A DNA stretch of 64,000 nt from assembly GCA_002841765.1 (NCBI GenBank), contig PHAV01000006.1:77975-141974 (forward strand), written 5' to 3'. Under the pieces are notes generated by a model. It did not search any database, was not told where the DNA came from, and saw nothing but the letters and a program-made list of their open reading frames with translations. Below, piece by piece: positions 1 through 64,000 of the stretch. The stretch's first letter is position 1. Each line of letters begins with the position of its first letter. Position numbers and translations under genes: made by a program. This DNA comes from Deltaproteobacteria bacterium HGW-Deltaproteobacteria-4. GTDB taxonomy: Bacteria; Desulfobacterota; Desulfuromonadia; Desulfuromonadales; UBA2197.

Positions 1-1359
1 GCTCTTGACCCCGTGGCAGACGGCACACTGATCATGCGACCCCACCGCGGCGACGGCGCCGTGATTGACCAGGGCACCGCCGAGGGCGGCCACCAACGGC
101 TCGGCGGTCACCCCGTCCGGCGGATAGCCGTGGCAGGCAGTGCAGTCGAGGTTGAAGAGAGTGGTGTCGGCATGACATACCAGGCAGCTCTGCCCCGGCG
201 TGCCCCCGGCCGCATTGACGCCGCCGATGCCATCGAGATTGACGCCATGGCAGAGGGTGCAGGCGTTAGCGATGTTTCCGGACAGATAGTGAAAGACATT
301 GTTGTCCGGGCCGGCCCAGGTTGCTGGATGGGCGTAGAAGGGGGGATGGCAGGTTTCGCAGCCGGTGGCCAGGGTGCCGATGGTAACATTAAAGCGGGGA
401 TTGGAGCCAGGGCCGGAGGTGCCCGGCACGGCATGGCAGTTCTGGCAGGCAACCAGGTCCTGCCTGGCGTCCCGGCCATGCGCCGCTGGCGCCTGGTAAC
501 TGCCGTCGACGGGGTGAGGAGCGGTGAGCGGTCCGCTGCCGTGGCAGATGGTGGTGCTATTGTCCTCGTTGGTATGGTTGGCGGTAAAACAACTTGGAGC
601 GGTGGGGACCGGACCCGTACCAGGTCCGGTGGTCAGATGGCAGAGGGCGCAACTGCGTTCCTGGGTGGTTTCGTCGATCCCGCGGTGACTCGCAGCATAG
701 GCGGGACCCGGGTCGTTCGTCCCCTGCCAGTTGGTTGGATGGGCCGAGGCGGAAGGATGGCAGAGGTTACAGTTACCGCTGGGATTAATCTCGACGCCGA
801 CCGGGTCGGTATAGAGATCGGCGACGAAGCCGCCGTTGAAATTGCTCTCCGGCCGGCCATGGCAATTGCGGCAGACAATCTGATCAGGCTTGGCTGTCGG
901 TCCATGAGCAGTCGGGGCGGTAAAGGGGAGCGCGTGCGGTGCCGGCGGGTTTCCCTGCGGCCCGTGACAAGCGACGTTAAAGCAGCTGGGACCGGTACTC
1001 CCCCCTTCCAGGGTCGGGCCGTGACAAGCCGCGGTGGCGCAGGTGGTCCAGCTGATGGTCTGGGCAAAGGTCTGGTGGTCGGCCACGACGTCAACCCAAC
1101 CTCCCGGATGCACGGAGGTGAAGGGAGGGCCGGAACTGTGACAGTTAAAGCAGTTCACGGCGTTGCCGCTTCCGGAGAATTCGACCCCGTGACAACCTTG
1201 GCAGCTGTTCAGATCGGCGTTGGCGGCTGCTGCGTGTTGAACGAGCCACCCCGCAGGATGGATCTGCCCCGGCAGTGGGGCATCGGTGTTGCGGTCGGAA
1301 CAGCCGCCCGCGATCAACATAAAGATCACTGCAATAAGAGCGTAGATGGAGTTTTTCAT
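1..1359 (-). CDS. Outer-surface multiheme c-type cytochrome lipoprotein (OmcB/ExtC-like); C-terminus runs off the left window edge
   Basis: Not in the ORF track. I checked the minus frame (codons on 1-3, 4-6, ...) triplet by triplet and found no stop from 1359 to 1. ATG at 1359-1357 sits 6 nt after AGGAGG (1371-1366). N-terminus MKNSIYALIAVIFMLIAGGC is a signal peptide plus lipobox. 11 in-frame CxxCH (CQGCH, CFNCH, CRNCH, CNLCH, CALCH, CQNCH, CETCH, CTLCH, CLVCH, CTACH, CAVCH), 2 CX4CH and 1 CX14CH. Confidence 0.85.
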   Translation of the reverse strand, partial: MKNSIYALIAVIFMLIAGGCSDRNTDAPLPGQIHPAGWLVQHAAAANADLNSCQGCHGVEFSGSGNAVNCFNCHSSGPPFTSVHPGGWVDVVADHQTFAQTISWTTCATAACHGPTLEGGSTGPSCFNVACHGPQGNPPAPHALPFTAPTAHGPTAKPDQIVCRNCHGRPESNFNGGFVADLYTDPVGVEINPSGNCNLCHPSASAHPTNWQGTNDPGPAYAASHRGIDETTQERSCALCHLTTGPGTGPVPTAPSCFTANHTNEDNSTTICHGSGPLTAPHPVDGSYQAPAAHGRDARQDLVACQNCHAVPGTSGPGSNPRFNVTIGTLATGCETCHPPFYAHPATWAGPDNNVFHYLSGNIANACTLCHGVNLDGIGGVNAAGGTPGQSCLVCHADTTLFNLDCTACHGYPPDGVTAEPLVAALGGALVNHGAVAAVGSHDQCAVCHGVKS

Positions 1360-1376
1360 CTTTATCCTCCTGGCTG

Positions 1377-1841
1377 TTAACCGTGACAGGGTCTGCAGGT
1401 CTCGGACGCTTTCGGGTTACCGTGACAACGATAGCAGGAGGTCGGATCGAGGCGACCGTCGATCACGTGGCGACTCTGGTAATCACCGCGATGCGGCATC
1501 CCCCGGAAGGTCTCGCTCTGATTCTTCAATGAGGGTTTGAGCTCAATCCCGGTGGCATGGCATTCGTTGCAGAAACTCTGCTGATGACACATGGCGCAGA
1601 CCTGGGCGCTGCGGCTGGCAACGGAGCGGTGGGTGGTAGCAAAGGTCGGAGTGTGATTGAAATCGGCATAGGCGAGCTTGTCGCTGCGTGATTCATGACA
1701 ATCGACACAGATCGGCCGGATGTGGCTCAACCCTACATCGGCCGGGTGCTGAGCGGGGAGATAGTTTGACGAAGAACAGGCATAAAGGACGCCGAGCGTC
1801 GCGACCGTAGTCACCAGGGCGATGAGAAATCGTACAGGCAT
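1377..1841 (-). CDS. Periplasmic pentaheme c-type cytochrome (OmaB/ExtA-like partner of the porin-cytochrome cluster)
   Basis: Five CxxCH (CVDCH, CAMCH, CNECH, CYRCH, CRPCH). I moved the start to the internal Met (MPVRFLIAL..., signal-like) because AAGGAG lies 7 nt upstream. The track start at 1895 would overlap the upstream gene. Confidence 0.75.
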   Translation of the reverse strand: MPVRFLIALVTTVATLGVLYACSSSNYLPAQHPADVGLSHIRPICVDCHESRSDKLAYADFNHTPTFATTHRSVASRSAQVCAMCHQQSFCNECHATGIELKPSLKNQSETFRGMPHRGDYQSRHVIDGRLDPTSCYRCHGNPKASETCRPCHG

Positions 1842-1884
1842 AAGTTTTCTCCTTGAGATGAATGGCGGATAGAGATTTTTGCCC

Positions 1885-3177
1885 TTAGAGGCCAAAGCGA
1901 TAATTCATCACCAGCATGCCGCGAAAATCGCTGTCAAAATTCGGATCAACACTGTAATCACCCGAGAGCTTCAGTTCGAGACGATCCTTGAAGAAACGCT
2001 GACCGGCGCCGAGAGAGGCAAAGAACGAGCTGTCTTTGCCGTAGATTGATTCATCGTAGAGGGCATAAACAAGATCGCCACTGACAAAGGATCCCAGGCG
2101 CTCGTTGGGGCGATCCCAATAAAAGAAGAGACGGCTGAGCAGATAATTGTTCTTCGCCGCATCCCCTTGCATCGTCCCGAGTTCGCCGCCAATCTGCGTC
2201 AACGCTGCTCCGTGCCAAGTGACGAGCCCGGCGTAATAAGTCGCTGTGTCGTCGTTGACATGGTAGGTGAAGTGTTTGACTTTGGCGCCGATATCCCACT
2301 TGGAGGTTTTCCCCCAGAGGATGTCGGTTCCATAGGTGGTCAAACCTTCATTGCTTTGGGTGAGAATGGAGAAGGGGTTGGGGGTGCGGTTGCCATAGGC
2401 GAAGTAGTCGCGATAATCGTATTTTTCAAAGAAGGGGCGGATGGAGAAGTCGCCGAGAGTGACCGGGACTTCATAAAAATGTTCTCCCCAGCCATCGTTC
2501 TCGAGATTGTAACTCGATCGTCCGGAGAGGCTGATCCCCGCGGGGAGTTTGAAGGCGGTGTCGATCCCGAGTTGCTGATTCTGCTTATCGCCGTCGTTAC
2601 TGAGCTGTTGATAAGAAAGGCCGATTGCGTAGCGACTGTTGAGATGGTGGGCGATGCGCCCGCCGTAAATGTAATCACCGCTGCGACCCTGGATTGTGCT
2701 GAAGGCGACCGGGAAGCCGCCGTAGGCCGAGAGGGAGAATTTGTCGCCCAGATTGGTGAAGAGGCTCAAGCCGTCGATGCTGTCGTTGGCAATGCCGGCG
2801 ACGATCTGTTGACGACCGAGGCGCAGGTTGAGGTTGCTGAAGGGGCGGGTGTACTCCAGATAGCCGTAGAGAAGTTCGGCGGTGCTGTTGTCCTCATAGT
2901 AGTCGTTACGAGCGAGGTCGGTTCGTCCCCAGCCGTAGAGGTGCAGCGAGAGCCCCTTGGTGTTGTATTGACCGATATCGGCCTGCAAATATTCATAGAC
3001 CGGGGCGACGCTTTCGTCCTTGTTGGTCAGATTATCGCGTTGAAAGAGGCGGAAGAGGGTGGTCGACTGGATTTCAACTGGCATCGCCGCAGCGGCGACA
3101 GGGGGAAGGATGTGACTGATCAAGATTACGGTTACGCAGATGGAAAGGCTTAAGAGCGTCAGTCGCCAGCGATTCAT
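1885..3177 (-). CDS. Porin-like outer-membrane beta-barrel protein (OmbB/ExtB-like)
   Basis: Start at MNRWRLTLLSLSICVTVILISHILPPVAAAA (signal peptide), preceded by CAGGAGG. Gly/Tyr/Asp-rich with an alternating pattern, C-terminal ...MNYRFGL. Position is immediately upstream of the two cytochromes. Family assignment rests on context. Confidence 0.6.
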   Translation of the reverse strand: MNRWRLTLLSLSICVTVILISHILPPVAAAAMPVEIQSTTLFRLFQRDNLTNKDESVAPVYEYLQADIGQYNTKGLSLHLYGWGRTDLARNDYYEDNSTAELLYGYLEYTRPFSNLNLRLGRQQIVAGIANDSIDGLSLFTNLGDKFSLSAYGGFPVAFSTIQGRSGDYIYGGRIAHHLNSRYAIGLSYQQLSNDGDKQNQQLGIDTAFKLPAGISLSGRSSYNLENDGWGEHFYEVPVTLGDFSIRPFFEKYDYRDYFAYGNRTPNPFSILTQSNEGLTTYGTDILWGKTSKWDIGAKVKHFTYHVNDDTATYYAGLVTWHGAALTQIGGELGTMQGDAAKNNYLLSRLFFYWDRPNERLGSFVSGDLVYALYDESIYGKDSSFFASLGAGQRFFKDRLELKLSGDYSVDPNFDSDFRGMLVMNYRFGL

Positions 3178-3405
3178 AATACCTCCTGAATTGGCAATGG
3201 TAAGGATGACTGCGATTTTTTGTTGACAAGCATACTGTGTTTTAACCACATAATTATGAATATGCAAGAGCGATTAGAATTAAAATAGTTATATTTCTCG
3301 TTAGGCACGGTTTGCGCGCAAAGAATCTTTATTATTTTAGGGAATTGCACCGCCATCAGGTGCGTGGTAGGATTTCAACGAAAAAAAATAAGAGAGGATA
3401 TTGCC

Positions 3406-4536
3406 ATGCAAAGCCAGGTCTTTATGACCGATATGCGCACCGGGAACCGGGAGAATCTCCACGACAAGCTGGAGAGATTGGTTGCCTTGGCCGGCCTTCC
3501 CGGCGTGGTCAGTAAAGGGGATCTCACCGCCATCAAGATTCATTTTGGCGAGCGCGGCGGGCATGCTTATATCCGTCCGACCTTTATCCGTCGCCTTGTC
3601 GACAAGATCAAGGTGGCCGGCGGCAAGCCCTTTCTCACCGATTCCTGCACCCTTTATCCGGGTCAGCGCAAGGAAGCTGTCTCGGCGCTGGTCTGCGGCA
3701 TCGAGAACGGTTTTGACTTTGCCGTCGCCGGCGCGCCGCTGATCCTTTGTGACGGGCTGCGCGGCCACTCGGCGCGGCGGGTGAAGATCCCCGGCGAGAT
3801 TCTGGAGGACGTCGATATCGCTCTCGGCATCCTCGAAGCCGATGCGCTGCTCTGCGTTTCCCACTTCAAATGTCACGAACTGACCGGTTTCGGCGGCGCT
3901 CTCAAAAATCTCGGTATGGGCTGTTCGAGTCGGGAAGGGAAGATGGAGCAGCACTCCAATGTTGCGCCGGAGGTGGCAGAGGCGGTCTGCACCGGCTGCG
4001 CCGCCTGCCTCAAAGCCTGCGCCCATGACGCCATTTTCATCGTCGCGAAGAAGGCAAAGATCGACGAAAAGCGCTGCGTCGGCTGCGGCCGCTGCATCTC
4101 CGTCTGTGAAGAGACGGCGATCCGTGTGCAATGGAATGAAGCGCCAGCTCTGGTCATGCAGAAGATGGCCGAATATGCTTTGGGGGCGACGGAAGGCAAG
4201 AAAGGAAAAACTCTTTATATCAACTTTGTGACTCAGGTCTCGCCGGCCTGTGACTGCTACGGCCATTCCGATTCCCCGATCGTCGCCGATCTCGGTATCC
4301 TCGCCTCCATCGACCCGGTTGCCCTTGATCAGGCCTGCGCCGATCTCGTTCTCGCCGCGCCGGGGCTGCCGAATACGGCGCTGCAGAGCGGTCAGGCACC
4401 GGGCGGCGACAAGTTTCGCGGTGTTCACCCTGATGTCCCCTGGGAAGTGCAGCTCGAGCACGCCGAGAAGATCGGCCTCGGCTCGCGTCGCTATGAGCTG
4501 GTCAACCTCCAGCCGAAGAATCCGAAAGGGTGGTAA
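3406..4536 (+). CDS. DUF362-family protein with an embedded 2x[4Fe-4S] ferredoxin domain
   Basis: Two CxxCxxCxxxC motifs (CTGCAACLKAC, CVGCGRCISVC) and DUF362-like flanks. Start set at MQSQVF behind GAGAGGA. Confidence 0.7.
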   Translation: MQSQVFMTDMRTGNRENLHDKLERLVALAGLPGVVSKGDLTAIKIHFGERGGHAYIRPTFIRRLVDKIKVAGGKPFLTDSCTLYPGQRKEAVSALVCGIENGFDFAVAGAPLILCDGLRGHSARRVKIPGEILEDVDIALGILEADALLCVSHFKCHELTGFGGALKNLGMGCSSREGKMEQHSNVAPEVAEAVCTGCAACLKACAHDAIFIVAKKAKIDEKRCVGCGRCISVCEETAIRVQWNEAPALVMQKMAEYALGATEGKKGKTLYINFVTQVSPACDCYGHSDSPIVADLGILASIDPVALDQACADLVLAAPGLPNTALQSGQAPGGDKFRGVHPDVPWEVQLEHAEKIGLGSRRYELVNLQPKNPKGW

Positions 4537-4553
4537 GAAAAGATAGTTTTCAA

Positions 4554-4599
4554 GAGGAAAGAGCCGGTAATCTTGCGATCGACCGGCTCTTTCCTCTTT
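4554..4599. terminator. Bidirectional intrinsic terminator hairpin between convergent genes
   Basis: GAGGAAAGAGCCGGT / ACCGGCTCTTTCCTC forms a 15-bp stem followed by TTT, located between the DUF362 stop and the ltaE stop. Confidence 0.7.
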
Positions 4600-4607
4600 G
4601 TGGGTTA

Positions 4608-5624
4608 CTACCGCTCGGCAAACCTTTGGCAGGCCTCAACCACGCAAATAATGTCCTCGGCACGAAGATCGAGGTGGGTGACGAAGCGCAGAGCGTCGTA
4701 ACCGCCCACCAGAATTCCCTGCTCCCGCAAATATCCCTTCAGCGCCTCTTCCCGGTTGTTCTCCACCGTCACAAAGACCATATTGCTCTGCACTGTCGCC
4801 AAGTCGATGTGCAAGCCGGGGAGAGGAGCCAACCCCTCGGCGAGGATGCGGGCGAGGGCATGATCGTGGGCGAGGCGGGGAAGGTTATGCTCTAACGCAT
4901 AAAGACCGGCGGCAGCGAGAATGCCGGCCTGGCGCATGCCGCCGCCGACCATCTTGCGCCAGTGGCGCGCTTCACGGATCAAGTCGCGGCCGCCGCAAAG
5001 GAGGGCGCCGACCGGAGCGCCGAGCCCTTTGGAGAGGCAGATCGAAGCGGAATCGACGGTGGCGACCAGCTCGGCCGGGTCGATGCCCAAGGCCACAGCG
5101 GCATTGCCAAGACGGGCGCCGTCGAGGTGGAGAGCGAGACCCTGCTGTCGCGTCAAAGTCTGCATCTGCTGGTGATAGCGCAGCGACAGGACTTTGCCGG
5201 CATGGGTATTCTCCAGACAAAGGAGGCGGGTGCGGGCGTAGTGATCGTTTATCGGCTTGATGGCGCGGAGGATCCGTTCGGCACTAATCGTCCCGTCCGC
5301 CTCCATGGCAAGAGGTTGCGGCGAAATACCGCCAAGGACGGCGCCACCGCCGCCTTCGCAGCGGTAACAATGTGCCTGATCCCCGGCGAGATATTCGTCG
5401 CCACGCCGGCAGTGTGCCAATAGGGCCAAAAGATTCCCCTGCGTGCCGCTGCTGACGAAGAGGGCGCTTTCGCAGCCAAAGCGTTCGCAGGAAAAGGCTT
5501 CGAGGCGGTTGACGGTTGGATCTTCGCCGTAAACATCATCCCCGACCTCAGCGGCGATCATGGCGGCGCGCATTTCCGGCGAGGGACGGGTGACGGTGTC
5601 GCTGCGCAGGTCGATGTTTAGCAT
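4608..5624 (-). CDS. ltaE: Low-specificity L-threonine aldolase
   Basis: N-terminal DLRSDTVTRP...DDVYGEDPTVN signature of the threonine aldolase family; 338 aa. Confidence 0.85.
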   Translation of the reverse strand: MLNIDLRSDTVTRPSPEMRAAMIAAEVGDDVYGEDPTVNRLEAFSCERFGCESALFVSSGTQGNLLALLAHCRRGDEYLAGDQAHCYRCEGGGGAVLGGISPQPLAMEADGTISAERILRAIKPINDHYARTRLLCLENTHAGKVLSLRYHQQMQTLTRQQGLALHLDGARLGNAAVALGIDPAELVATVDSASICLSKGLGAPVGALLCGGRDLIREARHWRKMVGGGMRQAGILAAAGLYALEHNLPRLAHDHALARILAEGLAPLPGLHIDLATVQSNMVFVTVENNREEALKGYLREQGILVGGYDALRFVTHLDLRAEDIICVVEACQRFAER

Positions 5625-5656
5625 TTAAGTAACTCCCAAAATAACCTGAAAAAATA

Positions 5657-5763
5657 GTCGGACACGGATTAACACGGATGAAACGGATAAAAGACAGATA
5701 AATCAGGTTGAATCCCTTTTAAATCCGTCAAATCAGATTTTATCCGTGTGCTGAATGCTTTTG
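5657..5763. repeat. MITE-like ACGGAT-array repeat, copy 1 (shortened centre; one right-hand unit missing)
   Basis: GACACGGATTAACACGGATGAAACGGATAAAAGACAGATAAATCA ... AAATCCGTCAAATCAGATTTTATCCGTGTGCTGAATGC aligns with the copies at 10339 and 37729. Confidence 0.8.
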
Positions 5764-5877
5764 CTGAAAATGATTATTCCTGCCGCAATCGCTTTGCCTC
5801 AAGAGAAAAAAACAGTTATGCTCGGGCGCTCAGGTGAAGATTTTGACTTGAACGGATAAGAAAGGGGAAGAGACCGT

Positions 5878-6978
5878 ATGGCCCGGAAAATTTTTGTCGC
5901 TGCCACCGGAAAAGATTGTGGAAAGACGACCACCAGCCTTTCACTTCTGCACCTCGCCAGTAAAAAATACGGCAAGGGCCGAGTCGGCTTCATGAAGCCC
6001 TTCGGGCCGAAACCCGCCGAGTACCGCGGGGTGATCGTCGATAAGGACGCCGCCCTCACCGCCGAGATCTTCGGTCTGGAGCAGGACCCCACCCTCCTTT
6101 CTCCGGTCGTTGTCGATCGCGCCACCACCCGTGCTTTTCTCGACGGAGAATTCACCGCCGCGTTCCTGCATGAGAAGATCCGCAGTGCCCTGGACGAACT
6201 CGAGCATCAATACGACTTCATTGTTATCGAGGGATCGGGACATGGTGGTGTCGGCTCGATCTTCGATCTCAGCAATGCCGAGGTGGCCAGGATCACCGAT
6301 GCTCCGGTGATGATCGTCACCGGCGGCGGCATCGGCAATGTCGTTGATGCCACCGCTCTCAACATCGCTCTTTTCCGCCAGGCAGGTGTCGAGGTCAAAC
6401 TGGTATTGACCAACAAGGTCGATCCGGCCAAACGGGAGCAGAGCCTGCACTACCTCACCCTCGCCTTTGCCCGCATCGGGGTGCCGGTGCGTATCGGCTT
6501 CGATTATGCACCGCTCCTTGCCAATCCGACCCTGAACCGGGTGGCAAAAGTCCTCGGGGAGACCTTGCGCGCCACCCCGCAGGAAGCGCAGCGGATTATC
6601 CTCCACCAGCAGCTCGGGGCCGCTTCGTCGCAACGGGTCATTGATCTTCTCGAAGATTCAACCCTGCTGATGGTCAACTCTTCTCGTGATGAACTCCTGG
6701 TAACGACTTCGTCCCTTTATCATCTCCCCGAATATAAAAGGAAAATTGCCGGACTCCTCATCGCCGGTCTCAACCCGATTTCGAAAATTACTCAGCAGAT
6801 CATCGATGATTCGGGGGTTCCTTATCTGCGGACGATGATCACCAATTCCGAGACCTTTACCCTCCTGTCCAACGACGTCTCGAAGACGACCGCCGATGAT
6901 AAAGAAAAGATTGAACTGATCTACAGTATGGCCGAGCGTCAGCTCGATTTCGACGCCATCGAAGCACTGGTGGTGTAG
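5878..6978 (+). CDS. BioD-like P-loop + DRTGG-domain protein (Pta N-terminal-domain-like)
   Basis: N-terminus IFVAATGKDCGKTTTSLSL (P-loop). Overall layout resembles the non-catalytic N-terminal half of long phosphotransacetylases. No PTA catalytic domain present. Confidence 0.6.
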   Translation: MARKIFVAATGKDCGKTTTSLSLLHLASKKYGKGRVGFMKPFGPKPAEYRGVIVDKDAALTAEIFGLEQDPTLLSPVVVDRATTRAFLDGEFTAAFLHEKIRSALDELEHQYDFIVIEGSGHGGVGSIFDLSNAEVARITDAPVMIVTGGGIGNVVDATALNIALFRQAGVEVKLVLTNKVDPAKREQSLHYLTLAFARIGVPVRIGFDYAPLLANPTLNRVAKVLGETLRATPQEAQRIILHQQLGAASSQRVIDLLEDSTLLMVNSSRDELLVTTSSLYHLPEYKRKIAGLLIAGLNPISKITQQIIDDSGVPYLRTMITNSETFTLLSNDVSKTTADDKEKIELIYSMAERQLDFDAIEALVV

Positions 6979-7026
6979 GGGCGACCCGGTGGGTCGGCCT
7001 GGGCGAGGCACCGCCTCGCCCCTACG
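6975..7026. repeat. REP-type hairpin (GTAGGGGCGACCC... family)
   Basis: GTAGGGGCGACCCGGTGGGTCGGCCTGGGCGAGGCACCGCCTCGCCCCTAC. Same core as at 13771, 13814, 31844 and 58160. Confidence 0.8.
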
Positions 7027-7035
7027 GTAATCGTG

Positions 7036-7830
7036 TTATTTTCCGTACTTTTCCAACACGCCCGGAATCTCTTTTTTGATCCGGGCGATGCGGGTGGCAT
7101 CGGATGGGTGTGTACTGAGGAATTCCGGGGGCGCTTGCCCCCCTTTTTGCGCCGCCATCCGTTCCCAGAAGCTGATGGCGGCATGCGGATCATAGCCGGC
7201 CATGGTCATGAAGACCAAGCCGAGCTGGTCGGCTTCATTCTCCTGCAATCGACCGTAAGGGAGGAGCGCTCCGTACTGGGTGCCAACGCCGTAGACCGAC
7301 ATCCAGAGCTGTCGAGTTGCTGCCGACTTCGTCGACATCGCGGTCGAGAGTGCGATCCCCCCCATCTGAGAAATCAGTCCTTGACTCATCCGCTCATTGC
7401 CATGTTCAGCAATAGCGTGGGCGATTTCGTGGGCAAGGACGACCGCCAGTCCGGCATCATCGCGGGTCACCGGCAGGATGCCGGTGTAGACGACCACCTT
7501 ACCGCCGGGCATGCACCAGGCATTGACCTGCGGATCTTCGACCAGGTTGAACTCCCATTGGTAATCAGCGAGATGGCTTTCCAGGCCGATGTCGGCAAAA
7601 TAGCGTTCGACCGCCTGCTGGATCTTCGTCCCGACCCGCTTGACCGTCGTTGTCTGCTCCGGGTTGGCGCTGACCTTGTTCTCCTTGATGAAGGTACCGT
7701 ATTCCTGGGCGCTCATGGCGAGCATGGAGGAACCGGGGATGAGGTTGAGCTGGGAACGGCCGGTAATCGGCACGGTTGAGCAGGCGGTAAGGAGGAGCAG
7801 CGTCAGAGTGAGAGTAATGAGTCGGCACAT
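7036..7830 (-). CDS. M48-family Zn-metallopeptidase lipoprotein
   Basis: HEIAHAIAEH zinc motif and lipobox LLLLTAC. Start moved to MCRLITL behind GAGGAG. Confidence 0.8.
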   Translation of the reverse strand: MCRLITLTLTLLLLTACSTVPITGRSQLNLIPGSSMLAMSAQEYGTFIKENKVSANPEQTTTVKRVGTKIQQAVERYFADIGLESHLADYQWEFNLVEDPQVNAWCMPGGKVVVYTGILPVTRDDAGLAVVLAHEIAHAIAEHGNERMSQGLISQMGGIALSTAMSTKSAATRQLWMSVYGVGTQYGALLPYGRLQENEADQLGLVFMTMAGYDPHAAISFWERMAAQKGGQAPPEFLSTHPSDATRIARIKKEIPGVLEKYGK

Positions 7831-7954
7831 AAAAATCTCCTCAAATGGATAGACTGGGTTAGCGTAGCGTAACCCGAAGTTTTTTGGCAAGTGTAGCATA
7901 TTTTTCTTTGACTTTTATCCTGCTGACAATTACAACTGCCGCACAATCGATGAC

Positions 7955-8125
7955 CAAGCGGTCTGGTGCCGTACCCTTGCCGGTACGGATAATAGGGAAG
8001 CGGGTGCAAATCCCGCGCTGTCCCGCAACTGTCAGGGTGGACTGATCTCGCATAATCCCACTGGGGAAACCTGGGAAGGGGCGAGTGAGGGTTGATCCCC
8101 AAGCCAGGAAACCTGCCAAGCCGAC
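7955..8125 (+). promoter_or_regulatory. Cobalamin (B12) riboswitch
   Basis: GGTGCC ... AATAGGGAAGCGGGTGCAAATCCCGCGCTGTCCCGCAACTGT ... CCCACTGGGGAAACCTGGGAAGG ... AGCCAGGAAACCTGCC matches the conserved cobalamin-riboswitch core and B12-box blocks. Confidence 0.85.
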
Positions 8126-8190
8126 GCTGTTTTGGAACCTCCGTGGAAAGAGGGGCCGGAAGCGGAGGTCTATGCGCACCCTCGATTTCG

Positions 8191-8223
8191 AGCCCTATTC
8201 CGCCTGCGGAGTGGGGCTTTTTC
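8191..8223 (+). terminator. Putative expression-platform terminator of the B12 riboswitch
   Basis: AGCCCTATTCCGCCTGCGGAGTGGGGCT followed by TTTTT, 27 nt upstream of the ThiC-family start codon. Confidence 0.5.
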
Positions 8224-8249
8224 ATTACTGAATCATCTAAACCCAGGAG

Positions 8250-9566
8250 TTGAAATTCATGTTGACCCAGATCGAAGCTGCCCGCCAGGGCATCGTTACC
8301 CCGCAAATGGCCATTGTTGCCCGTGACGAACAACTCAGTGAAGCTTATATCCTGGAGAACGTCGCTAGCGGCAAGATCGTCATCCCCTGGAACCACAATC
8401 GTAAGCCGAAGGTTGTCGGCATCGGCAAGGGGCTCTCGACTAAGGTCAATGCCTCCATCGGCACCTCCTCCGATATTGTCGATTACGCTGCTGAAATCCG
8501 TAAAGCCATCGCTGCCGAGGAATCAGGCGCCGACACCCTGATGGAACTCTCGGTCGGCGGCGATCTCGACCGGGTGCGGCGCGAAGTCATCGCCAGCGTC
8601 GATTTGCCGGTCGGCAATGTCCCCCTTTACCAGGCCTTCTGCGAAGCAGCACGGCGTTATGGCGATCCCAACAAGCTCGACAAGGAGCTCCTTTTCGACC
8701 TCATCGAACAGCAGTGCAGCGATGGCATGGCCTTCATGGCGGTCCATTGCGGCATCAACCTTTACACCATCGAGCGCCTGCGCAAGCAGGGCTACCGTTA
8801 CGGCGGCCTGGTCAGCAAGGGCGGCGTCTCGATGGTAGCGTGGATGATCGCCAACCAGCAGGAGAATCCCCTTTACGAACACTTCGATCGGGTGGTAAGT
8901 ATCCTCAAGAAGTACGACACCGTCCTCTCCCTCGGCAACGGCCTGCGCGCCGGCGCGATCCACGACTCCTCCGATCGGGCGCAGATCCAGGAGCTCCTCA
9001 TCAACTGCGAGCTCGCCGAGCTCGGCCGCGACATGGGCTGCCAGATGCTGGTCGAAGGGCCCGGCCATGTCCCCCTCGACGAGATCGAAGGGAATATCCA
9101 GCTGCAAAAGCGCATGAGCGGCGGCGCCCCTTACTACATGCTCGGCCCCATTGCCTGCGATGTCGCCCCCGGCTTCGATCACATCACCGCCGCCATCGGC
9201 GCCGCCCAGTCGAGCCGCTACGGCGCCGACCTGATCTGCTATATCACCCCCGCCGAGCATCTCGCCCTCCCCAACGAAGAGGATGTGCGCATGGGGGTCA
9301 AGGCCGCCAAGATCGCCGCCTACATCGGCGACATGAACAAATATCCGGAGAAGGGGCGCGAGCGCGACAAGGAGATGTCGAAAGCGCGCCGCGATCTTGA
9401 TTGGGGGAAACAGTTCGAGCTCGCCCTCTACCCCGAAGATGCCAAGGCGATCCGCGCCAGTCGCACCCCCGAGGACGAAAATACCTGCACCATGTGCGGT
9501 GATTTCTGCGCTTCGCGCGGGGCCGGGAAGCTGTTTAACGGTGATCTCAAAGGGGACAAGATCTGA
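8250..9566 (+). CDS. bzaF: ThiC-family radical SAM enzyme, probable 5-hydroxybenzimidazole synthase (BzaF-type) rather than HMP-P synthase
   Basis: Short-form ThiC fold with C-terminal CTMCGDFC cluster motif. Deviates from canonical ThiC blocks (SLGNGLRAG, DSSDRAQ, YYMLGPIACDVAPGFDH). Sits behind a cobalamin riboswitch, not a TPP one. The thi operon elsewhere in the window lacks thiC. Confidence 0.65.
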   Translation: MKFMLTQIEAARQGIVTPQMAIVARDEQLSEAYILENVASGKIVIPWNHNRKPKVVGIGKGLSTKVNASIGTSSDIVDYAAEIRKAIAAEESGADTLMELSVGGDLDRVRREVIASVDLPVGNVPLYQAFCEAARRYGDPNKLDKELLFDLIEQQCSDGMAFMAVHCGINLYTIERLRKQGYRYGGLVSKGGVSMVAWMIANQQENPLYEHFDRVVSILKKYDTVLSLGNGLRAGAIHDSSDRAQIQELLINCELAELGRDMGCQMLVEGPGHVPLDEIEGNIQLQKRMSGGAPYYMLGPIACDVAPGFDHITAAIGAAQSSRYGADLICYITPAEHLALPNEEDVRMGVKAAKIAAYIGDMNKYPEKGRERDKEMSKARRDLDWGKQFELALYPEDAKAIRASRTPEDENTCTMCGDFCASRGAGKLFNGDLKGDKI

Positions 9567-9569
9567 ATT

Positions 9570-9656
9570 CACCACCCCCGACCCCTCCTTGTGAATAAGG
9601 AGGGGAGGTTTTGACCAAAGTCCCCCTCCTTGACAAGGAGGGGCTAGGGGTGGTGG
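9570..9656. repeat. Composite palindromic repeat (CACCACCCCC(A/G)(G/A)CCCCTCCTT family)
   Basis: Outer arms CACCACCCCCGACCCCTCCTT / AAGGAGGGGCTAGGGGTGGTGG with two decayed inner arms. Related copies at 12634, 40471, 63893 and the truncated 63991-64000. Confidence 0.8.
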
Positions 9657-9703
9657 CCCTTGGCGATGGGAGGCGCGTATATGAATTTCATCAGGTTTGA
9701 ACC

Positions 9704-10324
9704 ATGACGACTTCCCTCCTCCTCACCTTCCTCGGCGCGTCGTTGGCGATCACGGTGGCACCGGGGCCGGACAACCTCTTTATCCTCACCCAGGGGATTG
9801 CGCGGGGGCGGCGGGCGGCGATCATCACCGCCCTCGGCATGTGCAGCGGCATCAGCATTCATACCCTCGCTGCGGCGCTGGGGATCTCGGCGATCTTCGC
9901 GACTTCGGCCCTCGCCTTTAGCGCCGTCAAGTACGCCGGCGCCGCTTATCTCCTCTATCTTGCTTGTCTGACCCTGCGCCACAGCGGCGCGGTACGACTC
10001 GGGCAGGCGGATGCGCGGCCGGCGCTGGACCTCTTCAAACGCGGCTTCATCATGAACGTCCTCAACCCCAAGGTTGCCCTCTTCTTCCTCGCCTTTCTCC
10101 CCCAGTTCGTCAATCCGCAGAACGGTTCCGTCCCGGCGCAGATGCTCCTCCTCGGTGGCCTCTTCATGGCGCAGGCGGTGGTCCTCTTCACCACCCTCGG
10201 CTACTTTGCCGGGAGCATTGGTGGCTATCTGCTGGCGCGGCCGCGACTGGCGAAATATTTGGATGGTTTGACGGCTGGGGTCTTTACGGCGCTGGCGTTA
10301 CGGCTGGCTTTTGCGGAGAGATGA
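9704..10324 (+). CDS. LysE/RhtB-family amino-acid exporter
   Basis: 206 aa, six hydrophobic segments, N-terminal ...APGPDNLFILTQG... motif typical of LysE/RhtB. Confidence 0.8.
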   Translation: MTTSLLLTFLGASLAITVAPGPDNLFILTQGIARGRRAAIITALGMCSGISIHTLAAALGISAIFATSALAFSAVKYAGAAYLLYLACLTLRHSGAVRLGQADARPALDLFKRGFIMNVLNPKVALFFLAFLPQFVNPQNGSVPAQMLLLGGLFMAQAVVLFTTLGYFAGSIGGYLLARPRLAKYLDGLTAGVFTALALRLAFAER

Positions 10325-10338
10325 GGATTACGAAAGGC

Positions 10339-10470
10339 GTTTCACACGGATTGTACGGATGAAACGGATAAAATCAGATTAATCAAGACAATAGACTCTG
10401 GACCGGTTCTTTATGTTAAATCCGTGAAAATCCGTCTAATCAGATTTTATCCGTGTGCAGAATGCATTTG
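10339..10470. repeat. MITE-like ACGGAT-array repeat, copy 2 (full length)
   Basis: GTTTCACACGGATTGTACGGATGAAACGGATAAAATCAGATTAATCA ... TTAAATCCGTGAAAATCCGTCTAATCAGATTTTATCCGTGTGCAGAATGC. Both ends begin CACACGGAT in inverted orientation. Confidence 0.8.
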
Positions 10471-10489
10471 ACCGGATAATGGTTCGTCC

Positions 10490-11530
10490 CTACGTGGCAA
10501 TAAATTTCAACGCCTTCTTGTGCGCGCCGTGCAGGGATAATCCGCGCAAAACCTCCGCGTCAACCCACTCCGCCTTCCCTTCAGCGACCCGCCCCCACTC
10601 TTCCACCTGACCACTGAAAAGCCGCAGATCGACCTTGAAATGGCTGTAGGCATGAGCGACCCGCCCGGTTTCGCGGATGTCACCCACGCCGTAAGTGGCA
10701 GCGAGAACGGCGGCGATGGTCGTTGGATCGTCTCTGACGGCGACGACGCAGGTCGGGAATTCCCAGAGGCCGCCGAGCATCCCGCTCAAGGGACGGCGTT
10801 CGACCCGCCAGCGATTGTCGCGTTCCAGCAGCAGGGCGACCTGCAGCACCGTCGGCACCGCCTTGGTCTTCCGTCTCTCCGGCAACGCGTCTTGCCGTCC
10901 CTGCGCGAAGGCATGACAATGCGCAGCGAGGGGACAGAGGGAACAGGTCGGTTTGGTCGGGGTGCAGCAGGTGGCGCCGAGGTCCATGATCGCCTGAGCG
11001 TAGTCACCGGCGCGCTCAGGCGGAGTCACCGCCTCGGCCGATTGCCAGAGGATCTTCTCCGCCGCTGAGCTGCGCGGGTCGCCATCAAGGGCGAGGAGGC
11101 GCACCAGCACCCGGCGGACATTGCCGTCGAGGATGACGCCGCGCTCGCCAAAGGCGATGGCGCGGATCGCCCCGGCGGTGGAGCGGCCGACGCCGGGAAG
11201 ATCGGTCAGCTCTTCGAGGGACGAGGGGAAAGAACCACCATAGTCGTTCATCACCCGCTGCGCCGCCGCATGCAGGTTGCGGGCGCGGGAGTAGTAACCG
11301 AGGCCGGCCCAGGCGTCGATCACCGCCTCGATCGGCGCGCTGGCGAGGGTGGCGACAGCGGGGAAACGGGCGAGGAAGCGCTGGTAATAGGGGATGACCG
11401 CCGTCACCGTCGTCTGCTGGAGCATGATCTCGGAGAGCCAGATGCAATAGGGATCAGAGGTGTGGCGCCACGGCAGGTCACGGCCGACCTGGCCGTACCA
11501 GGCGAGGAGGAGCGGGGCGATGGAGATCAA
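10490..11530 (-). CDS. mutY: A/G-specific adenine DNA glycosylase
   Basis: [23 protein letters not shown] and [11 protein letters not shown] blocks, Fe-S loop [20 protein letters not shown] start overlaps the hisC stop by 4 nt. Confidence 0.9.
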
Positions 11531-12579
11531 CCAATCTCCCCCAGCGCCTTCAACGTCGTCTCCATCTCCGCATCCGTGCCGATGGTAATCCGCATCCCGT
11601 GTGCCAGGAGCGGATCGGAGAAGTAGCGCACGAGAATCTTGCGGGCGAAGAGGGCATCGTAAACCCGCTTGCCATTTCCATCCGGCGGCGAGGCAAAGAC
11701 GAAGTTGGTGCGCGACTCGACGATGGTGTAGCCGATTTCCTTGAGACCGGCGATGAAGCGTTCGCGGGTGGCGCGGATCTTGGCGACGGTGGCGGCGAGG
11801 TGCGCCTGATCAGCGAGGGCGGCGCTGCCGGCGACGAGGGCGAGGCGGTCGAGGTGGTAGTGGTCGCGGATCTTGTCGAGGGCGGCGACTACCTCGGGGC
11901 GGGCGACGGCGAGGCCGAGGCGCATCCCGGCGAGGGAGTAGCTCTTGGAGAAGGTGCGGGTGACGACGACGTTTTCGTACTTCTTGACCAGCGCCATCGC
12001 CGTGAAGTCGGCGAAATCGACGTAGGCTTCATCGACGATCAGCATGCCTGCGCAGCGCTGCGCGATCTCCTCGATGTAGGCGAGGGGGAAGGAAAAACCG
12101 AGGGGGGCGTTCGGTGAGGTGAGGAAGAAAATCTTTCCCTCGAAACGGGCCGGGAAGTCCTTGATGCGGAAGTCGTCGGTGAGGCCGAAGGTCGTGATTC
12201 TCGCCCCCTGGATCTCGGCGAGGGTGGCGTAATAGGAGTAGGAAGGATGGATGTAGGCGACCTCCTCCTCTTCGCCGGCAAAGGCGCGGATCAGGTTGTT
12301 GAGGAGCTCGTCGGAACCGTTGGCGGTGATCACCCAACTCGGGTCAAACCCGTAAAGCTCCGCCGCCACCTGACGCATCTGTTTGCTGCTGGGGTCGGGG
12401 TATTTGCGCAGATTCTCGCCGTCAGCGCCGATCTCGGCGAGGAGCGCTTCCCGAACCTTCACCGAAGGCGGGTAAGGGTTTTCGTTGGTGTTGAGCTTGA
12501 TCCACGGCTCATGATCAGGGGGCTGGAAGCCGGGGACGTAGCCGGCCATGTCACGAATGGCTTTGCGTAAGGGTTGCAT
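11527..12579 (-). CDS. hisC: Histidinol-phosphate aminotransferase
   Basis: [12 protein letters not shown] motif and [17 protein letters not shown]-lysine block; 350 aa. Confidence 0.9.
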
Positions 12580-12633
12580 GGGAGACCTCGATTTGTTTAT
12601 GTGTGTTCTTGATCCAATAAATTTTGAGACCTT

Positions 12634-12676
12634 ACCACCCCCAGCCCCTCCTTGATAAGGAGGGGCTGGGGGTGGT
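12634..12676. repeat. Perfect 20-bp palindrome of the CACCACCCCC...CCTCCTT repeat family
   Basis: ACCACCCCCAGCCCCTCCTT-GAT-AAGGAGGGGCTGGGGGTGGT, checked base by base. Confidence 0.9.
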
Positions 12677-12681
12677 GGCTT

Positions 12682-13761
12682 TTAGTATTCTTCTAAAATC
12701 TCATACAGCGTATTCCGCTTCGCCGGCGTAAACCCCGCGCCGCGGGCAATTTCGACGATCTCCTCAATCGACAGGCGGAAGTCACAACCGGCGGCGGCGA
12801 CGACGTTTTCTTCTAACATGGTGCCGCCGAGGTCGTTGGCGCCGAAACGGAGCGCCACCTGGGCCATCATCGCGCCCTGCGTCACCCAGCTCGCCTGGAT
12901 GTTGTCGATATTCTGCAGAACAATACGCGACAGGGCGAGGACGCGCAGGTAGGCGACGCCGCTGGCGGTTTCGCCGCCGAGTTCGGTATTCCCCGGCTGG
13001 TAGGTCCAGGGGATAAAGGCTGTGAAGCCGCCGGTTCTGGCCTGCAGTTCACGGATGACGAGAAGGTGCTCGACAATATCTTCCGGCGCTTCGCTGCTAC
13101 CGAACATCATCGTCGCGGTGGTGCGCATGCCGAGGCGATGCGCCTCTTCCATCACCGCCAGCCAGTCGCTGGTGCCGATCTTGTTGGGGCTGATCGCCAG
13201 ACGGACGGAGTCGACGAGGACTTCGGCGCCGCCACCGGGGATGGAAGCGAGGCCGGCGGCCTTGAGGCGCCCCAGACAATCCTCCATGCTGATCCCCGAC
13301 TGTTTGGCGATGTGGATGACCTCGGCCGGGGAAAGGGAGTGGATCTGTACACTCGGGAAGCGGCTGCGGATGAGGCGAAAGAGTTCCTCGAACCATTCGA
13401 TGCGCAGCTCGGGATGGAGTCCTCCCTGCATGAGGAGCTGGGTACCTCCGTGCTCAACCAATCCCTGCACCTTTTCCATGATCGTTTCGTAATCGAGGAG
13501 GTAGCTGTCGGCGTCGTCAAGGTTGCGGTAAAAGGCGCAAAACTTACACTTCGAGGTGCAGACGTTGGTGTAGTTGACATTGCGGTCGATGACGAAGGTC
13601 ACGCGGTGCTGGGGATGTTTTTTCTCGCGGATGGCGTCGGCGAGCTGGCCGAGGGCGAGAAGGTCGGCTTCGCGCAGCAGCCAGAGGGCCTCGTCGCGGT
13701 CGATGGGAGTGCCGGCGGTGATTTTATTTTGGATAATCTCAAATGGTTTCATTGGCGTCAT
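12682..13761 (-). CDS. mqnC: Radical SAM cyclic dehypoxanthinyl-futalosine synthase (MqnC-type)
   Basis: DRNVNYTNVCTSKCKFCAFYR cluster motif, QGGLHPEL and IHSLSPAEV blocks. I assigned MqnC versus MqnE from remembered family signatures. Confidence 0.7.
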   Translation of the reverse strand: MTPMKPFEIIQNKITAGTPIDRDEALWLLREADLLALGQLADAIREKKHPQHRVTFVIDRNVNYTNVCTSKCKFCAFYRNLDDADSYLLDYETIMEKVQGLVEHGGTQLLMQGGLHPELRIEWFEELFRLIRSRFPSVQIHSLSPAEVIHIAKQSGISMEDCLGRLKAAGLASIPGGGAEVLVDSVRLAISPNKIGTSDWLAVMEEAHRLGMRTTATMMFGSSEAPEDIVEHLLVIRELQARTGGFTAFIPWTYQPGNTELGGETASGVAYLRVLALSRIVLQNIDNIQASWVTQGAMMAQVALRFGANDLGGTMLEENVVAAAGCDFRLSIEEIVEIARGAGFTPAKRNTLYEILEEY

Positions 13762-13770
13762 GTTGTGGAT

Positions 13771-13838
13771 GGGCGACCCACCGGGTCGCCCCTACGGAAA
13801 ATTGGTTTGGCGTGTAGGGGCGACCCGGTGGGTCGCCC
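13771..13838. repeat. Two inverted REP units (GGGCGACCCACCGGGTCGCCCCTAC / GTAGGGGCGACCCGGTGGGTCGCCC)
   Basis: Units at 13771-13795 and 13814-13838, between mqnE and mqnC. Confidence 0.85.
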
Positions 13839-13847
13839 GCTTGGGCA

Positions 13848-14927
13848 TCAATAAGCCCGCAGCTCGTTATACAAGGTATCCCGCTCCACCGGGATTTTCC
13901 CGGCCTCGCGGATCAATCCGCAGAGCTGCTCTTTGGAGAGGGCCTGCGGCGAAGCGGCGCCGGCGTCGTGGCCGATCTTCTCCTCAATCACCGTGCCGTC
14001 GAGATCGTTGACCCCGAAGGTGAGGCTGACCTGGGCGATCTTGAGGCCGAGCATGACCCAGTAGGCCTTGATGTGTGCAAAGTTGTCGAGATAGAGGCGG
14101 CTGATCGCCAACGTCTTGAGGGCATCGATCCCCCCTGGTCCTTTGGCGCCGGCAATCTTGGTGTTGTCGGGCTGGAAGGCGAGGGGGATGAAGGCCTGAA
14201 AACCGTGGGTCTGATCCTGTAAGGCCCGGAGCTTGTGGAGATGATCGACGCGGTCGGTCGCGGTTTCGATGTGGCCGAAGAGCATCGTTGCGTTGCTCTT
14301 TAATCCGGTGCGATGCGCCAAGGCGGTGACTTCCAGCCAGCGTTCGCCGGAGATCTTCTCCGGGCAGATCTTTTCCCGCACTCGCGCCCCGAGGATCTCG
14401 GCGCCACCGCCGGGCATCGAGCCGAGGCCGGCGAGTTTGAGTTCTTCGATGACCGATTCGACACTCTGGCCGGTGAGGCGGGCAAAGTAGTCGATCTCGA
14501 CCGCGGTGAAGGCCTTGATATGCAGATCCGGTGAGTCGGCGCGAATAGCGGCGAGCATCTCCAGATAGAAGTCAAAGGGGAGGTCGGGGTGGAGGCCGCC
14601 GACCATGTGCAGTTCGGTGGCGCCGGCGGCCTGGGCTTCGGCGGCCTTGCGGAGGATCTCATCCAGCATCATGGTATAGCTGCCGTTCTCCCCCTCTTCC
14701 TTGCTGAAGGCGCAGAAGGTGCAGCGGTTGACGCAGATATTGGTGTAGTTGATGTGACGGTTGATATTGAAGTAGACCTTGTCACCGTGCTTACGGTGAT
14801 TGGCCAAGGCGGCGAGTTCGCCGATGGCGAGGAGGTCGTCGCTAGCAAAGAGGGCAAGGGCATCGCTGTCGGAAAGACGGACACCGGCTTCGATCTTGCT
14901 GCGGATTAAAGGAAAGAGATTGGTCAT
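13848..14927 (-). CDS. mqnE: Radical SAM aminofutalosine synthase (MqnE-type)
   Basis: NRHINYTNICVNRCTFCAF cluster motif, VGGLHPDL and HIKAFTAVEI blocks. Start moved to MTNLFPL (ATG 14927); the track extension would overlap ubiX. Confidence 0.7.
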   Translation of the reverse strand: MTNLFPLIRSKIEAGVRLSDSDALALFASDDLLAIGELAALANHRKHGDKVYFNINRHINYTNICVNRCTFCAFSKEEGENGSYTMMLDEILRKAAEAQAAGATELHMVGGLHPDLPFDFYLEMLAAIRADSPDLHIKAFTAVEIDYFARLTGQSVESVIEELKLAGLGSMPGGGAEILGARVREKICPEKISGERWLEVTALAHRTGLKSNATMLFGHIETATDRVDHLHKLRALQDQTHGFQAFIPLAFQPDNTKIAGAKGPGGIDALKTLAISRLYLDNFAHIKAYWVMLGLKIAQVSLTFGVNDLDGTVIEEKIGHDAGAASPQALSKEQLCGLIREAGKIPVERDTLYNELRAY

Positions 14928-14934
14928 GGTCGTT

Positions 14935-15552
14935 TCAGGGTTCCTCCCCCCAAGGGATGAAGAGGGCGTGCTTGATGCGCAGGCTGTCGAGAATCTTGCC
15001 GATGACAAAGTCGACGAGATCGGCCACCGTCTGCGGTTGACGGTAGAAGGCGGGCATCGCCGGGATGATCTGCGCGCCGCATTCGGCAACGGTTAAAAGG
15101 TTGCGGAGGTGGATGGAGCTCAAGGGGGTTTCACGCGGGACAATGAGGAGTTCGCGTCGCTCCTTGAGGACGACATCGGCAACCCTTTCGATGAGATTGC
15201 TGCCGGCGCCACTCGCGACCCGTCCCAGCGTCCCCATCGAGCAGGGGACGATCACCAGCGCGTCCGGGGCCGAGGTGCCGCTCGCCACCGGGGCGAAGAG
15301 GTCATTGTTGGCGTAGTGGCGCAGCTGGTAGCTGGCAAAGTGGCTGCGGATCAGCTCGCGGCTGACCTCGATATCCGTCGGCCAGTCAAGGCCGGTCTCG
15401 TAGTGCAGCACTTGGCGTCCCGCGTCGGTGAGAAGGAGGGTGACGCGGCAGTCGGCCTTTAACAGTTCCTCGACCAGGCGCAGGCCGTAGATCGAGCCGG
15501 AAGCTCCGCAGATAGCGACGACGATGTTTTTCATAGGGTGTTGACCAATCAT
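14935..15552 (-). CDS. ubiX: UbiX-family flavin prenyltransferase
   Basis: IVVAICGASGSIYGLRL N-terminus and VIVPCSMGTLG block. ATGA overlap with the upstream prenyltransferase; an alternative start at MKNIVV is possible. Confidence 0.85.
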   Translation of the reverse strand: MIGQHPMKNIVVAICGASGSIYGLRLVEELLKADCRVTLLLTDAGRQVLHYETGLDWPTDIEVSRELIRSHFASYQLRHYANNDLFAPVASGTSAPDALVIVPCSMGTLGRVASGAGSNLIERVADVVLKERRELLIVPRETPLSSIHLRNLLTVAECGAQIIPAMPAFYRQPQTVADLVDFVIGKILDSLRIKHALFIPWGEEP

Positions 15553-16412
15553 TTAATCAATACATCCGCCAGGGTGAAGCAGAAAATCGTCACGCTGATG
15601 TAGCCGTTCATATTGAAGAAGGCGGCGTCGAGCTTGGAAAGATCGCCGGGTTTGACGAGGTGGTGCTCCCAGGCGATCATCAGGCTGATGACGCCGATGC
15701 CGGCATAGTAGATCATCCCGAGGGGGAGTCCCTGCGGGATGAGCAGCAGGAGTCCGACCATCAGCCCGTGCAGCACCTTGCCGAGGAGGATTGCCCCCTT
15801 CTCGCCGAGGCGGACCGGGATCGAATGCAGCCCCTGCTTGCGGTCGAAGTCGAGATCCTGCAGGGCGTAGAAGATATCGAAACCGGCGACCCAGAATAAG
15901 ACCGCCAGCGCCAGTGCGAAAATCGGCCACTCCACCGTGCTGCGCAGGGCGATCCATGCACCCAAAGGGGCACCGGCGAGACAGATGCCGAGGACGATGT
16001 GGGCCAGGGAGGTGAAGCGCTTGCAGTAAGCGTAAAGGATGAAGAAAGCGAGGACCAGCGGCGACAGATAGAAGCACAGGGGATTGAGCTGCCAGGCCGC
16101 TACCAACAGGAGGAGGGTCGAGCCGGCGACAAAAATCCATGCTTCCTGTCGGGAGATGATCCCGGCGGGGATCTGCCGACCGGCGGTACGCGGATTTTCG
16201 GCATCGATGCGGGCGTCGATGATGCGGTTCAGCCCCATGGCGGCGTTGCGCGCTCCGACCATGGCGAGGCAGATCCAGCCGATCTGGGCAGCGGTCGGTG
16301 GCTGGCCGTTGGCCAGAGATGCAAGGGTCGCACCCATCAGGGCGAAGGGGAAAGCGAAGATGGTATGGGAGAACTTGATCATCTCCAGCAAATGACGAAT
16401 TTTGCTAAACAT
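15549..16412 (-). CDS. UbiA-family aromatic polyprenyltransferase (MqnP-like by context)
   Basis: Polytopic membrane protein with an N..GLNRIIDARID Asp-rich motif. Lies in an operon with ubiX, mqnE and mqnC. Confidence 0.8.
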   Translation of the reverse strand: MFSKIRHLLEMIKFSHTIFAFPFALMGATLASLANGQPPTAAQIGWICLAMVGARNAAMGLNRIIDARIDAENPRTAGRQIPAGIISRQEAWIFVAGSTLLLLVAAWQLNPLCFYLSPLVLAFFILYAYCKRFTSLAHIVLGICLAGAPLGAWIALRSTVEWPIFALALAVLFWVAGFDIFYALQDLDFDRKQGLHSIPVRLGEKGAILLGKVLHGLMVGLLLLIPQGLPLGMIYYAGIGVISLMIAWEHHLVKPGDLSKLDAAFFNMNGYISVTIFCFTLADVLIK

Positions 16413-16560
16413 GGGCCTCGCAGTGAGCAGGGAAAGTTGAAGAACGACGGCAGTCTACACCGGCGGGCGAGCAGCTGGCAAGAACTCTGTCGCCAAAATT
16501 GGTGCGTTTGTGTTATGTAGTTCGTCGTAAAATGACCCTTGAAAGGAAGATATAGAAACC

Positions 16561-16707
16561 ATGCCCCTTTACGAAGTGACCTACGAAGAAGCCGGTGAAA
16601 TGAAGAGCGAAGTGATCGAAGCGCCGGGACCGGTAGAGGCGAGCAACCTCTTTCGTGAAGAGAATCGCGATCGCCAGGTCATCGTTATTTGCGTCGTTCG
16701 CCAGTAG
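16561..16707 (+). CDS. Small hypothetical protein (48 aa), below the ORF-track length cut-off
   Basis: ATG at 16561 lies 8 nt after AAGGAAG. Translates to MPLYEVTYEEAGEMKSEVIEAPGPVEASNLFREENRDRQVIVICVVRQ, stop 16705-16707. Composition resembles real coding sequence. No family recognised. Confidence 0.4.
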   Translation: MPLYEVTYEEAGEMKSEVIEAPGPVEASNLFREENRDRQVIVICVVRQ

Positions 16708-16712
16708 CGCCC

Positions 16713-19274
16713 CTATTTTTTCTCCGTCGCAAAGAAGTCCCGGATTGCGGCGGGGATCTCTCCCTGTGCCAGCACTTGCGTCTGCACCGGCAGTGAGCGC
16801 ATGAAGATGCGGCCGTAGCCTTTGCGTACCAGCCGGCTGTCGAGAATCAGCACCACCCCCCGATCTTCCCGGTGGCGAATCAGCCGCCCGAATCCCTGTT
16901 TAAATCTGATCACCGCCTGCGGCACCGTGTAGTTCATGAAAGGGTCCTTCCCCGCCGCGGCAATCGCCTCGGCTCTTGCTTCGAGGACCGGTTCGGTCGG
17001 CACCTTGAAGGGGAGGCGGGTGATGATCACCTGTTCGAGGGCACGCCCCGGCACATCAACCCCTTCCCAGAAAGAGTCGGTGGCAAAGAGGACGCTGGTC
17101 GGATCGTGGATAAAGGCGCGCAGCAGCCGGTGACGGGTGTCCTCCCCCTGGCGCAGGCAGCGGTAGCCGCGCGCCTCTAAGGTCGGGGCGAGTTCGCCGT
17201 GGATGCGCCGCAATAAGGTGTAGGAGGTGAAGAGGACCAGGGTGCGGCCGTCAGCGGCGACGATCGCCCGCTCGCAGAGATCGCGCAGCTGGTCGGCGTA
17301 AAGGGTGTTCCCCGGCTCAGGGAGGTCGGCGGGGACGGCGACCAGGGTCTGGCGGGCGTAGTCAAAGGGGGAATCGAGTTCAAGCTCAGCGCAGCGGCGC
17401 GGTTCGACGAGGGCTAGGCCGGTACGCTGAGCGAAGTAGGAAAAGGAGGTGGCGACGGTGAGGGTGGCGCTGGTCATCACCACCGTCTTGAAACGATCAA
17501 AGAGGGCGGCTTTGAGTCCGGCGGCGACATCGAGGGGGGCAGTACAGAGGCGGGTGACGATCCCCTTGCCGCGGCCGATGCGTCCCATGCCGATCTCGAA
17601 CCAGATGCAGCTCCCCTCCTGATCGGCGATAAAAGCATAAAGGTCGGAGGTGACGCCGGTGATACGCGCTTCGATGCCGAGAAGATCGGTAAGGACCGAG
17701 GAAATCTTCGGTGCCACCTCGTCGGGAATCTCCTTACAGGCCTTGAGGAGTTCGCGTAACTCCTTGACCAGCTGACCGCTCTGTTGCGCCAGTTGTTGCA
17801 CCGCATCTCTCGTCTCACTCCAGGCGAGCGAGTCGCTGAACGAGGGGATAACGCGCTGGCGGATCTCCTCCCGTTCTTCGATCTTCTTCCCCAGTGCCGC
17901 GGCGAGAAGTTCGCCGATCCGCTCCAGTTCGCTGGTCGCTTTCTCCGCCAACCCCTGGCGACTGACCAGCAACGCTTCGCAGCGCGCGTAGAGGTCGCGG
18001 TATAGAACGTCGCTGCTGTCGGGGAGTTCGCGGGCGATGGTGTCGAGAAAGCGGGGGATCAGCCCCTTTTCGGCTTTACGGGGATGGCGCAGGCGGCCCA
18101 GGACGCGGGCAAAGGCAAAGCGGGTGACCTGGGTGGAGAAGTAGCGGGTCGCCACATCTTCGAGGTGATGCGCTTCGTCGAGGATAACGCGGGCAAAGGG
18201 GGGGAGGACGGCAACCGCACCGTAGTTGTCAGTCTCCTGGCGCAGAGCGAGATCGGCCAAAAGGAGGGCGTGATTAACGACGAGGAGGTCGGCTTGCGCG
18301 GCCTGGCGCCGGGCTTTGTGAAAGAAACAGCGCGAATAGTGGGGGCAGCTGACGCGGCCGCACTGGTCAGCTTCACAGCAGATTTCTTCCCAAACCTCAT
18401 CCGGCGGCAGAAAGGTGAGTTCATCCTTGCCGCCGTCTTTGGTCGCTTTTGCCCACTCCAGCAAGGCGCCGAGATGGGCGACTTCTTCGCTGTCGAAGAG
18501 CCCCGGCTCGGTTTTGGCGGTCTCGGCGCGGCGCAGGCAGAGGTAGTTGTTGCGCCCCTTGACGAGGACGGCACGGAAGTCGAGGCCGCTGGCGCGCTGG
18601 AGGAAGGGGAGATCCTTACGGATCAGCTGCTCCTGCAGGTTGATGGTGTTGGTCGAGACCACGACCCGCTCTTCGTTCTGTTTCGCCCAGAGGAGAGCGG
18701 GGACGAGGTAGGCGAGACTCTTGCCGGTGCCGGTACCAGCTTCGATCACCGCCAGTTTGCCGTGGTTGAAGGCTTCGGCGACATGAAAGGCCATGCGCAG
18801 CTGTTCGGGGCGCTCTTCAAAGTCGGGGAGGGCATTCGCTACCGCACCGCCGGGGCCGAGAATCCCGGCAATTGCCGCCATCTCCAGGGCCACTTCGTTG
18901 CGGGGGGCAAAAGGTTCGACTACGCGGTAGATGCGGCTGACGGGATTGTCGATGATAAAGAAGCCGACGCCGAGGATGCCGAGCTGGCCGGCAATATTGA
19001 GATCAGCTTTGGAGGGGTGCAGCCGGCCGGAGGGATGATTATGAATGACGACGTCGCCATAACGGCAGCCCGAGAGGATTGCCGGCACCGCTTCTTTTGA
19101 GCCGCGTGCCAACACTTCGACAGTATTGACGATCAGTTCCGCCGAGGTGCGGCCGAGAAAAAAGACCTCATTGCCGCCGGCTTCACGGATCGCTGTGGCG
19201 AGGGAAGCCGCGACGGCGGGGGTTAGGGAGGCGGTCAGGGGCGGAGTCGTTGCTGTGGTGTCGGGCATCGTCAA
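16713..19274 (-). CDS. RadC/JAB-domain - DinG/XPD-family Fe-S DNA helicase fusion protein
   Basis: N-terminus ...GNEVFFLG...VVIHNHPSGRLHPSKADL (JAMM/RadC motif). Then Walker A EAGTGTGKS, DEAH box ILDEAHHLED and a Cys cluster CCEADQCGRVSCPHYSRC typical of the DinG/XPD Fe-S domain. 853 aa. Confidence 0.8.
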   Translation of the reverse strand: MTMPDTTATTPPLTASLTPAVAASLATAIREAGGNEVFFLGRTSAELIVNTVEVLARGSKEAVPAILSGCRYGDVVIHNHPSGRLHPSKADLNIAGQLGILGVGFFIIDNPVSRIYRVVEPFAPRNEVALEMAAIAGILGPGGAVANALPDFEERPEQLRMAFHVAEAFNHGKLAVIEAGTGTGKSLAYLVPALLWAKQNEERVVVSTNTINLQEQLIRKDLPFLQRASGLDFRAVLVKGRNNYLCLRRAETAKTEPGLFDSEEVAHLGALLEWAKATKDGGKDELTFLPPDEVWEEICCEADQCGRVSCPHYSRCFFHKARRQAAQADLLVVNHALLLADLALRQETDNYGAVAVLPPFARVILDEAHHLEDVATRYFSTQVTRFAFARVLGRLRHPRKAEKGLIPRFLDTIARELPDSSDVLYRDLYARCEALLVSRQGLAEKATSELERIGELLAAALGKKIEEREEIRQRVIPSFSDSLAWSETRDAVQQLAQQSGQLVKELRELLKACKEIPDEVAPKISSVLTDLLGIEARITGVTSDLYAFIADQEGSCIWFEIGMGRIGRGKGIVTRLCTAPLDVAAGLKAALFDRFKTVVMTSATLTVATSFSYFAQRTGLALVEPRRCAELELDSPFDYARQTLVAVPADLPEPGNTLYADQLRDLCERAIVAADGRTLVLFTSYTLLRRIHGELAPTLEARGYRCLRQGEDTRHRLLRAFIHDPTSVLFATDSFWEGVDVPGRALEQVIITRLPFKVPTEPVLEARAEAIAAAGKDPFMNYTVPQAVIRFKQGFGRLIRHREDRGVVLILDSRLVRKGYGRIFMRSLPVQTQVLAQGEIPAAIRDFFATEKK

Positions 19275-19418
19275 CCTGGGGGGAAATGGTCTTTTTTTGC
19301 GGGAGAAATCGGGAATAAACGCCGGGACTATAGCACTCTGTTCGGCAAGTCACAAGGCGCGTGGTTGTCCGCTGCCCGAGGCCAGGAACCGACTTTCTCC
19401 TCATGACGAAAAAGATGG

Positions 19419-19447
19419 TTACATTTACCGCCTTCCATCGCTATAAT
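19419..19447 (+). promoter_or_regulatory. Putative sigma70 promoter of the DUF4212-SSS operon
   Basis: TTACAT - 17 nt - TATAAT, 35 nt upstream of the ATG at 19482. Confidence 0.45.
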
Positions 19448-19481
19448 TGGTAGAATTTATTTGAAATGCGTAAAGGAGACG

Positions 19482-19826
19482 ATGCCCGTGAGCAGTCCCG
19501 AATTCGACCGTCCCCCCAGTCAGCAGGATTACCGGGTCAACTTCTTTCGTCCGCAGGCCGGCTTTATGCGCCGCGAGGTCATCTATATCTGGATTGCCCT
19601 GATTGCCTGGGCGCTGTTAACCTTCGGCTTTCAATTTCTGATCTATTCCGGCCAGACCGACGCCAGCGGCAGTGGCCCCTTGACCAGTCGCACCATCTTC
19701 TCTTTTCCCTTCGAATACTGGTTTACCGGGCAGTTTCTCATCATCTGGTTTATCCTGATCTGCTTCCTCTTTAATCTCATGGTCGACCGCCTCACTGAGC
19801 GCTACCGGCAACGGAGGCAGCAGTGA
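19482..19826 (+). CDS. DUF4212-type small membrane subunit of a solute:sodium symporter
   Basis: Start set at ATG (MPVSSPEF) behind AAAGGAG. Two TM segments. The stop overlaps the symporter start (TGATG). Paralog of 43664..43918. Confidence 0.7.
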   Translation: MPVSSPEFDRPPSQQDYRVNFFRPQAGFMRREVIYIWIALIAWALLTFGFQFLIYSGQTDASGSGPLTSRTIFSFPFEYWFTGQFLIIWFILICFLFNLMVDRLTERYRQRRQQ

Positions 19827-21346
19827 TGGAAAATGAATTCAAGCTTGTCCCCCTGTTGATTCTAACCCTCTTTCTCGTTGTCTCCTTTATCATCGGGGTC
19901 GCCAGTCGTACCCGCAAAGGAGAGTACTATCCGGTCTCCGCCCATGCTGTCGGACGCATCGGCATCGGGGCGGCGATTGCCTCCAACTGGATGAGCGCCG
20001 CCTCCTTCCTCGGCATCGCCGGAATCTTCTATCTCAAGGGCTATTTTGCTCTCGCTTATGTTATCGGCTGGACCGGCGGTTACGTCCTTCTCCTGGTCCT
20101 CCTTGCCGGCCAGATCCGCCGCTTCGGCAAGTACAGTGCCCCGGAATTCGTCGAAGCGCGCTATGATTCCCCGGTCGCCCGTTTTATCTCAGCGGTAATC
20201 ACCATTATCATTTCGTTGATCTACTGCGTCGCCCAATATAAAGGGATCGGCTTGATCTTCGCCTGGATCTTCGGCATCGATTACACTGGTGCACTCCTCC
20301 TTGGCGTCGGTGTTATCTTTGCCTATCTCGCTATCTCCGGCTCCCTCGGCGCCACCCGCAACCAGCAGCTTCATTATGCCGTCCTCCTCCTGACCTTTCT
20401 GGTTCCGCTCATGGCTCTCTCCGCCAAGCTCGGCTACGGACGCTGGCTGCCGCAGATCGGCTACGGTGCTGCCCTGAGCGAAGTCAATTATCTCAGCGGC
20501 GCAGAGATGGCCGCCCCCTGGGCAGCAGCGACGCCCTACGAGTGGATCGCGCTCTGTTTTACTCTCATGGTCGGGACCGCCGGTCTCCCCCATGTCCTGT
20601 CGCGTTTTTACACCCTGCCGAATATCCGCGTCGCCCGCTGGAGTGTGGTCTGGGGGATCTTCTTTATCGGCCTTCTGTACTGGAGTGCCCCGGCCTTTGC
20701 CACCTTTGCCAAACTTTTGCAGCTGCGCGGCGAGATGCCGATCGACGCCGTGGCCGCGCAGCAGATTGCCGATGTCATCGTCATCAAAGCGGCCGAGTGG
20801 GGCGGGCTTTCGCCCTGGCTGGTCGGCATGCTCGCGGTCGGCGGGATTATGGCCGCCTTCGGCACCATTACCAGCATGCTGATCGGCGGCGCCGGCGCCT
20901 TCTCTCACGATATCTATTATCGCATCCTCAATCCTGAAGCGAGCGAGCGGCAGCGGATGAAGGTGGCGAAAGGGGCGACGCTGGTTCTGGCAATCCTGGT
21001 TGTTCTCGCTGCGGTGAATCCGCCCGGACTGATTGCCGAAATTACCGCCGTCGCCTTTGCGCTGGCCGGGAATACCCTTTTTCCGGTCTTCCTCCTCGGC
21101 ATCTGGTGGGATCGCACCAATAAATACGGCGCCATCGCCGGCATGACTCTCGGCATCGTTATTACCTTTGCTTCTCTGTCCCTCGGCAGCGTCTTCCCGA
21201 TCTTGCACCACTTGCTGCCGCCGACCTCATCGGCGCTGATCGGCGCACCGCTGGTGATTATGGTGATGATTATCGTCTCCTTGCTGACGCCGCCGCCGCC
21301 GGATGCGATCCGTCGCCACCTTGTCGAAAAGGTTCACAGCCCCTGA
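19826..21346 (+). CDS. Sodium:solute symporter family (SSS) transporter
   Basis: Polytopic. GTAGLPHVLSRFYTLP block is shared with the other two SSS proteins in the window and with ActP-type permeases. GGAGG lies 8 nt upstream. Confidence 0.8.
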   Translation: MENEFKLVPLLILTLFLVVSFIIGVASRTRKGEYYPVSAHAVGRIGIGAAIASNWMSAASFLGIAGIFYLKGYFALAYVIGWTGGYVLLLVLLAGQIRRFGKYSAPEFVEARYDSPVARFISAVITIIISLIYCVAQYKGIGLIFAWIFGIDYTGALLLGVGVIFAYLAISGSLGATRNQQLHYAVLLLTFLVPLMALSAKLGYGRWLPQIGYGAALSEVNYLSGAEMAAPWAAATPYEWIALCFTLMVGTAGLPHVLSRFYTLPNIRVARWSVVWGIFFIGLLYWSAPAFATFAKLLQLRGEMPIDAVAAQQIADVIVIKAAEWGGLSPWLVGMLAVGGIMAAFGTITSMLIGGAGAFSHDIYYRILNPEASERQRMKVAKGATLVLAILVVLAAVNPPGLIAEITAVAFALAGNTLFPVFLLGIWWDRTNKYGAIAGMTLGIVITFASLSLGSVFPILHHLLPPTSSALIGAPLVIMVMIIVSLLTPPPPDAIRRHLVEKVHSP

Positions 21347-21386
21347 AAACGATCTTGCGCTCCTTTCCTACAGAGAGCCGAACTTT

Positions 21387-22175
21387 ATGAAACTCCTCCT
21401 TTCGACGGGTAGTCTTTATACTCTGCCGATGAGCCAGGCCTGTGAAATTGCCCGCGATACCGGTTTTGACGGGGTAGAGGTCATTGTCGGCATGGAGTTT
21501 CAGCACGGCAACCCCGTCACCAAGATCCGCGAACTGCAGAAGATTATCCCGATCTATTCGCTGCATGCCCCCTTTTTCGATCTCGACGGTTGGGGGGACA
21601 AGCCGGAACAGTTGCGACTTACCGTCCGCCTCGCCATCGAGACCGGCATCCCGTTGGTTAACTTTCACCCCCCTTCCTGGATGGCGATGGAGTTTGGTTT
21701 CTGGCGCTGGTTCAATTCGATCAAGGATTATCAGCAGGAACTCGGGCAGGGGCAAGTGATATTGACGGTCGAGAATATGCCCTCCACCGGGGCCTTCAAG
21801 GTGAATCCCTATCTTCTCGCCCGGACCGAGCGGTTGATCGATTTCATGCGGCAGCACAACCTTTATCAGACCTTCGATACTACCCATATGGGCTCGGGGA
21901 AGACCAATTTTCTCAGCGATTTCCATCAATGTTACGACAGCGGCCGCATGCGGAATATTCACTTCTCTGACTATGGCAACGATCGCGAACATCTCCTTCC
22001 CGGTCGCGGCGTTCTACCCCTGACCCGTTTCTTGAATCATCTGCGCGAGACCGCCTACAACGAAACCGTCACCCTCGAACTCGCCCCTTCCGAATTTCCC
22101 AAGGATGAAGAAGGGATTCGCCGCGGCATGGCCGAGGTCTTTGCTTATCTGCAGAAAGAGACGGGACGGCGTTAA
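21387..22175 (+). CDS. Sugar-phosphate isomerase/epimerase (xylose-isomerase-like TIM barrel) family protein
   Basis: MKLLLSTGSLY...GFDGVEV... pattern of the AP-endonuclease-2/xylose-isomerase-like fold. Start moved to MKLLLS. Confidence 0.6.
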   Translation: MKLLLSTGSLYTLPMSQACEIARDTGFDGVEVIVGMEFQHGNPVTKIRELQKIIPIYSLHAPFFDLDGWGDKPEQLRLTVRLAIETGIPLVNFHPPSWMAMEFGFWRWFNSIKDYQQELGQGQVILTVENMPSTGAFKVNPYLLARTERLIDFMRQHNLYQTFDTTHMGSGKTNFLSDFHQCYDSGRMRNIHFSDYGNDREHLLPGRGVLPLTRFLNHLRETAYNETVTLELAPSEFPKDEEGIRRGMAEVFAYLQKETGRR

Positions 22176-23413
22176 ATTTTCTGTCTTTCCCCTTCCCGCC
22201 GCATCCTGCGCAACCACTCCACTCTCTTTTGTAAAATCAAAGATCCCTTCTCCACCGGCGTCAGTCGTTCGAGTTGCTCAGCGTCAATGTCGAGTTGTGC
22301 GCTCGACAGCCGGGCCGCCGCCAAAGCAAAGTGCCAATCCGGCATCCCCGGCCCTTCCGGCCAGTCGGCGGCGGTCAGTTGCGGCAGGATTTCGCTGATT
22401 CCCCCCTTGATCGCCCCTTCGGCGATGCGGATTCGGGTACTGTCACGGGTCTCCTGCCAGCGGTTCGCCGGCCCGTGCAGGCGGCTCGACCAGGCCAATG
22501 CGGTGCGCCAGGTCGCTGGGAGGGCGAGGCGGTTGCAGAAAGCCGGTGCCATGGTGAAGCCGGCATCATCGTGGCCGTGGTGTTTGGGGTAAAGGGCCGG
22601 GTCGGTGGCAAGCTTGCCAAGATCATGGAAAAAGGCACAGAAGCGTGCCCGCGGCTCTGCGCTTTGTGCCACCATATTGGCGAGGACTTCGCAGTTGTGG
22701 GTAAAGAGGTCCCCTTCCGGATGATGCTCCAGGGGGCCGGCGGGGATCTGCGGCATGCGGAAGAGCTCCGGCAGCAGATCGCGGCCGACATTGAATTGCA
22801 GCATCAGGACAAAGAAGCTGCCAGGATCCGGCTGCGCGAAGGCCTTGCTCATCTCGGCGGAGAAGCGTTCGATCGGCAGCAGCTGCAACCGCTCATGCCA
22901 ATCTGCGCTCTCGATGAGTTCCGTCGTCTGCGGGGCCAGACTCCAGCCATCGGCGGCAAAGCGGAAAGCCCGGAAAAGGCGGGTCGGATCAGCGCTGAAA
23001 GTGCCGGCGGAACAGGGACGCAACTGTCGGAGATTGAGATCATTCACCCCCCCCAGCGGGTCATATAGCTTCCCCTCCAGATCGAGAGCGAGGGCGTTGA
23101 CAGTAAAGTCGCGGCGGCGCAGGTCGTCCGCCAGTTCGGCAACACCGCCGATGCAGGTCGCCTCGACCTTGCCGAGAGCCGCCGAGTGATAAAGGTGGAT
23201 CGGTGGCGCATCTTTCGGCTTTACCTCCCGGAAACGGCGGCTCGTCAACTCCTGCTCCGGCAGGGCAACAACGAGATCGAGATCAACGCTCTCCCTGCCG
23301 AGGAGAAGATCGCGTACCGCGCCGCCGACAAGGAAGATCCGGTTATAAAGTTCCGGCGGGAAGAGGGGACGTAGCTGCTCCAAGGCAGCGCAGTTGTCGA
23401 GATCTGTGTGCAT
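22172..23413 (-). CDS. cca: CCA-adding enzyme / poly(A) polymerase-family nucleotidyltransferase with HD domain
   Basis: LVGGAVRDLLLGRESVDLDLVV, RRRDFTVNALA, HHPEGDLFTHN and FFHDLGK blocks. The start overlaps the upstream activator stop (TGATG). Confidence 0.7.
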   Translation of the reverse strand: MHTDLDNCAALEQLRPLFPPELYNRIFLVGGAVRDLLLGRESVDLDLVVALPEQELTSRRFREVKPKDAPPIHLYHSAALGKVEATCIGGVAELADDLRRRDFTVNALALDLEGKLYDPLGGVNDLNLRQLRPCSAGTFSADPTRLFRAFRFAADGWSLAPQTTELIESADWHERLQLLPIERFSAEMSKAFAQPDPGSFFVLMLQFNVGRDLLPELFRMPQIPAGPLEHHPEGDLFTHNCEVLANMVAQSAEPRARFCAFFHDLGKLATDPALYPKHHGHDDAGFTMAPAFCNRLALPATWRTALAWSSRLHGPANRWQETRDSTRIRIAEGAIKGGISEILPQLTAADWPEGPGMPDWHFALAAARLSSAQLDIDAEQLERLTPVEKGSLILQKRVEWLRRMRREGERQKI

Positions 23414-26223
23414 CAGGCGATCCGCACGGTCTTGTATAGGAAATTCTTGTAACGGAAGAAGGTCTTTTTCTCCTCGGCGGCTTCGCTGCGCGGGTCGCAG
23501 GCCCGCAACAGTTCGGCGCTCTTGGGCATGGTGTCGGCGCCAGCGGCGCGGGCGAGTTCGATGATCTCAAGGACGATATCTCGGGTGATGCGATTCGCCG
23601 AATAGGGTTCGTAGATGCCGCTCCAGAAGTCGCTCTGCCCTTCGATGATGCACTGGTAGATCTCGCGGGCGACGTCGCTGGTCAGGCTCTTGCGGTTGTT
23701 TTGCGGTTGCGGCGGATCGAGGGCAGTGAGGATGGCGCGGATATCGTCTTCACTGACGCTGCGTCCTTTGCGGAAAAAGAGGGCACGCAACAGGATGCTG
23801 CGCAGTTCGCGGATGTTGCCGGTGTAGTGGTGCGCCGCCAGCAGGGCCTGGGCGCCGCGGTTCAGGGTCGGACCGTCTTCGTCGCGCTCTTCCGGTTTTT
23901 TGTAGACGCGATAGAGTTTACCGAGGAAGTGGACAGCGAGATCGGGGATGTCTTCGCGCCGGTCATTCAAGGACGGCACCTGGATGGTCAGTTCGTTGAG
24001 GCGGTGGTAAAGGTCTTCGCGAAAATGGCCGGACTGGATCAGCGCCTTGAGGTCGCGATTGGTGGCGGCGATGAGGAGGACGCGGGCATAACGGGTGGCA
24101 TTCTCGCCGAGGCGGACAAAACCGCCATTATCAAGGAAGCGCAGCAGCTGCACCTGGGTCTTGGGGTCGGCATCGCCGATTTCATCGAGGAAGACCACCC
24201 CGCCATGCGCTTCTTCAAGAATCCCCTTGCGGTCGGTATGCGCCCCGGTGTAGGCGCCGCGTTTGTGGCCAAAGAGTTCCGAATAGGTGATCTCGCCGCT
24301 GTAGGCAGCGATGTTGGTCTTCTTCACCGGCAGTTCGCCGCGCGGGTTGATCCGCTCCTGATAGATGGCGTTGAGGCGCGAAAAGATATTGTTGAAGAGA
24401 AACTCCTTGCCGCTGCCGGTGTCGCCGGTGATCAGGATCGAGGGGAGGCCGAGGGTCGCTTCCTGCAATCCACTTTGTTGCCAGGTGGCGATGCGGTTGA
24501 AGAGGGGGGGGGTAATGGTCTGGATGAAGTTGACGACCTCGTTCGCCTTGGCCGATTTGCCGATGATATTGCCGAGGATATAGGACGAAATCTTCGGGTC
24601 TTTGTAGCCGACGTCCTTTTGCAGGCGGTTGACTTCGGTGGTCAGCTGCTCAATGCGCTGCAGATCGGAGAGGTGACGCGAGATCATCCGTTCGATGATC
24701 ATCAGGATGCGGCGGTGCTCGTCAGTAAAGTAGTGGGGGCGCAGACTGTCGAGGCAAATAACAGCAATGACTTCATCGTCGCAGATCACCGGCACGGCGA
24801 TCTCGCTTCGGATCGCCTCTGTAATCTCGCGATAAAAGCCGTCGCTGCGTTTCTCTTCCTGCGTATCGTTGATCAGGTGGGGCCGGCCGGTGAAAGCGAC
24901 GTAGCCGGTCATGCTCCGCTCTGCCGGCGGGAGATTGAGCCCGCCGACCCGATTCGGGGGGATATTGCGCTTCAGCCAAGACTTGCTCTTGGCGCCTAGC
25001 AGGGTGCCGTCCACTTCTTCGACGACCAGCCAACGCTCCCCACCTTCTTCTCGCACCAGGGCGATACTGCCGGTATCGGCGTTGATCAGTTCTGTCGCTT
25101 TGGAGAGAACGCGGGTAAGGAAGGGGGCAAGGCTATCGTATTTCTCCTTGAGGAGATCATTGATTTCAGCGAGGACCTTGATCTCGATATGTTCATCGCC
25201 GATCTCTTGTATAACCCGTTGTGCCATCTCGGCATGGGCTTCAAGGAGGCCCTTTTCAAAGTCGGTGAGGAGGTGGGCTTCGCGCATGTAGTAGTTGACC
25301 AGGCAGATGACCTTGCGGGTTCGCGGCTCATAACGCGGCACCACATAAAGGGACTTGAGACCGAGTTCTTCAACGAGATAGCGCTTTTGCAGTGACTCCG
25401 AGGGGAGATCGTCGAAGTACAGGGGGTGAAGGAGGGTGTCGTCGGTAATGATCCCCTGCCGGTTGATATAGCGGGATAGGAGAGATTTTCCCGGTCCGAG
25501 GCTGATCAGGCGCTCATCCTCGTAAAGGAGGGCCGCTTCCCGCTCTTTCGAGTAAGAGGCGACGATCTGCAAGCTCTCCTGTTTCTCCCCGGTGGAAGGG
25601 ATGAGAACTGAAGCCAGTGTCAATTTGTCGATCAGTCGGACCGCCGACTTCACCATGATCAGCGCCGCTTCTTTCTTCTTGGCCTGATCGACGCGTCGTG
25701 CCAGGACAAGCTGCTGATGGTATTTACGCGCCTGATCGATGATCGGGGCAACATCGGTCAAAAAGTTCTCAAGGAGATTCAGGGACGGCTCGGCTGGAAG
25801 CTGCCCGGGATGGCTGCTGTCGAGACAGAGGACACCGATACCACGTTCCAGATGGATCAAGGGGAGGAGCAGAGTGGCGCGAATCTCAAATCGTCGGGCA
25901 AATTCCGGTCCGCCATCCGGGAGCATTGCGAAATCGTCGATTCGGTTGCCGGTGCGGGTCAGGTAGGCGTGGGCCTCAAGGTCGTCGGCGTTGGTCAAGG
26001 GAAAGGTCGTCGCGCGCAGAGCCGCTGCGTGGGGGCCAGTCGCTGCCGCACAGGCAAGGACACCGTCGGTCAGATCTTCAAGATAAAGACGGCAGCGCCC
26101 CTGACGGTTGATCAGGGCAATTGCTTCCAGAAGTGCATGGAGAATGTCATCAAGATTCTCCTTGGAGTAGGAATTAATTTTGAGGCGCAACTGATCGAGT
26201 CGGATAGAGGTGTTGATCGGCAT
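23413..26223 (-). CDS. Sigma54-dependent transcriptional activator with three N-terminal GAF-like domains
   Basis: AAA+ core: ILITGDTGSGKE (Walker A), GAYTGA (variant of GAFTGA), VFLDEIGD (Walker B). About 560 aa of upstream sensory region with three GAF-like repeats, two ending ...CLDS. Confidence 0.8.
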   Translation of the reverse strand: MPINTSIRLDQLRLKINSYSKENLDDILHALLEAIALINRQGRCRLYLEDLTDGVLACAAATGPHAAALRATTFPLTNADDLEAHAYLTRTGNRIDDFAMLPDGGPEFARRFEIRATLLLPLIHLERGIGVLCLDSSHPGQLPAEPSLNLLENFLTDVAPIIDQARKYHQQLVLARRVDQAKKKEAALIMVKSAVRLIDKLTLASVLIPSTGEKQESLQIVASYSKEREAALLYEDERLISLGPGKSLLSRYINRQGIITDDTLLHPLYFDDLPSESLQKRYLVEELGLKSLYVVPRYEPRTRKVICLVNYYMREAHLLTDFEKGLLEAHAEMAQRVIQEIGDEHIEIKVLAEINDLLKEKYDSLAPFLTRVLSKATELINADTGSIALVREEGGERWLVVEEVDGTLLGAKSKSWLKRNIPPNRVGGLNLPPAERSMTGYVAFTGRPHLINDTQEEKRSDGFYREITEAIRSEIAVPVICDDEVIAVICLDSLRPHYFTDEHRRILMIIERMISRHLSDLQRIEQLTTEVNRLQKDVGYKDPKISSYILGNIIGKSAKANEVVNFIQTITPPLFNRIATWQQSGLQEATLGLPSILITGDTGSGKEFLFNNIFSRLNAIYQERINPRGELPVKKTNIAAYSGEITYSELFGHKRGAYTGAHTDRKGILEEAHGGVVFLDEIGDADPKTQVQLLRFLDNGGFVRLGENATRYARVLLIAATNRDLKALIQSGHFREDLYHRLNELTIQVPSLNDRREDIPDLAVHFLGKLYRVYKKPEERDEDGPTLNRGAQALLAAHHYTGNIRELRSILLRALFFRKGRSVSEDDIRAILTALDPPQPQNNRKSLTSDVAREIYQCIIEGQSDFWSGIYEPYSANRITRDIVLEIIELARAAGADTMPKSAELLRACDPRSEAAEEKKTFFRYKNFLYKTVRIA

Positions 26224-26384
26224 GAGCGTCTGCTTTCAGTGTGTTGTTAAGTTACACAGAGAGTATAGGGGATAAGCGGGTGCAGGTAAACGGAAGAAAT
26301 GGATCCGATGTGCAAAGGATTTTTCACGAAGGAGTACTATTTGCTTTACAGGAATAGGCTCTTCGTGTAATTTGCCAAACCTGC

Positions 26385-26475
26385 GGAGAGATGTCCGAGT
26401 GGTTTAAGGAGCACGCCTGGAAAGTGTGTGTACGTTAATAGCGTACCGAGGGTTCGAATCCCTCTCTCTCCTCCA
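26385..26475 (+). tRNA. tRNA-Ser (anticodon GGA), long variable arm, CCA encoded
   Basis: Acceptor stem GGAGAGA/TCTCTCC, anticodon stem-loop CACGC-CTGGAAA-GTGTG, long extra arm GTACG..CGTAC, T-arm GAGGGTTCGAATCCCTC. Confidence 0.9.
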
Positions 26476-26486
26476 TGAAAAAGCAA

Positions 26487-26521
26487 AGAAGCCCTTGAGA
26501 AATTGGGGGCTTCTTTTTTTA
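26487..26521 (+). terminator. Intrinsic terminator after tRNA-Ser
   Basis: AGAAGCCC ... GGGCTTCT followed by a T run. Confidence 0.75.
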
Positions 26522-26963
26522 TGGGGATATGTTTATTTTCACTGACAAGTCGATTGGTAAGATTTTAGTCAGAGGTCAGGACTATAAAGAAGTTAGCCTC
26601 TTCCGCAGAATCTGTGGAAGAGGCTATTTTTATGCGGTGTGAACCGGTGACGGTCTGTCGTCTTGCCGTCGCCTGTGCCATTAAAGAGAATCTAGTCTCT
26701 CTACTACTACTAGAAGCGCGACCTTGTCGCCCCTCTAACAGAAGGGGGCGAAGAGTCGGCGCGCGTCTTGGCAAAAGATTTGATGGAGTTGCTGCGCGAA
26801 GTACAGGAATAATTACATGGATAGAATAGAACATGGTACTTCATAATTTTATGAGGATTGAACATGCATTCCGATGAAGTATTGAAAATTAGACTATTGA
26901 ATATTTGCGATAACGCTGTATTCTTATGCACGGTTGATAAATTTAAAAAAGGAGAGACTGAAA

Positions 26964-27479
26964 ATGGCGACTTTATTGGAGATGGCAAAAGATATCGTTA
27001 TTGCGCACGCAACCACGACACCGATGTCGAAGGACGATTTGCTCAAAGAGATTCAGGACGTTTATGCTGTACTGTTGGCCCTGGAAAAGGGTGTTGATGT
27101 TGTAGTCGAAGCGGAGGTTGTTGCTGAAGAGGTCAAACCGGCGATTTCTGCTAAGAAATCGATTGGCAAGAATGCAATTACTTGTATCATCTGTGGCGAG
27201 AGCATGAAGACGTTGTCACGCCACCTTATGGCCAAGCACAATATGAAGGCCAAAGATTATCGTAAAGAATTCGGCATTCCCCGGACCCAGGCTCTTGCGG
27301 CCAAGTCCTATTCCGAAACGCGGAAGAAGATGGCTATAGATAGCGGTCTCGGTGAAAAGTTGGCCGCCGCACGGATAGCCAATGCCGAGAAAAAAAATGC
27401 CGCGGTTAAAGAGAAGAAAGTTCCGGCCGGAACCAAAGCGAAGAAACTAACGTCAGCCAAGATGAAAAGTAAGGTTTAA
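26964..27479 (+). CDS. MucR/Ros-family zinc-finger transcriptional regulator
   Basis: ITCIICGESMKTLSRHLMAKHNMKAKDYRKEFGIP...LAAKSYSETRKKMA matches the Ros/MucR C2H2-like core. Start at MATLLEMAKD behind AAGGAGAG. Lys-rich tail. Confidence 0.8.
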   Translation: MATLLEMAKDIVIAHATTTPMSKDDLLKEIQDVYAVLLALEKGVDVVVEAEVVAEEVKPAISAKKSIGKNAITCIICGESMKTLSRHLMAKHNMKAKDYRKEFGIPRTQALAAKSYSETRKKMAIDSGLGEKLAAARIANAEKKNAAVKEKKVPAGTKAKKLTSAKMKSKV

Positions 27480-27506
27480 GTTTATCTGATCGTCATGAAA
27501 TAGCTC

Positions 27507-27537
27507 AGGCCTGGCCATTCGGTCAGGCCTTTTTTTC
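27507..27537 (+). terminator. Intrinsic terminator after the mucR-like gene
   Basis: AGGCCTG-GCCATTCGGT-CAGGCCT followed by TTTTTTT. Confidence 0.75.
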
Positions 27538-27621
27538 AGGTAATTCGATTGTAAATCCCACCTGTTTTGGCTAGAATTCATCCCCGCACTGCTATTATCC
27601 TTCCTTTTCAGGAGTCCTGCC

Positions 27622-28662
27622 ATGGCGATCAAGCCGATCCGTTTTGAAAATGATACTCTCCTCCTTATCGATCAACGCCTCCTCCCCAACCAGGAGGTCT
27701 GGCTCAGTTATAAAGATGCCGAAGGTGTCGCCGAAGCGATTCGCAGCATGGTGGTGCGCGGTGCCCCGGCGATCGGGGTAACAGCGGCTTACGGCGCCGC
27801 CTTTGGTGCCGATGCCATCTACGCCGTTGACTTCATCGAGTTCTTCGAAGAGTTTAACGATGTCTGCGATCTCCTCGCCGCGACCCGGCCGACGGCAGTC
27901 AACCTTTGCTGGGCGCTGGAGCGGATGAAGACCTGCGCCCGTGCTCATGCGGATCTGCCGGGGAGCGAGCTTAAGGCCGCGCTCTTTGCCGAAGCGCATG
28001 CGATAGCCGCCGAGGATGAAATTCTCAATCGGGCGATGGGGGCGCACGGCCAGGAGTTGATCCCGGACGGGTCGCGTATCCTCACCCACTGCAATGCCGG
28101 CGCGCTGGCGACCGGCGGCTTCGGTACCGCCCTCGGCGTCATCCGGGCGGCGGTGGAGGCGGGGAAATCGGTCAGCGTTATCGCTGATGAAACCCGCCCC
28201 TGGCTGCAAGGGGCGCGTTTGACGGCGTGGGAGTTGATGCAGGATGGCATCCCGGTGACGCTGATCTGCGACAACATGGCCGGCTACCTGATGAGCAAAG
28301 GGGAGATCGACTGCGTCATCGTCGGCGCTGACCGCATTGCCGCCAATGGCGATACCGCCAACAAGATCGGTACCTACAGTGTCGCCATCCTCGCCAAAGA
28401 ACACGATATCCCCTTTTATGTTGCCGCTCCCCTCTCGACCATTGATCGCAGTCTGAGTGACGGCAGCCTCATCCCCATCGAGGAGCGCAGCCCTGACGAG
28501 GTCACCCACTGCGGCGGCCACCCCATTGCGCCGGCCGGAGTGACGGTATGCAATCCCGCTTTCGACATCACCCCCGCCCGATACATTAGTGCGATTATCA
28601 CCGAACGCGGCGTGGCGACGGCTGACTTTCAAATCGCGTTGGCGGGGCTCTTTACGCGATGA
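27622..28662 (+). CDS. mtnA: S-methyl-5-thioribose-1-phosphate isomerase
   Basis: LIDQRLLP...[14 protein letters not shown]...THCNAG...[18 protein letters not shown]...[19 protein letters not shown] blocks of the MtnA/eIF-2B family. Confidence 0.85.
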
Positions 28663-31600
28663 TGGGGCCCGGGCAACTCTGTGAACGCCTTGCCGACTTG
28701 GACGGTATCCGGGAGCGCGACAGCTGGCGTCTGCTTGCTGTCGATCTCGGCCTGGTGGAGATTGCCAAGAGCGCCACCAACCTGCAGGAACTGCACGAAC
28801 GACTGGCCTCGGAGTCGCTTCTGGCCGCCCTGATCGGTGATGCCCTGCTCTCTGCCGATCCGGATCAGGCGCTCAATGGCCTGGAACGTTTTTGTGATGG
28901 CCAGCCGCAGGAGCTCCTTCAGCTGATCCTCACGGCACCGCTGCGGCGCCAGCAACTTGTTACCATCCTTGGCGCTTCCCCATTTCTCACTAACATCCTG
29001 TGCCGCGATGAAGAGTTCCCCCGCCGCCTCTTGATCGATGGCAAGATCGACTGTATCAAGAGCGAAGAAGAGATGCTCGCTGAGTTGCGGGACGGCATCC
29101 CTGATGCTGTCGATTTCGTCACCCTGCAGAAGGGATTGCGCCGCTATAAATGCCGGGAGATCCTGCGCATTGCCGGCCGTGATCTCTGCGGCCTCGACGA
29201 TCTGGCTCGTACTACCTATGCCCTCTCGGCTCTGGCGTCCGCCACTTTGCAACGCTCCTGCGAAATCTGCGGAATTCTCCTGAGGGAGGAGTACGGCGCA
29301 CCGCTCCTTGATTCTCTCACTGGTGATGAGGGCATCGAAGCGGAGTTTACCGTTCTCGGGATGGGGAAGTTCGGGGGACGCGAACTGAACTTTTCTTCGG
29401 ATATTGACCTTATCTACTTTTATACGAGCGAGAAGGGGATGACTGCCGGCGTGCCGACACCGCAGGGGGGACGACGCAATCAGATTCATCTCCATCAGTT
29501 CTTTGCCAAACTCGCCGATCTGGTCAGCAAGGCGGTCGGACAGGCGACGGAGGACGGCTTTGTCTTCCGTGTCGATCTGCGTCTGCGCCCGGAAGGGAAC
29601 AGCGGTGAGATGGCGACGCCGCTGCGCAGTGCGGAAATTTATTACGAGCACTGGGGGCAGAGCTGGGAGCGGGCGGCGATGATCAAGGCACGGCCGGTCG
29701 CCGGCTCGATCGCGCTTGGCGAGAAGCTCCTTAAGAGCCTTGAACCCTTTATCTTTCGCCGCTATCTCGATTACGGCATGGTCGAGGACATCAAGGGGAT
29801 GAAGCAGAAGATCGACCACAACCTGACCCGCGAGCGGGAAGGGGAGCGAAATCTCAAGCTCGGACGCGGCGGTATTCGCGAGATCGAATTCTTCATTCAG
29901 GCGCTGCAGCTGATCTATGCTGGCAAACAGCCGGAACTGCGGGAAAAGGGATCGATGGCGGCGCTTTGCAAACTGGTCGAAGCCGGTTTGGTGCGGGAGG
30001 AAGAAGCGACGCTGCTGCGCGAAGCTTATACTTTTTTGCGTACCGTCGAACATCGCATCCAGGTCGTCCAGGAACGCCAGACCCATAACCTGCCGGCGAG
30101 TGACGCCGAGTTGCTGGTCCTGTCCCGGCGCAGTGGTTTTTCCTCGCTGGCGGAGTTCTCTGCGACTCTGGAGCGCCATCGTCAGGGGGTCCACACCATC
30201 TTCCATGATCTTTTTTACAGCGGCGAAGAGACGCTGCGCGACGAGATCCGGCCCGAGATCCTTTGGCTCTTTGATCCGGCCGCCGATGCCGATCTGGTCA
30301 TGGATTATCTCGAAGAGCAGCGCTTCAAGAACCCCGCCGGGGCTTACGAAAGTCTCCTCGCCCTGCGCGACGGACCGAAGAATTCACCAATGACCGAGCG
30401 GGCGCGGCGCCATTTTGAACGGATCGCCCCCCTGCTTATGCAGGAGGTTCTGGCGGCGCCGGAGCCGGAAATGGCGCTGCGCAATCTTGAGCGCTTTCTC
30501 GGCGCCCTGCGCGCCCGCGCGACTTTCTACGCCTTGCTGGCGGAGAATCGGACGATTATTACTCTGCTCGTCTCCCTCTTCGCCACCAGCCAGTTCCTGT
30601 CGCGCATCTTTATCCAGCATCCCGAGATCCTTGATGCCCTGGTCAGCAGTTCCTACAGTGTTACCTTCAAGGAGCGGGAGGTCATGGCGGCTGAACTGGC
30701 GGCGCAATTGGCCCTCCATCCCGATTATGAAGATCAACTCGGCATTCTGCGGCGTTTCCACAAGGAAGAGACGCTGCGCATCGGTTTGAACGATATTCAC
30801 GGCAATACCCGCTTGGAGGAGAGTACTCTGCAGCTCTCGGCCTTGGCTGATGTTTGTCTGTGTGCAGCGATGGAGATGGCGCGGCGCGAACTGCTGCCGC
30901 GATACGGTCTCCCCTGGGTGATGGATGACAACGGACAGGAGCGGCCCGCCGGTTTTGCTATCGTCGGCATGGGGAAGCTCGGGGGGATGGAGCTCAACTA
31001 CCACTCGGATCTTGATATTATCTTTATTCATGAGGGGAGCGGTGAGACCAAACCGGCACCGGGATGCGATCCCGAGCGTTTCCGGCCGCAAACGAATCAG
31101 GAATATTTTTCCCGGCTCGCGCAGCGGATTATCTCGGTGCTGACTCTGAAGACGCCGGAAGGCTCCCTTTACGAGATCGACACCCGTTTGCGCCCTTCCG
31201 GGAATCAGGGGCCGCTGGTCACCAGTCTTGCCGCATATCGCGATTACCATCAAACCACGGCGCAACCGTGGGAGCGCCAGGCGCTGATCAAGGCGCGGGT
31301 TGTTTGTGGCCCGCCGGAGTTGACAAAAAAGATTGACGAGCTCAATCGCCAGATCGTTTATGGCCGTGAGCTGCCGGAGAATCTGGCAGGAGAGATTCGG
31401 CGTTTGCGGGAACGGATGGAGAGTGAGATTGCCAAAGAAGGGGCTGATCACTTTAACATCAAGACCGGCCGCGGCGGTATGGTCGATGTCGAGTTTATTG
31501 TCCAGTATCTGCAACTGCGCCACGGCGGGGCTTATGCCGAACTTCAGGGGCACAGTACTCTGGAGGCGTTGAAGGTCTTGCAGCAGACAGGTTTGCTCGC

Positions 31601-31847
31601 GGTCGCCGACTTTGCCACTCTGCTGCAGGGGTATGAATTTCTCCGTCGCCTCGAAAACAAGTTGCGGCTGATCCATGACGAATCGATCAGTGCCCTTTCC
31701 GGGGAACCGGCGTATCTGCGCAAACTCGCGCAGCGTCTCGGTTATCCGGATCGCCCGCAGCGTGCTGACGAACTCTTTCTGGCCGAGTACCGGCAGATGA
31801 CGACAGGGATCCGGGCGGTCTTTGCGAAGATTTTTGAGGCTTCGTAA
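28659..31847 (+). CDS. glnE: Bifunctional glutamine synthetase adenylyltransferase/adenylyl-removing enzyme
   Basis: Two nucleotidyltransferase modules ([21 protein letters not shown] and [21 protein letters not shown]), each followed by D.RLRP.G..G. 1062 aa. ATGA overlap with mtnA. Confidence 0.9.
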
Positions 31848-31871
31848 GGGCGGTTCACGAACCGCCCCTAC
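31844..31871. repeat. REP-type hairpin (variant of GTAGGGGC family), bidirectional terminator position
   Basis: GTAAGGGCGGTTCACGAACCGCCCCTAC, between convergent glnE and the PilZ gene. Confidence 0.7.
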
Positions 31872-32560
31872 AGCTGTTTACGCAGTTCCGGGGAGAGGTC
31901 AAAGTGGTTGATGCCGACTTCAAAGGCCCAGCGCGGCAGCTGCGGGCAGATGTTGTTGAAGAAGGTCAGGATAATGGTGTCACGCAGCAGGGCTTGATTC
32001 ACGAGAGAAATTTTTTCGAAAAGGATGCCGGCGTCATAACGGTTGTCGCTGTCAGGGAAGGTATTCACATAAATGACCTTTGCCGTCAGAGCCAGGTTCA
32101 GCTGTGGCAGCGGCAGGACGATGGGGAATAGTTCTCCGACCGCCAGTTCTCTGGGCAAAGAAAGGCGGGCACCGGCCGGGGAGAGACTGTTTAATCGTCC
32201 GGGTGCTTCCTGATTGCGGATATTCATGGAGATCGGGAGGTCGACAGCGAGGCGCAGGTGGCGGCGGTGGGGGAGGTGGTAGTATTTTTCGAGGAGCTGC
32301 CAGAGATGTTCGAGGACGATCGGCATATTGACGTGATCATTGTCAACATAAGCGGAGAAGATGAGGTCGATCCGCTTGCGATGTTCAGCACAACGCGGAC
32401 AGTTTTCTTCAGCGAGAAGGAGTTCGTCCTGACTCTCCGGGCAAGTTGTACTGACACTGAAGCCCCATTCGTTGAGCAGTGCTGTTAAAAAGAGGCACAA
32501 CCCTTCATCGGTGATGCAGAGATGGATGTTCTTTGCGTTGTTGCGGTCAAAGGTCATCAT
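31868..32560 (-). CDS. PilZ-domain protein (putative c-di-GMP receptor) with an unassigned N-terminal domain
   Basis: HRRHLRL (RxxxR-type) followed by NSLSPAGARL (D/NxSxxG-type) in the C-terminal half. ATGA overlap with the ttcA stop. Confidence 0.6.
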   Translation of the reverse strand: MMTFDRNNAKNIHLCITDEGLCLFLTALLNEWGFSVSTTCPESQDELLLAEENCPRCAEHRKRIDLIFSAYVDNDHVNMPIVLEHLWQLLEKYYHLPHRRHLRLAVDLPISMNIRNQEAPGRLNSLSPAGARLSLPRELAVGELFPIVLPLPQLNLALTAKVIYVNTFPDSDNRYDAGILFEKISLVNQALLRDTIILTFFNNICPQLPRWAFEVGINHFDLSPELRKQL

Positions 32561-33342
32561 TCTTCCTCCGCATGGCTACTCTGCCCGATGAAATCCCAGA
32601 GATCGCGGTCTTGCAGATGACGGGGCTGAACATTACCGAGGGCGCCGATCAGGCTGCTGCGAATATGGGGGATATCCTTGGCGAGCTCCCGGATCAGGCG
32701 TTTCATCCGTTGCCGCTTAAGATCGCTGCAGCTGGCGACCGGACAGGCACAAGAGACGATGGGGAAGGAGTTTTCCCGGCCCAGAGCTATCAGTTTCTCC
32801 TCTTCGACATAAACAAAGGGGCGAATGACCGTCTGTTGGCCGTTGTCGGCGAGAAGTTTCGGGCTCATCGCCGCGAGGCGGCCGATGTAAAACTGGTTGA
32901 GAAGGAGGGTCTCGATAAAGTCGTCAAGATGATGGCCGAGGGCGATCTTGTTGCAGCCGAGGCGCTGTGCGACGTTGTAGAGGGCGCCACGGCGCAGGCG
33001 GGCGCAAAAAGAGCAGTACGACGTGCCGGGGCGGCGTTTCTCTTCAATGATGCTGTAGCATTCGGTCGCTTCCATGTGATAAGTGAAGCCGTACTGCTGC
33101 AGATGCTTTTCAATGACATCGGTGCGATAACCGGGGTAGTCGGAGTCGATGTTGACGGCGACCAGTTCGTAAGGAATCGGCGCATGCCGGCGTAAGGCGT
33201 CGAGGGTGTGGAGGAGGGCATAGGAATCTTTTCCTCCGGAGACGCCGATAGCAATCCGGTCGCCGGCTTCGATCAGGGAAAAATCGCCGACCGCTTTGCC
33301 GGCCAATTTGCGAACTTTATGAAAGAGCTTTGATTCGAGCAA
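32557..33342 (-). CDS. ttcA: tRNA 2-thiocytidine(32) synthetase
   Basis: PP-loop GVSGGKDS, CSFCARLRRG, LGHHLDD and C-terminal SCACP block. Confidence 0.85.
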   Translation of the reverse strand: MLESKLFHKVRKLAGKAVGDFSLIEAGDRIAIGVSGGKDSYALLHTLDALRRHAPIPYELVAVNIDSDYPGYRTDVIEKHLQQYGFTYHMEATECYSIIEEKRRPGTSYCSFCARLRRGALYNVAQRLGCNKIALGHHLDDFIETLLLNQFYIGRLAAMSPKLLADNGQQTVIRPFVYVEEEKLIALGRENSFPIVSCACPVASCSDLKRQRMKRLIRELAKDIPHIRSSLIGALGNVQPRHLQDRDLWDFIGQSSHAEEE

Positions 33343-33445
33343 GGACCCGCCTGATGTATTAATTGATTAAATTCGTCCTGAATTTAAGGGATTTCTGAAA
33401 AAAAAGCAAACCGCTTGCGGACTTTAACGCCTTGCTGGAGACAAA

Positions 33446-34816
33446 ATGCTCCCTTATGCTTTTGATCTGCGCAAATTCATAGAACATCTGAATTGGAACA
33501 ACGAGCTGCACACGATTGCTGTCCCGGTGGCCCTGACGCTGGAGCTTGCCCGGATCACCGAGCGGGTCAGCAAGGCGCACGGTCCAGCCCTCCGTTTCAG
33601 CGCGCTGCAACCGGCGGCCTTGCCGATCCTGACCAACCTTTTCGGCAGCCCGCGCCGTGCTGCCTGGGCGCTGGGGGCGGCGGATGAAGATCTGTCCTTG
33701 CTGACCGAGCGTTTGATCTTGCTGCTGCAAGAAGAAAGCGGCAGTGCCGCGCAGCGATTGGAGAAACTTTGCTCCGCCATCAAGCCGGCATTGGTCCCCC
33801 CCTGCTGGCAGGAGATGGCCGCGGAATTGACGGAACTCCCGTTTCTGCAATCCTGGCCGGATGATGGCGGCAGCTACCTGACCCTGCCGCTGGTGGTGAC
33901 CCGACACCCTGAAAGCGGTGCGATCAACTGGGGGATCTACCGGGTGCAACGCAGTTCGGACGGCAGCTTACTGATTCACTGGAAAGAAGGCTCGGGGGCG
34001 GGTGCTCATGCCCGCGCCTGGCAGGAACGGGGCGCGCCGATGCCGGTTGCCATCGTCCTTGGCGCGCCGCCGGCCCTCCTCTGGGCGGCGGCCGCACCGT
34101 TGCCGGCCGGGGTTGACGAAGCCGCATTTGTTGGTCTCCTTGCCGGCGAAGCGTTGCCGCTGTCGCGCTGCGTGACCCTCGATCTCCTTGTTCCGGCCGT
34201 AGCCGAAGTCGTGCTGGAAGGGTACGTCTTGCCTGGCGAGGTCGGACGCGAAGGTCCCTTTGGTAATCACAGCGGTAGTTATGCACCGGCGGCTCTCGTG
34301 CCGCGCTTGCATCTCTCGGCTCTGCACCGGCGTCGGGATGCCTGTTGTCCGGCAACGGTGGTCGGGCCGCCACCGATGGAGGATTGTTATCTGGCGGCTC
34401 TCACTCCCCAGCTTTTTCTGCCGCTGCTGCGTATCGATTGTCCCGAAGTCGTCGCTCTCTCCATGCCCCTCGAAGGGATCTTTCACGGCTGCGCGTTGGT
34501 GGCGGCTGCAGTGGACCGAAATGGTGCAGAGTTGCTACAGCGCCTGCGCACCACCGATCTGCTGCTGCGCTCGCGACTGCTCATCCTTTTTGGGCCCGAA
34601 GTTAATGTCCATGATTACGCTGCGGCTTTCTGGCGTGCTCTGAATGCTGTCGATCCGCAGCGCGATCTGACGATCCTCCCCGGGATGGGGCTCAATATCG
34701 ACGCTTCCCGTCCTTTGTCTCGCCCGTTATCCCCTGATCCGCAGATCGTGACGCAAGTCGCGGCGCGAGCCCGGGAGTACGGGTTGCCGGCATCCTGGTT
34801 TATTGACTCAAATTGA
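33446..34816 (+). CDS. UbiD-family (prenylated-FMN dependent) decarboxylase, divergent
   Basis: SYLTLPLVVTRHPESGAINWGIYRVQ and GAPPALLWAAAAPLP blocks resemble the UbiD core. 456 aa. GGAGAC RBS. Confidence 0.6.
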   Translation: MLPYAFDLRKFIEHLNWNNELHTIAVPVALTLELARITERVSKAHGPALRFSALQPAALPILTNLFGSPRRAAWALGAADEDLSLLTERLILLLQEESGSAAQRLEKLCSAIKPALVPPCWQEMAAELTELPFLQSWPDDGGSYLTLPLVVTRHPESGAINWGIYRVQRSSDGSLLIHWKEGSGAGAHARAWQERGAPMPVAIVLGAPPALLWAAAAPLPAGVDEAAFVGLLAGEALPLSRCVTLDLLVPAVAEVVLEGYVLPGEVGREGPFGNHSGSYAPAALVPRLHLSALHRRRDACCPATVVGPPPMEDCYLAALTPQLFLPLLRIDCPEVVALSMPLEGIFHGCALVAAAVDRNGAELLQRLRTTDLLLRSRLLILFGPEVNVHDYAAAFWRALNAVDPQRDLTILPGMGLNIDASRPLSRPLSPDPQIVTQVAARAREYGLPASWFIDSN

Positions 34817-34862
34817 ATAAATTCACTATGACAAAAAAACCATATCAGGTAGACTCTGCGCC

Positions 34863-35735
34863 ATGAGTACTTTGGCTTTTAGTCTGATCCTCTTCTCGGC
34901 GCTGATGCATGCCCTGTGGAATCTCCTTGTCAAGCGCAGCCGCGACAAAACCATCTATATCTGGTGGATGTTTGTCGTCTCGGCAACGCTCTTTACCGCG
35001 CTCCTCCCTTTTCTCCCCGGCCCTTTCCCTTTGCCGTCGCCGCATATTGTTGCCCTCGCCGCCAGTGGTGGGCTCTGTTTTGTCCTGTATCATATTGCCA
35101 ATGGTCAGGCTTATCATCGCGGCGACCTGTCCCTGGTTTACCCCCTGTCGCAGACCTCGATGTTGTATGTTCCGGTCTGGGGCGCCCTCCTGCTCGGGGA
35201 AAAGATCTCCGGATTGGGCCTGTGCGGGATTGCTTTGGTCGTGATCGGCGTCTGGTGTGTGCAGTTGCGGCGGATCTCCCTTGATGAAGCCCTCCGCCCC
35301 TTGCGCAGCCTCAATGAAGAGGCGGTGCGCTATGCCCTCTTTGCCGGCTTTATCTACTCGGTCGGCGCGGTCATCGACAAGACCGGGGTCATGGATTATT
35401 CTCCCCTCTACTTCACTTATCTGCTGGTCATCTTCATGCTGGTCTTTATGTCCCTCAACCTTCTCCGCCCCCGCTACCGCGGCCGCATCCTGCGTGAGTG
35501 GCAATACAATCCCCGCCTCATCCTCATTGCCGGTCCGGTGATGATGGGTTCTTTTCTCACCTTCCGCTACGGTCTCAAACTTGCCCCCTTAAGTTACGCT
35601 GTTCCGACTAGGCAGGTGAGTATCCTCATCGGCGTCCTTATCGGCACTCTCTTTCTCAACGAAACCTGCGGCCGCATCCGTTTGTTGGCTGGCGTTACCA
35701 TTCTCGCCGGCGTGGTTTTGATCCGGTTTGGTTGA
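34863..35735 (+). CDS. EamA/DMT-family transporter
   Basis: 290 aa, about ten hydrophobic segments arranged as two similar halves. Confidence 0.65.
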   Translation: MSTLAFSLILFSALMHALWNLLVKRSRDKTIYIWWMFVVSATLFTALLPFLPGPFPLPSPHIVALAASGGLCFVLYHIANGQAYHRGDLSLVYPLSQTSMLYVPVWGALLLGEKISGLGLCGIALVVIGVWCVQLRRISLDEALRPLRSLNEEAVRYALFAGFIYSVGAVIDKTGVMDYSPLYFTYLLVIFMLVFMSLNLLRPRYRGRILREWQYNPRLILIAGPVMMGSFLTFRYGLKLAPLSYAVPTRQVSILIGVLIGTLFLNETCGRIRLLAGVTILAGVVLIRFG

Positions 35736-35795
35736 GGGGTGGCACTCCCCGTCCATTTGCGCTACCATACTGTTCCTACGCACAACCTTGAATTG

Positions 35796-35855
35796 GTAGG
35801 GATACTTCTTGTGGGTATCCGCCTTAATCCGGGCACCCACAAGGGATGCCCCTAC
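35796..35855. repeat. REP variant, two inverted units (GTAGGGATACTTCTTGTGGGTATCC / GGGCACCCACAAGGGATGCCCCTAC)
   Basis: Read directly from the sequence. It accounts for the spurious N-terminal extension of track ORF 35739..36458. Confidence 0.7.
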
Positions 35856-35882
35856 CGGAAATCCTTTATCTGCCGGAGCACC

Positions 35883-36458
35883 ATGAAAAACCTAGCCAAC
35901 TTCCTCTTTGAAGTCGGGATGCTCAAACGCACGCCGCGCACCGGCTTTCAGTTTCTCGGCTCTGGAGCCGAGTCGGTCGCCGAGCACTCCTTCCGTACCG
36001 CCGTCATCGGCTACACGCTGGCGCAGCTTGACGGTACAGTGAATCCGGCGCGGGTCATGCAATTGTGCCTCTTTCACGATATCCCCGAGGCGCGTACCGG
36101 CGATCTAAACTATGTCAACAAGAAGTATGTGCAGGCCGATGAAGGGCGGGCCGTGCGCGATCTTGCCGCGACTCTCCCTTTTGGCGACGATTATCAGGGT
36201 ACGATCGCGGAATTTACCGCCGGGGAGACGCCAGAGTCTTGTCTCGCTCACGATGCCGATCAGCTGGAGATGATCCTCGCTCTCAAAGAGTACCGGGATC
36301 TCGGCAATCGCAATGCCGAAGAGTGGTACCCCTACTCTCTGAAACGATTGAAGACCGTGGTGGCCCGTGAGTTGGCCGAGACCATCTGGGTCACCGATTC
36401 GAGCCGCTGGTGGTTCGAGGGGGAGGGAGAGGCCTGGTGGGTGAAGGGGAAGCGCTAA
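35883..36458 (+). CDS. HD-domain phosphohydrolase (YfbR-like 5'-deoxynucleotidase family)
   Basis: FLFEVGMLKRTPRTGF...SVAEHSF...LFHDIPEARTGD H...HD...D motif set. Start moved to MKNLANF. Confidence 0.7.
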   Translation: MKNLANFLFEVGMLKRTPRTGFQFLGSGAESVAEHSFRTAVIGYTLAQLDGTVNPARVMQLCLFHDIPEARTGDLNYVNKKYVQADEGRAVRDLAATLPFGDDYQGTIAEFTAGETPESCLAHDADQLEMILALKEYRDLGNRNAEEWYPYSLKRLKTVVARELAETIWVTDSSRWWFEGEGEAWWVKGKR

Positions 36459-36509
36459 AGATATTCGGTTGACTTTTTCCGCGGCACCCTGCTAGCTTAA
36501 CATCACAAT

Positions 36510-36610
36510 TTAGCCCTAGGGGAGTGACTGACGTCACTGAGAGTTTCGCCGCCAGCGGGACGACCCTTTGAACCTGATCCGGCTCATACCGGCGTAGGGA
36601 AGCGGCGCAT
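36510..36610 (+). promoter_or_regulatory. TPP (thiamine pyrophosphate) riboswitch
   Basis: AGGGGAGTG...CTGAGAG...ACCCTTTGAACCTGATCCGGCTCATACCGGCGTAGGGAAG matches the THI-box core. Confidence 0.85.
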
Positions 36611-36629
36611 CCTCCCGAACGAATTATGA

Positions 36630-36670
36630 AGACGGTGGAGCCGCGACAAGTCGGCTCCACCGTCTTTTTA
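36630..36670 (+). terminator. Intrinsic terminator forming the TPP riboswitch expression platform
   Basis: GACGGTGGAGCC-GCGACAAGT-CGGCTCCACCGTC followed by TTTTT, 15 nt before the thiF start. Confidence 0.75.
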
Positions 36671-36684
36671 TTTGTGGTGACTTT

Positions 36685-37491
36685 ATGCAGATCATGGTCA
36701 ATGAACGCAGTATCGAAGTCCCCGCCGGGATAAGCCTCTTTGCGCTGCGCGCCAGTTACAAGCCGCAGGCCGATCTCCTGATCGTCAACGGCTTTCCAGC
36801 GCCAAAGGATCAGCTCCTGGCGGATGGTGACCGGGTGGCGCTGATCCAGCGCGGTGAAGTGCCGCTCCCTGAAGAGATGGAAGCGCTGCTCATGGCGCGC
36901 CACACGCCGGGAGTGCATGAAAAGATCAAGGGGGGGACGGTTGGGATTGCCGGCTGCGGCGGCCTCGGTTCGGCGGTGGCGGTCGCTCTTGCCCGCATCG
37001 GTGTCGGGCGGTTGTTGCTGGCTGATTTCGATCTGGTCGAACCGTCGAATCTCAATCGTCAGCAGTTCTTTGTCGATCAGATCGGCTTGGCCAAGGTCGA
37101 TGCCCTCAAAGCGAATCTCGGGCGGATCAATCCTTTCGTCAAGGTCGCCACCTATCATGGCCGCCTTGATCGCAGCAATATCCCGCAGGTCTTTAGCGTC
37201 GCCGATCTTCTGATTGAAGCCTTTGACGGTGCCGATCAGAAGGCGCTGCTGGTTGAGAGCTGGCGGCAGAGCTTTCCCGAAAAACCGCTGATCGCCGCCT
37301 CGGGCCTCGCCGGTTTCGGACCGTCTAATACTATCACCACCCGGCGGGTCGGCCGTAACTTCTGGCTGGTCGGCGATGGCGACAGTAGCGCCGGTCCCGG
37401 TCAGGGGTTGATGGCGCCGCGCGTCGGCGTTGCGGCGCACCACCAGGCCAATGCTGCCCTGCGCCTGCTGTTGGGCGAAGAACCGGAATAA
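36685..37491 (+). CDS. thiF: ThiF-type sulfur-carrier adenylyltransferase with an N-terminal ThiS-like (beta-grasp) domain
   Basis: The first ~60 aa (MQIMVNERSIEVPAG...DGDRVALIQRGE) resemble ThiS but lack a C-terminal GG. Then GIAGCGGLGS Rossmann motif and EPSNLNRQ E1-like blocks. Confidence 0.75.
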   Translation: MQIMVNERSIEVPAGISLFALRASYKPQADLLIVNGFPAPKDQLLADGDRVALIQRGEVPLPEEMEALLMARHTPGVHEKIKGGTVGIAGCGGLGSAVAVALARIGVGRLLLADFDLVEPSNLNRQQFFVDQIGLAKVDALKANLGRINPFVKVATYHGRLDRSNIPQVFSVADLLIEAFDGADQKALLVESWRQSFPEKPLIAASGLAGFGPSNTITTRRVGRNFWLVGDGDSSAGPGQGLMAPRVGVAAHHQANAALRLLLGEEPE

Positions 37492-37512
37492 ATTAACGAC
37501 AAGGATTTAACC

Positions 37513-37710
37513 ATGCAACTACAAATTAACGGTAACACGCGCGATGTCAGCGCCGGTGACGTCGCCGGCCTGCTTCAGGAGTTGGGACTTGATGCCAGCC
37601 GTGTTGCCGTCGAATTGAATCGCGCCATTGTCCTGCAAGCCAACTTTGCCCAAACCCCGTTAGTCGCCGGAGACAGCATCGAAATCGTCCAGTTCGTCGG
37701 CGGCGGGTAA
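37513..37710 (+). CDS. thiS: Sulfur carrier protein ThiS
   Basis: 65 aa, MQLQINGN..., ending ...IEIVQFVGGG. Confidence 0.9.
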   Translation: MQLQINGNTRDVSAGDVAGLLQELGLDASRVAVELNRAIVLQANFAQTPLVAGDSIEIVQFVGGG

Positions 37711-37728
37711 TTCAACCTGAACAAGGCT

Positions 37729-37871
37729 GTTTCACACGGATTTACACGGATGAGACGGATAAAGGACAGATAAATCAAAATGGCGAGTATTGATCGTCAA
37801 AAAGGTGTGGGGTGAACGTTTAATCCGTAAAATCCGTACAAATCAGATTTTATCCGTGTGAAATGCTCTTG
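37729..37871. repeat. MITE-like ACGGAT-array repeat, copy 3 (longest), inside the thi operon
   Basis: GTTTCACACGGATTTACACGGATGAGACGGATAAAGGACAGATAAATCA ... TTTAATCCGTAAAATCCGTACAAATCAGATTTTATCCGTGTGAAATGC. Begins 19 nt after the thiS stop and ends 31 nt before the thiG ATG. Confidence 0.8.
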
Positions 37872-37901
37872 CGTTATTTCTCCTCAGGAAAAGGATCTTC
37901 C

Positions 37902-38672
37902 ATGTCCGATCTTATCATTGCCAATCGCACCTTCTCCTCCCGGCTCCTTATCGGCACCGGCAAGTTTTCCTCCAACGCCGCCATGGTCGCGGCCATGGAA
38001 GGCTCCGGATGCGAGATTGTCACTGTTGCCCTGCGCCGCGTCGATGTCGACGATCCGCAGGACAGCTTGTTGTCCCACATTGACCGGAATAAATATCTCC
38101 TCCTCCCCAATACCAGCGGTGCTCGTGATGCCGAAGAAGCAGTGCGTCTCGCCCGTCTTTCCCGGGCGGCCGGCTGTGAGCCGTGGATCAAACTCGAAGT
38201 CACCCCGGACCCTTATTATCTTCTTCCCGACCCGATCGAGACCTTGAAGGCGGCGGAGATTCTCGTCAAGGAAGGCTTCATCGTCCTCCCTTACATCAAC
38301 GCTGATCCGGTCCTCGCCAAGCGTCTGCAGGAAGTCGGTACGGCCACGGTCATGCCGCTAGGGGCGCCGATCGGCACGAATCGCGGCCTGCGCACCCGTG
38401 AGCAGATCGCCATCATCATCGAGCAGGCGATTGTTCCGGTCATCGTCGATGCCGGGCTCGGTGCCCCCTCTCATGCTGCTGAAGCGATGGAGCTCGGTGC
38501 CGATGCCGTTCTGGTTAACACCGCTCTGGCGGTGGCCCGCGATCCGGGGTTGATGGGGCAGGCTTTCCGCAAAGGGGTTGAAGCCGGACGCGAGGGCTAT
38601 CTGGCCGGCCTCGGCAGTCAGCGGCATCAGGCAGAAGCGTCCAGTCCTCTGACCGGTTTTTTGCGCAACTAA
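37902..38672 (+). CDS. thiG: Thiazole synthase
   Basis: [17 protein letters not shown] and VMPLGAPIG...AGLG blocks. Start moved to MSDLIIANR; the track extension starts inside the repeat. Confidence 0.9.
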
Positions 38673-38714
38673 AATCGGACCGATCTGACCGATCGGACCG
38701 ATCCGACTGATCGG

Positions 38715-39836
38715 ATGATAAAAATGTCTTTTCTCGACGAAATCAGTAAGTACGACCCGGCGCAGATTCGCGACGAAATTGCCGCCCGGACGAGCGCCGA
38801 TGTCGAGCGCGCCCTGACGGCGACGCCGTTGCGCCTCGATGGTTTTCTTGCCCTGCTGTCGCCGGCAGCGGCGCCGTATCTGGAGACGATGGCGCAGCGC
38901 GCGCATCAGCTCACCGTGCAGCGCTTCGGACGGACCATCCAGATGTACGCCCCCCTGTATCTTTCCAACGAATGTTCCAACGGCTGCCTGTACTGCGGTT
39001 TCAACGTTCACAACCAGATGCCGCGCAAAACCTTGAGTGTCGACGAGATTTACGCTGAAGCGCAGGTACTGCACGATCGCGGTTTCCGGCATCTTCTCAT
39101 CGTCACCGGCGAAGCGCCGCAGATTGCCGGGCTCGATTATCTCGAAGCAGCGATTCAGCGGATTCGTCCCCTCTTCTCGTCGCTGAGTATCGAGATCTAT
39201 CCCCTCGATCAAACCGGTTATGCGCGACTGATCGCCGCCGGCGTCGATGGCCTCACCTTGTATCAGGAGACTTACGCGCGCCCCCTTTACGCGCAGATGC
39301 ACCCCTCCGGCAAGAAGCGAGATTACGACTGGCGCCTCCTCGGGCCGGAGCGCGCTGCGGCTGCCGGCATCCGCCGAGTCGGGGTCGGGAGTCTCCTTGG
39401 GCTCGGCGACTTCCGCGTCGAAGGCTTCTTTACAGCGCTGCACGCCCTTTATCTCGCCCGTCACTACTGGCGCACCCACCTCAGCGTCTCCTTCCCGCGC
39501 ATGCGCCCGGCGGATGGCGGTTTTCAGCCGCTGGCGCCGGTCTCGGACCGGGACTTTGTCCAGATCCTCTGCGCCCTGCGTCTCCTGATCCCCGACGCCG
39601 GGCTCGTTCTCTCCACCCGCGAAAGCGCCACCCTGCGCGACCATCTCCTTCCCTTGGGGATTACCCAGATGAGCGCCGGCAGCTGCACGGCGCCGGGGGG
39701 GTACGCCAGCGAGGATGACAGCGGTCAGCAGTTTGTGATTGACGATGATCGCAACGTCGATGAAGTGGCGGCGATGATCCGCAGTCAGGGATATGAGCCG
39801 GTCTGGAAGGATTGGGATGTCGCGTTTGTGCGCTGA
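38715..39836 (+). CDS. thiH: 2-iminoacetate synthase (tyrosine lyase), radical SAM
   Basis: YLSNECSNGCLYCGFN cluster motif. 373 aa, positioned between thiG and thiE. Start could be 38724. Confidence 0.85.
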   Translation: MIKMSFLDEISKYDPAQIRDEIAARTSADVERALTATPLRLDGFLALLSPAAAPYLETMAQRAHQLTVQRFGRTIQMYAPLYLSNECSNGCLYCGFNVHNQMPRKTLSVDEIYAEAQVLHDRGFRHLLIVTGEAPQIAGLDYLEAAIQRIRPLFSSLSIEIYPLDQTGYARLIAAGVDGLTLYQETYARPLYAQMHPSGKKRDYDWRLLGPERAAAAGIRRVGVGSLLGLGDFRVEGFFTALHALYLARHYWRTHLSVSFPRMRPADGGFQPLAPVSDRDFVQILCALRLLIPDAGLVLSTRESATLRDHLLPLGITQMSAGSCTAPGGYASEDDSGQQFVIDDDRNVDEVAAMIRSQGYEPVWKDWDVAFVR

Positions 39837-40467
39837 AGAGGGGAAGGTCGACTTCTCTTTGTATTTGATCAGCGATCGAAAATCCCTGCCGAGCGGGCAG
39901 GAGCTGGTCGCGACAGTGCGGGCGGCTTTGCGCGGCGGGGTGCGGGCGGTGCAGCTGCGGGAAAAAGATTTGAGTGCCGCCGAACTCTACCCGTTGGCGC
40001 TGGCATTGCGGCAGGTGACGCGGGAATTTTCCGCCCGATTGCTGATCAACGACCGTGTCGATCTTGCTCTGGCGGTTGACGCGGATGGCGTTCATCTCGG
40101 CGCACATTCTTTGCCGGTGAGTGTTGTCCGCCAGCTCCTTGGCGAGCAGCGCATCATCGGCGTCTCCACGCATCACCCCGATGAAGTTCATCGCGCCGCT
40201 GTTGCCGGCGCCGACTTTGTCACCTTCGGGCCGGTTTACTCCACTCCCTCGAAAATTGCTTACGGACCGCCGGTCGGATTGGAACCACTTGCGGCGGTTT
40301 GTGCTGACCCCCCCCTGCCGGTCTTTGCTCTCGGCGGAGTGAGCGTAGCGCGTCTCCCCGAGCTGCGCGCGGCCGGCTGCGCTCATGTTGCGTTGATCGG
40401 GGCGATTCTGCAGGCGGTCGATCCGGAGGAAGCGGCGCGGGGTTTGTTGCGGGGGATTACGGGCTAA
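39817..40467 (+). CDS. thiE: Thiamine-phosphate synthase
   Basis: LYLISDR...VQLREKD...LLINDRVDLA...DGVHLG...GVSTH...FGPVY.T.SK...ALGG blocks. Start set at the second ATG behind GGAAGGA. Overlaps the thiH end. Confidence 0.85.
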   Translation: MSRLCAEEGKVDFSLYLISDRKSLPSGQELVATVRAALRGGVRAVQLREKDLSAAELYPLALALRQVTREFSARLLINDRVDLALAVDADGVHLGAHSLPVSVVRQLLGEQRIIGVSTHHPDEVHRAAVAGADFVTFGPVYSTPSKIAYGPPVGLEPLAAVCADPPLPVFALGGVSVARLPELRAAGCAHVALIGAILQAVDPEEAARGLLRGITG

Positions 40468-40470
40468 AAT

Positions 40471-40576
40471 CACCACCCCCCGACCCCCTCCTAAACTAAG
40501 GAGGGGGAGACGGTCAAAAGCTCCCCTCTTTTTTTAAGGAGGACCCAGATTCGGGCCTAAAGGGCTGGGGGTGGCG
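40471..40576. repeat. Composite palindromic repeat (CACCACCCCC...CCTCCT family), degenerate
   Basis: CACCACCCCCCGACCCCCTCCTAAACTAAGGAGGGGGAGACGG ... AAGGAGGACCC ... AGGGCTGGGGGTGGCG. Confidence 0.7.
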
Positions 40577-40587
40577 AGGTTCTTGAT

Positions 40588-42042
40588 TTACCGCGGTGCG
40601 TTCATGTCAAGCTGATAGCGGTTGCGCATGATGCTGATCAGGGTGTTGACGCCGCGCAGGGCGCTGCGAAGCTGATCGCGGGATCGCTCGGGGAGGAGGG
40701 ACGGGTCGACAAGGTTGCCCGCCTCCTGTCCGGAGCTGAGAGCACTCAACTGCTTCTCCAGACGCAGCTTGACGAGAAAGGTAAAGCCTTCTTTCAAGGT
40801 TTCCCACTCCTCATCCGAGACAATCTGGAGGAGGTGGAGACGTTCGAGTTTATCCCAGGTTGTCCCGCCGAGAATCCCCGTCTCCAGGGCGAGGAGCCCG
40901 ACCCCCCGGGTCAAAGTAAAAATCCCCCCCTTTTTTAGATCGATCTTCCCCCGCTCCTCCCCTGATTTCCCCGTTAAAAAGCGGCCAAAGATGCCGATCG
41001 GCGCTTTGAAACGTGCGATATTGCGCGCCATGTTCGGAAAGAAGATGCCGTTGTTTTTGGTGTAGACGCTGAGATGGACGCGCAGTTCTTTCTCGAATTC
41101 CTTGTCACCATGCACCACGCGTAAATCCTGAAAAACGCCGAAATAGACCATCTGCTCCGGGGTGGGGATAGAGATCCAGCGCGCCGTCAATTCTTTCCAT
41201 TCGCTCAGGCTGTGGCACCAATCCGGAGAGTTGGCCATCATCTGCCCCGGGCAAAGGGGGACGCCCACAAACTCCAGGGCGGCGACAATGCGTTCGGCAA
41301 AGCGCCGCACCTCGACAAGTTGGTCGGCGGGGAGGTCGTCGCGGTAAACGATGGCACTGTCCTGGTCGGTGCGCAGGGTCTGCTCACCGCGCCCTTCGCT
41401 TCCGAGAGCAAGGTAGGCCGCGCCGGGCGGCAGGCAGATCCTCTCTGTGGTGGCGAGGATGGCGATCAAACGCTCGGTCAAAGCATCATTGAAATGGCTG
41501 ATGAGTTGAATCAGGCTCTGGGTATCGGCATTGGTACGGAGCGCGTACTGGAGCATGCCGATCATCTTTTTGCCGAGGGTGCGCAGCTGTTCGAGAGAGG
41601 TCGCCGCTTCGATCTCTTTGATCAGATAAAGCGGGCTGCGGGTTTGAATGCGCAGCAGGTCGGTATCGGTCATGACCCCGACGAGGCGCTCCAGTTCATC
41701 GACGACGATCAGGCGGTGGATATTGTGCTTGGCCATCAAAAAGATGGCCTTGAAGAGGTAGTCGTGGGCGTAGATGGTGATCAGGCGAGTCTTCATGATT
41801 TCGCCGACCTTCAGCTGCCCGAGGGTGTCAGGGGCATCGGCGATGAGGTTGCGGAGGTCGCGTAGCGAGACGATGCCGACGGGCTTTTCTGTTTCGACGA
41901 CCACGACCCCTGAAATATTCTGGCGCTTCATCAGGCGGGCCATTTCAACCAGGCTCAGCTCGGGCGAACAGGTGATAGCCGGACGATGGCAGACACTGTC
42001 AACGGTGATGAAAAAGAAACTGTCTTCATTGATAGCCGGCAT
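40588..42042 (-). CDS. CBS-pair + DUF294-type nucleotidyltransferase + DUF294_C substrate-binding-domain protein (paralog 1)
   Basis: Two CBS-like repeats (...GVVVVETEKPVGIVSLRDL..., ...HRLIVVDELERLVGVMTDTDLL...). NTase motif LALGSEGRGEQTLRTDQDSAIVY. Start set at ATG (MPAINED) behind AGGTGG. Confidence 0.8.
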   Translation of the reverse strand: MPAINEDSFFFITVDSVCHRPAITCSPELSLVEMARLMKRQNISGVVVVETEKPVGIVSLRDLRNLIADAPDTLGQLKVGEIMKTRLITIYAHDYLFKAIFLMAKHNIHRLIVVDELERLVGVMTDTDLLRIQTRSPLYLIKEIEAATSLEQLRTLGKKMIGMLQYALRTNADTQSLIQLISHFNDALTERLIAILATTERICLPPGAAYLALGSEGRGEQTLRTDQDSAIVYRDDLPADQLVEVRRFAERIVAALEFVGVPLCPGQMMANSPDWCHSLSEWKELTARWISIPTPEQMVYFGVFQDLRVVHGDKEFEKELRVHLSVYTKNNGIFFPNMARNIARFKAPIGIFGRFLTGKSGEERGKIDLKKGGIFTLTRGVGLLALETGILGGTTWDKLERLHLLQIVSDEEWETLKEGFTFLVKLRLEKQLSALSSGQEAGNLVDPSLLPERSRDQLRSALRGVNTLISIMRNRYQLDMNAPR

Positions 42043-42339
42043 GATGTCCACCTGATTTTTGACGGGAAGTGATCATATTCTTCCGTAATTGCTGGAAGAA
42101 TGCAATTCAAAAGGGTGGACGCCACCGCTGTTCCGCCACCGCTGCTGTGTTCCACTCTGTAACGCCGTTTAAGTCCATCGCTGCCGGTGGCCGGGAGGGG
42201 GCTGTTTGCCGGTATGGATTCCTTTGTTCCCGTGTATCAATAAAACGCATATTTATCGAATTTATTTTTATCAGCGAAACATCAACTCCCTTGTTATGAA
42301 AAATCAAAAGGAGATAAATAATTTTATTTTTCAAAAGGT

Positions 42340-42368
42340 TTGACCGATCTAATCGATAAAAATATAAT
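42340..42368 (+). promoter_or_regulatory. Near-consensus sigma70 promoter with no adjacent ORF
   Basis: TTGACC (42340-42345) - 17 nt - TATAAT (42363-42368), counted base by base. Confidence 0.5.
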
Positions 42369-42374
42369 AAATAA

Positions 42375-42440
42375 AGATAGTTATTCGTTTAATGGAGCTT
42401 GAAGATTCCTCTTTTGGGGGGTGGCAGCTCCCTTTTTTTG
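42375..42440 (+). ncRNA. Candidate ~65-nt small RNA, or terminated leader, between the orphan promoter and a T-tract hairpin
   Basis: GGAGCT (42394-42399) pairs with AGCTCC (42426-42431), with an inner CCTC/GGGG pairing, followed by TTTTTTT (42433-42439). No ORF with an RBS in the unit. Confidence 0.3.
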
Positions 42441-42482
42441 CGAGATTAATATGCCGGTGAAATGAAATTTTAAAATATAGTG

Positions 42483-42511
42483 TTGACAATTATAGAACGA
42501 TGTACTAATAA
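42483..42511 (+). promoter_or_regulatory. Putative sigma70 promoter of the iclR-family gene
   Basis: TTGACA - 17 nt - TAATAA, preceded by the AT-palindrome ATTTTAAAAT. Confidence 0.4.
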
Positions 42512-42584
42512 AAATATAACACACTTTAGAAAAACGTTTTATCCCCATTTGGCCCTTTCACGATAGACGATCAAAGGTGCAAAG

Positions 42585-43349
42585 ATGACCAGAGAAAAAG
42601 GCGTCTATTCAGTTCAAGCGGTTGTCAAGGCGATTGAGCTTCTCGAAGCGCTGGCGCAGGAGGAGACCAATCTCACCCTGGCAGTCCTGGCCAAGAAGCT
42701 CGAGCTCAGTCGCAATAAATCATTCCGCCTCCTGGCCACCCTTGAAGACAAGGGACTGGTCGAGCGCAATGAAAGTACCGGTGCTTACAGTCTTGGCGTG
42801 CAGGCCTTCGAGATGGCGCAGCATATTCTCAAGAGTGCGAACCTTCTCCGTCTGGCTCACCCGGTGATGGAAGAGTTGGCCCATAAACTTGGCGAAGCCA
42901 TCTACCTTACCGTTGTTAGTGACGATGAAGTCCTCTTTCTTGATATGGTCGATTCCTTTCAGCAGGTCCGCGCTGTCGATCTGGTCGGCAAGCGTTTCCC
43001 CTTCTTTACCAACGCCGCCGGCAAGGTGATCAAGTCGGTCGGTTCCATCGATCTCTTCGGGCGTGGCGGCAAGCGCCGCAGCGAAGAGGAATCCCGGGAA
43101 TTGGTCAAGGAGCTGGAAGAGATTCGCCGTAAAGGTGTGGCTGTCGATTTTGGCGGACTGGGCGAAGGGATCTGTGCGGTGGCAGTGGTGATACGCGATT
43201 ACGCCGGCAAGGTGGTCGGTGCGCTCACTCTTCTCGCCCCCTCCTTTCGTATGCTGCCGGAGCGACTGGAGGGTGAAGTGATCCCCGCCCTTTTGGTCGC
43301 CGGTGAGCAGTTGTCGATGAAATTCGGTTATTCTCGTGCCTATGCTTGA
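42585..43349 (+). CDS. IclR-family transcriptional regulator
   Basis: N-terminal wHTH (VQAVVKAIELLEALA...LAVLAKKLELSRNKSFRLLATLEDKGLVE) and a C-terminal IclR effector-domain pattern. 254 aa. Confidence 0.8.
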   Translation: MTREKGVYSVQAVVKAIELLEALAQEETNLTLAVLAKKLELSRNKSFRLLATLEDKGLVERNESTGAYSLGVQAFEMAQHILKSANLLRLAHPVMEELAHKLGEAIYLTVVSDDEVLFLDMVDSFQQVRAVDLVGKRFPFFTNAAGKVIKSVGSIDLFGRGGKRRSEEESRELVKELEEIRRKGVAVDFGGLGEGICAVAVVIRDYAGKVVGALTLLAPSFRMLPERLEGEVIPALLVAGEQLSMKFGYSRAYA

Positions 43350-43663
43350 CGATTTTTAATAATGGTGTAAGTTCTTTGGCAGATGATAATTTTTACCAGA
43401 AAGAGTTTCGCTCAAAGGTTTAATCGCAAAAACTGTTATGCACCGACATGAAGAAGATCTATTGAATGCTAGGAAAGGAGAATGAATGACTTTAATGAGA
43501 CGAAAAGGCGCAACCTTCGGCAGTGTCACTTTTAACGAGGAGGTCTCATTCCGCCGGCATCTGTAACAACAGCAGTACAAAAGTTCGAGATGGAAAAGTG
43601 GTGATTATCGCGGCTGATTCCGGCCAAGAGCAACCAACATTACAAGCAGAGTGAGGAGAATTT

Positions 43664-43918
43664 ATGGACACAAGTGGAAAGGCTTACTGGCACGCGGTAC
43701 TAAAACTCGTAGGGGCACACCTATTCGTCTGGGCCCTGGTTTCTTATGGTTTCGGTATCGTCTTCGCTTCGGCACTGAACAACATCCATCTGGGTGGTTA
43801 CCCGCTTGGCTTCTGGTTTGCGCATCAGGGCTCGATCTATTGTTTCATTGCCCTGATTTTCGTGTTCGCCAAGTTGATGGGCGAACTTGACAAAAAATTC
43901 GATGTCCACGAGCAATAG
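43664..43918 (+). CDS. DUF4212-type small membrane subunit of a solute:sodium symporter
   Basis: 84 aa, two TM segments, GAGGAG RBS, directly upstream of the SSS gene. Confidence 0.7.
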   Translation: MDTSGKAYWHAVLKLVGAHLFVWALVSYGFGIVFASALNNIHLGGYPLGFWFAHQGSIYCFIALIFVFAKLMGELDKKFDVHEQ

Positions 43919-43931
43919 GGAGGCGACCTAA

Positions 43932-45737
43932 ATGGATCTTCAAACTTTAACTTATCTTTTCGTTGGCGGTAGTTTCGCCGTTTACTTCGGCATCGCCCTT
44001 TGGGCTCGCGCCGGCAGCACCAGCGAATTCTATGTGGCCGGTGGTGGCGTTCCCCCGATGTTGAACGGCATGGCTACCGCGGCTGACTGGATGTCGGCAG
44101 CGTCCTTTATCTCTATGGCCGGCCTCATCTCCAACATGGGCTATGGCGGCGGTCTCTTCCTGATGGGGTGGACCGGCGGCTACGTTCTGATGGCGATGCT
44201 GCTGGCTCCTTACCTGCGTAAGTTTGGCAAGTTTACCGTCCCCTCCTTTGTCGCTGAGCGTTACTATTCCAATGGCGCGGCAACCGTGGCGGTTATCTGC
44301 CTCTTGACCATGTCCCTGACCTATATCATCGGCCAGATGACTGGCGTCGGCGTCACCTTTGCCCGTTTCCTCGGGGTGACCAACGAAATGGGTATCTACC
44401 TTGGCATGGCGATCGTCTTTGCCTATGCCGTCTTCGGCGGCATGAAGGGGATCACCTACACCCAGGTGGCCCAGTACGTTGTCTTGATCGCCGCCTATAC
44501 AATCCCGGCCATCTTCATCTCCTTCCAGTTGACTGGCAATCCGATCCCCCAGCTCGGCCTCGGCGGTGATCTGGTCGGTCAGAACATCTCTCTGCTGGCC
44601 CGGCTTGATCAGGTCGTCACCGACCTTGGATTCGGCCAGTACACCACCTCGGCGACCGGCAGCTTGTTTAACATGTTCATTTATACCGTGACCCTGATGA
44701 TCGGCACCGCCGGTCTGCCCCACGTCATCATTCGCTTCTTCACCGTCCCCACCGTTGCTGCGGCCCGTTCCTCGGCCGGTTGGGCCCTGGTCTTCATTGC
44801 CCTGCTTTACACCACCGCACCCGCGGTAGCCGCCATGGCCCGCATGAATCTGATCTCCACGGTCAACTCGGCCGCCAAGACCGGCGGCGACATGTACGCC
44901 GCCGATGCCAGCCTGGTTCATGCCGAGCGTCCGGCCTGGATGAAGCGTTGGGAAGTCACCGGCCTGCTTAAATGGGAAGACAAGAACAACGACGGCCGCA
45001 TTCAGTACTACAATGACAAAACCAAGAACGAAGCTGCCGCCGCTAAAGCAGCCGCTGCAGGCTGGGGCGGCAACGAACTGACCGTCAACGCTGACATCAT
45101 CGTTCTGGCCAACCCGGAGATCGCCCTGCTGCCCAACTGGGTCATCGCTCTGGTCGCCGCCGGCGGTGTCGCAGCAGCACTCTCCACCGCCGCCGGTCTG
45201 CTCCTCGCCATCTCTTCGGCAATCTCCCATGACCTGCTGAAGAAAATCTGGATGCCGAACCTCAGCGAAAAAGGCGAACTGATGGCCGGTAAAGTTGCCA
45301 TGGCTGGCTCGATCGTGGTTGCAGGCTGGCTCGGTCTCAATCCCCCGGGCTTCGCTGCCGGCACCGTGGCCCTGGCCTTCGGTATTGCCGCCTCCACCAT
45401 CTTCCCGGTACTGATGATGGGTATCTTCAACAAGAAGATGAACAAGGAAGGCGCCATTGCCGGTATGCTGGCAGGTCTGTTCGTCACCCTGTTCTACGTT
45501 TTTGCCCACAAAGGGATCTTCTTCATCAAAGGGACCGGTTACCTCCCCTTGATCGGTGGCGCGAACTCCTTCTTAGGCCTCACCCCGGAAGCCTTTGGCA
45601 CCATCGGTGCGCTGGCCAACTTTGCTGTCGCTTATGTGGTGAGCAAGTTCACCCCGGAGTGCCCGGAGCACATCCAGCACCTGGTTGAAGATGTCCGTAC
45701 GCCGCGTGGATCTAAAGTCGTCAGTGGCGCGCACTAA
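43932..45737 (+). CDS. Sodium:solute symporter family transporter (601 aa)
   Basis: Polytopic, GTAGLPHVIIRFFTVPT block, AGGGAGG RBS. Contains a hydrophilic insert (...KWEDKNNDGRIQYYNDKTKNEAAAAKAAAAGWGG...). Confidence 0.8.
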   Translation: MDLQTLTYLFVGGSFAVYFGIALWARAGSTSEFYVAGGGVPPMLNGMATAADWMSAASFISMAGLISNMGYGGGLFLMGWTGGYVLMAMLLAPYLRKFGKFTVPSFVAERYYSNGAATVAVICLLTMSLTYIIGQMTGVGVTFARFLGVTNEMGIYLGMAIVFAYAVFGGMKGITYTQVAQYVVLIAAYTIPAIFISFQLTGNPIPQLGLGGDLVGQNISLLARLDQVVTDLGFGQYTTSATGSLFNMFIYTVTLMIGTAGLPHVIIRFFTVPTVAAARSSAGWALVFIALLYTTAPAVAAMARMNLISTVNSAAKTGGDMYAADASLVHAERPAWMKRWEVTGLLKWEDKNNDGRIQYYNDKTKNEAAAAKAAAAGWGGNELTVNADIIVLANPEIALLPNWVIALVAAGGVAAALSTAAGLLLAISSAISHDLLKKIWMPNLSEKGELMAGKVAMAGSIVVAGWLGLNPPGFAAGTVALAFGIAASTIFPVLMMGIFNKKMNKEGAIAGMLAGLFVTLFYVFAHKGIFFIKGTGYLPLIGGANSFLGLTPEAFGTIGALANFAVAYVVSKFTPECPEHIQHLVEDVRTPRGSKVVSGAH

Positions 45738-45764
45738 GCTGATCGTTCATGAAGGTTAGTTTTG

Positions 45765-45796
45765 CCCCGCCAGCATTTGCTGGCGGGGTTTTTTTC
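45765..45796 (+). terminator. Intrinsic terminator after the SSS gene
   Basis: CCCCGCCAGC-ATTT-GCTGGCGGGG followed by TTTTTTT. Confidence 0.85.
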
Positions 45797-45893
45797 TATG
45801 ATTATTTGATTGCTAGAAGACCGCTTCCTCGGGTACAAACAGACGCTATAAAATTATCAATGCCTCCTGAAGGGGGCCCGATAGGAGTATCGA

Positions 45894-46265
45894 ATGTCTG
45901 ACGGAATACTTTTTAATGCCAGCATCGCAATGACATGGATCCTTTTCCTGGCGCTGTTTCCCATGACCTTTTTTTGGCTGCGTCGTGCCTGGCGTATTTT
46001 TATCAAAAAAGACTATTCCGAAGTGGCCTTGAAACATGGGGAGTCACCACCGAATCCAAAAAAATGGGCACTGGTTGTCGGGCTTCTCAATATTTTTGCC
46101 GGGTCGGTTGCCATCGCAGTGATCGTCGGCGTTGCGATCGGCCACTGGCATTACGACACCTGGACGGCTATGGCTGGTTCGACGATCTGGATCAAGCTTT
46201 TTGCTGACTTTGTCATCAGTCGTCAGGCGCACCCATTTACCAAAAAGAAAAAGAAAGAAGCTTAA
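45894..46265 (+). CDS. Hypothetical small membrane protein
   Basis: 123 aa, AGGAG RBS, 3-4 hydrophobic segments, Lys-rich tail (KKKKKEA). No family recognised. Confidence 0.5.
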   Translation: MSDGILFNASIAMTWILFLALFPMTFFWLRRAWRIFIKKDYSEVALKHGESPPNPKKWALVVGLLNIFAGSVAIAVIVGVAIGHWHYDTWTAMAGSTIWIKLFADFVISRQAHPFTKKKKKEA

Positions 46266-46312
46266 TCCTTCATTGCGGGTTCCGCTTGCGATCGGAAGAA
46301 TGCACATCCCCT

Positions 46313-46345
46313 GCGGCCCGCCTCTTTTTTGGCGGGCCGTTTTTC
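46313..46345 (+). terminator. Intrinsic terminator
   Basis: GCGGCCCGCC-TCTTTTTT-GGCGGGCCG followed by TTTTT. It overlaps the track's upstream start of the next ORF, which supports the later start at 46377. Confidence 0.7.
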
Positions 46346-46376
46346 GTCTTTGCCCTTTAACGCACGGGAGGCTGAC

Positions 46377-47822
46377 ATGAACATCGAAGAACACGTTTAT
46401 GCTCGACCCGTACGGGAGTTCTGCCGCCGGGAGCTGATCCTTTGTTCCAGCGACGACTTTGTGCAGGACGCTGCGGCGCAGATGGCGCAACAGGGGATTT
46501 CCAGTGTGATTGTCTGCGCTGACGGAGAACCGGTGGGGATCTTCACGGATCGTGACCTGCGTAACAAGGTGGTGGCTGTCGGCGGGGATGCTGCCACGCT
46601 GCGGGCTGGAGCCATCATGAGCCACCCGCTTGTCGTCGTCAGGGACGAAGATTTCCTCTTCGAAGCCGTTTATCAGATGTCCCGGCAGGGAATCCATCGT
46701 GTCGGTGTGGTCGATACAGCGGGCCGCTTGTGCGGTATGCTCACCGAATCAGATTTGATCCGGGTGCAGACCAACTCGCCGCAGCGCCTGGTGCGGCAAC
46801 TCGCAAGTGCCGGGAGTATCGCCGACCTCAAGGTCATCCACCACAACATCAATGAGCTGACCGCTTCGCTGCATCAGGTGCGGGTGCCGACCCACGATCT
46901 GATGCGCTTGATCAGTCATTTGAATGATCAGATCGTGCAGCGTCTTATCGATCTCCTGCGCCAGGAGAAATTCTCGCAGCTACCTGCCGGCTTTGCTTTT
47001 GTCGCCCTCGGAAGCGAGGGGCGCGGCGAGCAGACCCTCAAAACTGATCAGGATAATGCCATGATCTATGCGGATGATCTCTCCGCCGCAGAGGTAGCGT
47101 GTCTTGCCAGTTTTTCCGAGGCGCTGATCGCTGCTTTGATAGAGATCGGTGTGCCGGAATGTCCCGGCGGCATCATGGCAACGAATCCCTTTTGGCGGCG
47201 GAGTTTGACGGCCTGGCGGGAGGAAATCGACCAGTGGATCAATCTCCCCGATAGCGAAAGTATTCTGCACTTCTGCATGTTCAGCGATCTGCGCACCCTG
47301 GCCGGTGACCCGGAACTGGAACAGGCGATCAAGGCGCATATTGCCGCGCGGACCCGGCAGGAAACGCTCTTTTTAACCCGATTGGCGGTTCAGGCCGGAA
47401 AGTTCGTTCCCCCTCTGGGTCTGTTCGGTGGTTTTAAGGTGGCAAAGGGGGGCGAGCACCGCGGCGAGATCGATCTCAAGACGGCCGGGCTCTTTGCGCT
47501 GACCGAAGGGATCAGGGTTCTGGGGCTTTCCATCGGATTGGTGGGGGGCGGGACGCCGGAGAAGATGGCGCAACTCGTTGCGCAAGGGGTGCTGAGTCAC
47601 GAACAATACCAGGACCTGCTGGCCAGCTTCAATCTGTTGTGTCAGTTACGGCTGCAGGGGCAGTTGGAGGCGATCACCATCGGGGGCGACCCTTCGAATT
47701 ACATCGCTCCTCGTGCCCTGAACCGTGTCGAGCAAGGACGGCTGCACGTCACCCTGGAAGTGGTGAAGTCCTTTGAGACCTTTATTAAAGCGCGCTTCCG
47801 CCTCGACCTTGTCCCGGGTTAA
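46377..47822 (+). CDS. CBS-pair + DUF294-type nucleotidyltransferase + DUF294_C protein (paralog 2)
   Basis: CBS repeats (...SSVIVCADGEPVGIFTDRDL..., ...HRVGVVDTAGRLCGMLTESDL...). NTase motif VALGSEGRGEQTLKTDQDNAMIY. Start at MNIEEHV behind GGGAGG. Confidence 0.8.
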   Translation: MNIEEHVYARPVREFCRRELILCSSDDFVQDAAAQMAQQGISSVIVCADGEPVGIFTDRDLRNKVVAVGGDAATLRAGAIMSHPLVVVRDEDFLFEAVYQMSRQGIHRVGVVDTAGRLCGMLTESDLIRVQTNSPQRLVRQLASAGSIADLKVIHHNINELTASLHQVRVPTHDLMRLISHLNDQIVQRLIDLLRQEKFSQLPAGFAFVALGSEGRGEQTLKTDQDNAMIYADDLSAAEVACLASFSEALIAALIEIGVPECPGGIMATNPFWRRSLTAWREEIDQWINLPDSESILHFCMFSDLRTLAGDPELEQAIKAHIAARTRQETLFLTRLAVQAGKFVPPLGLFGGFKVAKGGEHRGEIDLKTAGLFALTEGIRVLGLSIGLVGGGTPEKMAQLVAQGVLSHEQYQDLLASFNLLCQLRLQGQLEAITIGGDPSNYIAPRALNRVEQGRLHVTLEVVKSFETFIKARFRLDLVPG

Positions 47823-47861
47823 GTTCTGGCGAGGCGGCGGCTCCGGGTAATCTTTCTTTAC

Positions 47862-48488
47862 TTAAATGACGCTGGCAACTTCTTTGTTGGGCTTTTTGCA
47901 GAGATCGAAGAGGAGCTTGCCTAACCCGAGCAGCGCCATCGCCGCAAAGAACAAGCCCCTGCCGCTCGACGGTTTTTTCCCTTCGCTGATAAAGATGACC
48001 TGCTCAGAAACCGGAATATTCATCTTTGTCAGCAACTCTTTGAGTTTGCTTGCGTTAGAGTCAGCGATCAGGCTGCTGACAGTCATCCCCTGCAGGTCAT
48101 ACTGCCCGATAAAGAGTTGCCGGTTTTCCTTGAGGAATTCAGCGCGTGTTATTTCTGTGTCGAGATCAAAGTAGTAGGTTTTGAGAGCGTTGAGGATTTG
48201 CGGATCACGAGTTTCAAACCAGATCTGCAGATCCTCTGAGGTCTCGGACGCTTTCAACGGGACCAGAAAGGAACTGATCTCCACGGTGCCGCTCATGTTG
48301 ATCGCCTGCAGCAGGTCGCGATAGCCGCCCTCTATCTTCAGCCATTCCCGCGGTGCCCCCTGTCGGGTCAGTTCTGTTATGTTGATCACGTGTGGTTCGG
48401 GGTTGCGCAGATAAAGGGCAAGGTCGGTGACGCCGAGCCAGCCGAGGACGAGACAGACGACCAGTAAAGTGACACGGAAACGTTTCAT
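47862..48488 (-). CDS. Hypothetical membrane-anchored protein (N- and C-terminal TM segments)
   Basis: MKRFRVTLLVVCLVLGWLG... and ...GLFFAAMALLGLGKLLF. Visibly lower GC than its neighbours. Start set at the second Met, giving AAGGA 8 nt upstream. Confidence 0.5.
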   Translation of the reverse strand: MKRFRVTLLVVCLVLGWLGVTDLALYLRNPEPHVINITELTRQGAPREWLKIEGGYRDLLQAINMSGTVEISSFLVPLKASETSEDLQIWFETRDPQILNALKTYYFDLDTEITRAEFLKENRQLFIGQYDLQGMTVSSLIADSNASKLKELLTKMNIPVSEQVIFISEGKKPSSGRGLFFAAMALLGLGKLLFDLCKKPNKEVASVI

Positions 48489-48503
48489 TCTTTGCATCCT
48501 TAT

Positions 48504-48534
48504 GAAAAAAAGTGGGCCGCCCGAAGGCGGCCCA
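48504..48534 (-). terminator. Intrinsic terminator after the ActP-like gene
   Basis: The minus strand reads TGGGCCGCC-TTCG-GGCGGCCCA followed by CTTTTTTT. Confidence 0.8.
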
Positions 48535-48570
48535 AAGTATTTCAGAGCATCAGCTTTGAGGCAAGTTTAA

Positions 48571-50493
48571 TCAGGCGGTTTCGACGTCGTGGCCGCGGTT
48601 GATGTCCTTCTGGGTCATCAACGAGACGAGAACCAGAGTGAGAATCGACAGCGGGATAGAAATGGCGGCCGGGCTGTTAAAGCTGATCGGCGCATCCTTG
48701 GGGAGGAGGCCGTAAAGGGCCCACATGTCCGGGGAGATGAGGATCAGGCCGAGGGAGCTGACAATGCCGACGATGATCGAGGCGGAGATGCCGCGAGCGG
48801 TTGTCTTGCTCCAGAAAAGGAGCATGAGAATGGCGGGGAGATTCGCCGAGGCAGCAACCGCAAAGGCCCAGCCGACCAGGAAGGAGACGTTCATCCCTTC
48901 GAACATGATCCCGAGGTAGATGGCGATACAGCCGACGACGACCGCAGAGATCTTGCCGGCGCGGACTTTGCCGGTATCGCTCATTTTCATGTTGAAGTAG
49001 TTGTCCATCAGGTCATGGGCAACAGCGCCGGAGGCGGCAACGATCAGCCCTGATACAGTGCCGAGGACTGTAGCAAAGGCCAGGGAAGAGATGATTGCAA
49101 AGAGGATAACCCCGAAGGAGAGGGCCAGAAGCGGTGCGGACATATTGTTGTCGGTGAGATTAATGACACCGTTGGTCATGGCGCCGACCCCCATGAAGAG
49201 GGTGAGGAGATAAAAGAAACCGATGGCAGCGATGGCGACGATAGTCGATTTGCGGGCTGCCGCCTGGCTCGGAACCGTGTAATAGCGGATGAGGATGTGG
49301 GGGAGAGCCGCAGTCCCGCAAAAGAGGGCGAGCATCAGCGAAACGAAGTTGAAGGTCTCGGTCGGGGTGGCGTTGTCGACCTTGAACTTGAGGCCGGGCC
49401 GGAGAATCCGCGAGCCGGGGGTCGGTTTCTGGAAGAAGATTTCAGCCTTCTCCTTGCCGTCGACAACGTAGGTTTTACCCCAGAGGACGATTGTCGAATC
49501 CTTGATCGCCGAAAGATAGGCAAAGGGGCCGACGGCGCCGGTGGTGATGACTTCCTTGCCGTTCATCCGCAGTTCTTTGACGTGGCCGACCGGGAAGAAG
49601 TCACCGGCCTCTTTGGCGGCACCGTTATAAAGCTTGGTGCCGTCTGCTTTGGTGGTGACATAAAGCGTCTGCTCAAGAGTGAAGCCAGCGTCATTCCTGG
49701 CAAGTTTCCAGATCGTCTCTTTGCCGTCTTTGGCGAGTTTGACAAACCCGGCTTTGCCGTAGGCCGAATCGAGACCGGCAACAACCGTATAGGCAGGATC
49801 GCTGATCTCCAGCGCGGCGGTCGCGGTCAGAGGTTTGAAGTCATGATATGCAACGCCGTTATTCACCGGTGTGGTCGAGAGACCGCGAACCAGAACCATA
49901 ACGACGACGACCGTCGACATGATCAACAGCAGGGCGCCTTTGAAGAACTGAACATAGGTGGTCGAGGCCATCCCTGCGGTGGCGACGATAATGGTGACAA
50001 CAATACCGACGATGCAGACGCCAACCCAGTGCGGCAGACCGAGGAGGGGCTGGACGAGGACGCCGGCGCCGACCATCTGCGGGATGAGGTAGAAGACCGA
50101 GACCATCAGGGTGGAGATTGCGGCGGTGAGCTGAATCGACTTGGAGTTGAATTTGGAGTCGAGAGCATCGGTAAAGGTGTATTTACCGAGGCGTTTCATC
50201 GGCTCGGCAACGAGGAAGAGAGCGACGACCCAGCCGGCGAGGTAGCCGATCGAGTACATCCAGCCGTCATAACCGGAGGTCGCGATCATGCCGCAGATGC
50301 CGAGGAAGGAGGCTGCCGAGAGGTAGTCGCCGGCAAAGGCGATACCGTTGGTGAACCAGTGAACGTTGCCGCCGGCAGCATAATAGCTGGAAGCGGAACT
50401 GGTACGGCGGCCAAGGTAGAAGGAGAGGCCGAGGACGAAGGCGACAAACGTGATGAAGAGGCCGATAGCTAACGGAGACTGTGCGTAGATCAT
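48571..50493 (-). CDS. Cation/acetate symporter ActP-like SSS transporter with a large hydrophilic insertion (640 aa)
   Basis: YYAAGGNVHWFTNGIAFAGDYLSAASFLG and GTAALPHILIRYYTVPS blocks, as in ActP. AAGGGAGAA RBS. Preceded by a DUF485 gene, as in yjcH-actP. Confidence 0.8.
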   Translation of the reverse strand: MIYAQSPLAIGLFITFVAFVLGLSFYLGRRTSSASSYYAAGGNVHWFTNGIAFAGDYLSAASFLGICGMIATSGYDGWMYSIGYLAGWVVALFLVAEPMKRLGKYTFTDALDSKFNSKSIQLTAAISTLMVSVFYLIPQMVGAGVLVQPLLGLPHWVGVCIVGIVVTIIVATAGMASTTYVQFFKGALLLIMSTVVVVMVLVRGLSTTPVNNGVAYHDFKPLTATAALEISDPAYTVVAGLDSAYGKAGFVKLAKDGKETIWKLARNDAGFTLEQTLYVTTKADGTKLYNGAAKEAGDFFPVGHVKELRMNGKEVITTGAVGPFAYLSAIKDSTIVLWGKTYVVDGKEKAEIFFQKPTPGSRILRPGLKFKVDNATPTETFNFVSLMLALFCGTAALPHILIRYYTVPSQAAARKSTIVAIAAIGFFYLLTLFMGVGAMTNGVINLTDNNMSAPLLALSFGVILFAIISSLAFATVLGTVSGLIVAASGAVAHDLMDNYFNMKMSDTGKVRAGKISAVVVGCIAIYLGIMFEGMNVSFLVGWAFAVAASANLPAILMLLFWSKTTARGISASIIVGIVSSLGLILISPDMWALYGLLPKDAPISFNSPAAISIPLSILTLVLVSLMTQKDINRGHDVETA

Positions 50494-50508
50494 GTTATGG
50501 TTTCTCCC

Positions 50509-50775
50509 TTAACCGTTCAGGTCAGACTCTGCTTTGGTGCAGAGATGGTTGTAGATGACAGCTTGGAACAGCGCCAGAGCGATCAGCCCAAAGCCCCAGA
50601 GGACGGCGGCAGTCTGCCCCATCACTGTGGTTTCCATCGCTTTGGGATTGGTAGCAATGATGACGACATACGTAAAGTAAACGATGGTATAAAAGACAAA
50701 CATCTTTACTCCGAGTTTGGTCTTGTAGGCGGCCGCTTCGTCCTTGCCCAGTTTTACGGCGGGTCCATGTCCCAT
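50509..50775 (-). CDS. DUF485 (YjcH-like) small membrane protein
   Basis: 88 aa from MGHGPAVKLG... behind AAAGGAG. Two TM segments, immediately upstream of the ActP-like gene. Confidence 0.7.
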   Translation of the reverse strand: MGHGPAVKLGKDEAAAYKTKLGVKMFVFYTIVYFTYVVIIATNPKAMETTVMGQTAAVLWGFGLIALALFQAVIYNHLCTKAESDLNG

Positions 50776-50877
50776 GATAATCACTCCTTTGAATAATGTT
50801 TGTGGGGGAACTCTTCCGGCTCCCGCACAAAATGAAGAAAAAAACCTGCAAATGGCGCAGATCACCGACAGTAGAAC

Positions 50878-50942
50878 ACAAGATATGATTGAAAATACAA
50901 GATGTTATGCTGACTATTGTGGTAAATTATGCGTTATCTTGT
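50878..50942. promoter_or_regulatory. Three copies of an ACAAGAT motif (two direct, one inverted) in the divergent promoter region
   Basis: ACAAGAT at 50878-50884 and 50897-50903. ATCTTGT at 50936-50942. Extended similarity A(C/T)ACAAGAT(A/G). Confidence 0.35.
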
Positions 50943-51310
50943 GTTATTAGATCCGCGCCATAATATGTTGTTATAAAATCATGTCAACAAAAAATGTATA
51001 AAATATCTGGTTTTTTGTCGGGCTGGCAGAATTTTGTTTTTAGAGCGTGAAGAAGGAGTTCCATAAGTTCGGTGACTTGGAGAACATTTAGAATAGTGTT
51101 TGAGATGACTGGTAAATGGGACCATATCTGTATGGCGGATGAGGTGGAACTTTTCTAATGATTTGACAGCGCACCGGGAGGATTTTTGCCAACAAAGCAA
51201 CGATGATGAAAGCATTTGAAAACTGATTTGTTTTGAACTTAGTGTTATATAGATGGGGAAGGTTTTGCACCTTCCTGGTTGTCCCATTCTTTCTTTCGCG
51301 GAGCAATCCC

Positions 51311-52540
51311 ATGCCCCAGCGTCATGCTCCTCTACCGGAGAAATCGAGCGACTTCATCACCGGAATCACCCGACAGGTGCGGGAGTACATGCTCAGCCTC
51401 GACCGGGCAGAAGCCGAAGCTCTGTTGGGGCAGTTGCGGCAACGGGTGGAGGAGGAAAGTGTTGCTCTTGCCACCGTGCAGTCGACCCATACACAGTTGC
51501 TGCAACAGGTCGCGGTCAGTGCTGACTATCAGGAGTTGGCCGCGATTCACCGGCAGTTGAACGAGCTTGAGATCACACGTTTTGAAGCTGTCCCCTCAGT
51601 GCCGGCTTTGCATTATGCCTGCACCCGCTACCGTAATCTCCTCGCTGCCCGGACGATGACGCTGGTTGAAGCGGATATGGTTGGCAGCGGGGCGGGCCCG
51701 GCCCCGGTGCTGTATGCGCTGCTGAGTATGGGGAGTGACGGTCGTTACGAGCAGACGCTGATTACGGATCAGGATTATCTTCTCGTTTATGCCGATGGTG
51801 GTGCTGCCGGGGTCGACAGTTACTTTGTCACCTTCTCGGCGCAACTCGTTGACCGGCTCGCCGAGGTCGGGTTTAAAAAGTGCAGCGGCGAGATCATGCC
51901 GTCGAATCCGACCTGGCGGGGGTCGCTGCAGCAGTGGAAGCGCCGGATCCTGGCGATTGTCTGCTATGAATATGATGAATACGCCAAAAATCTCATGGAT
52001 CTGATCGTCCTCTCCGATGCCCGTTTTATCGCCGGGGAGCAGTCCCTGGCCGAAGCTCTGATCGTGGTGATTCGGGATTTTGAGCGCAGTTATTTCCAGG
52101 TCATCTATGGGATGGCAAAGGCCGCGACCGAGATGAAGGTCGGCCTTCGCTGGTTCGGGCGGCTCTGGACCGAGAAGAAGGGAGCGCATCAGGGCGAAAT
52201 GAACATCAAGCTCCTTGGCTGGGCGGCGCTGGTGATGAATGTGCGCATCCTCGCCGTCAACCATAATATCATTGAAACCTCGACGCTGCAGCGCATCGAC
52301 AAACTCGAGTTAGCGCGCAGTTTCTCCGCCAAATTTGCCGCCGGCTTGCGCAGTGCCTATCTGCTCTTGACCCGCCTGCGCATCCAGTTGCAAATTCGCG
52401 AACTGCGCGGCCTGCAGGAAGATTCTTATTATCTACAACTTCAAACCCTGAGCCTGCGCGAACAGGAGGAGTTGCGCCAGGCCCTGCGGCGCATTGAAGA
52501 GTTGCAGAAGATTATCCATACCAATTTCACCATTGTTTGA
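51311..52540 (+). CDS. DUF294-type nucleotidyltransferase + DUF294_C protein without CBS domains (paralog 3)
   Basis: NTase motif LSMGSDGRYEQTLITDQDYLLVY. The N-terminal ~110 aa is helical/coiled-coil-like instead of CBS. Start set at MPQRHAPL. Confidence 0.7.
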   Translation: MPQRHAPLPEKSSDFITGITRQVREYMLSLDRAEAEALLGQLRQRVEEESVALATVQSTHTQLLQQVAVSADYQELAAIHRQLNELEITRFEAVPSVPALHYACTRYRNLLAARTMTLVEADMVGSGAGPAPVLYALLSMGSDGRYEQTLITDQDYLLVYADGGAAGVDSYFVTFSAQLVDRLAEVGFKKCSGEIMPSNPTWRGSLQQWKRRILAIVCYEYDEYAKNLMDLIVLSDARFIAGEQSLAEALIVVIRDFERSYFQVIYGMAKAATEMKVGLRWFGRLWTEKKGAHQGEMNIKLLGWAALVMNVRILAVNHNIIETSTLQRIDKLELARSFSAKFAAGLRSAYLLLTRLRIQLQIRELRGLQEDSYYLQLQTLSLREQEELRQALRRIEELQKIIHTNFTIV

Positions 52541-52568
52541 ACGGTGCAGCTTGCAAAGGAGTCCTTCT

Positions 52569-53036
52569 ATGAGTCAAGCCGGAGTGGTACGGATCCAGCA
52601 TTTGATGAGAATTCACAGCATTGTGCAGGGGGTTTTGATGGCGCTCCTGCTCTTTGTTGCCTGGAAATTACAGCAGGTCTATGCGGTAAAAGGGGCGCTG
52701 AAGCTCTTCTTCAACAGCATCTATCTGACCCTGGGGTTGCAGGTCCTCTTTTTTTATCCGATTTATCGTTTTGCCGCCAGGGAGGCATCGGCTGAACTCA
52801 CGGCGCCCAAGGCAAAAAAGGAGCAAGAGCAAAAGGCGTTGCAACGGCAGCGCATCGTTGCCTCTCTCAGCAAAGCGGCGGTCTTTATCTTCTACGGCAC
52901 CTTGATCGCCAGTGCTCCGGCCGGCACCTTTGTCAGTAGTGCGGCGTTTTTCTCCTTTTTCGCGACAACGCTGACCTATCTGCAATGTTTCAACTTTGCC
53001 GCGAACAGGTTGCTCCTTTCACCGAAAAAGCGTTAA
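52569..53036 (+). CDS. Hypothetical membrane protein
   Basis: 155 aa from MSQAGVV behind AAAGGAG. Four hydrophobic segments. No family recognised. Confidence 0.45.
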   Translation: MSQAGVVRIQHLMRIHSIVQGVLMALLLFVAWKLQQVYAVKGALKLFFNSIYLTLGLQVLFFYPIYRFAAREASAELTAPKAKKEQEQKALQRQRIVASLSKAAVFIFYGTLIASAPAGTFVSSAAFFSFFATTLTYLQCFNFAANRLLLSPKKR

Positions 53037-53041
53037 AGACT

Positions 53042-53824
53042 TTAACCCCCTCGTTTTCGTCCCCGCCAGTCGTTGATGCTCCAGGCGATTTGTGTCCACA
53101 TGCCGCGCAGCAGGGCCACCTCTTCCTGGTCGGGCCGGGTCCTGCTCAGGAGGTGGTGCAGCTTGTTCCGTACCCCGGCCGGTGAACTCGGATTCAGGAA
53201 GGCGATCCTTTCGAGGACCGCATCCATCTGTCCGAGCATGGCCTGCAGTTCTGCCTGCTGCGGGAGAGTTGCGTCCTCCGGCACTATCGATGGCGGGGAG
53301 GTCTGCGTCTGCGGCCGGAAAATTTCGTAAAGGAAGAGGAGGACGGCCTGGGCGAGATTGAGGGAGCCGAGTTCGTTTGTCGTCGCCACGGTGGCGGCGT
53401 GGGAGCAGAGGGCGACTTCCTCACTGCTGAGGCCGCTATCCTCGCGGCCAAAGACCAGGGCAATCCGCGTGTCAGGCGGCAGGGTCGCCAGCAGTTCCGG
53501 TACGGCGGTGCTGTCGAGAAGATCGCCGCGTAATCGCCCGCTACGGCGGGTGGTGGCGATGGAGAGATGGCAGTCGGCGAGGGCGTCGGGCAGGCTGCTG
53601 TAAACTTTCGCCGTGCCGAGGAGAGGATGCGCATTGACGGCGAACTTGCGCGCTTCGGGGTGGAGGTGCGGGCAGGGATTGACCAGACGTAAGTCTGTGA
53701 CGCCAAAGTTGGACATGGCGCGCACAGTGGCGCCGATATTCCCCGGCTGCTGCGGCGAGCAGAGGATGATGGCGAGGCGCTGCGGTTGGAGGTTCGCCAT
53801 GTCAGCATTTCCATCCTTCTTCAT
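53042..53824 (-). CDS. SpoU/TrmH-class RNA 2'-O-methyltransferase (TrmJ-like)
   Basis: LAIILCSPQQPGNIGATVRAMSNFG and LVFGREDSGLS...LNLAQAV blocks of the SPOUT/TrmJ group. Confidence 0.75.
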   Translation of the reverse strand: MKKDGNADMANLQPQRLAIILCSPQQPGNIGATVRAMSNFGVTDLRLVNPCPHLHPEARKFAVNAHPLLGTAKVYSSLPDALADCHLSIATTRRSGRLRGDLLDSTAVPELLATLPPDTRIALVFGREDSGLSSEEVALCSHAATVATTNELGSLNLAQAVLLFLYEIFRPQTQTSPPSIVPEDATLPQQAELQAMLGQMDAVLERIAFLNPSSPAGVRNKLHHLLSRTRPDQEEVALLRGMWTQIAWSINDWRGRKRGG

Positions 53825-53860
53825 CGTTGCTCCCGCTTGTGTCAGAAAGTCTGACCGTTC

Positions 53861-54370
53861 TCACTTGCCACCTGTCGGGGTAAAGTTCAGGGCGGCGGAG
53901 TTCATGCAGTAGCGCAGTCCGGTCGGCGCCGGACCGTCGTTAAAGACGTGGCCGAGATGGCCGCCGCAGCGGGCGCAAAGGACCTCGGTCCGCACCGAGA
54001 AAAAGCCGCGATCCTCTTTGGTCTGGACATTTTCCTGCGCAATCGGTGCAAAGAAGCTCGGCCAACCAGTACCGGAATCGTATTTATCCCCGGAACGGAA
54101 GAGCTCCAGGCCGCAGCCGGCACAGGAATAGATCCCCTCCGCATGATGGTCGTGGAATTTATTGCTGAAGGGTCGTTCGGTCCCGGCCTCGCGTAAAACA
54201 TGATACTGCTCAGCCGTCAATTGCTTCTTCCACTCTGCCGGACTCTTGCTGATCGTCTCACTCATGATCAATCCTTTGCTGGCGGTTGAATAGACCTGAA
54301 TCGGGGCGGCGAAGGCTGGTGTCACCAGCAGCAGCCAGAGTAGCCATCCGTAAAATAGCTGTTTAGTCAT
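53861..54370 (-). CDS. msrB: Peptide-methionine (R)-S-oxide reductase with a signal peptide
   Basis: CAGCG...GWPSF...CARCGGHLGHVFNDGP...RYCMNS. N-terminus MTKQLFYGWLLWLLLVTPAFA behind AAAGGAGG. Confidence 0.85.
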   Translation of the reverse strand: MTKQLFYGWLLWLLLVTPAFAAPIQVYSTASKGLIMSETISKSPAEWKKQLTAEQYHVLREAGTERPFSNKFHDHHAEGIYSCAGCGLELFRSGDKYDSGTGWPSFFAPIAQENVQTKEDRGFFSVRTEVLCARCGGHLGHVFNDGPAPTGLRYCMNSAALNFTPTGGK

Positions 54371-54426
54371 AGGGCCTCCTTTGCCTGGGTTTGTCAGCAA
54401 AGTATAGCGCATTCCCCGGGATCCAG

Positions 54427-55482
54427 CTACTTGTCGGCCTCATTTCGACCTGGATTGGCGACAGCGACGTTTTCACCGTTAGCGGCGCGGATGATCGCCG
54501 TCGGCCCGAGTTGCACGATCGCATTTGCCAGGAGCGGCATCTTGCCGCGGCCGCCGGGGAGATCGATGACGTACTGGGGGATAGCCATTCCCGGCAGGGT
54601 GTTGCGCAGGGCCGCGACCAAACTCAGGCCGCTTTCGATGCTGGTGCGCAGATGGGCGGTACCGGCGACAAGGTCGCCGTGATGCAGATAATAGGGCCGC
54701 ACCCGCAGCCGCAGCAGGCCGCGAAATAATGAACGCAGGGTCTCGGCATCATCATTGACGCCGCGCAGCAACACGCTCTGGTTGCCGAGGGGAATGCCGG
54801 CCGCGGCCAGGCGCTGACAGGCTTCGGCGGCTTCCGGAGTCAGTTCGCGGGGATGGTTGAAGTGGGTGTTGAGGTACAAAGGATGATGTCGTCCGAGGAG
54901 TGCAGCGAGTCGTTCCGTGATCCGTTCCGGGAGGACGACCGGCACGCGGCTGTGGATGCGGATCGTCTCGACATGGGGGATGGCCCGCAGCCGACTCAGC
55001 AGATCGTCGAGGCGATCATCGTCCAGCAGGAGAGGATCGCCGCCGGAAAGGATGACTTCATGCAACGCCGGGGTTTGGGCGATATAAGAAAGGGCGGCGG
55101 CAAAATCCGGCCCCTGGTTTCCGGAGCTGCAGCCGATGGCGCGCTTGCGTGTGCAGAAGCGGCAGTAAACGGCGCAGGTGGCGGTGGTGAGGAGGAGAGC
55201 CCGATCCGGGTAGCGGTGCACCAGTCCCGGCACCGGGCTCAGCCGGGTTTCACACAGGGGATCGGAAAGAAGACCGTCTACTTCCAGTTCCGCGGGATCA
55301 GGGACGCACTGCCGCCAAAGGGGATCGCCCGGTCCTTCGAGGAGGTCGAGATAATAGGGGGTGATGCGCAGCGGATAGCGCTGTGCCACCGCCAGCAGCG
55401 GCACCGGGTCGATGGCAAAGCGGGCCGTAAGTTGCGCCGGGTCGGTGAGGGAGTCGCGTAAGGATTGTTGCCAGGGTTCCAT
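54427..55482 (-). CDS. KamA-family radical SAM protein (lysine 2,3-aminomutase / EpmB-like)
   Basis: HRYPDRALLLTTATCAVYCRFCTRK cluster block, SGGDPL and HFNHPREL blocks. 351 aa. Confidence 0.8.
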   Translation of the reverse strand: MEPWQQSLRDSLTDPAQLTARFAIDPVPLLAVAQRYPLRITPYYLDLLEGPGDPLWRQCVPDPAELEVDGLLSDPLCETRLSPVPGLVHRYPDRALLLTTATCAVYCRFCTRKRAIGCSSGNQGPDFAAALSYIAQTPALHEVILSGGDPLLLDDDRLDDLLSRLRAIPHVETIRIHSRVPVVLPERITERLAALLGRHHPLYLNTHFNHPRELTPEAAEACQRLAAAGIPLGNQSVLLRGVNDDAETLRSLFRGLLRLRVRPYYLHHGDLVAGTAHLRTSIESGLSLVAALRNTLPGMAIPQYVIDLPGGRGKMPLLANAIVQLGPTAIIRAANGENVAVANPGRNEADK

Positions 55483-55527
55483 GTCATAAGCCGGTGAAAG
55501 ATTAAAGGGGGTGTGTCAGACTTTCTT

Positions 55528-57126
55528 TTAGCATACCCGCGCTGGTGGCGGAAAGAAAAAGGCGTGATTCGAGGTCAGCCACGGCGGGGTGCGCTGGAGG
55601 ATGGCGCGGATGGCCGGCTCCCGTTTCAGCGCCGCCAAGAAGCGACGCGCTTCGTCCCGGCCCCAATCGGTGCTGCTGCTAAATGAGCGATAAAGGCCGA
55701 GGGGGGCGGCGCTGTCGAGGAGGTTGGCGCTATCGATGGCATAGTCGCCGGCCTGCTCCAGCAGCGAAGCATCGCGGGGGAGATTCATCAACGCCAGATT
55801 GAGAAAGCCGATCTTCTCGGCATGCTCCAGTAGGAAGCGGCGCGTTAATTCTGCATCGGCTGCGGTCTCGCCGGGGATGCCGGTCATGACATAAACATAG
55901 CTGGCAATCCCGGCAACCCGGAGATTTTCGAGGATCTGCGCCGCCTCGGTCAGCTTTGTCCCCTTGTCCATCTGTTCAAGGACGGCTTGAGAGCCGCTCT
56001 CCAGCCCGAGTTGCAGCAGGGTGCAGCCACTTTTGGCCAGGCCGGCGACCAGAACCGGATCGAGGAGGGCGCGTTCAAAGCGGACAAAACCGTGCCAGCG
56101 AAGATGGTGGAGTTCGGCATGGCGGGCAGCGAGGGCCTTGAGGGTCGGTGCCGGGATGGCGTTGTCGGTGAGATGAAAATCCCTAACCCCGGTCCTGGCG
56201 GCCAAAGCCAGCAAGCGATCCGGAAAAGCGACCGCCGGGTCGCTGCCGTAAGGGTGGGTCGGGGCGGCGGCTTCCGGGCAGAAGCGGCACCTGCCCCAGT
56301 AGCAGCCGCGCGATGCGGCGAGGGGGAGGACCGGCCGCGGCGAAAGATAGTCAGCCAGCGGCAGGTCGGAAAAGTCGGGGTTAAAGGCGATCTCCGTGCC
56401 GCTGAGGAGATAGTCGTGCGCGCTGCCGCCCGCTAATCGGCACAGCGGCTCTTCCCCTGGCCCGAAGATCAGATGGTCAAAAAGGGGTAAACGGATCGCC
56501 CCGGCCGTCAGGATGCGTTGCCAGGAGGTGATCATGCCGCCGCCGGCGACGAGGGTGGCTTCAGGGAGGGCGCGGCGCAGCAGGCCGGCGAGCTCGAAAG
56601 AGGGGAGGAGCTGATGGCGGTAGTTGATGGAGAGAGCGATGATGCGCGGCGCCCGGGAAACCACTGCCGGCACGACCTCTCCGGCAAAGTGCTCGTGAAA
56701 GAGAGTGGTCACGCTCCCCTCCGCCACCTGCTGCAAGGCCGCCGGCGCAAAGGGGGAGAACTCTTCGTATTCATAATCACCGAGGGTGAGCCGCTCCCCC
56801 TTGTCGCCATACAGACCGAGGAGGGTGTGCAAATGGTGCAAGGCGGTGGCATAGCGGGGAAAGGAGGTGAGGGCGGCAACAGAACGGACCAGAACCAGCG
56901 ATGGCTTCGCCTGTTTCAGGGCGCGGCGCACGTTCGTCGGCGGCTGCGTTCCGGCGACCCGTGCAGCGTTTTCCGGCGCCAGCAGGGACAGGGTGGCGCT
57001 GAGATTAACATCGAGCGTCGCCACCGAAAAGCCCTTGGCGCGCAGAGTGCCGGCAAGGACGGCGAGACCGAGCGGCGGCTCGACCGCCTTGGTCGCCGGC
57101 GGCTGAATGAGCATGACATCGGTCAT
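55528..57126 (-). CDS. B12-binding-domain radical SAM protein
   Basis: N-terminal MLIQPP...PPLGLAVLAGTLRAKGF (cobalamin-binding-like Rossmann domain). Cluster motif ASRGCYWGRCRFCPE. 532 aa. Confidence 0.65.
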   Translation of the reverse strand: MTDVMLIQPPATKAVEPPLGLAVLAGTLRAKGFSVATLDVNLSATLSLLAPENAARVAGTQPPTNVRRALKQAKPSLVLVRSVAALTSFPRYATALHHLHTLLGLYGDKGERLTLGDYEYEEFSPFAPAALQQVAEGSVTTLFHEHFAGEVVPAVVSRAPRIIALSINYRHQLLPSFELAGLLRRALPEATLVAGGGMITSWQRILTAGAIRLPLFDHLIFGPGEEPLCRLAGGSAHDYLLSGTEIAFNPDFSDLPLADYLSPRPVLPLAASRGCYWGRCRFCPEAAAPTHPYGSDPAVAFPDRLLALAARTGVRDFHLTDNAIPAPTLKALAARHAELHHLRWHGFVRFERALLDPVLVAGLAKSGCTLLQLGLESGSQAVLEQMDKGTKLTEAAQILENLRVAGIASYVYVMTGIPGETAADAELTRRFLLEHAEKIGFLNLALMNLPRDASLLEQAGDYAIDSANLLDSAAPLGLYRSFSSSTDWGRDEARRFLAALKREPAIRAILQRTPPWLTSNHAFFFPPPARVC

Positions 57127-57317
57127 TATTCGTCCGGCGATTCGGGGGTGGAGGGCGCCAGGGCGCTGAGCATCTCACGGAAGCTGCGATTTTCCCGTTC
57201 GAGGATGGCGATGCGCCGGCCGAATTCAGCGGCGATGCTGCTCAGTTCTTCGACCAGGCGCTCCTGATGGGCGTAGCGAATTTCCAGTTCGACGAGTCTT
57301 TTTTTCGTTGTATCCAC
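57126..57317 (-). CDS. slyX: SlyX-family coiled-coil protein
   Basis: GTG start behind CAGGAG. Sequence VDTTKKRLVELEIRYAHQERLVEELSSIAAEFGRRIAILERENRSFREML.... The stop overlaps the radical SAM start (TAATG). Confidence 0.65.
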   Translation of the reverse strand: MDTTKKRLVELEIRYAHQERLVEELSSIAAEFGRRIAILERENRSFREMLSALAPSTPESPDE

Positions 57318-57447
57318 AGTAGAATCTCCTGTTTTGGGGTTCTTTATATGTCGGACCGGTCGCATCCGATTGATCTTTTGTTGCCTGCGCGGCGGTGCTG
57401 TGCTACAAAATCGGCCAGCGAGCGACGAAACCGGGAGGCAGTACAGC

Positions 57448-58155
57448 ATGTATCAAATCAGTGAAAAGGGACGGGGCATCCGCGAAATGTTCGACGCCAT
57501 CGCCCCCCGTTATGATCTGCTCAATCGTCTCCTCTCCTTTGGTGTCGACCGGCGCTGGCGCAAAACCGCCGTCGGTCTCCTGAGTGTCCCCGGCGACGGT
57601 ATGGTCCTTGACGTCGCGACTGGCACCGGCGATGTTGCTTTGGAAATCGCCAGCCGCACCCCGGCCACGGTGCAGATCATCGGCGCCGACTTTACCCAGG
57701 GGATGCTGGTGCATGGCCTCGACAAAGTCGCCGCCTCTCCTTATGCGCAGCGGATTCAGCTGGTCAATGCCCCTTGTGAAGAGCTCCCCTTTCCTGCGGC
57801 GCTCTTTGATGCCGTGACCATCGCCTTCGGGATCCGCAATGTCGTCGATCGCCCCGCCGGCTTACGCGAGATGTGCCGGGTCCTCAAACCGGGCGGCCGG
57901 GTGGTCATCCTCGAATTCTCCAACCCCAGGAGCCGACTCTTTAAAGCCCTCTACGACTTCTACTTTCTCCAGGTCCTCCCCCGAATCGGCGGGCTGATCT
58001 CCCGGCGCAGCGCTTATCAATATCTTCCCGATTCCGTTCAGGCCTTCCCCCCCCGCGAAGACTTCATGCAGATGATGCAGGCCGCCGGTTTTCGCTCCGT
58101 CACCCATCACGATCAAACCTTCGGCATCGCCACGATTTATACCGGCATTAAATAA
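57448..58155 (+). CDS. ubiE: Demethylmenaquinone/ubiquinone C-methyltransferase
   Basis: FDAIAPRYDLLNRLLSFG, VLDVATGTGD and FGIRNV blocks. Start moved to MYQISEK behind GGGAGG. Confidence 0.85.
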   Translation: MYQISEKGRGIREMFDAIAPRYDLLNRLLSFGVDRRWRKTAVGLLSVPGDGMVLDVATGTGDVALEIASRTPATVQIIGADFTQGMLVHGLDKVAASPYAQRIQLVNAPCEELPFPAALFDAVTIAFGIRNVVDRPAGLREMCRVLKPGGRVVILEFSNPRSRLFKALYDFYFLQVLPRIGGLISRRSAYQYLPDSVQAFPPREDFMQMMQAAGFRSVTHHDQTFGIATIYTGIK

Positions 58156-58159
58156 TTTC

Positions 58160-58187
58160 GTAGGGGCACGGCGCGCCGTGCCCCTAC
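58160..58187. repeat. REP-type hairpin (GTAGGGGCACGGCGCGCCGTGCCCCTAC) between convergent genes
   Basis: Perfect palindrome. The asmA-family stop codon lies inside it. Confidence 0.8.
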
Positions 58188-61100
58188 CGGAACAGCTCCG
58201 TCACGTCGTCAACGATCTTGCCCGGCAGGCCGAAAGTCCGTTTGAAGATGCCGACGGCCATATCCGAGAGGGACGAAAAGGGAATCGCCTCGACATCAGG
58301 ATCCTGACTGCTGCCGGTAACGTGGAAGTTGGCAACGACGAAGGCTTTCTTCTCCCCGGTTAATATCCATCCCGCCAGCGGAATGTTGGAGAGGATCTTG
58401 TCGACGGTCTGCAACGGTTTGACGCCGATAAGGAAGTCGAGACGATCCTTGACGAGATCCGCCTTGCCGACAAAAGCCATGTCAAAGGCGGGGCTGCTAA
58501 CTGCGAGATCTTCGCTGTGCATCACACCATCGGTGAAGGTCAGGTTCCCTTTGATCCGGTCGAAGAGCAGGCCGTCCTTGTCGACGTCGGGGAAGTTGAA
58601 GGTGAGGAGCTGCCCGACATTAAAGAGGGCAAGGGCGCGACTGATACTGGTAAATCCCCGCATCAGGCCTTTATTGAGGCGAAGGTTGACGTTGCCGTCA
58701 CAGGTCGGCAGAAAGCGGCCGATCTCTCCTTGTAAGGTAAAGGTGCTCGACAGAGTGCCGGAGATGCTCCCGCGCTTCCCTAAAAGTTGTCTTTGTACCT
58801 GCGCCGCGTCGATCTTCTCCGCTTGTCCGGAGACTTTCAAGATCGGATGTTCTTCCCGCAGCGGACCGGTGCTAATGGCGACGTTGGCATGGCCAGCGCC
58901 GATCTCCAGACGCAGCAGCTCAATCTGCAGGGCTCCGTTGCGCAGAGCGATCGTGCCGGCGGCATTTGCAAATCTGACCCCGAAAAGATCGCCGTTTGCA
59001 ATCGTCACCTGAATATCGGCGCTCAGGGGGTGGGCCGTGTCGGCGGTTGGCGTTGAGCGCGGCGCCGGTTTTTCACCCTTGTGCCAAAGAGCGATGATGC
59101 CGGCGATATTCCCCTGACTGGCAACGATGTCGAGAATCAGGTTGGCCGGCGTGTAGGTGAGACGGCCATTGATCAGGGCTTTGGTTTCATTGTCGATCTC
59201 GGCGCTGATCTGTTCAAAGAGAATCCCGCTGCCGGAGATGACCAGGCGGCCCTCGATAGAGGAAAAGATCTTTTGCGGCGAGCTGAAGACAAGATCGGCC
59301 GCCCGGGTTTTCGCAAGATCAAGGTCGAGAGTGAGCTGGAACGCCGGCAGCCATTTCAGGTCAGCGCTGGCCCGTACCGGCGAACTGCCGAGGAGGCCGG
59401 TGATCGCCGGGAATTCGATCCCCTCGCGATGGACGAGCATCCGTCCGCTGGCGTCGTGCAGATTGGCAACGCTGGCCCAGAGGTGCATGCCGAGCTTCCG
59501 AAACTCCCCACTCCCCTGCAAACTCCTCAGCCCCTTGCGGTCTCCGCTTAAATCGAGACGCAGATCGACTTCGCCGCTCCCCCGCAGCTTCTGCTGGACC
59601 GGCAGGAAGGGGGGGAGCTTTTCGAGGAGGAGATGACTAATGTCACAAGCGAGGGTGTAGCCGCCGCTGCTGTCGAGGGCGAAGTGCCCGTTGGCGCGGG
59701 CTTCAGCAAAAGGGAGGAGGAGGCGGGCATGGCTGAGTTCGAGCCCGGAAGACTGCACTGCGCCGAGGATGAGGAGTTCACCAACCTCTCCGGCCCGTTT
59801 CAGCGGGATGTCGTTAAAGTGGACGGCCGCGCTCTCGAAGCGCGACTGCAGATCAAGGAGGAGTCGGGAGGGCGTCCCACTGATCTTGCCGGAAAAGGAG
59901 ATGGGGCCACTGGCCTGCAGCTTCTTTTGCCAAGCCGCGGCGAGGAGGGGGATCAGAGCTTCCGCCCGCGCCGTACTGGTGATCTGCAGGTTAAAGCTCG
60001 CTTCCCCCTGGCGCGGGAAAGCGATATGGCCTGCCCCTGCACTCTTCCCGCCGAGGAGGGTGGCTTTAGCGCTTTTGATTGCCAGTTCGCCATCTGTCCA
60101 GACTCCGTCTCCCGCCGCATTCTCCACCAGACCGATCCCCTTGAGGTTAAAACGTCCATCCCGGAGCAGAAGAAGAGCGGTGTCGAGGTGGAGTCCTTCC
60201 GTACTCGACCAGCGCAGCTGGATCTTTTCCATGCCGACGCTGCCGCTCACTCCCTGGCCGCGCAGGGCCGTTGCCAGTTGGGGCAGAGTGTGCTCGGGGA
60301 TCCATGGGCCGAGGAGATTCAGGGGGGTCGTCGGGACAGCCAGGGTCGCAATCAGGGGTGTTGTCGCGGTTGGCAGTAGCACTTCGCCGTGCAGGGACAG
60401 GGCATCGACGCGAAGGAGAAGGTTGCGGATCGTGTCGGTTGCGGCGCTTTGCCAGATGCCGCCAAGGACGATTTCACCGGCATGCAGCGGGGCAGCGTAC
60501 AGGGTCGGCAGGTTCAACGCCGCGTCCGGACTTTCGGCGCGGAGTTCAAAAGCAAGGCCGCTGGCCGGAGCGCCCTGCGCGTGTAAGCTCAATTTGGCCA
60601 ATCCGGCGAACCGGAGCTTTTTTTCGCCACTTTCGCGGGCAAGGGGCAGCTGCGCCAGATCGAGCTCTTTCATCCCGAGGGTGAGATCAATGCGAGTTTC
60701 CTGCCAGGGAGCATCCGCATTCGCTGCTTCAATCATTCCGGATAATTGCCAGGCAGTTCGCAACTCTCCGGAGCGGATCTCTCCACTCGCCGTGACTGCC
60801 ACAGGCGTCAGGAAAGCGATGTTGTCCAGTTGCAGATTGATTTTGTCAAGATCGTAACGCTGCGCGCCGTTCATGACCGTCACGCGGCTGTTGCGTAGCA
60901 GCAAGGTGCTGATATTGGTACGGCGTAACAGGTCGAGGAAGGTTTTCAGCCGTTCTGGCGCCGTCTTCTCCGCTTCCCTGGTCGTTGTCCCGACCGGGAC
61001 GTTGATACGGAGTTGTGCCCCTTCGAGGAGGATGCTTGAGAAACTCAACTGTCGCTGCAAAAGCGGGGTGATATGGAGCCGCAGCAGCAGATGGTCGACA

Positions 61101-61354
61101 ATCAGAGAGCTGGCCTCCTCCGGGGCGCCGATGGCGGTATCGCTGAGCTCCAGGCTGAGGCCGTGGCGCAGGGCAAAGTGAATCGCGCCGATCTGGACCG
61201 GGCGCTGCAGGGCTTGCTGCAGTCCGGCCTGGAGTTGGCTCCGGTAATCGTTGAGATTGAAAGAGTAAAGAAAGAGAGTGAGCGCTACCCCGGCCGCACC
61301 AAACAGCAGGGCGATCAGGGTGATAACGGGATGGCGGCGCAGACGTTGAAACAC
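58184..61354 (-). CDS. AsmA/YhdP-family large envelope protein
   Basis: 1056 aa. N-terminal TM anchor (VITLIALLFGAAGVALTLFLY), then a long beta-rich body and an AsmA-like C-terminal region. Assigned on architecture. Confidence 0.6.
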   Translation of the reverse strand: MFQRLRRHPVITLIALLFGAAGVALTLFLYSFNLNDYRSQLQAGLQQALQRPVQIGAIHFALRHGLSLELSDTAIGAPEEASSLIVDHLLLRLHITPLLQRQLSFSSILLEGAQLRINVPVGTTTREAEKTAPERLKTFLDLLRRTNISTLLLRNSRVTVMNGAQRYDLDKINLQLDNIAFLTPVAVTASGEIRSGELRTAWQLSGMIEAANADAPWQETRIDLTLGMKELDLAQLPLARESGEKKLRFAGLAKLSLHAQGAPASGLAFELRAESPDAALNLPTLYAAPLHAGEIVLGGIWQSAATDTIRNLLLRVDALSLHGEVLLPTATTPLIATLAVPTTPLNLLGPWIPEHTLPQLATALRGQGVSGSVGMEKIQLRWSSTEGLHLDTALLLLRDGRFNLKGIGLVENAAGDGVWTDGELAIKSAKATLLGGKSAGAGHIAFPRQGEASFNLQITSTARAEALIPLLAAAWQKKLQASGPISFSGKISGTPSRLLLDLQSRFESAAVHFNDIPLKRAGEVGELLILGAVQSSGLELSHARLLLPFAEARANGHFALDSSGGYTLACDISHLLLEKLPPFLPVQQKLRGSGEVDLRLDLSGDRKGLRSLQGSGEFRKLGMHLWASVANLHDASGRMLVHREGIEFPAITGLLGSSPVRASADLKWLPAFQLTLDLDLAKTRAADLVFSSPQKIFSSIEGRLVISGSGILFEQISAEIDNETKALINGRLTYTPANLILDIVASQGNIAGIIALWHKGEKPAPRSTPTADTAHPLSADIQVTIANGDLFGVRFANAAGTIALRNGALQIELLRLEIGAGHANVAISTGPLREEHPILKVSGQAEKIDAAQVQRQLLGKRGSISGTLSSTFTLQGEIGRFLPTCDGNVNLRLNKGLMRGFTSISRALALFNVGQLLTFNFPDVDKDGLLFDRIKGNLTFTDGVMHSEDLAVSSPAFDMAFVGKADLVKDRLDFLIGVKPLQTVDKILSNIPLAGWILTGEKKAFVVANFHVTGSSQDPDVEAIPFSSLSDMAVGIFKRTFGLPGKIVDDVTELFR

Positions 61355-61512
61355 AGGGGGAGATCTCCTTGAGAAGCAATCGGGGCGTCAGTATAGCGCG
61401 CTCGACGGAGTTGGGGAAGAAGCAAGTCAAACTTTGCCGGAAATCTTTACTCACAGGGGGACGTCATGCTAAAAGAAAACGCTTCAGCTCCCTCCTTGTG
61501 AAAGGGTTTCCC

Positions 61513-62634
61513 ATGCTTGGCCACCGTCCTACTTACGTCGAGATCGATCTTGCCGCCATCCGCCACAACCTGCTGGAGGTGCGCCGGCGCCTGGGTCCGG
61601 TCGGAAAGATCCTGGCGGTGGTCAAGGCCGATGCTTACGGCCATGGCGCGCAGCGGGTGGCCCCCGCTCTTGCCGCCGCCGGGGCCGATCTCTTCGGTGT
61701 GGCGATTGTTGAAGAAGGGATTGAGCTGCGCAACGCCGGAGTGCGGCAGCCGATTGTCGTCCTCGGCGGCTTCTATCCGGGGCAGGAGCTGAGCCTCCTC
61801 CAGCATGAACTCATCCCCTGCCTCTTCGATCTTGACAGTGCGCGGCGGCTGGAGACGATCGCCGCCGCTGCCGGCGTGATCTGGCCTTATCACCTCAAGA
61901 TCGATACCGGCATGGGGCGCATCGGTTTTCTCCCCGAAGAGCTCGCCGTGGTCTTGCCCCAACTCGCCGCCCTGACCCATCTCCGCCTCGACGGGGTCCT
62001 GTCCCACCTGGCCCTGGCCGATGATCCCCCCCATCCCCTCACCGCTGAACAGATTAACCTGTTTCGCGCCATCCTCAGCCAGGTGCTGGCTGCCGGCTTT
62101 ACCCCGACTGAGATCCATCTCGGCAACAGTGCCACCATCTTCTCCCGTGATATCCCGGAATGTAACGTTGTCCGTCCCGGCATCGCCCTCTACGGCGCGG
62201 CGCCATCCGACTACTTTGCCGGCCAGCTCGACCTCCGTCCGGTGATGAGTTTCCGTTCGCGCATCGCCCTGCTCAAGAGCGTCCCGGCCGGCACCGGCAT
62301 CTCCTACGGACACCGCTATCGCGCCCTGCGCCCCAGCTTCATCGCTGCGGTGCCGGTCGGGTATGCCGACGGCTACAGCCGTCAGCTCACCAATCGCGGT
62401 GAGGTGCTGATCCGCGGCCAGCGCGCTCCGGTCGCCGGGACGGTCTGCATGGACTGGATCATGGTTGATGTCACCGACATTCCCGACGTCAGCGTCGGTG
62501 ATGAAGTTACCCTCCTCGGCCGTGACCAAAACGACGCCATCAGCGCCGAAGAGTGGGCCGGCAAGGTCGGGACGATCTCTTACGAAATCTTCTGTAATGT
62601 CAGCAAGCGCGTTCCGCGCATCTATCGCGACTAA
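61513..62634 (+). CDS. alr: Alanine racemase
   Basis: VEIDLAAIRHN and AVVKADAYGHG (PLP lysine) blocks, C-terminal ...SYEIFCNVSKRVPRIY. Start moved to MLGHRPTY. Confidence 0.9.
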   Translation: MLGHRPTYVEIDLAAIRHNLLEVRRRLGPVGKILAVVKADAYGHGAQRVAPALAAAGADLFGVAIVEEGIELRNAGVRQPIVVLGGFYPGQELSLLQHELIPCLFDLDSARRLETIAAAAGVIWPYHLKIDTGMGRIGFLPEELAVVLPQLAALTHLRLDGVLSHLALADDPPHPLTAEQINLFRAILSQVLAAGFTPTEIHLGNSATIFSRDIPECNVVRPGIALYGAAPSDYFAGQLDLRPVMSFRSRIALLKSVPAGTGISYGHRYRALRPSFIAAVPVGYADGYSRQLTNRGEVLIRGQRAPVAGTVCMDWIMVDVTDIPDVSVGDEVTLLGRDQNDAISAEEWAGKVGTISYEIFCNVSKRVPRIYRD

Positions 62635-62643
62635 GGCTGGTCC

Positions 62644-63864
62644 ATGAGCCTACTTCTTCTCGCCCTTGATCTCGGCACCACCACCCTCGCCGGCCGGATT
62701 CTTGACGCGCAGGGGCAGGTGCTGGCCGAAGGCAAGGTGGCGAATCCGCAGCGGGCGCTCGGTGCCGATATTGTCCGCCGCCTGGAAGCAGCGTTGGCCG
62801 GGGAGGGGGAGCGGTTGCAGGCGCTGCTGGTCGACGGCATCGCGGCGCTCCTTGATGATCTCCTGCGTGCCGCCGGTGCCGGCCGCGAATCGATTGGCGC
62901 TGTTGCGGTGGCAGCGAATCCCGGGGTGACGGCTCTCTTCTGTGGCGACGATGTGCGTCCCATCCTCTTCCCGCCGCATCGCCCGAAGAATCCGGGGTTG
63001 CGCTCCCTTGCTCTGCCTGTCCTCCAGCTTCCCGTCCCCCTCGTGCTCTTTCCTGTGCTCAGCGGTTATGTCGGCGGCGATCTGGTTGCCTGTCTTTACG
63101 GCCTTGCTTCTGTTACTGAAGGCACTCTCGTTATCGATCTCGGCACCAACGGTGAAATTGCCATCGGCAATGCGGACGGTTGGCTTGCTACTTCGGTGCC
63201 GGCCGGGCCGGCCTTTGAGGGAGGGGAAATCAGCTGCGGCCAGCTGGCGACGACCGGAGCGATCAGCAACGTGACCCGCGTCGGTGATCGTTTGCAGCTG
63301 GAGGTCATCGGCGGCGGCGTGCCGACCGGTCTTGCCGGCAGCGGTCTCTTCGCCGTCATCGCGGTCGGGATCGAAAGCGAACTGATCGATTGTAGCGGCC
63401 GGATCGTGACGCCTGCCGAAGTCGACTCGAACCTTTCCCGCTATCTGCGCCCTGACGGCCGAGCTCAGGCTCTCTGTCTTTATCGCGATGCCGGGCGCGA
63501 AATTGTCGTCACGCAGGGAGATATCCGCGCTTTCCAGCTTGCCAAAGGGGCGGTGCGTGCCGGAATCGACGCCCTTTTGGCCCGTGCTGATATTCCGGTT
63601 GCGGCGGTTGAACAGGTTATTGTCACCGGCGCTTTCGGACTTTCTCTCGACCGAAAAAGCTTGAAAAGCGTTGCCATCCTCCCTGCCGTCATGGTAGAAA
63701 AAGCGCTCTTTATTCCCGGTGGCGCCCTTTCCGGGGTGCAGCGTTTTCTCCTGCAAGATGACGGTTGCGCGCAGTTACAGGTGCTGACTGAAAAGATGCG
63801 CAGTTACCCCCTTTCCGGGACGCCAGCATTTGAGCGCGCCTTTTTGGCCGCGCTGGATTTTTAA
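62644..63864 (+). CDS. ASKHA-fold ATPase, DUF4445/RACo C-terminal-domain-like, lacking an N-terminal ferredoxin domain
   Basis: LALDLGTTTLAG and VIDLGTNGEIA phosphate motifs, PAGPAFEGGEISCG block typical of corrinoid-activase-like ASKHA proteins. Confidence 0.6.
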   Translation: MSLLLLALDLGTTTLAGRILDAQGQVLAEGKVANPQRALGADIVRRLEAALAGEGERLQALLVDGIAALLDDLLRAAGAGRESIGAVAVAANPGVTALFCGDDVRPILFPPHRPKNPGLRSLALPVLQLPVPLVLFPVLSGYVGGDLVACLYGLASVTEGTLVIDLGTNGEIAIGNADGWLATSVPAGPAFEGGEISCGQLATTGAISNVTRVGDRLQLEVIGGGVPTGLAGSGLFAVIAVGIESELIDCSGRIVTPAEVDSNLSRYLRPDGRAQALCLYRDAGREIVVTQGDIRAFQLAKGAVRAGIDALLARADIPVAAVEQVIVTGAFGLSLDRKSLKSVAILPAVMVEKALFIPGGALSGVQRFLLQDDGCAQLQVLTEKMRSYPLSGTPAFERAFLAALDF

Positions 63865-63892
63865 CGGTCGCGTCCGGTTAGTTTTTGCATTT

Positions 63893-63937
63893 AGTCCCCC
63901 TCCTTCCTATTCAAGGTCAAGGAGGGGTTAGGGGTGG
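63893..63937. repeat. Degenerate copy of the CCCCTCCTT...AAGGAGGGG palindromic repeat; a further copy starts at 63991 and is cut by the window end
   Basis: GTCCCCCTCCTTCCTATTCAAGGTCAAGGAGGGGTTAGGGGTGGT. The window ends ...CTTACCACCC, identical to 12631-12640. Confidence 0.7.
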
Positions 63938-64000
63938 TTGCTTTTGTTTTTCATCAATCTTAAAAATAAAACGAAGTAAAGCCCCAAATACTTACCACCC

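What the first reader, a model, noticed from the sequence alone, without database searches (positions are those of the whole stretch)
40588..53036. Three DUF294-type nucleotidyltransferase paralogs interleaved with acetate-type Na+/solute symporter modules: an uncharacterised transporter-linked signalling locus
**Seen in sequence: three paralogs.** Each has the GS(E/D)GR.EQTL.TDQD nucleotidyltransferase motif and a C-terminal DUF294_C-like helical domain.
- 40588-42042 (-): fronted by a CBS pair.
- 46377-47822 (+): fronted by a CBS pair.
- 51311-52540 (+): fronted by a coiled-coil-like segment instead.

**Seen in sequence: genes between them.**
- An IclR regulator.
- A DUF4212 + SSS pair (43664-45737).
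- A DUF485 + ActP-like pair (50775-48571).
- Three small membrane proteins of unknown function (45894, 47862, 52569).

A further DUF4212 + SSS pair sits at 19482-21346.

**Established knowledge.**
- The DUF294 catalytic domain belongs to the GlnD/GlnE-type NTase fold. A genuine GlnE with the related G.GK.GG.EL...SD.D motif is in this same window for comparison.
- CBS pairs commonly sense adenine nucleotides.
- To my knowledge no substrate or target has been defined for DUF294 proteins.

**Inference.** Threefold duplication next to carboxylate symporters suggests energy-charge-responsive nucleotidylylation (AMPylation or UMPylation). The target could be the transporters, their small subunits, or the IclR regulator. 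Synthesis of a nucleotide signal controlling acetate uptake is an alternative.
Basis: partly seen in the sequence, partly recalled or inferred. Interest (0 to 1): 0.7.

Follow-up and report, generated by a model that had tools for sequence, protein, structure and literature searches.

The report
Acetate-transporter locus with three DUF294 nucleotidyltransferases
This stretch of a Geobacter-like bacterium carries two sodium-coupled acetate/monocarboxylate uptake cassettes, a transcription regulator and three old relatives of an enzyme family (DUF294) already known to travel with such transporters but whose chemistry is still unknown, so it is a lineage-specific version of a known, unsolved association.

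Summary
Pfam finds DUF294+DUF294_C in all three proteins. Two carry a CBS pair; the third has a helical N-terminus. IclR, DUF4212+SSS and DUF485+SSS lie between them.

- **Not a recent triplication.** The paralogs are 23-37% identical and belong to three separate clades.
- **P1 clade (40588-42042).** 11 of 11 orthologous loci sit beside IclR and/or a DUF4212-SSS cassette.
- **P3 clade (51311-52540).** 3 of 3 orthologs lie directly downstream of DUF485-SSS.
- **P2 clade (46377-47822).** 24 loci (432 kb) hold no SSS gene. Its position here is shared with one close relative.
- **Already documented.** TIGRFAM VC_2705 family, fitness data, and the CrbS/R (MxtR/ErdR) acetate regulon of Pseudomonas all record the DUF294-SSS-Acs link. 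The biochemical function remains unknown as of 2026.

AlphaFold models match only GlnE and DrrA in the PDB at E ≤ 0.001. All are protein-tyrosine AMP-transferases or AMP-removers. This favours protein nucleotidylylation over RNA tailing or messenger synthesis.

The variant features here are no DnaQ-like exonuclease partner, no cNMP domain, IclR instead of CrbS/R, and one CBS-less paralog.

The source is the MAG HGW-Deltaproteobacteria-4. Interest is moderate to low.

The parts
40588..42042 (-). P1: CBS-CBS-DUF294-DUF294_C nucleotidyltransferase (484 aa), transcribed divergently from IclR.
   Evidence: Pfam. Its orthologs (43-66% id) lie next to IclR and/or DUF4212-SSS in 11 of 11 Desulfuromonadales-type loci.
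42585..43349 (+). IclR-family transcription regulator (254 aa).
   Evidence: Pfam HTH_IclR + IclR_C. It is 55-76% identical to the IclR genes next to DUF294/SSS cassettes in L004-L007, L010, L084 and L085. GSU1072-type IclR is reported to regulate the acetate transporter genes GSU1068 and GSU1070 (PMC7962754).
43664..43918 (+). DUF4212 / TIGR03647 small subunit of a Na+/solute symporter (84 aa).
   Evidence: Pfam E 1e-30. NCBIfam TIGR03647 scores 99.6 bits against a cutoff of 26.
43932..45737 (+). VC_2705-family Na+/solute symporter large subunit (601 aa). A strong terminator lies at 45764-45789.
   Evidence: NCBIfam TIGR03648 scores 793 bits against a cutoff of 321. Terminator.
45894..46265 (+). 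Small membrane protein (123 aa, 2-3 hydrophobic segments), conserved third gene after DUF4212-SSS. A terminator lies at 46313-46340.
   Evidence: 54-63% identical copies occur just after the SSS gene in L007, L008, L009, L019 and L033. No Pfam or NCBIfam family.
46377..47822 (+). P2: CBS-CBS-DUF294-DUF294_C nucleotidyltransferase (481 aa). It belongs to a widespread stand-alone clade.
   Evidence: Pfam. AF2 model pLDDT 92. Clade members at 45-58% id occur in Desulfuromonadales, Rhodocyclaceae and Chromatiaceae, with no conserved neighbour.
47862..48488 (-). Bitopic membrane protein (208 aa; N- and C-terminal hydrophobic segments), downstream of the ActP-like symporter.
   Evidence: 78% identical gene in the same position in L086. 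No family hit. A terminator-like hairpin at 48534-48513 separates it from the SSS gene.
48571..50493 (-). ActP/MctC-like Na+/monocarboxylate symporter (640 aa) with a hydrophilic insert of about 180 aa.
   Evidence: Pfam SSF E 2e-67. NCBIfam MctC 426 bits and ActP 334-398 bits, all below the equivalog cutoffs. 77-93% identical across Desulfuromonadales and named 'cation acetate symporter' by NCBI.
50509..50775 (-). DUF485 (YjcH-like) small membrane protein (88 aa), first gene of the DUF485-SSS operon.
   Evidence: Pfam DUF485 E 1e-8. Called as 88 aa on L001.
51311..52540 (+). P3: CBS-less DUF294-DUF294_C nucleotidyltransferase (409 aa) with a four-helix N-terminus, divergent from DUF485-SSS.
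   Evidence: Pfam. AF2 pLDDT 89. Foldseek hits at E ≤ 0.001 are only GlnE (1v4a, 3k7d) and DrrA (6yx5). Orthologs form IclR-DUF485-SSS-P3 operons in Geotalea uraniireducens and others.
52569..53036 (+). Small hydrophobic ORF (155 aa) after P3. Its status as a gene is uncertain.
   Evidence: Called on L001. No homolog in the other loci held and no family.
19482..21346 (+). Second DUF4212 + VC_2705-family SSS pair, with no DUF294 gene next to it.
   Evidence: Pfam and NCBIfam.

Best explanation
**What the locus is.** It is the monocarboxylate (acetate-type) uptake region of a Desulfuromonadales bacterium. It joins two conserved cassettes.
- Cassette A: P1 <> IclR, then DUF4212 + VC_2705-type symporter + a 123-aa membrane protein.
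- Cassette B: DUF485 + ActP-like symporter (+ a 208-aa membrane protein), with P3 alongside.
- P2 is a member of a housekeeping-like stand-alone DUF294 clade that happens to lie between the cassettes.

**Proposed mechanism.**
- IclR provides transcriptional control. This is inferred from the GSU1072 literature.
- P1 and P3 are dedicated post-translational regulators of the neighbouring uptake systems. They are single-domain GlnE/DrrA-like nucleotidyltransferases with an intact G-x11-D-x-D site.
- They most likely attach an NMP covalently to a protein of the uptake system: the transporter, its small subunit, or IclR.
- In P1 and P2 the CBS pair gates this activity through an adenosine-type ligand, that is, energy state.
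- Published genetics in other bacteria fit an inhibitory 'writer' (DUF294) opposed by an 'eraser' (the DnaQ-like exonuclease). Loss of the exonuclease mimics loss of the transporter, while loss of DUF294 does not.
- This lineage lacks the eraser next door.

**Shown.** Domains, motif conservation, fold relationship, and clade-specific gene linkage.

**Inferred.** The substrate, the nucleotide, the sign of regulation, and the CBS ligand.
For: - **Domains and motif:**
- **Fold:** for P3 the only PDB matches at E ≤ 1e-3 are GlnE 1v4a (3.7e-8, TMq 0.63), GlnE 3k7d and DrrA 6yx5_B. Aminoglycoside NTases follow at E of about 1e-2, and RNA TUTases at E of about 0.6. P2 gives the same three non-CBS top hits. 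hhalign against the window's GlnE gives E 3.8e-5. GlnE's C-terminal helical domain hits DUF294_C.
- **Linkage overall:** an SSS module lies within 3 kb in 36 of 79 loci across Desulfuromonadales, Nitrospirota, Chloroflexota, Aquificota, Bacteroidota and others.
- **Linkage by clade:** P1 clade 11/11 and P3 clade 3/3. The internal control, the P2 clade, has 0 SSS genes in 432 kb. P1 stays next to DUF4212-SSS even where IclR is absent (L008, L009, L011-L014), so the transporter module is the constant partner.
- **Literature:**
  - The DUF4212/SSS pair is cofit with a nearby gene that the authors describe as a COG2905 RNase T-domain protein (10.1101/072470).
  - Δpp_0353 (exonuclease) and ΔactP-I both grow poorly on pyruvate. 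Δpp_0354 (DUF294) does not (PMC9927547).
  - PA3232-PA3235 are co-induced 16-fold (PMC9765439).
Against: - No biochemical activity has been shown for any DUF294 protein.
- Fold similarity does not fix the substrate.
- The conserved pairing with a 3'-5' exonuclease in other phyla (25 of 79 loci within 3 kb) would also fit a nucleic-acid or oligonucleotide substrate.
- No exonuclease, Acs or CrbS-like kinase lies within this 64-kb window, so the writer/eraser logic cannot simply be transferred.
- P2's clade shows no SSS linkage. In G. sulfurreducens and D. versatilis its orthologs sit by 2-oxoacid dehydrogenase genes instead.
- The set of 80 loci was retrieved with the catalytic motif and ranked by similarity to P1. 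It is not a random sample of the family.
Confidence: 0.4

Rival explanations
1. **RNA-directed control.** DUF294 adds nucleotides to the 3' end of an RNA, either the transporter mRNA or a small RNA. In other phyla the RNase_T-like exonuclease trims that tail. Transporter expression is therefore set post-transcriptionally.
For: - An exonuclease lies directly downstream of DUF294 in many phyla.
- PMC9927547 discusses nuclease-mediated mRNA control.
- Pol-beta NTases include poly(A) and CCA-adding enzymes. One such enzyme is in this window at 22172-23413.
Against: - Foldseek places RNA-tailing enzymes (TUTase 3hiy) at E of about 0.6, against 1e-8 to 1e-6 for GlnE and DrrA.
- Pfam finds no RNA-binding domain.
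- No exonuclease lies in this window.
- No Rfam RNA lies in the locus.
Confidence: 0.15
2. **Nucleotide-messenger synthase.** DUF294 makes a small nucleotide or oligonucleotide signal in response to the ligands of its CBS (or cNMP) domains. Elsewhere the exonuclease degrades that signal. The transporter, or a regulator, reads it.
For: - The synthase-plus-3'-5'-exonuclease pairing resembles messenger make-and-break pairs.
- Sensor domains are fused N-terminally.
Against: - No recognisable receptor domain is encoded in the locus.
- The nearest structures are protein-modifying enzymes, not cGAS/OAS or other CD-NTases.
- The DUF294_C helical domain is the counterpart of the GlnE and GlnD substrate-binding domain.
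Confidence: 0.1
3. **General carbon/energy regulators with no specific tie to the transporters.** DUF294 proteins modify some central-metabolism target such as Acs or the 2-oxoacid dehydrogenases. Their position beside SSS genes reflects only shared regulon membership, or chance in the case of P2.
For: - The P2 clade has no conserved neighbour.
- P2 orthologs lie beside sucAB-lpd-acn in G. sulfurreducens and beside the PDH genes in D. versatilis.
- Acs is present in 22 of 79 loci.
- In P. putida the DUF294 gene lies near glcB and not near actP.
Against: - The P1 and P3 clades keep the SSS module as a neighbour in every locus examined, in different gene orders.
- The exonuclease and ActP-I mutants share a phenotype.
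- There is cofitness with DUF4212/SSS.
Confidence: 0.2

Closest known systems
COG2905 / DUF294 'cNMP-CBS-nucleotidyltransferase' genes of the CrbS/R (MxtR/ErdR) acetate regulon: pflu5625, PP_0354, PA3233, each with a downstream RNase_T-like exonuclease (PP_0353, PA3232).
   Same: - The same Pfam pair, DUF294 + DUF294_C, and the same GS.GR.EQT..TDQD motif.
- A CBS pair in P1 and P2.
- The same genomic company: ActP-like or VC_2705-like SSS with a DUF485 or DUF4212 subunit.
   Different: - No cNMP-binding domain; about 410-480 aa instead of about 630 aa.
- No exonuclease partner, no Acs and no SSS-fused histidine kinase in the 64-kb window.
- IclR takes the place of the two-component system.
- One paralog has lost the CBS pair.
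GlnE (glutamine synthetase adenylyltransferase) and Legionella DrrA/SidM: protein-tyrosine AMP transferases.
   Same: - Pol-beta NTase core followed by a helical 'substrate-binding' domain.
- G-x11-D-x-D catalytic motif.
- Best and only confident PDB fold matches.
- Profile match to the window's own GlnE.
   Different: - Only 11-16% sequence identity.
- The Pfam GlnE model does not hit.
- A single NTase module instead of GlnE's two.
- CBS sensor domains.
- The target is unknown. No PII or GS context.
VC_2705-family two-subunit Na+/solute symporters (TIGR03648 + TIGR03647 / DUF4212), shown by fitness data to be needed for lactate or D-alanine use.
   Same: 43664-45737 and 19482-21346 score above the curated cutoffs for both subunits. 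DUF294 genes are frequent neighbours.
   Different: The substrate of the window's transporters has not been tested. Here an extra conserved 123-aa membrane protein follows the pair.
Geobacter acetate-uptake genes aplA/B/C with DUF485 genes and the IclR regulator GSU1072.
   Same: The IclR-DUF485-SSS(-DUF294) organisation is seen in Geotalea uraniireducens, Trichlorobacter thiogenes and a metagenomic Geobacteraceae contig. The window's IclR is 55-60% identical to those IclR genes.
   Different: The window's 640-aa ActP-like symporter aligns with those SSS genes at only about 43% over a third of its length in a single-HSP search. Orthology to AplA/B/C is therefore not shown. The gene order differs too: P3 is divergent and not downstream.

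Membership tests
DUF294 / COG2905 nucleotidyltransferases | PF03445 (DUF294) and PF10335 (DUF294_C) above gathering score. | tested here: met
   All three proteins score 113-150 bits and 129-133 bits, against cutoffs of 21 and 22.5.
DUF294 / COG2905 nucleotidyltransferases | Pol-beta catalytic signature G[S]-x11-D-x-D plus a third acidic residue. | tested here: met
   G212, S213, D224, D226 and D304 (P2 numbering) are invariant in 79 sequences and in 53 sequences. 88 of 89 full-length ORFs in the loci also keep the motif, but those loci were retrieved with that motif, so this count is circular.
DUF294 / COG2905 nucleotidyltransferases | N-terminal sensor domains: cNMP-binding plus a CBS pair (the canonical COG2905 architecture). 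| tested here: not met
   The CBS pair is present in P1 and P2 only. No cNMP_binding hit occurs in any of the three, and P3 has neither domain.
DUF294 / COG2905 nucleotidyltransferases | Adjacent DnaQ/RNase_T-like exonuclease gene. | tested here: not met
   HMMs built from the exonuclease clusters of related loci find nothing in the 64-kb window. Exonucleases are present in 29 of the 47 distant-form loci.
DUF294 / COG2905 nucleotidyltransferases | Genomic linkage to SSS monocarboxylate transporters and/or Acs. | tested here: met
   Met for P1 and P3 and their clades, not for the P2 clade.
GlnE/GlnD/DrrA-type protein nucleotidylyltransferases | Shared fold: NTase core plus helical substrate-binding domain. 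| tested here: met
   Foldseek gives 1v4a E 3.7e-8, 3k7d 1.6e-6 and 6yx5_B 1.7e-6 for P3, and 6yx5_B 8.4e-9 for P2.
GlnE/GlnD/DrrA-type protein nucleotidylyltransferases | Sequence-family membership (Pfam GlnE PF03710 / GlnD_UR_UTase PF08335). | tested here: not met
   Neither model hits at E ≤ 0.01. There is only a remote profile match, hhalign probability 71%, E 3.8e-5.
GlnE/GlnD/DrrA-type protein nucleotidylyltransferases | Transfers AMP or UMP to a tyrosine of a defined protein target. | not testable with these tools
   This needs enzyme assays or mass spectrometry. No paper read here reports it for DUF294.
VC_2705-family two-subunit Na+/solute symporter | TIGR03648 large subunit preceded by a TIGR03647 (DUF4212) small subunit. 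| tested here: met
   793 bits against a cutoff of 321, and 99.6 bits against 26, for 43664-45737. 471 and 35.7 bits for 19482-21346.
ActP cation/acetate symporter (E. coli-type equivalog) with YjcH | TIGR02711 above its cutoff, with a DUF485 gene upstream. | tested here: inconclusive
   TIGR02711 scores 334 bits against a cutoff of 1099, and MctC 426 against 670, so the protein is not an equivalog. The DUF485 partner is present. Sources name close homologs 'cation acetate symporter'.
CrbS/R (MxtR/ErdR) acetate regulon | SSS-STAC hybrid histidine kinase and response regulator controlling the cassette. | tested here: not met
   No SSS-fused kinase lies in the window. IclR is the adjacent regulator. 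Regulation by a distant kinase cannot be excluded.
Geobacter apl / GSU1072 acetate-uptake regulon | IclR (GSU1072-type) adjacent to DUF485-SSS acetate transporter genes. | tested here: inconclusive
   The IclR is 55-60% identical to the IclR genes heading DUF485-SSS operons in L006, L084 and L085. The SSS match to those loci is only partial.

The most novel reading that the evidence does not exclude
DUF294 enzymes are the carbon-side counterpart of GlnD and GlnE. On this reading they are ligand-gated protein nucleotidylyltransferases that reversibly switch Na+/monocarboxylate symporters, or their DUF4212/DUF485 subunits, off and on.

In most phyla a DnaQ-like 'exonuclease' would be re-used as the de-nucleotidylylase. 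That step is the same phosphodiester hydrolysis that releases a 5'-NMP.

The Desulfuromonadales P1 and P3 forms would be an eraser-free, IclR-coupled version in which the single NTase domain works in both directions, or in which turnover removes the mark.
Probability: 0.2. Interest if true: 0.7.

Novelty: new variant of a known kind. Interest (0 to 1): 0.35.

Why it matters
Acetate uptake sets the growth and electron flow of Geobacter-type bacteria in sediments and bioelectrochemical systems. DUF294 is a widespread family, found in many phyla and in the pathogens' acetate switch, and it still has no known chemistry.

This lineage offers stripped-down versions: 410-480 aa, no cNMP domain and no exonuclease. 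Two clades stay next to a transporter cassette in every locus examined, 14 in all, and one clade is unlinked and can serve as a natural control.

That makes target-finding experiments simpler than in Pseudomonas, where phenotypes are weak. If protein nucleotidylylation of a transporter were shown, it would be a new mode of transporter regulation.

As it stands, the finding mainly re-discovers a documented association.

Tried and rejected
- **PDB sequence search.** Single-sequence and profile searches returned only CBS-domain entries and nothing for the DUF294 core. Fold search was needed.
- **Shared operator.** A search for a common operator or repeat in the AT-rich intergenic regions 42052-42584, 43350-43663 and 50776-51310 gave only chance-level or coding repeats. 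No IclR box can be claimed.
- **Rfam.** A scan of the whole window found no RNA family in the locus.
- **Promoters.** The consensus scan found no more sites than in shuffled sequence.
- **Exonuclease, Acs and SSS-kinase partners.** A search of the window was negative.
- **Conserved neighbour of the P2 clade.** None was found.
- **Orthology of the 640-aa symporter to Geobacter AplA/B/C.** It could not be shown. There was only a partial match of about 43% to the Apl-like genes in L006, L084 and L085, so I do not call it Apl.
- **ORFs 39661-40476(-) and 38358-39644(-).** They have no family, are Arg/Pro-rich, and overlap + strand ORFs. I treat them as antisense artefacts.
- **'Recent triplication'.** Rejected on identity (23-37%) and on clade assignment.
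- **The symporter's 180-aa insert as the NTase target.** Rejected. It follows six hydrophobic segments. Assuming the usual SSS N-out topology (prior knowledge, not tested here), it should face the periplasm.
- **Complex prediction.** AlphaFold-Multimer of NTase plus transporter was not possible with the tools.

Full report
**1. Observation**

- Pfam gives CBSx2 + DUF294 + DUF294_C for 40588-42051(-), which I call P1 (start 42042).
- The same three domains are found for 46329-47822(+), P2 (start 46377).
- 51233-52540(+), P3 (start 51311), has DUF294 + DUF294_C without CBS.

Between them lie:
- IclR, 42585-43349;
- DUF4212, 43664-43918, followed by an SSF transporter, 43932-45737;
- on the minus strand, DUF485 at 50509-50775 followed by an SSF transporter at 48571-50493.

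The second DUF4212 + SSS pair (19482-21346) and GlnE (28659-31847) are also real. An identical 13-kb contig in an independent assembly carries the same gene calls (L001). The ActP-like transporter is 100% identical to a protein of the MAG 'Deltaproteobacteria bacterium HGW-Deltaproteobacteria-4'. The best named relatives are Trichloromonas, Geobacter and Desulfuromonas, so the window comes from a Desulfuromonadales-type bacterium.

**2. The three enzymes are old paralogs from three clades**
- P1 against P2 is 37% identical. P3 against either is 23-29%.
- The G-x11-D-x-D site and a third Asp are invariant in alignments of 79 and 53 homologs. All three are therefore probably active enzymes.
- The P3 N-terminus is modelled as four long helices. 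In the alignment its last part lines up with the helical linker that joins CBS to the NTase core in P2. P3 looks like a CBS-less form and not like a protein with a new domain.

**3. Neighbourhoods**

A scan of one genome per GTDB species with the family motifs returned 80 loci from many phyla. I called ORFs, clustered them, built HMMs from the recurrent clusters and re-scanned all the loci.

The recurrent neighbours of DUF294 are:
- SSS transporters with a DUF4212 or DUF485 small subunit;
- acetyl-CoA synthetase;
- a DnaQ/RNase_T-like exonuclease immediately downstream, sometimes fused to a sensor domain;
- SSS-fused histidine kinases with response regulators (representative sequences).

Counts over 79 loci:

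| Neighbour | Loci |
|---|---|
| SSS module within 3 kb | 36 |
| Exonuclease within 3 kb | 25 |
| Acs anywhere in the locus | 22 |

Assigning each DUF294 gene to its best window paralog shows that the linkage is clade-specific.
- **P1 orthologs** (43-66% id) are next to IclR and/or DUF4212-SSS in 11 of 11 loci. This holds even where IclR is missing.
- **P3 orthologs** (53-55% id) lie directly downstream of DUF485-SSS in 3 of 3 loci. In Geotalea uraniireducens and in a metagenomic Geobacteraceae contig they form IclR-DUF485-SSS-P3 operons.
- **P2-clade genes** (45-58% id) occur in Desulfuromonadales, Rhodocyclaceae and Chromatiaceae. They have no conserved neighbour at all, and no SSS gene in 24 loci covering 432 kb.

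That last set serves as an internal background. Fisher's test gives p = 4e-8 against the other loci.

Among the P2 orthologs whose loci were fetched, only the closest one (75% id, L086) repeats the window's convergent arrangement with the 208-aa protein, the SSS gene and DUF485. In G. sulfurreducens the P2 ortholog precedes sucA-sucB-lpd-aconitase. In Desulfuromonas versatilis it abuts the pyruvate dehydrogenase genes.

Caveats:
- The loci were retrieved with the catalytic motif and ranked by similarity to P1.
- My gene calling is crude.
- The HMMs are home-made.

**4. What the transporters are**
- 43932-45737 and its small subunit score far above the curated cutoffs of TIGR03648 (VC_2705 family) and TIGR03647.
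- Fitness data tie this two-subunit type to lactate and D-alanine use (bioRxiv 10.1101/072470).
- 48571-50493 is ActP/MctC-like but falls below the equivalog cutoffs. NCBI names its close homologs 'cation acetate symporter', and it is 77-93% identical across the listed hits, whose named members are Desulfuromonadales-type taxa.
- It carries a hydrophilic insert of about 180 aa after six hydrophobic segments. Assuming the usual N-out topology of SSS transporters (prior knowledge, not tested here), the insert should face the periplasm.
- I could not show orthology to Geobacter AplA/B/C.
- The 123-aa protein after the DUF4212-SSS pair is conserved in five other loci. The 208-aa protein is conserved in one. 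The 155-aa ORF after P3 is conserved in none of the loci held here.

**5. What is already known**
- The DUF294 gene and its downstream exonuclease are direct targets of the CrbS/R (MxtR/ErdR) acetate two-component system in Pseudomonas. The relevant papers are PMC5715377 for pflu5625 and PMC9927547 for PP_0354 and PP_0353.
- PA3232-PA3235 are co-induced about 16-fold on propionate (PMC9765439).
- A September 2026 preprint still calls the function unclear and suggests protein modification (10.64898/2026.09.07.749794).
- The Geobacter IclR GSU1072 is reported to regulate the acetate transporter genes GSU1068 and GSU1070 (PMC7962754). AplA-C are induced by acetate limitation (PMC7894505).

The association is therefore documented. 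The chemistry is not.

**6. Mechanism**
- AlphaFold models are confident: P2 has pLDDT 92 and P3 has pLDDT 89.
- For P3, which has no CBS domains to dominate the hit list, only four PDB chains from three entries match at E ≤ 0.001: GlnE N-terminal domain 1v4a, two chains of the GlnE C-terminal domain 3k7d, and DrrA 6yx5.
- Aminoglycoside nucleotidyltransferases follow at E of about 0.01. RNA uridylyltransferases are at noise level.
- P2 gives the same three non-CBS top hits. hhalign to the window's own GlnE gives E 3.8e-5.
- From prior knowledge, GlnE and DrrA add or remove AMP on a protein tyrosine.
- Both CBS motifs of P1 and P2 keep the h-h-[ST]-x-x-D ribose-binding pattern, for example GIFTDRD and GMLTESD in the translation. 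The reading of that pattern as adenosine-binding rests on established CBS knowledge and is an inference.

Published genetics fit a writer/eraser scheme.
- In P. putida, loss of the exonuclease and loss of ActP-I both impair growth on pyruvate. Loss of the DUF294 gene does not.
- In Shewanella and P. stutzeri the gene cofit with the DUF4212/SSS pair is the one the authors describe as a COG2905 RNase T-domain protein. From the gene order DUF4212-SSS-DUF294-Exo seen, I take that gene to be the exonuclease.

I therefore favour inhibitory nucleotidylylation of a component of the uptake system. This is an inference, with confidence 0.4. The constant genomic partner of P1 and P3 is the transporter module and not IclR, Acs or an exonuclease, which makes that module the leading candidate target.

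**7. What is different here**
- There is no cNMP domain.
- There is no exonuclease, Acs or SSS-kinase within 64 kb.
- IclR is the adjacent regulator.
- One paralog lacks CBS.
- Two linked cassettes and one unlinked clade member lie side by side.

I rate this a lineage-specific variant of a known, unsolved association. It is useful as a simpler experimental entry point, but a specialist would not find it surprising.

Noticed in passing
window 48571-50493 (-), protein residues ~205-385: The ActP-like symporter carries a hydrophilic, apparently beta-rich insert of about 180 aa after six hydrophobic segments. Assuming the usual SSS N-out topology, it would face the periplasm. The whole protein is 77-93% identical across Desulfuromonadales. 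A 56% identical full-length homolog sits just upstream of a DUF294 gene in a Gemmatimonadetes MAG (L058). The function of the insert is unknown.
   Followed up: partly
window 42340-42440 (+), P1-IclR intergenic region: A near-consensus promoter-like site (TTGACC-17-TATAAT, 11 of 12 matches) is followed about 50 nt later by a hairpin and T-run (42416-42433, then TTTTTTT). This could be a short transcript or a leader upstream of IclR. There is no Rfam match.
   Followed up: no
window 46313-46340 (+): A strong terminator-like hairpin (10 pairs, 9 of them GC, then a T-run) ends only about 30 nt before the P2 start codon at 46377. That leaves almost no room for a P2 promoter. P2 may depend on read-through, or may start elsewhere.
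   Followed up: no
L002 (G. sulfurreducens, 10001-11440) and L087 (Desulfuromonas versatilis, 10001-11443): P2-clade orthologs lie directly beside 2-oxoacid dehydrogenase complexes: sucA-sucB-lpd-aconitase in one and PDH E1-E2-E3 in the other. MsrB (SelR) is nearby in both, as it is in the window (53861-54412).
   Followed up: partly
L015, L021, L036, L059, L061, L064, L069 (clusters 5 and 6): In several phyla the DnaQ-like exonuclease is the C-terminal domain of a membrane/sensor protein of about 720 aa. It lies in a REC / sensor-exonuclease / SSS-fused histidine kinase / DUF294 cluster. This fused 'sensor-exonuclease' architecture was not examined further.
   Followed up: no
window 7947-8134 (+), 36508-36617 (+), 26385-26475 (+): A cobalamin riboswitch (123 bits), a TPP riboswitch (71 bits) upstream of the thi genes (ThiG at 37863-38672), and tRNA-Ser(GGA).
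   Followed up: no
window 19482-26223: The second DUF4212-SSS pair has no DUF294 gene next to it. It is followed on the opposite strand by a PolyA_pol/HD nucleotidyltransferase (22172-23413) and a GAF-GAF-sigma54 activator (23413-26223).
   Followed up: no
window 38358-39644 (-) and 39661-40476 (-): Two long ORFs (428 and 271 aa) have no family hit and an Arg/Pro-rich composition. They overlap + strand ORFs (38715-39836 and 39793-40467) and are probably antisense artefacts of GC-rich DNA.
   Followed up: partly
PDB hits (9s4v, 9s4w, 9qs7): The CBS pair of P2 resembles AcuB, a CBS protein of the Bacillus acu operon. I recall that operon controlling acetyl-CoA synthetase by acetylation; this was not checked in a paper here. 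If right, it is a second case of CBS sensors attached to acetate-metabolism control.
   Followed up: no
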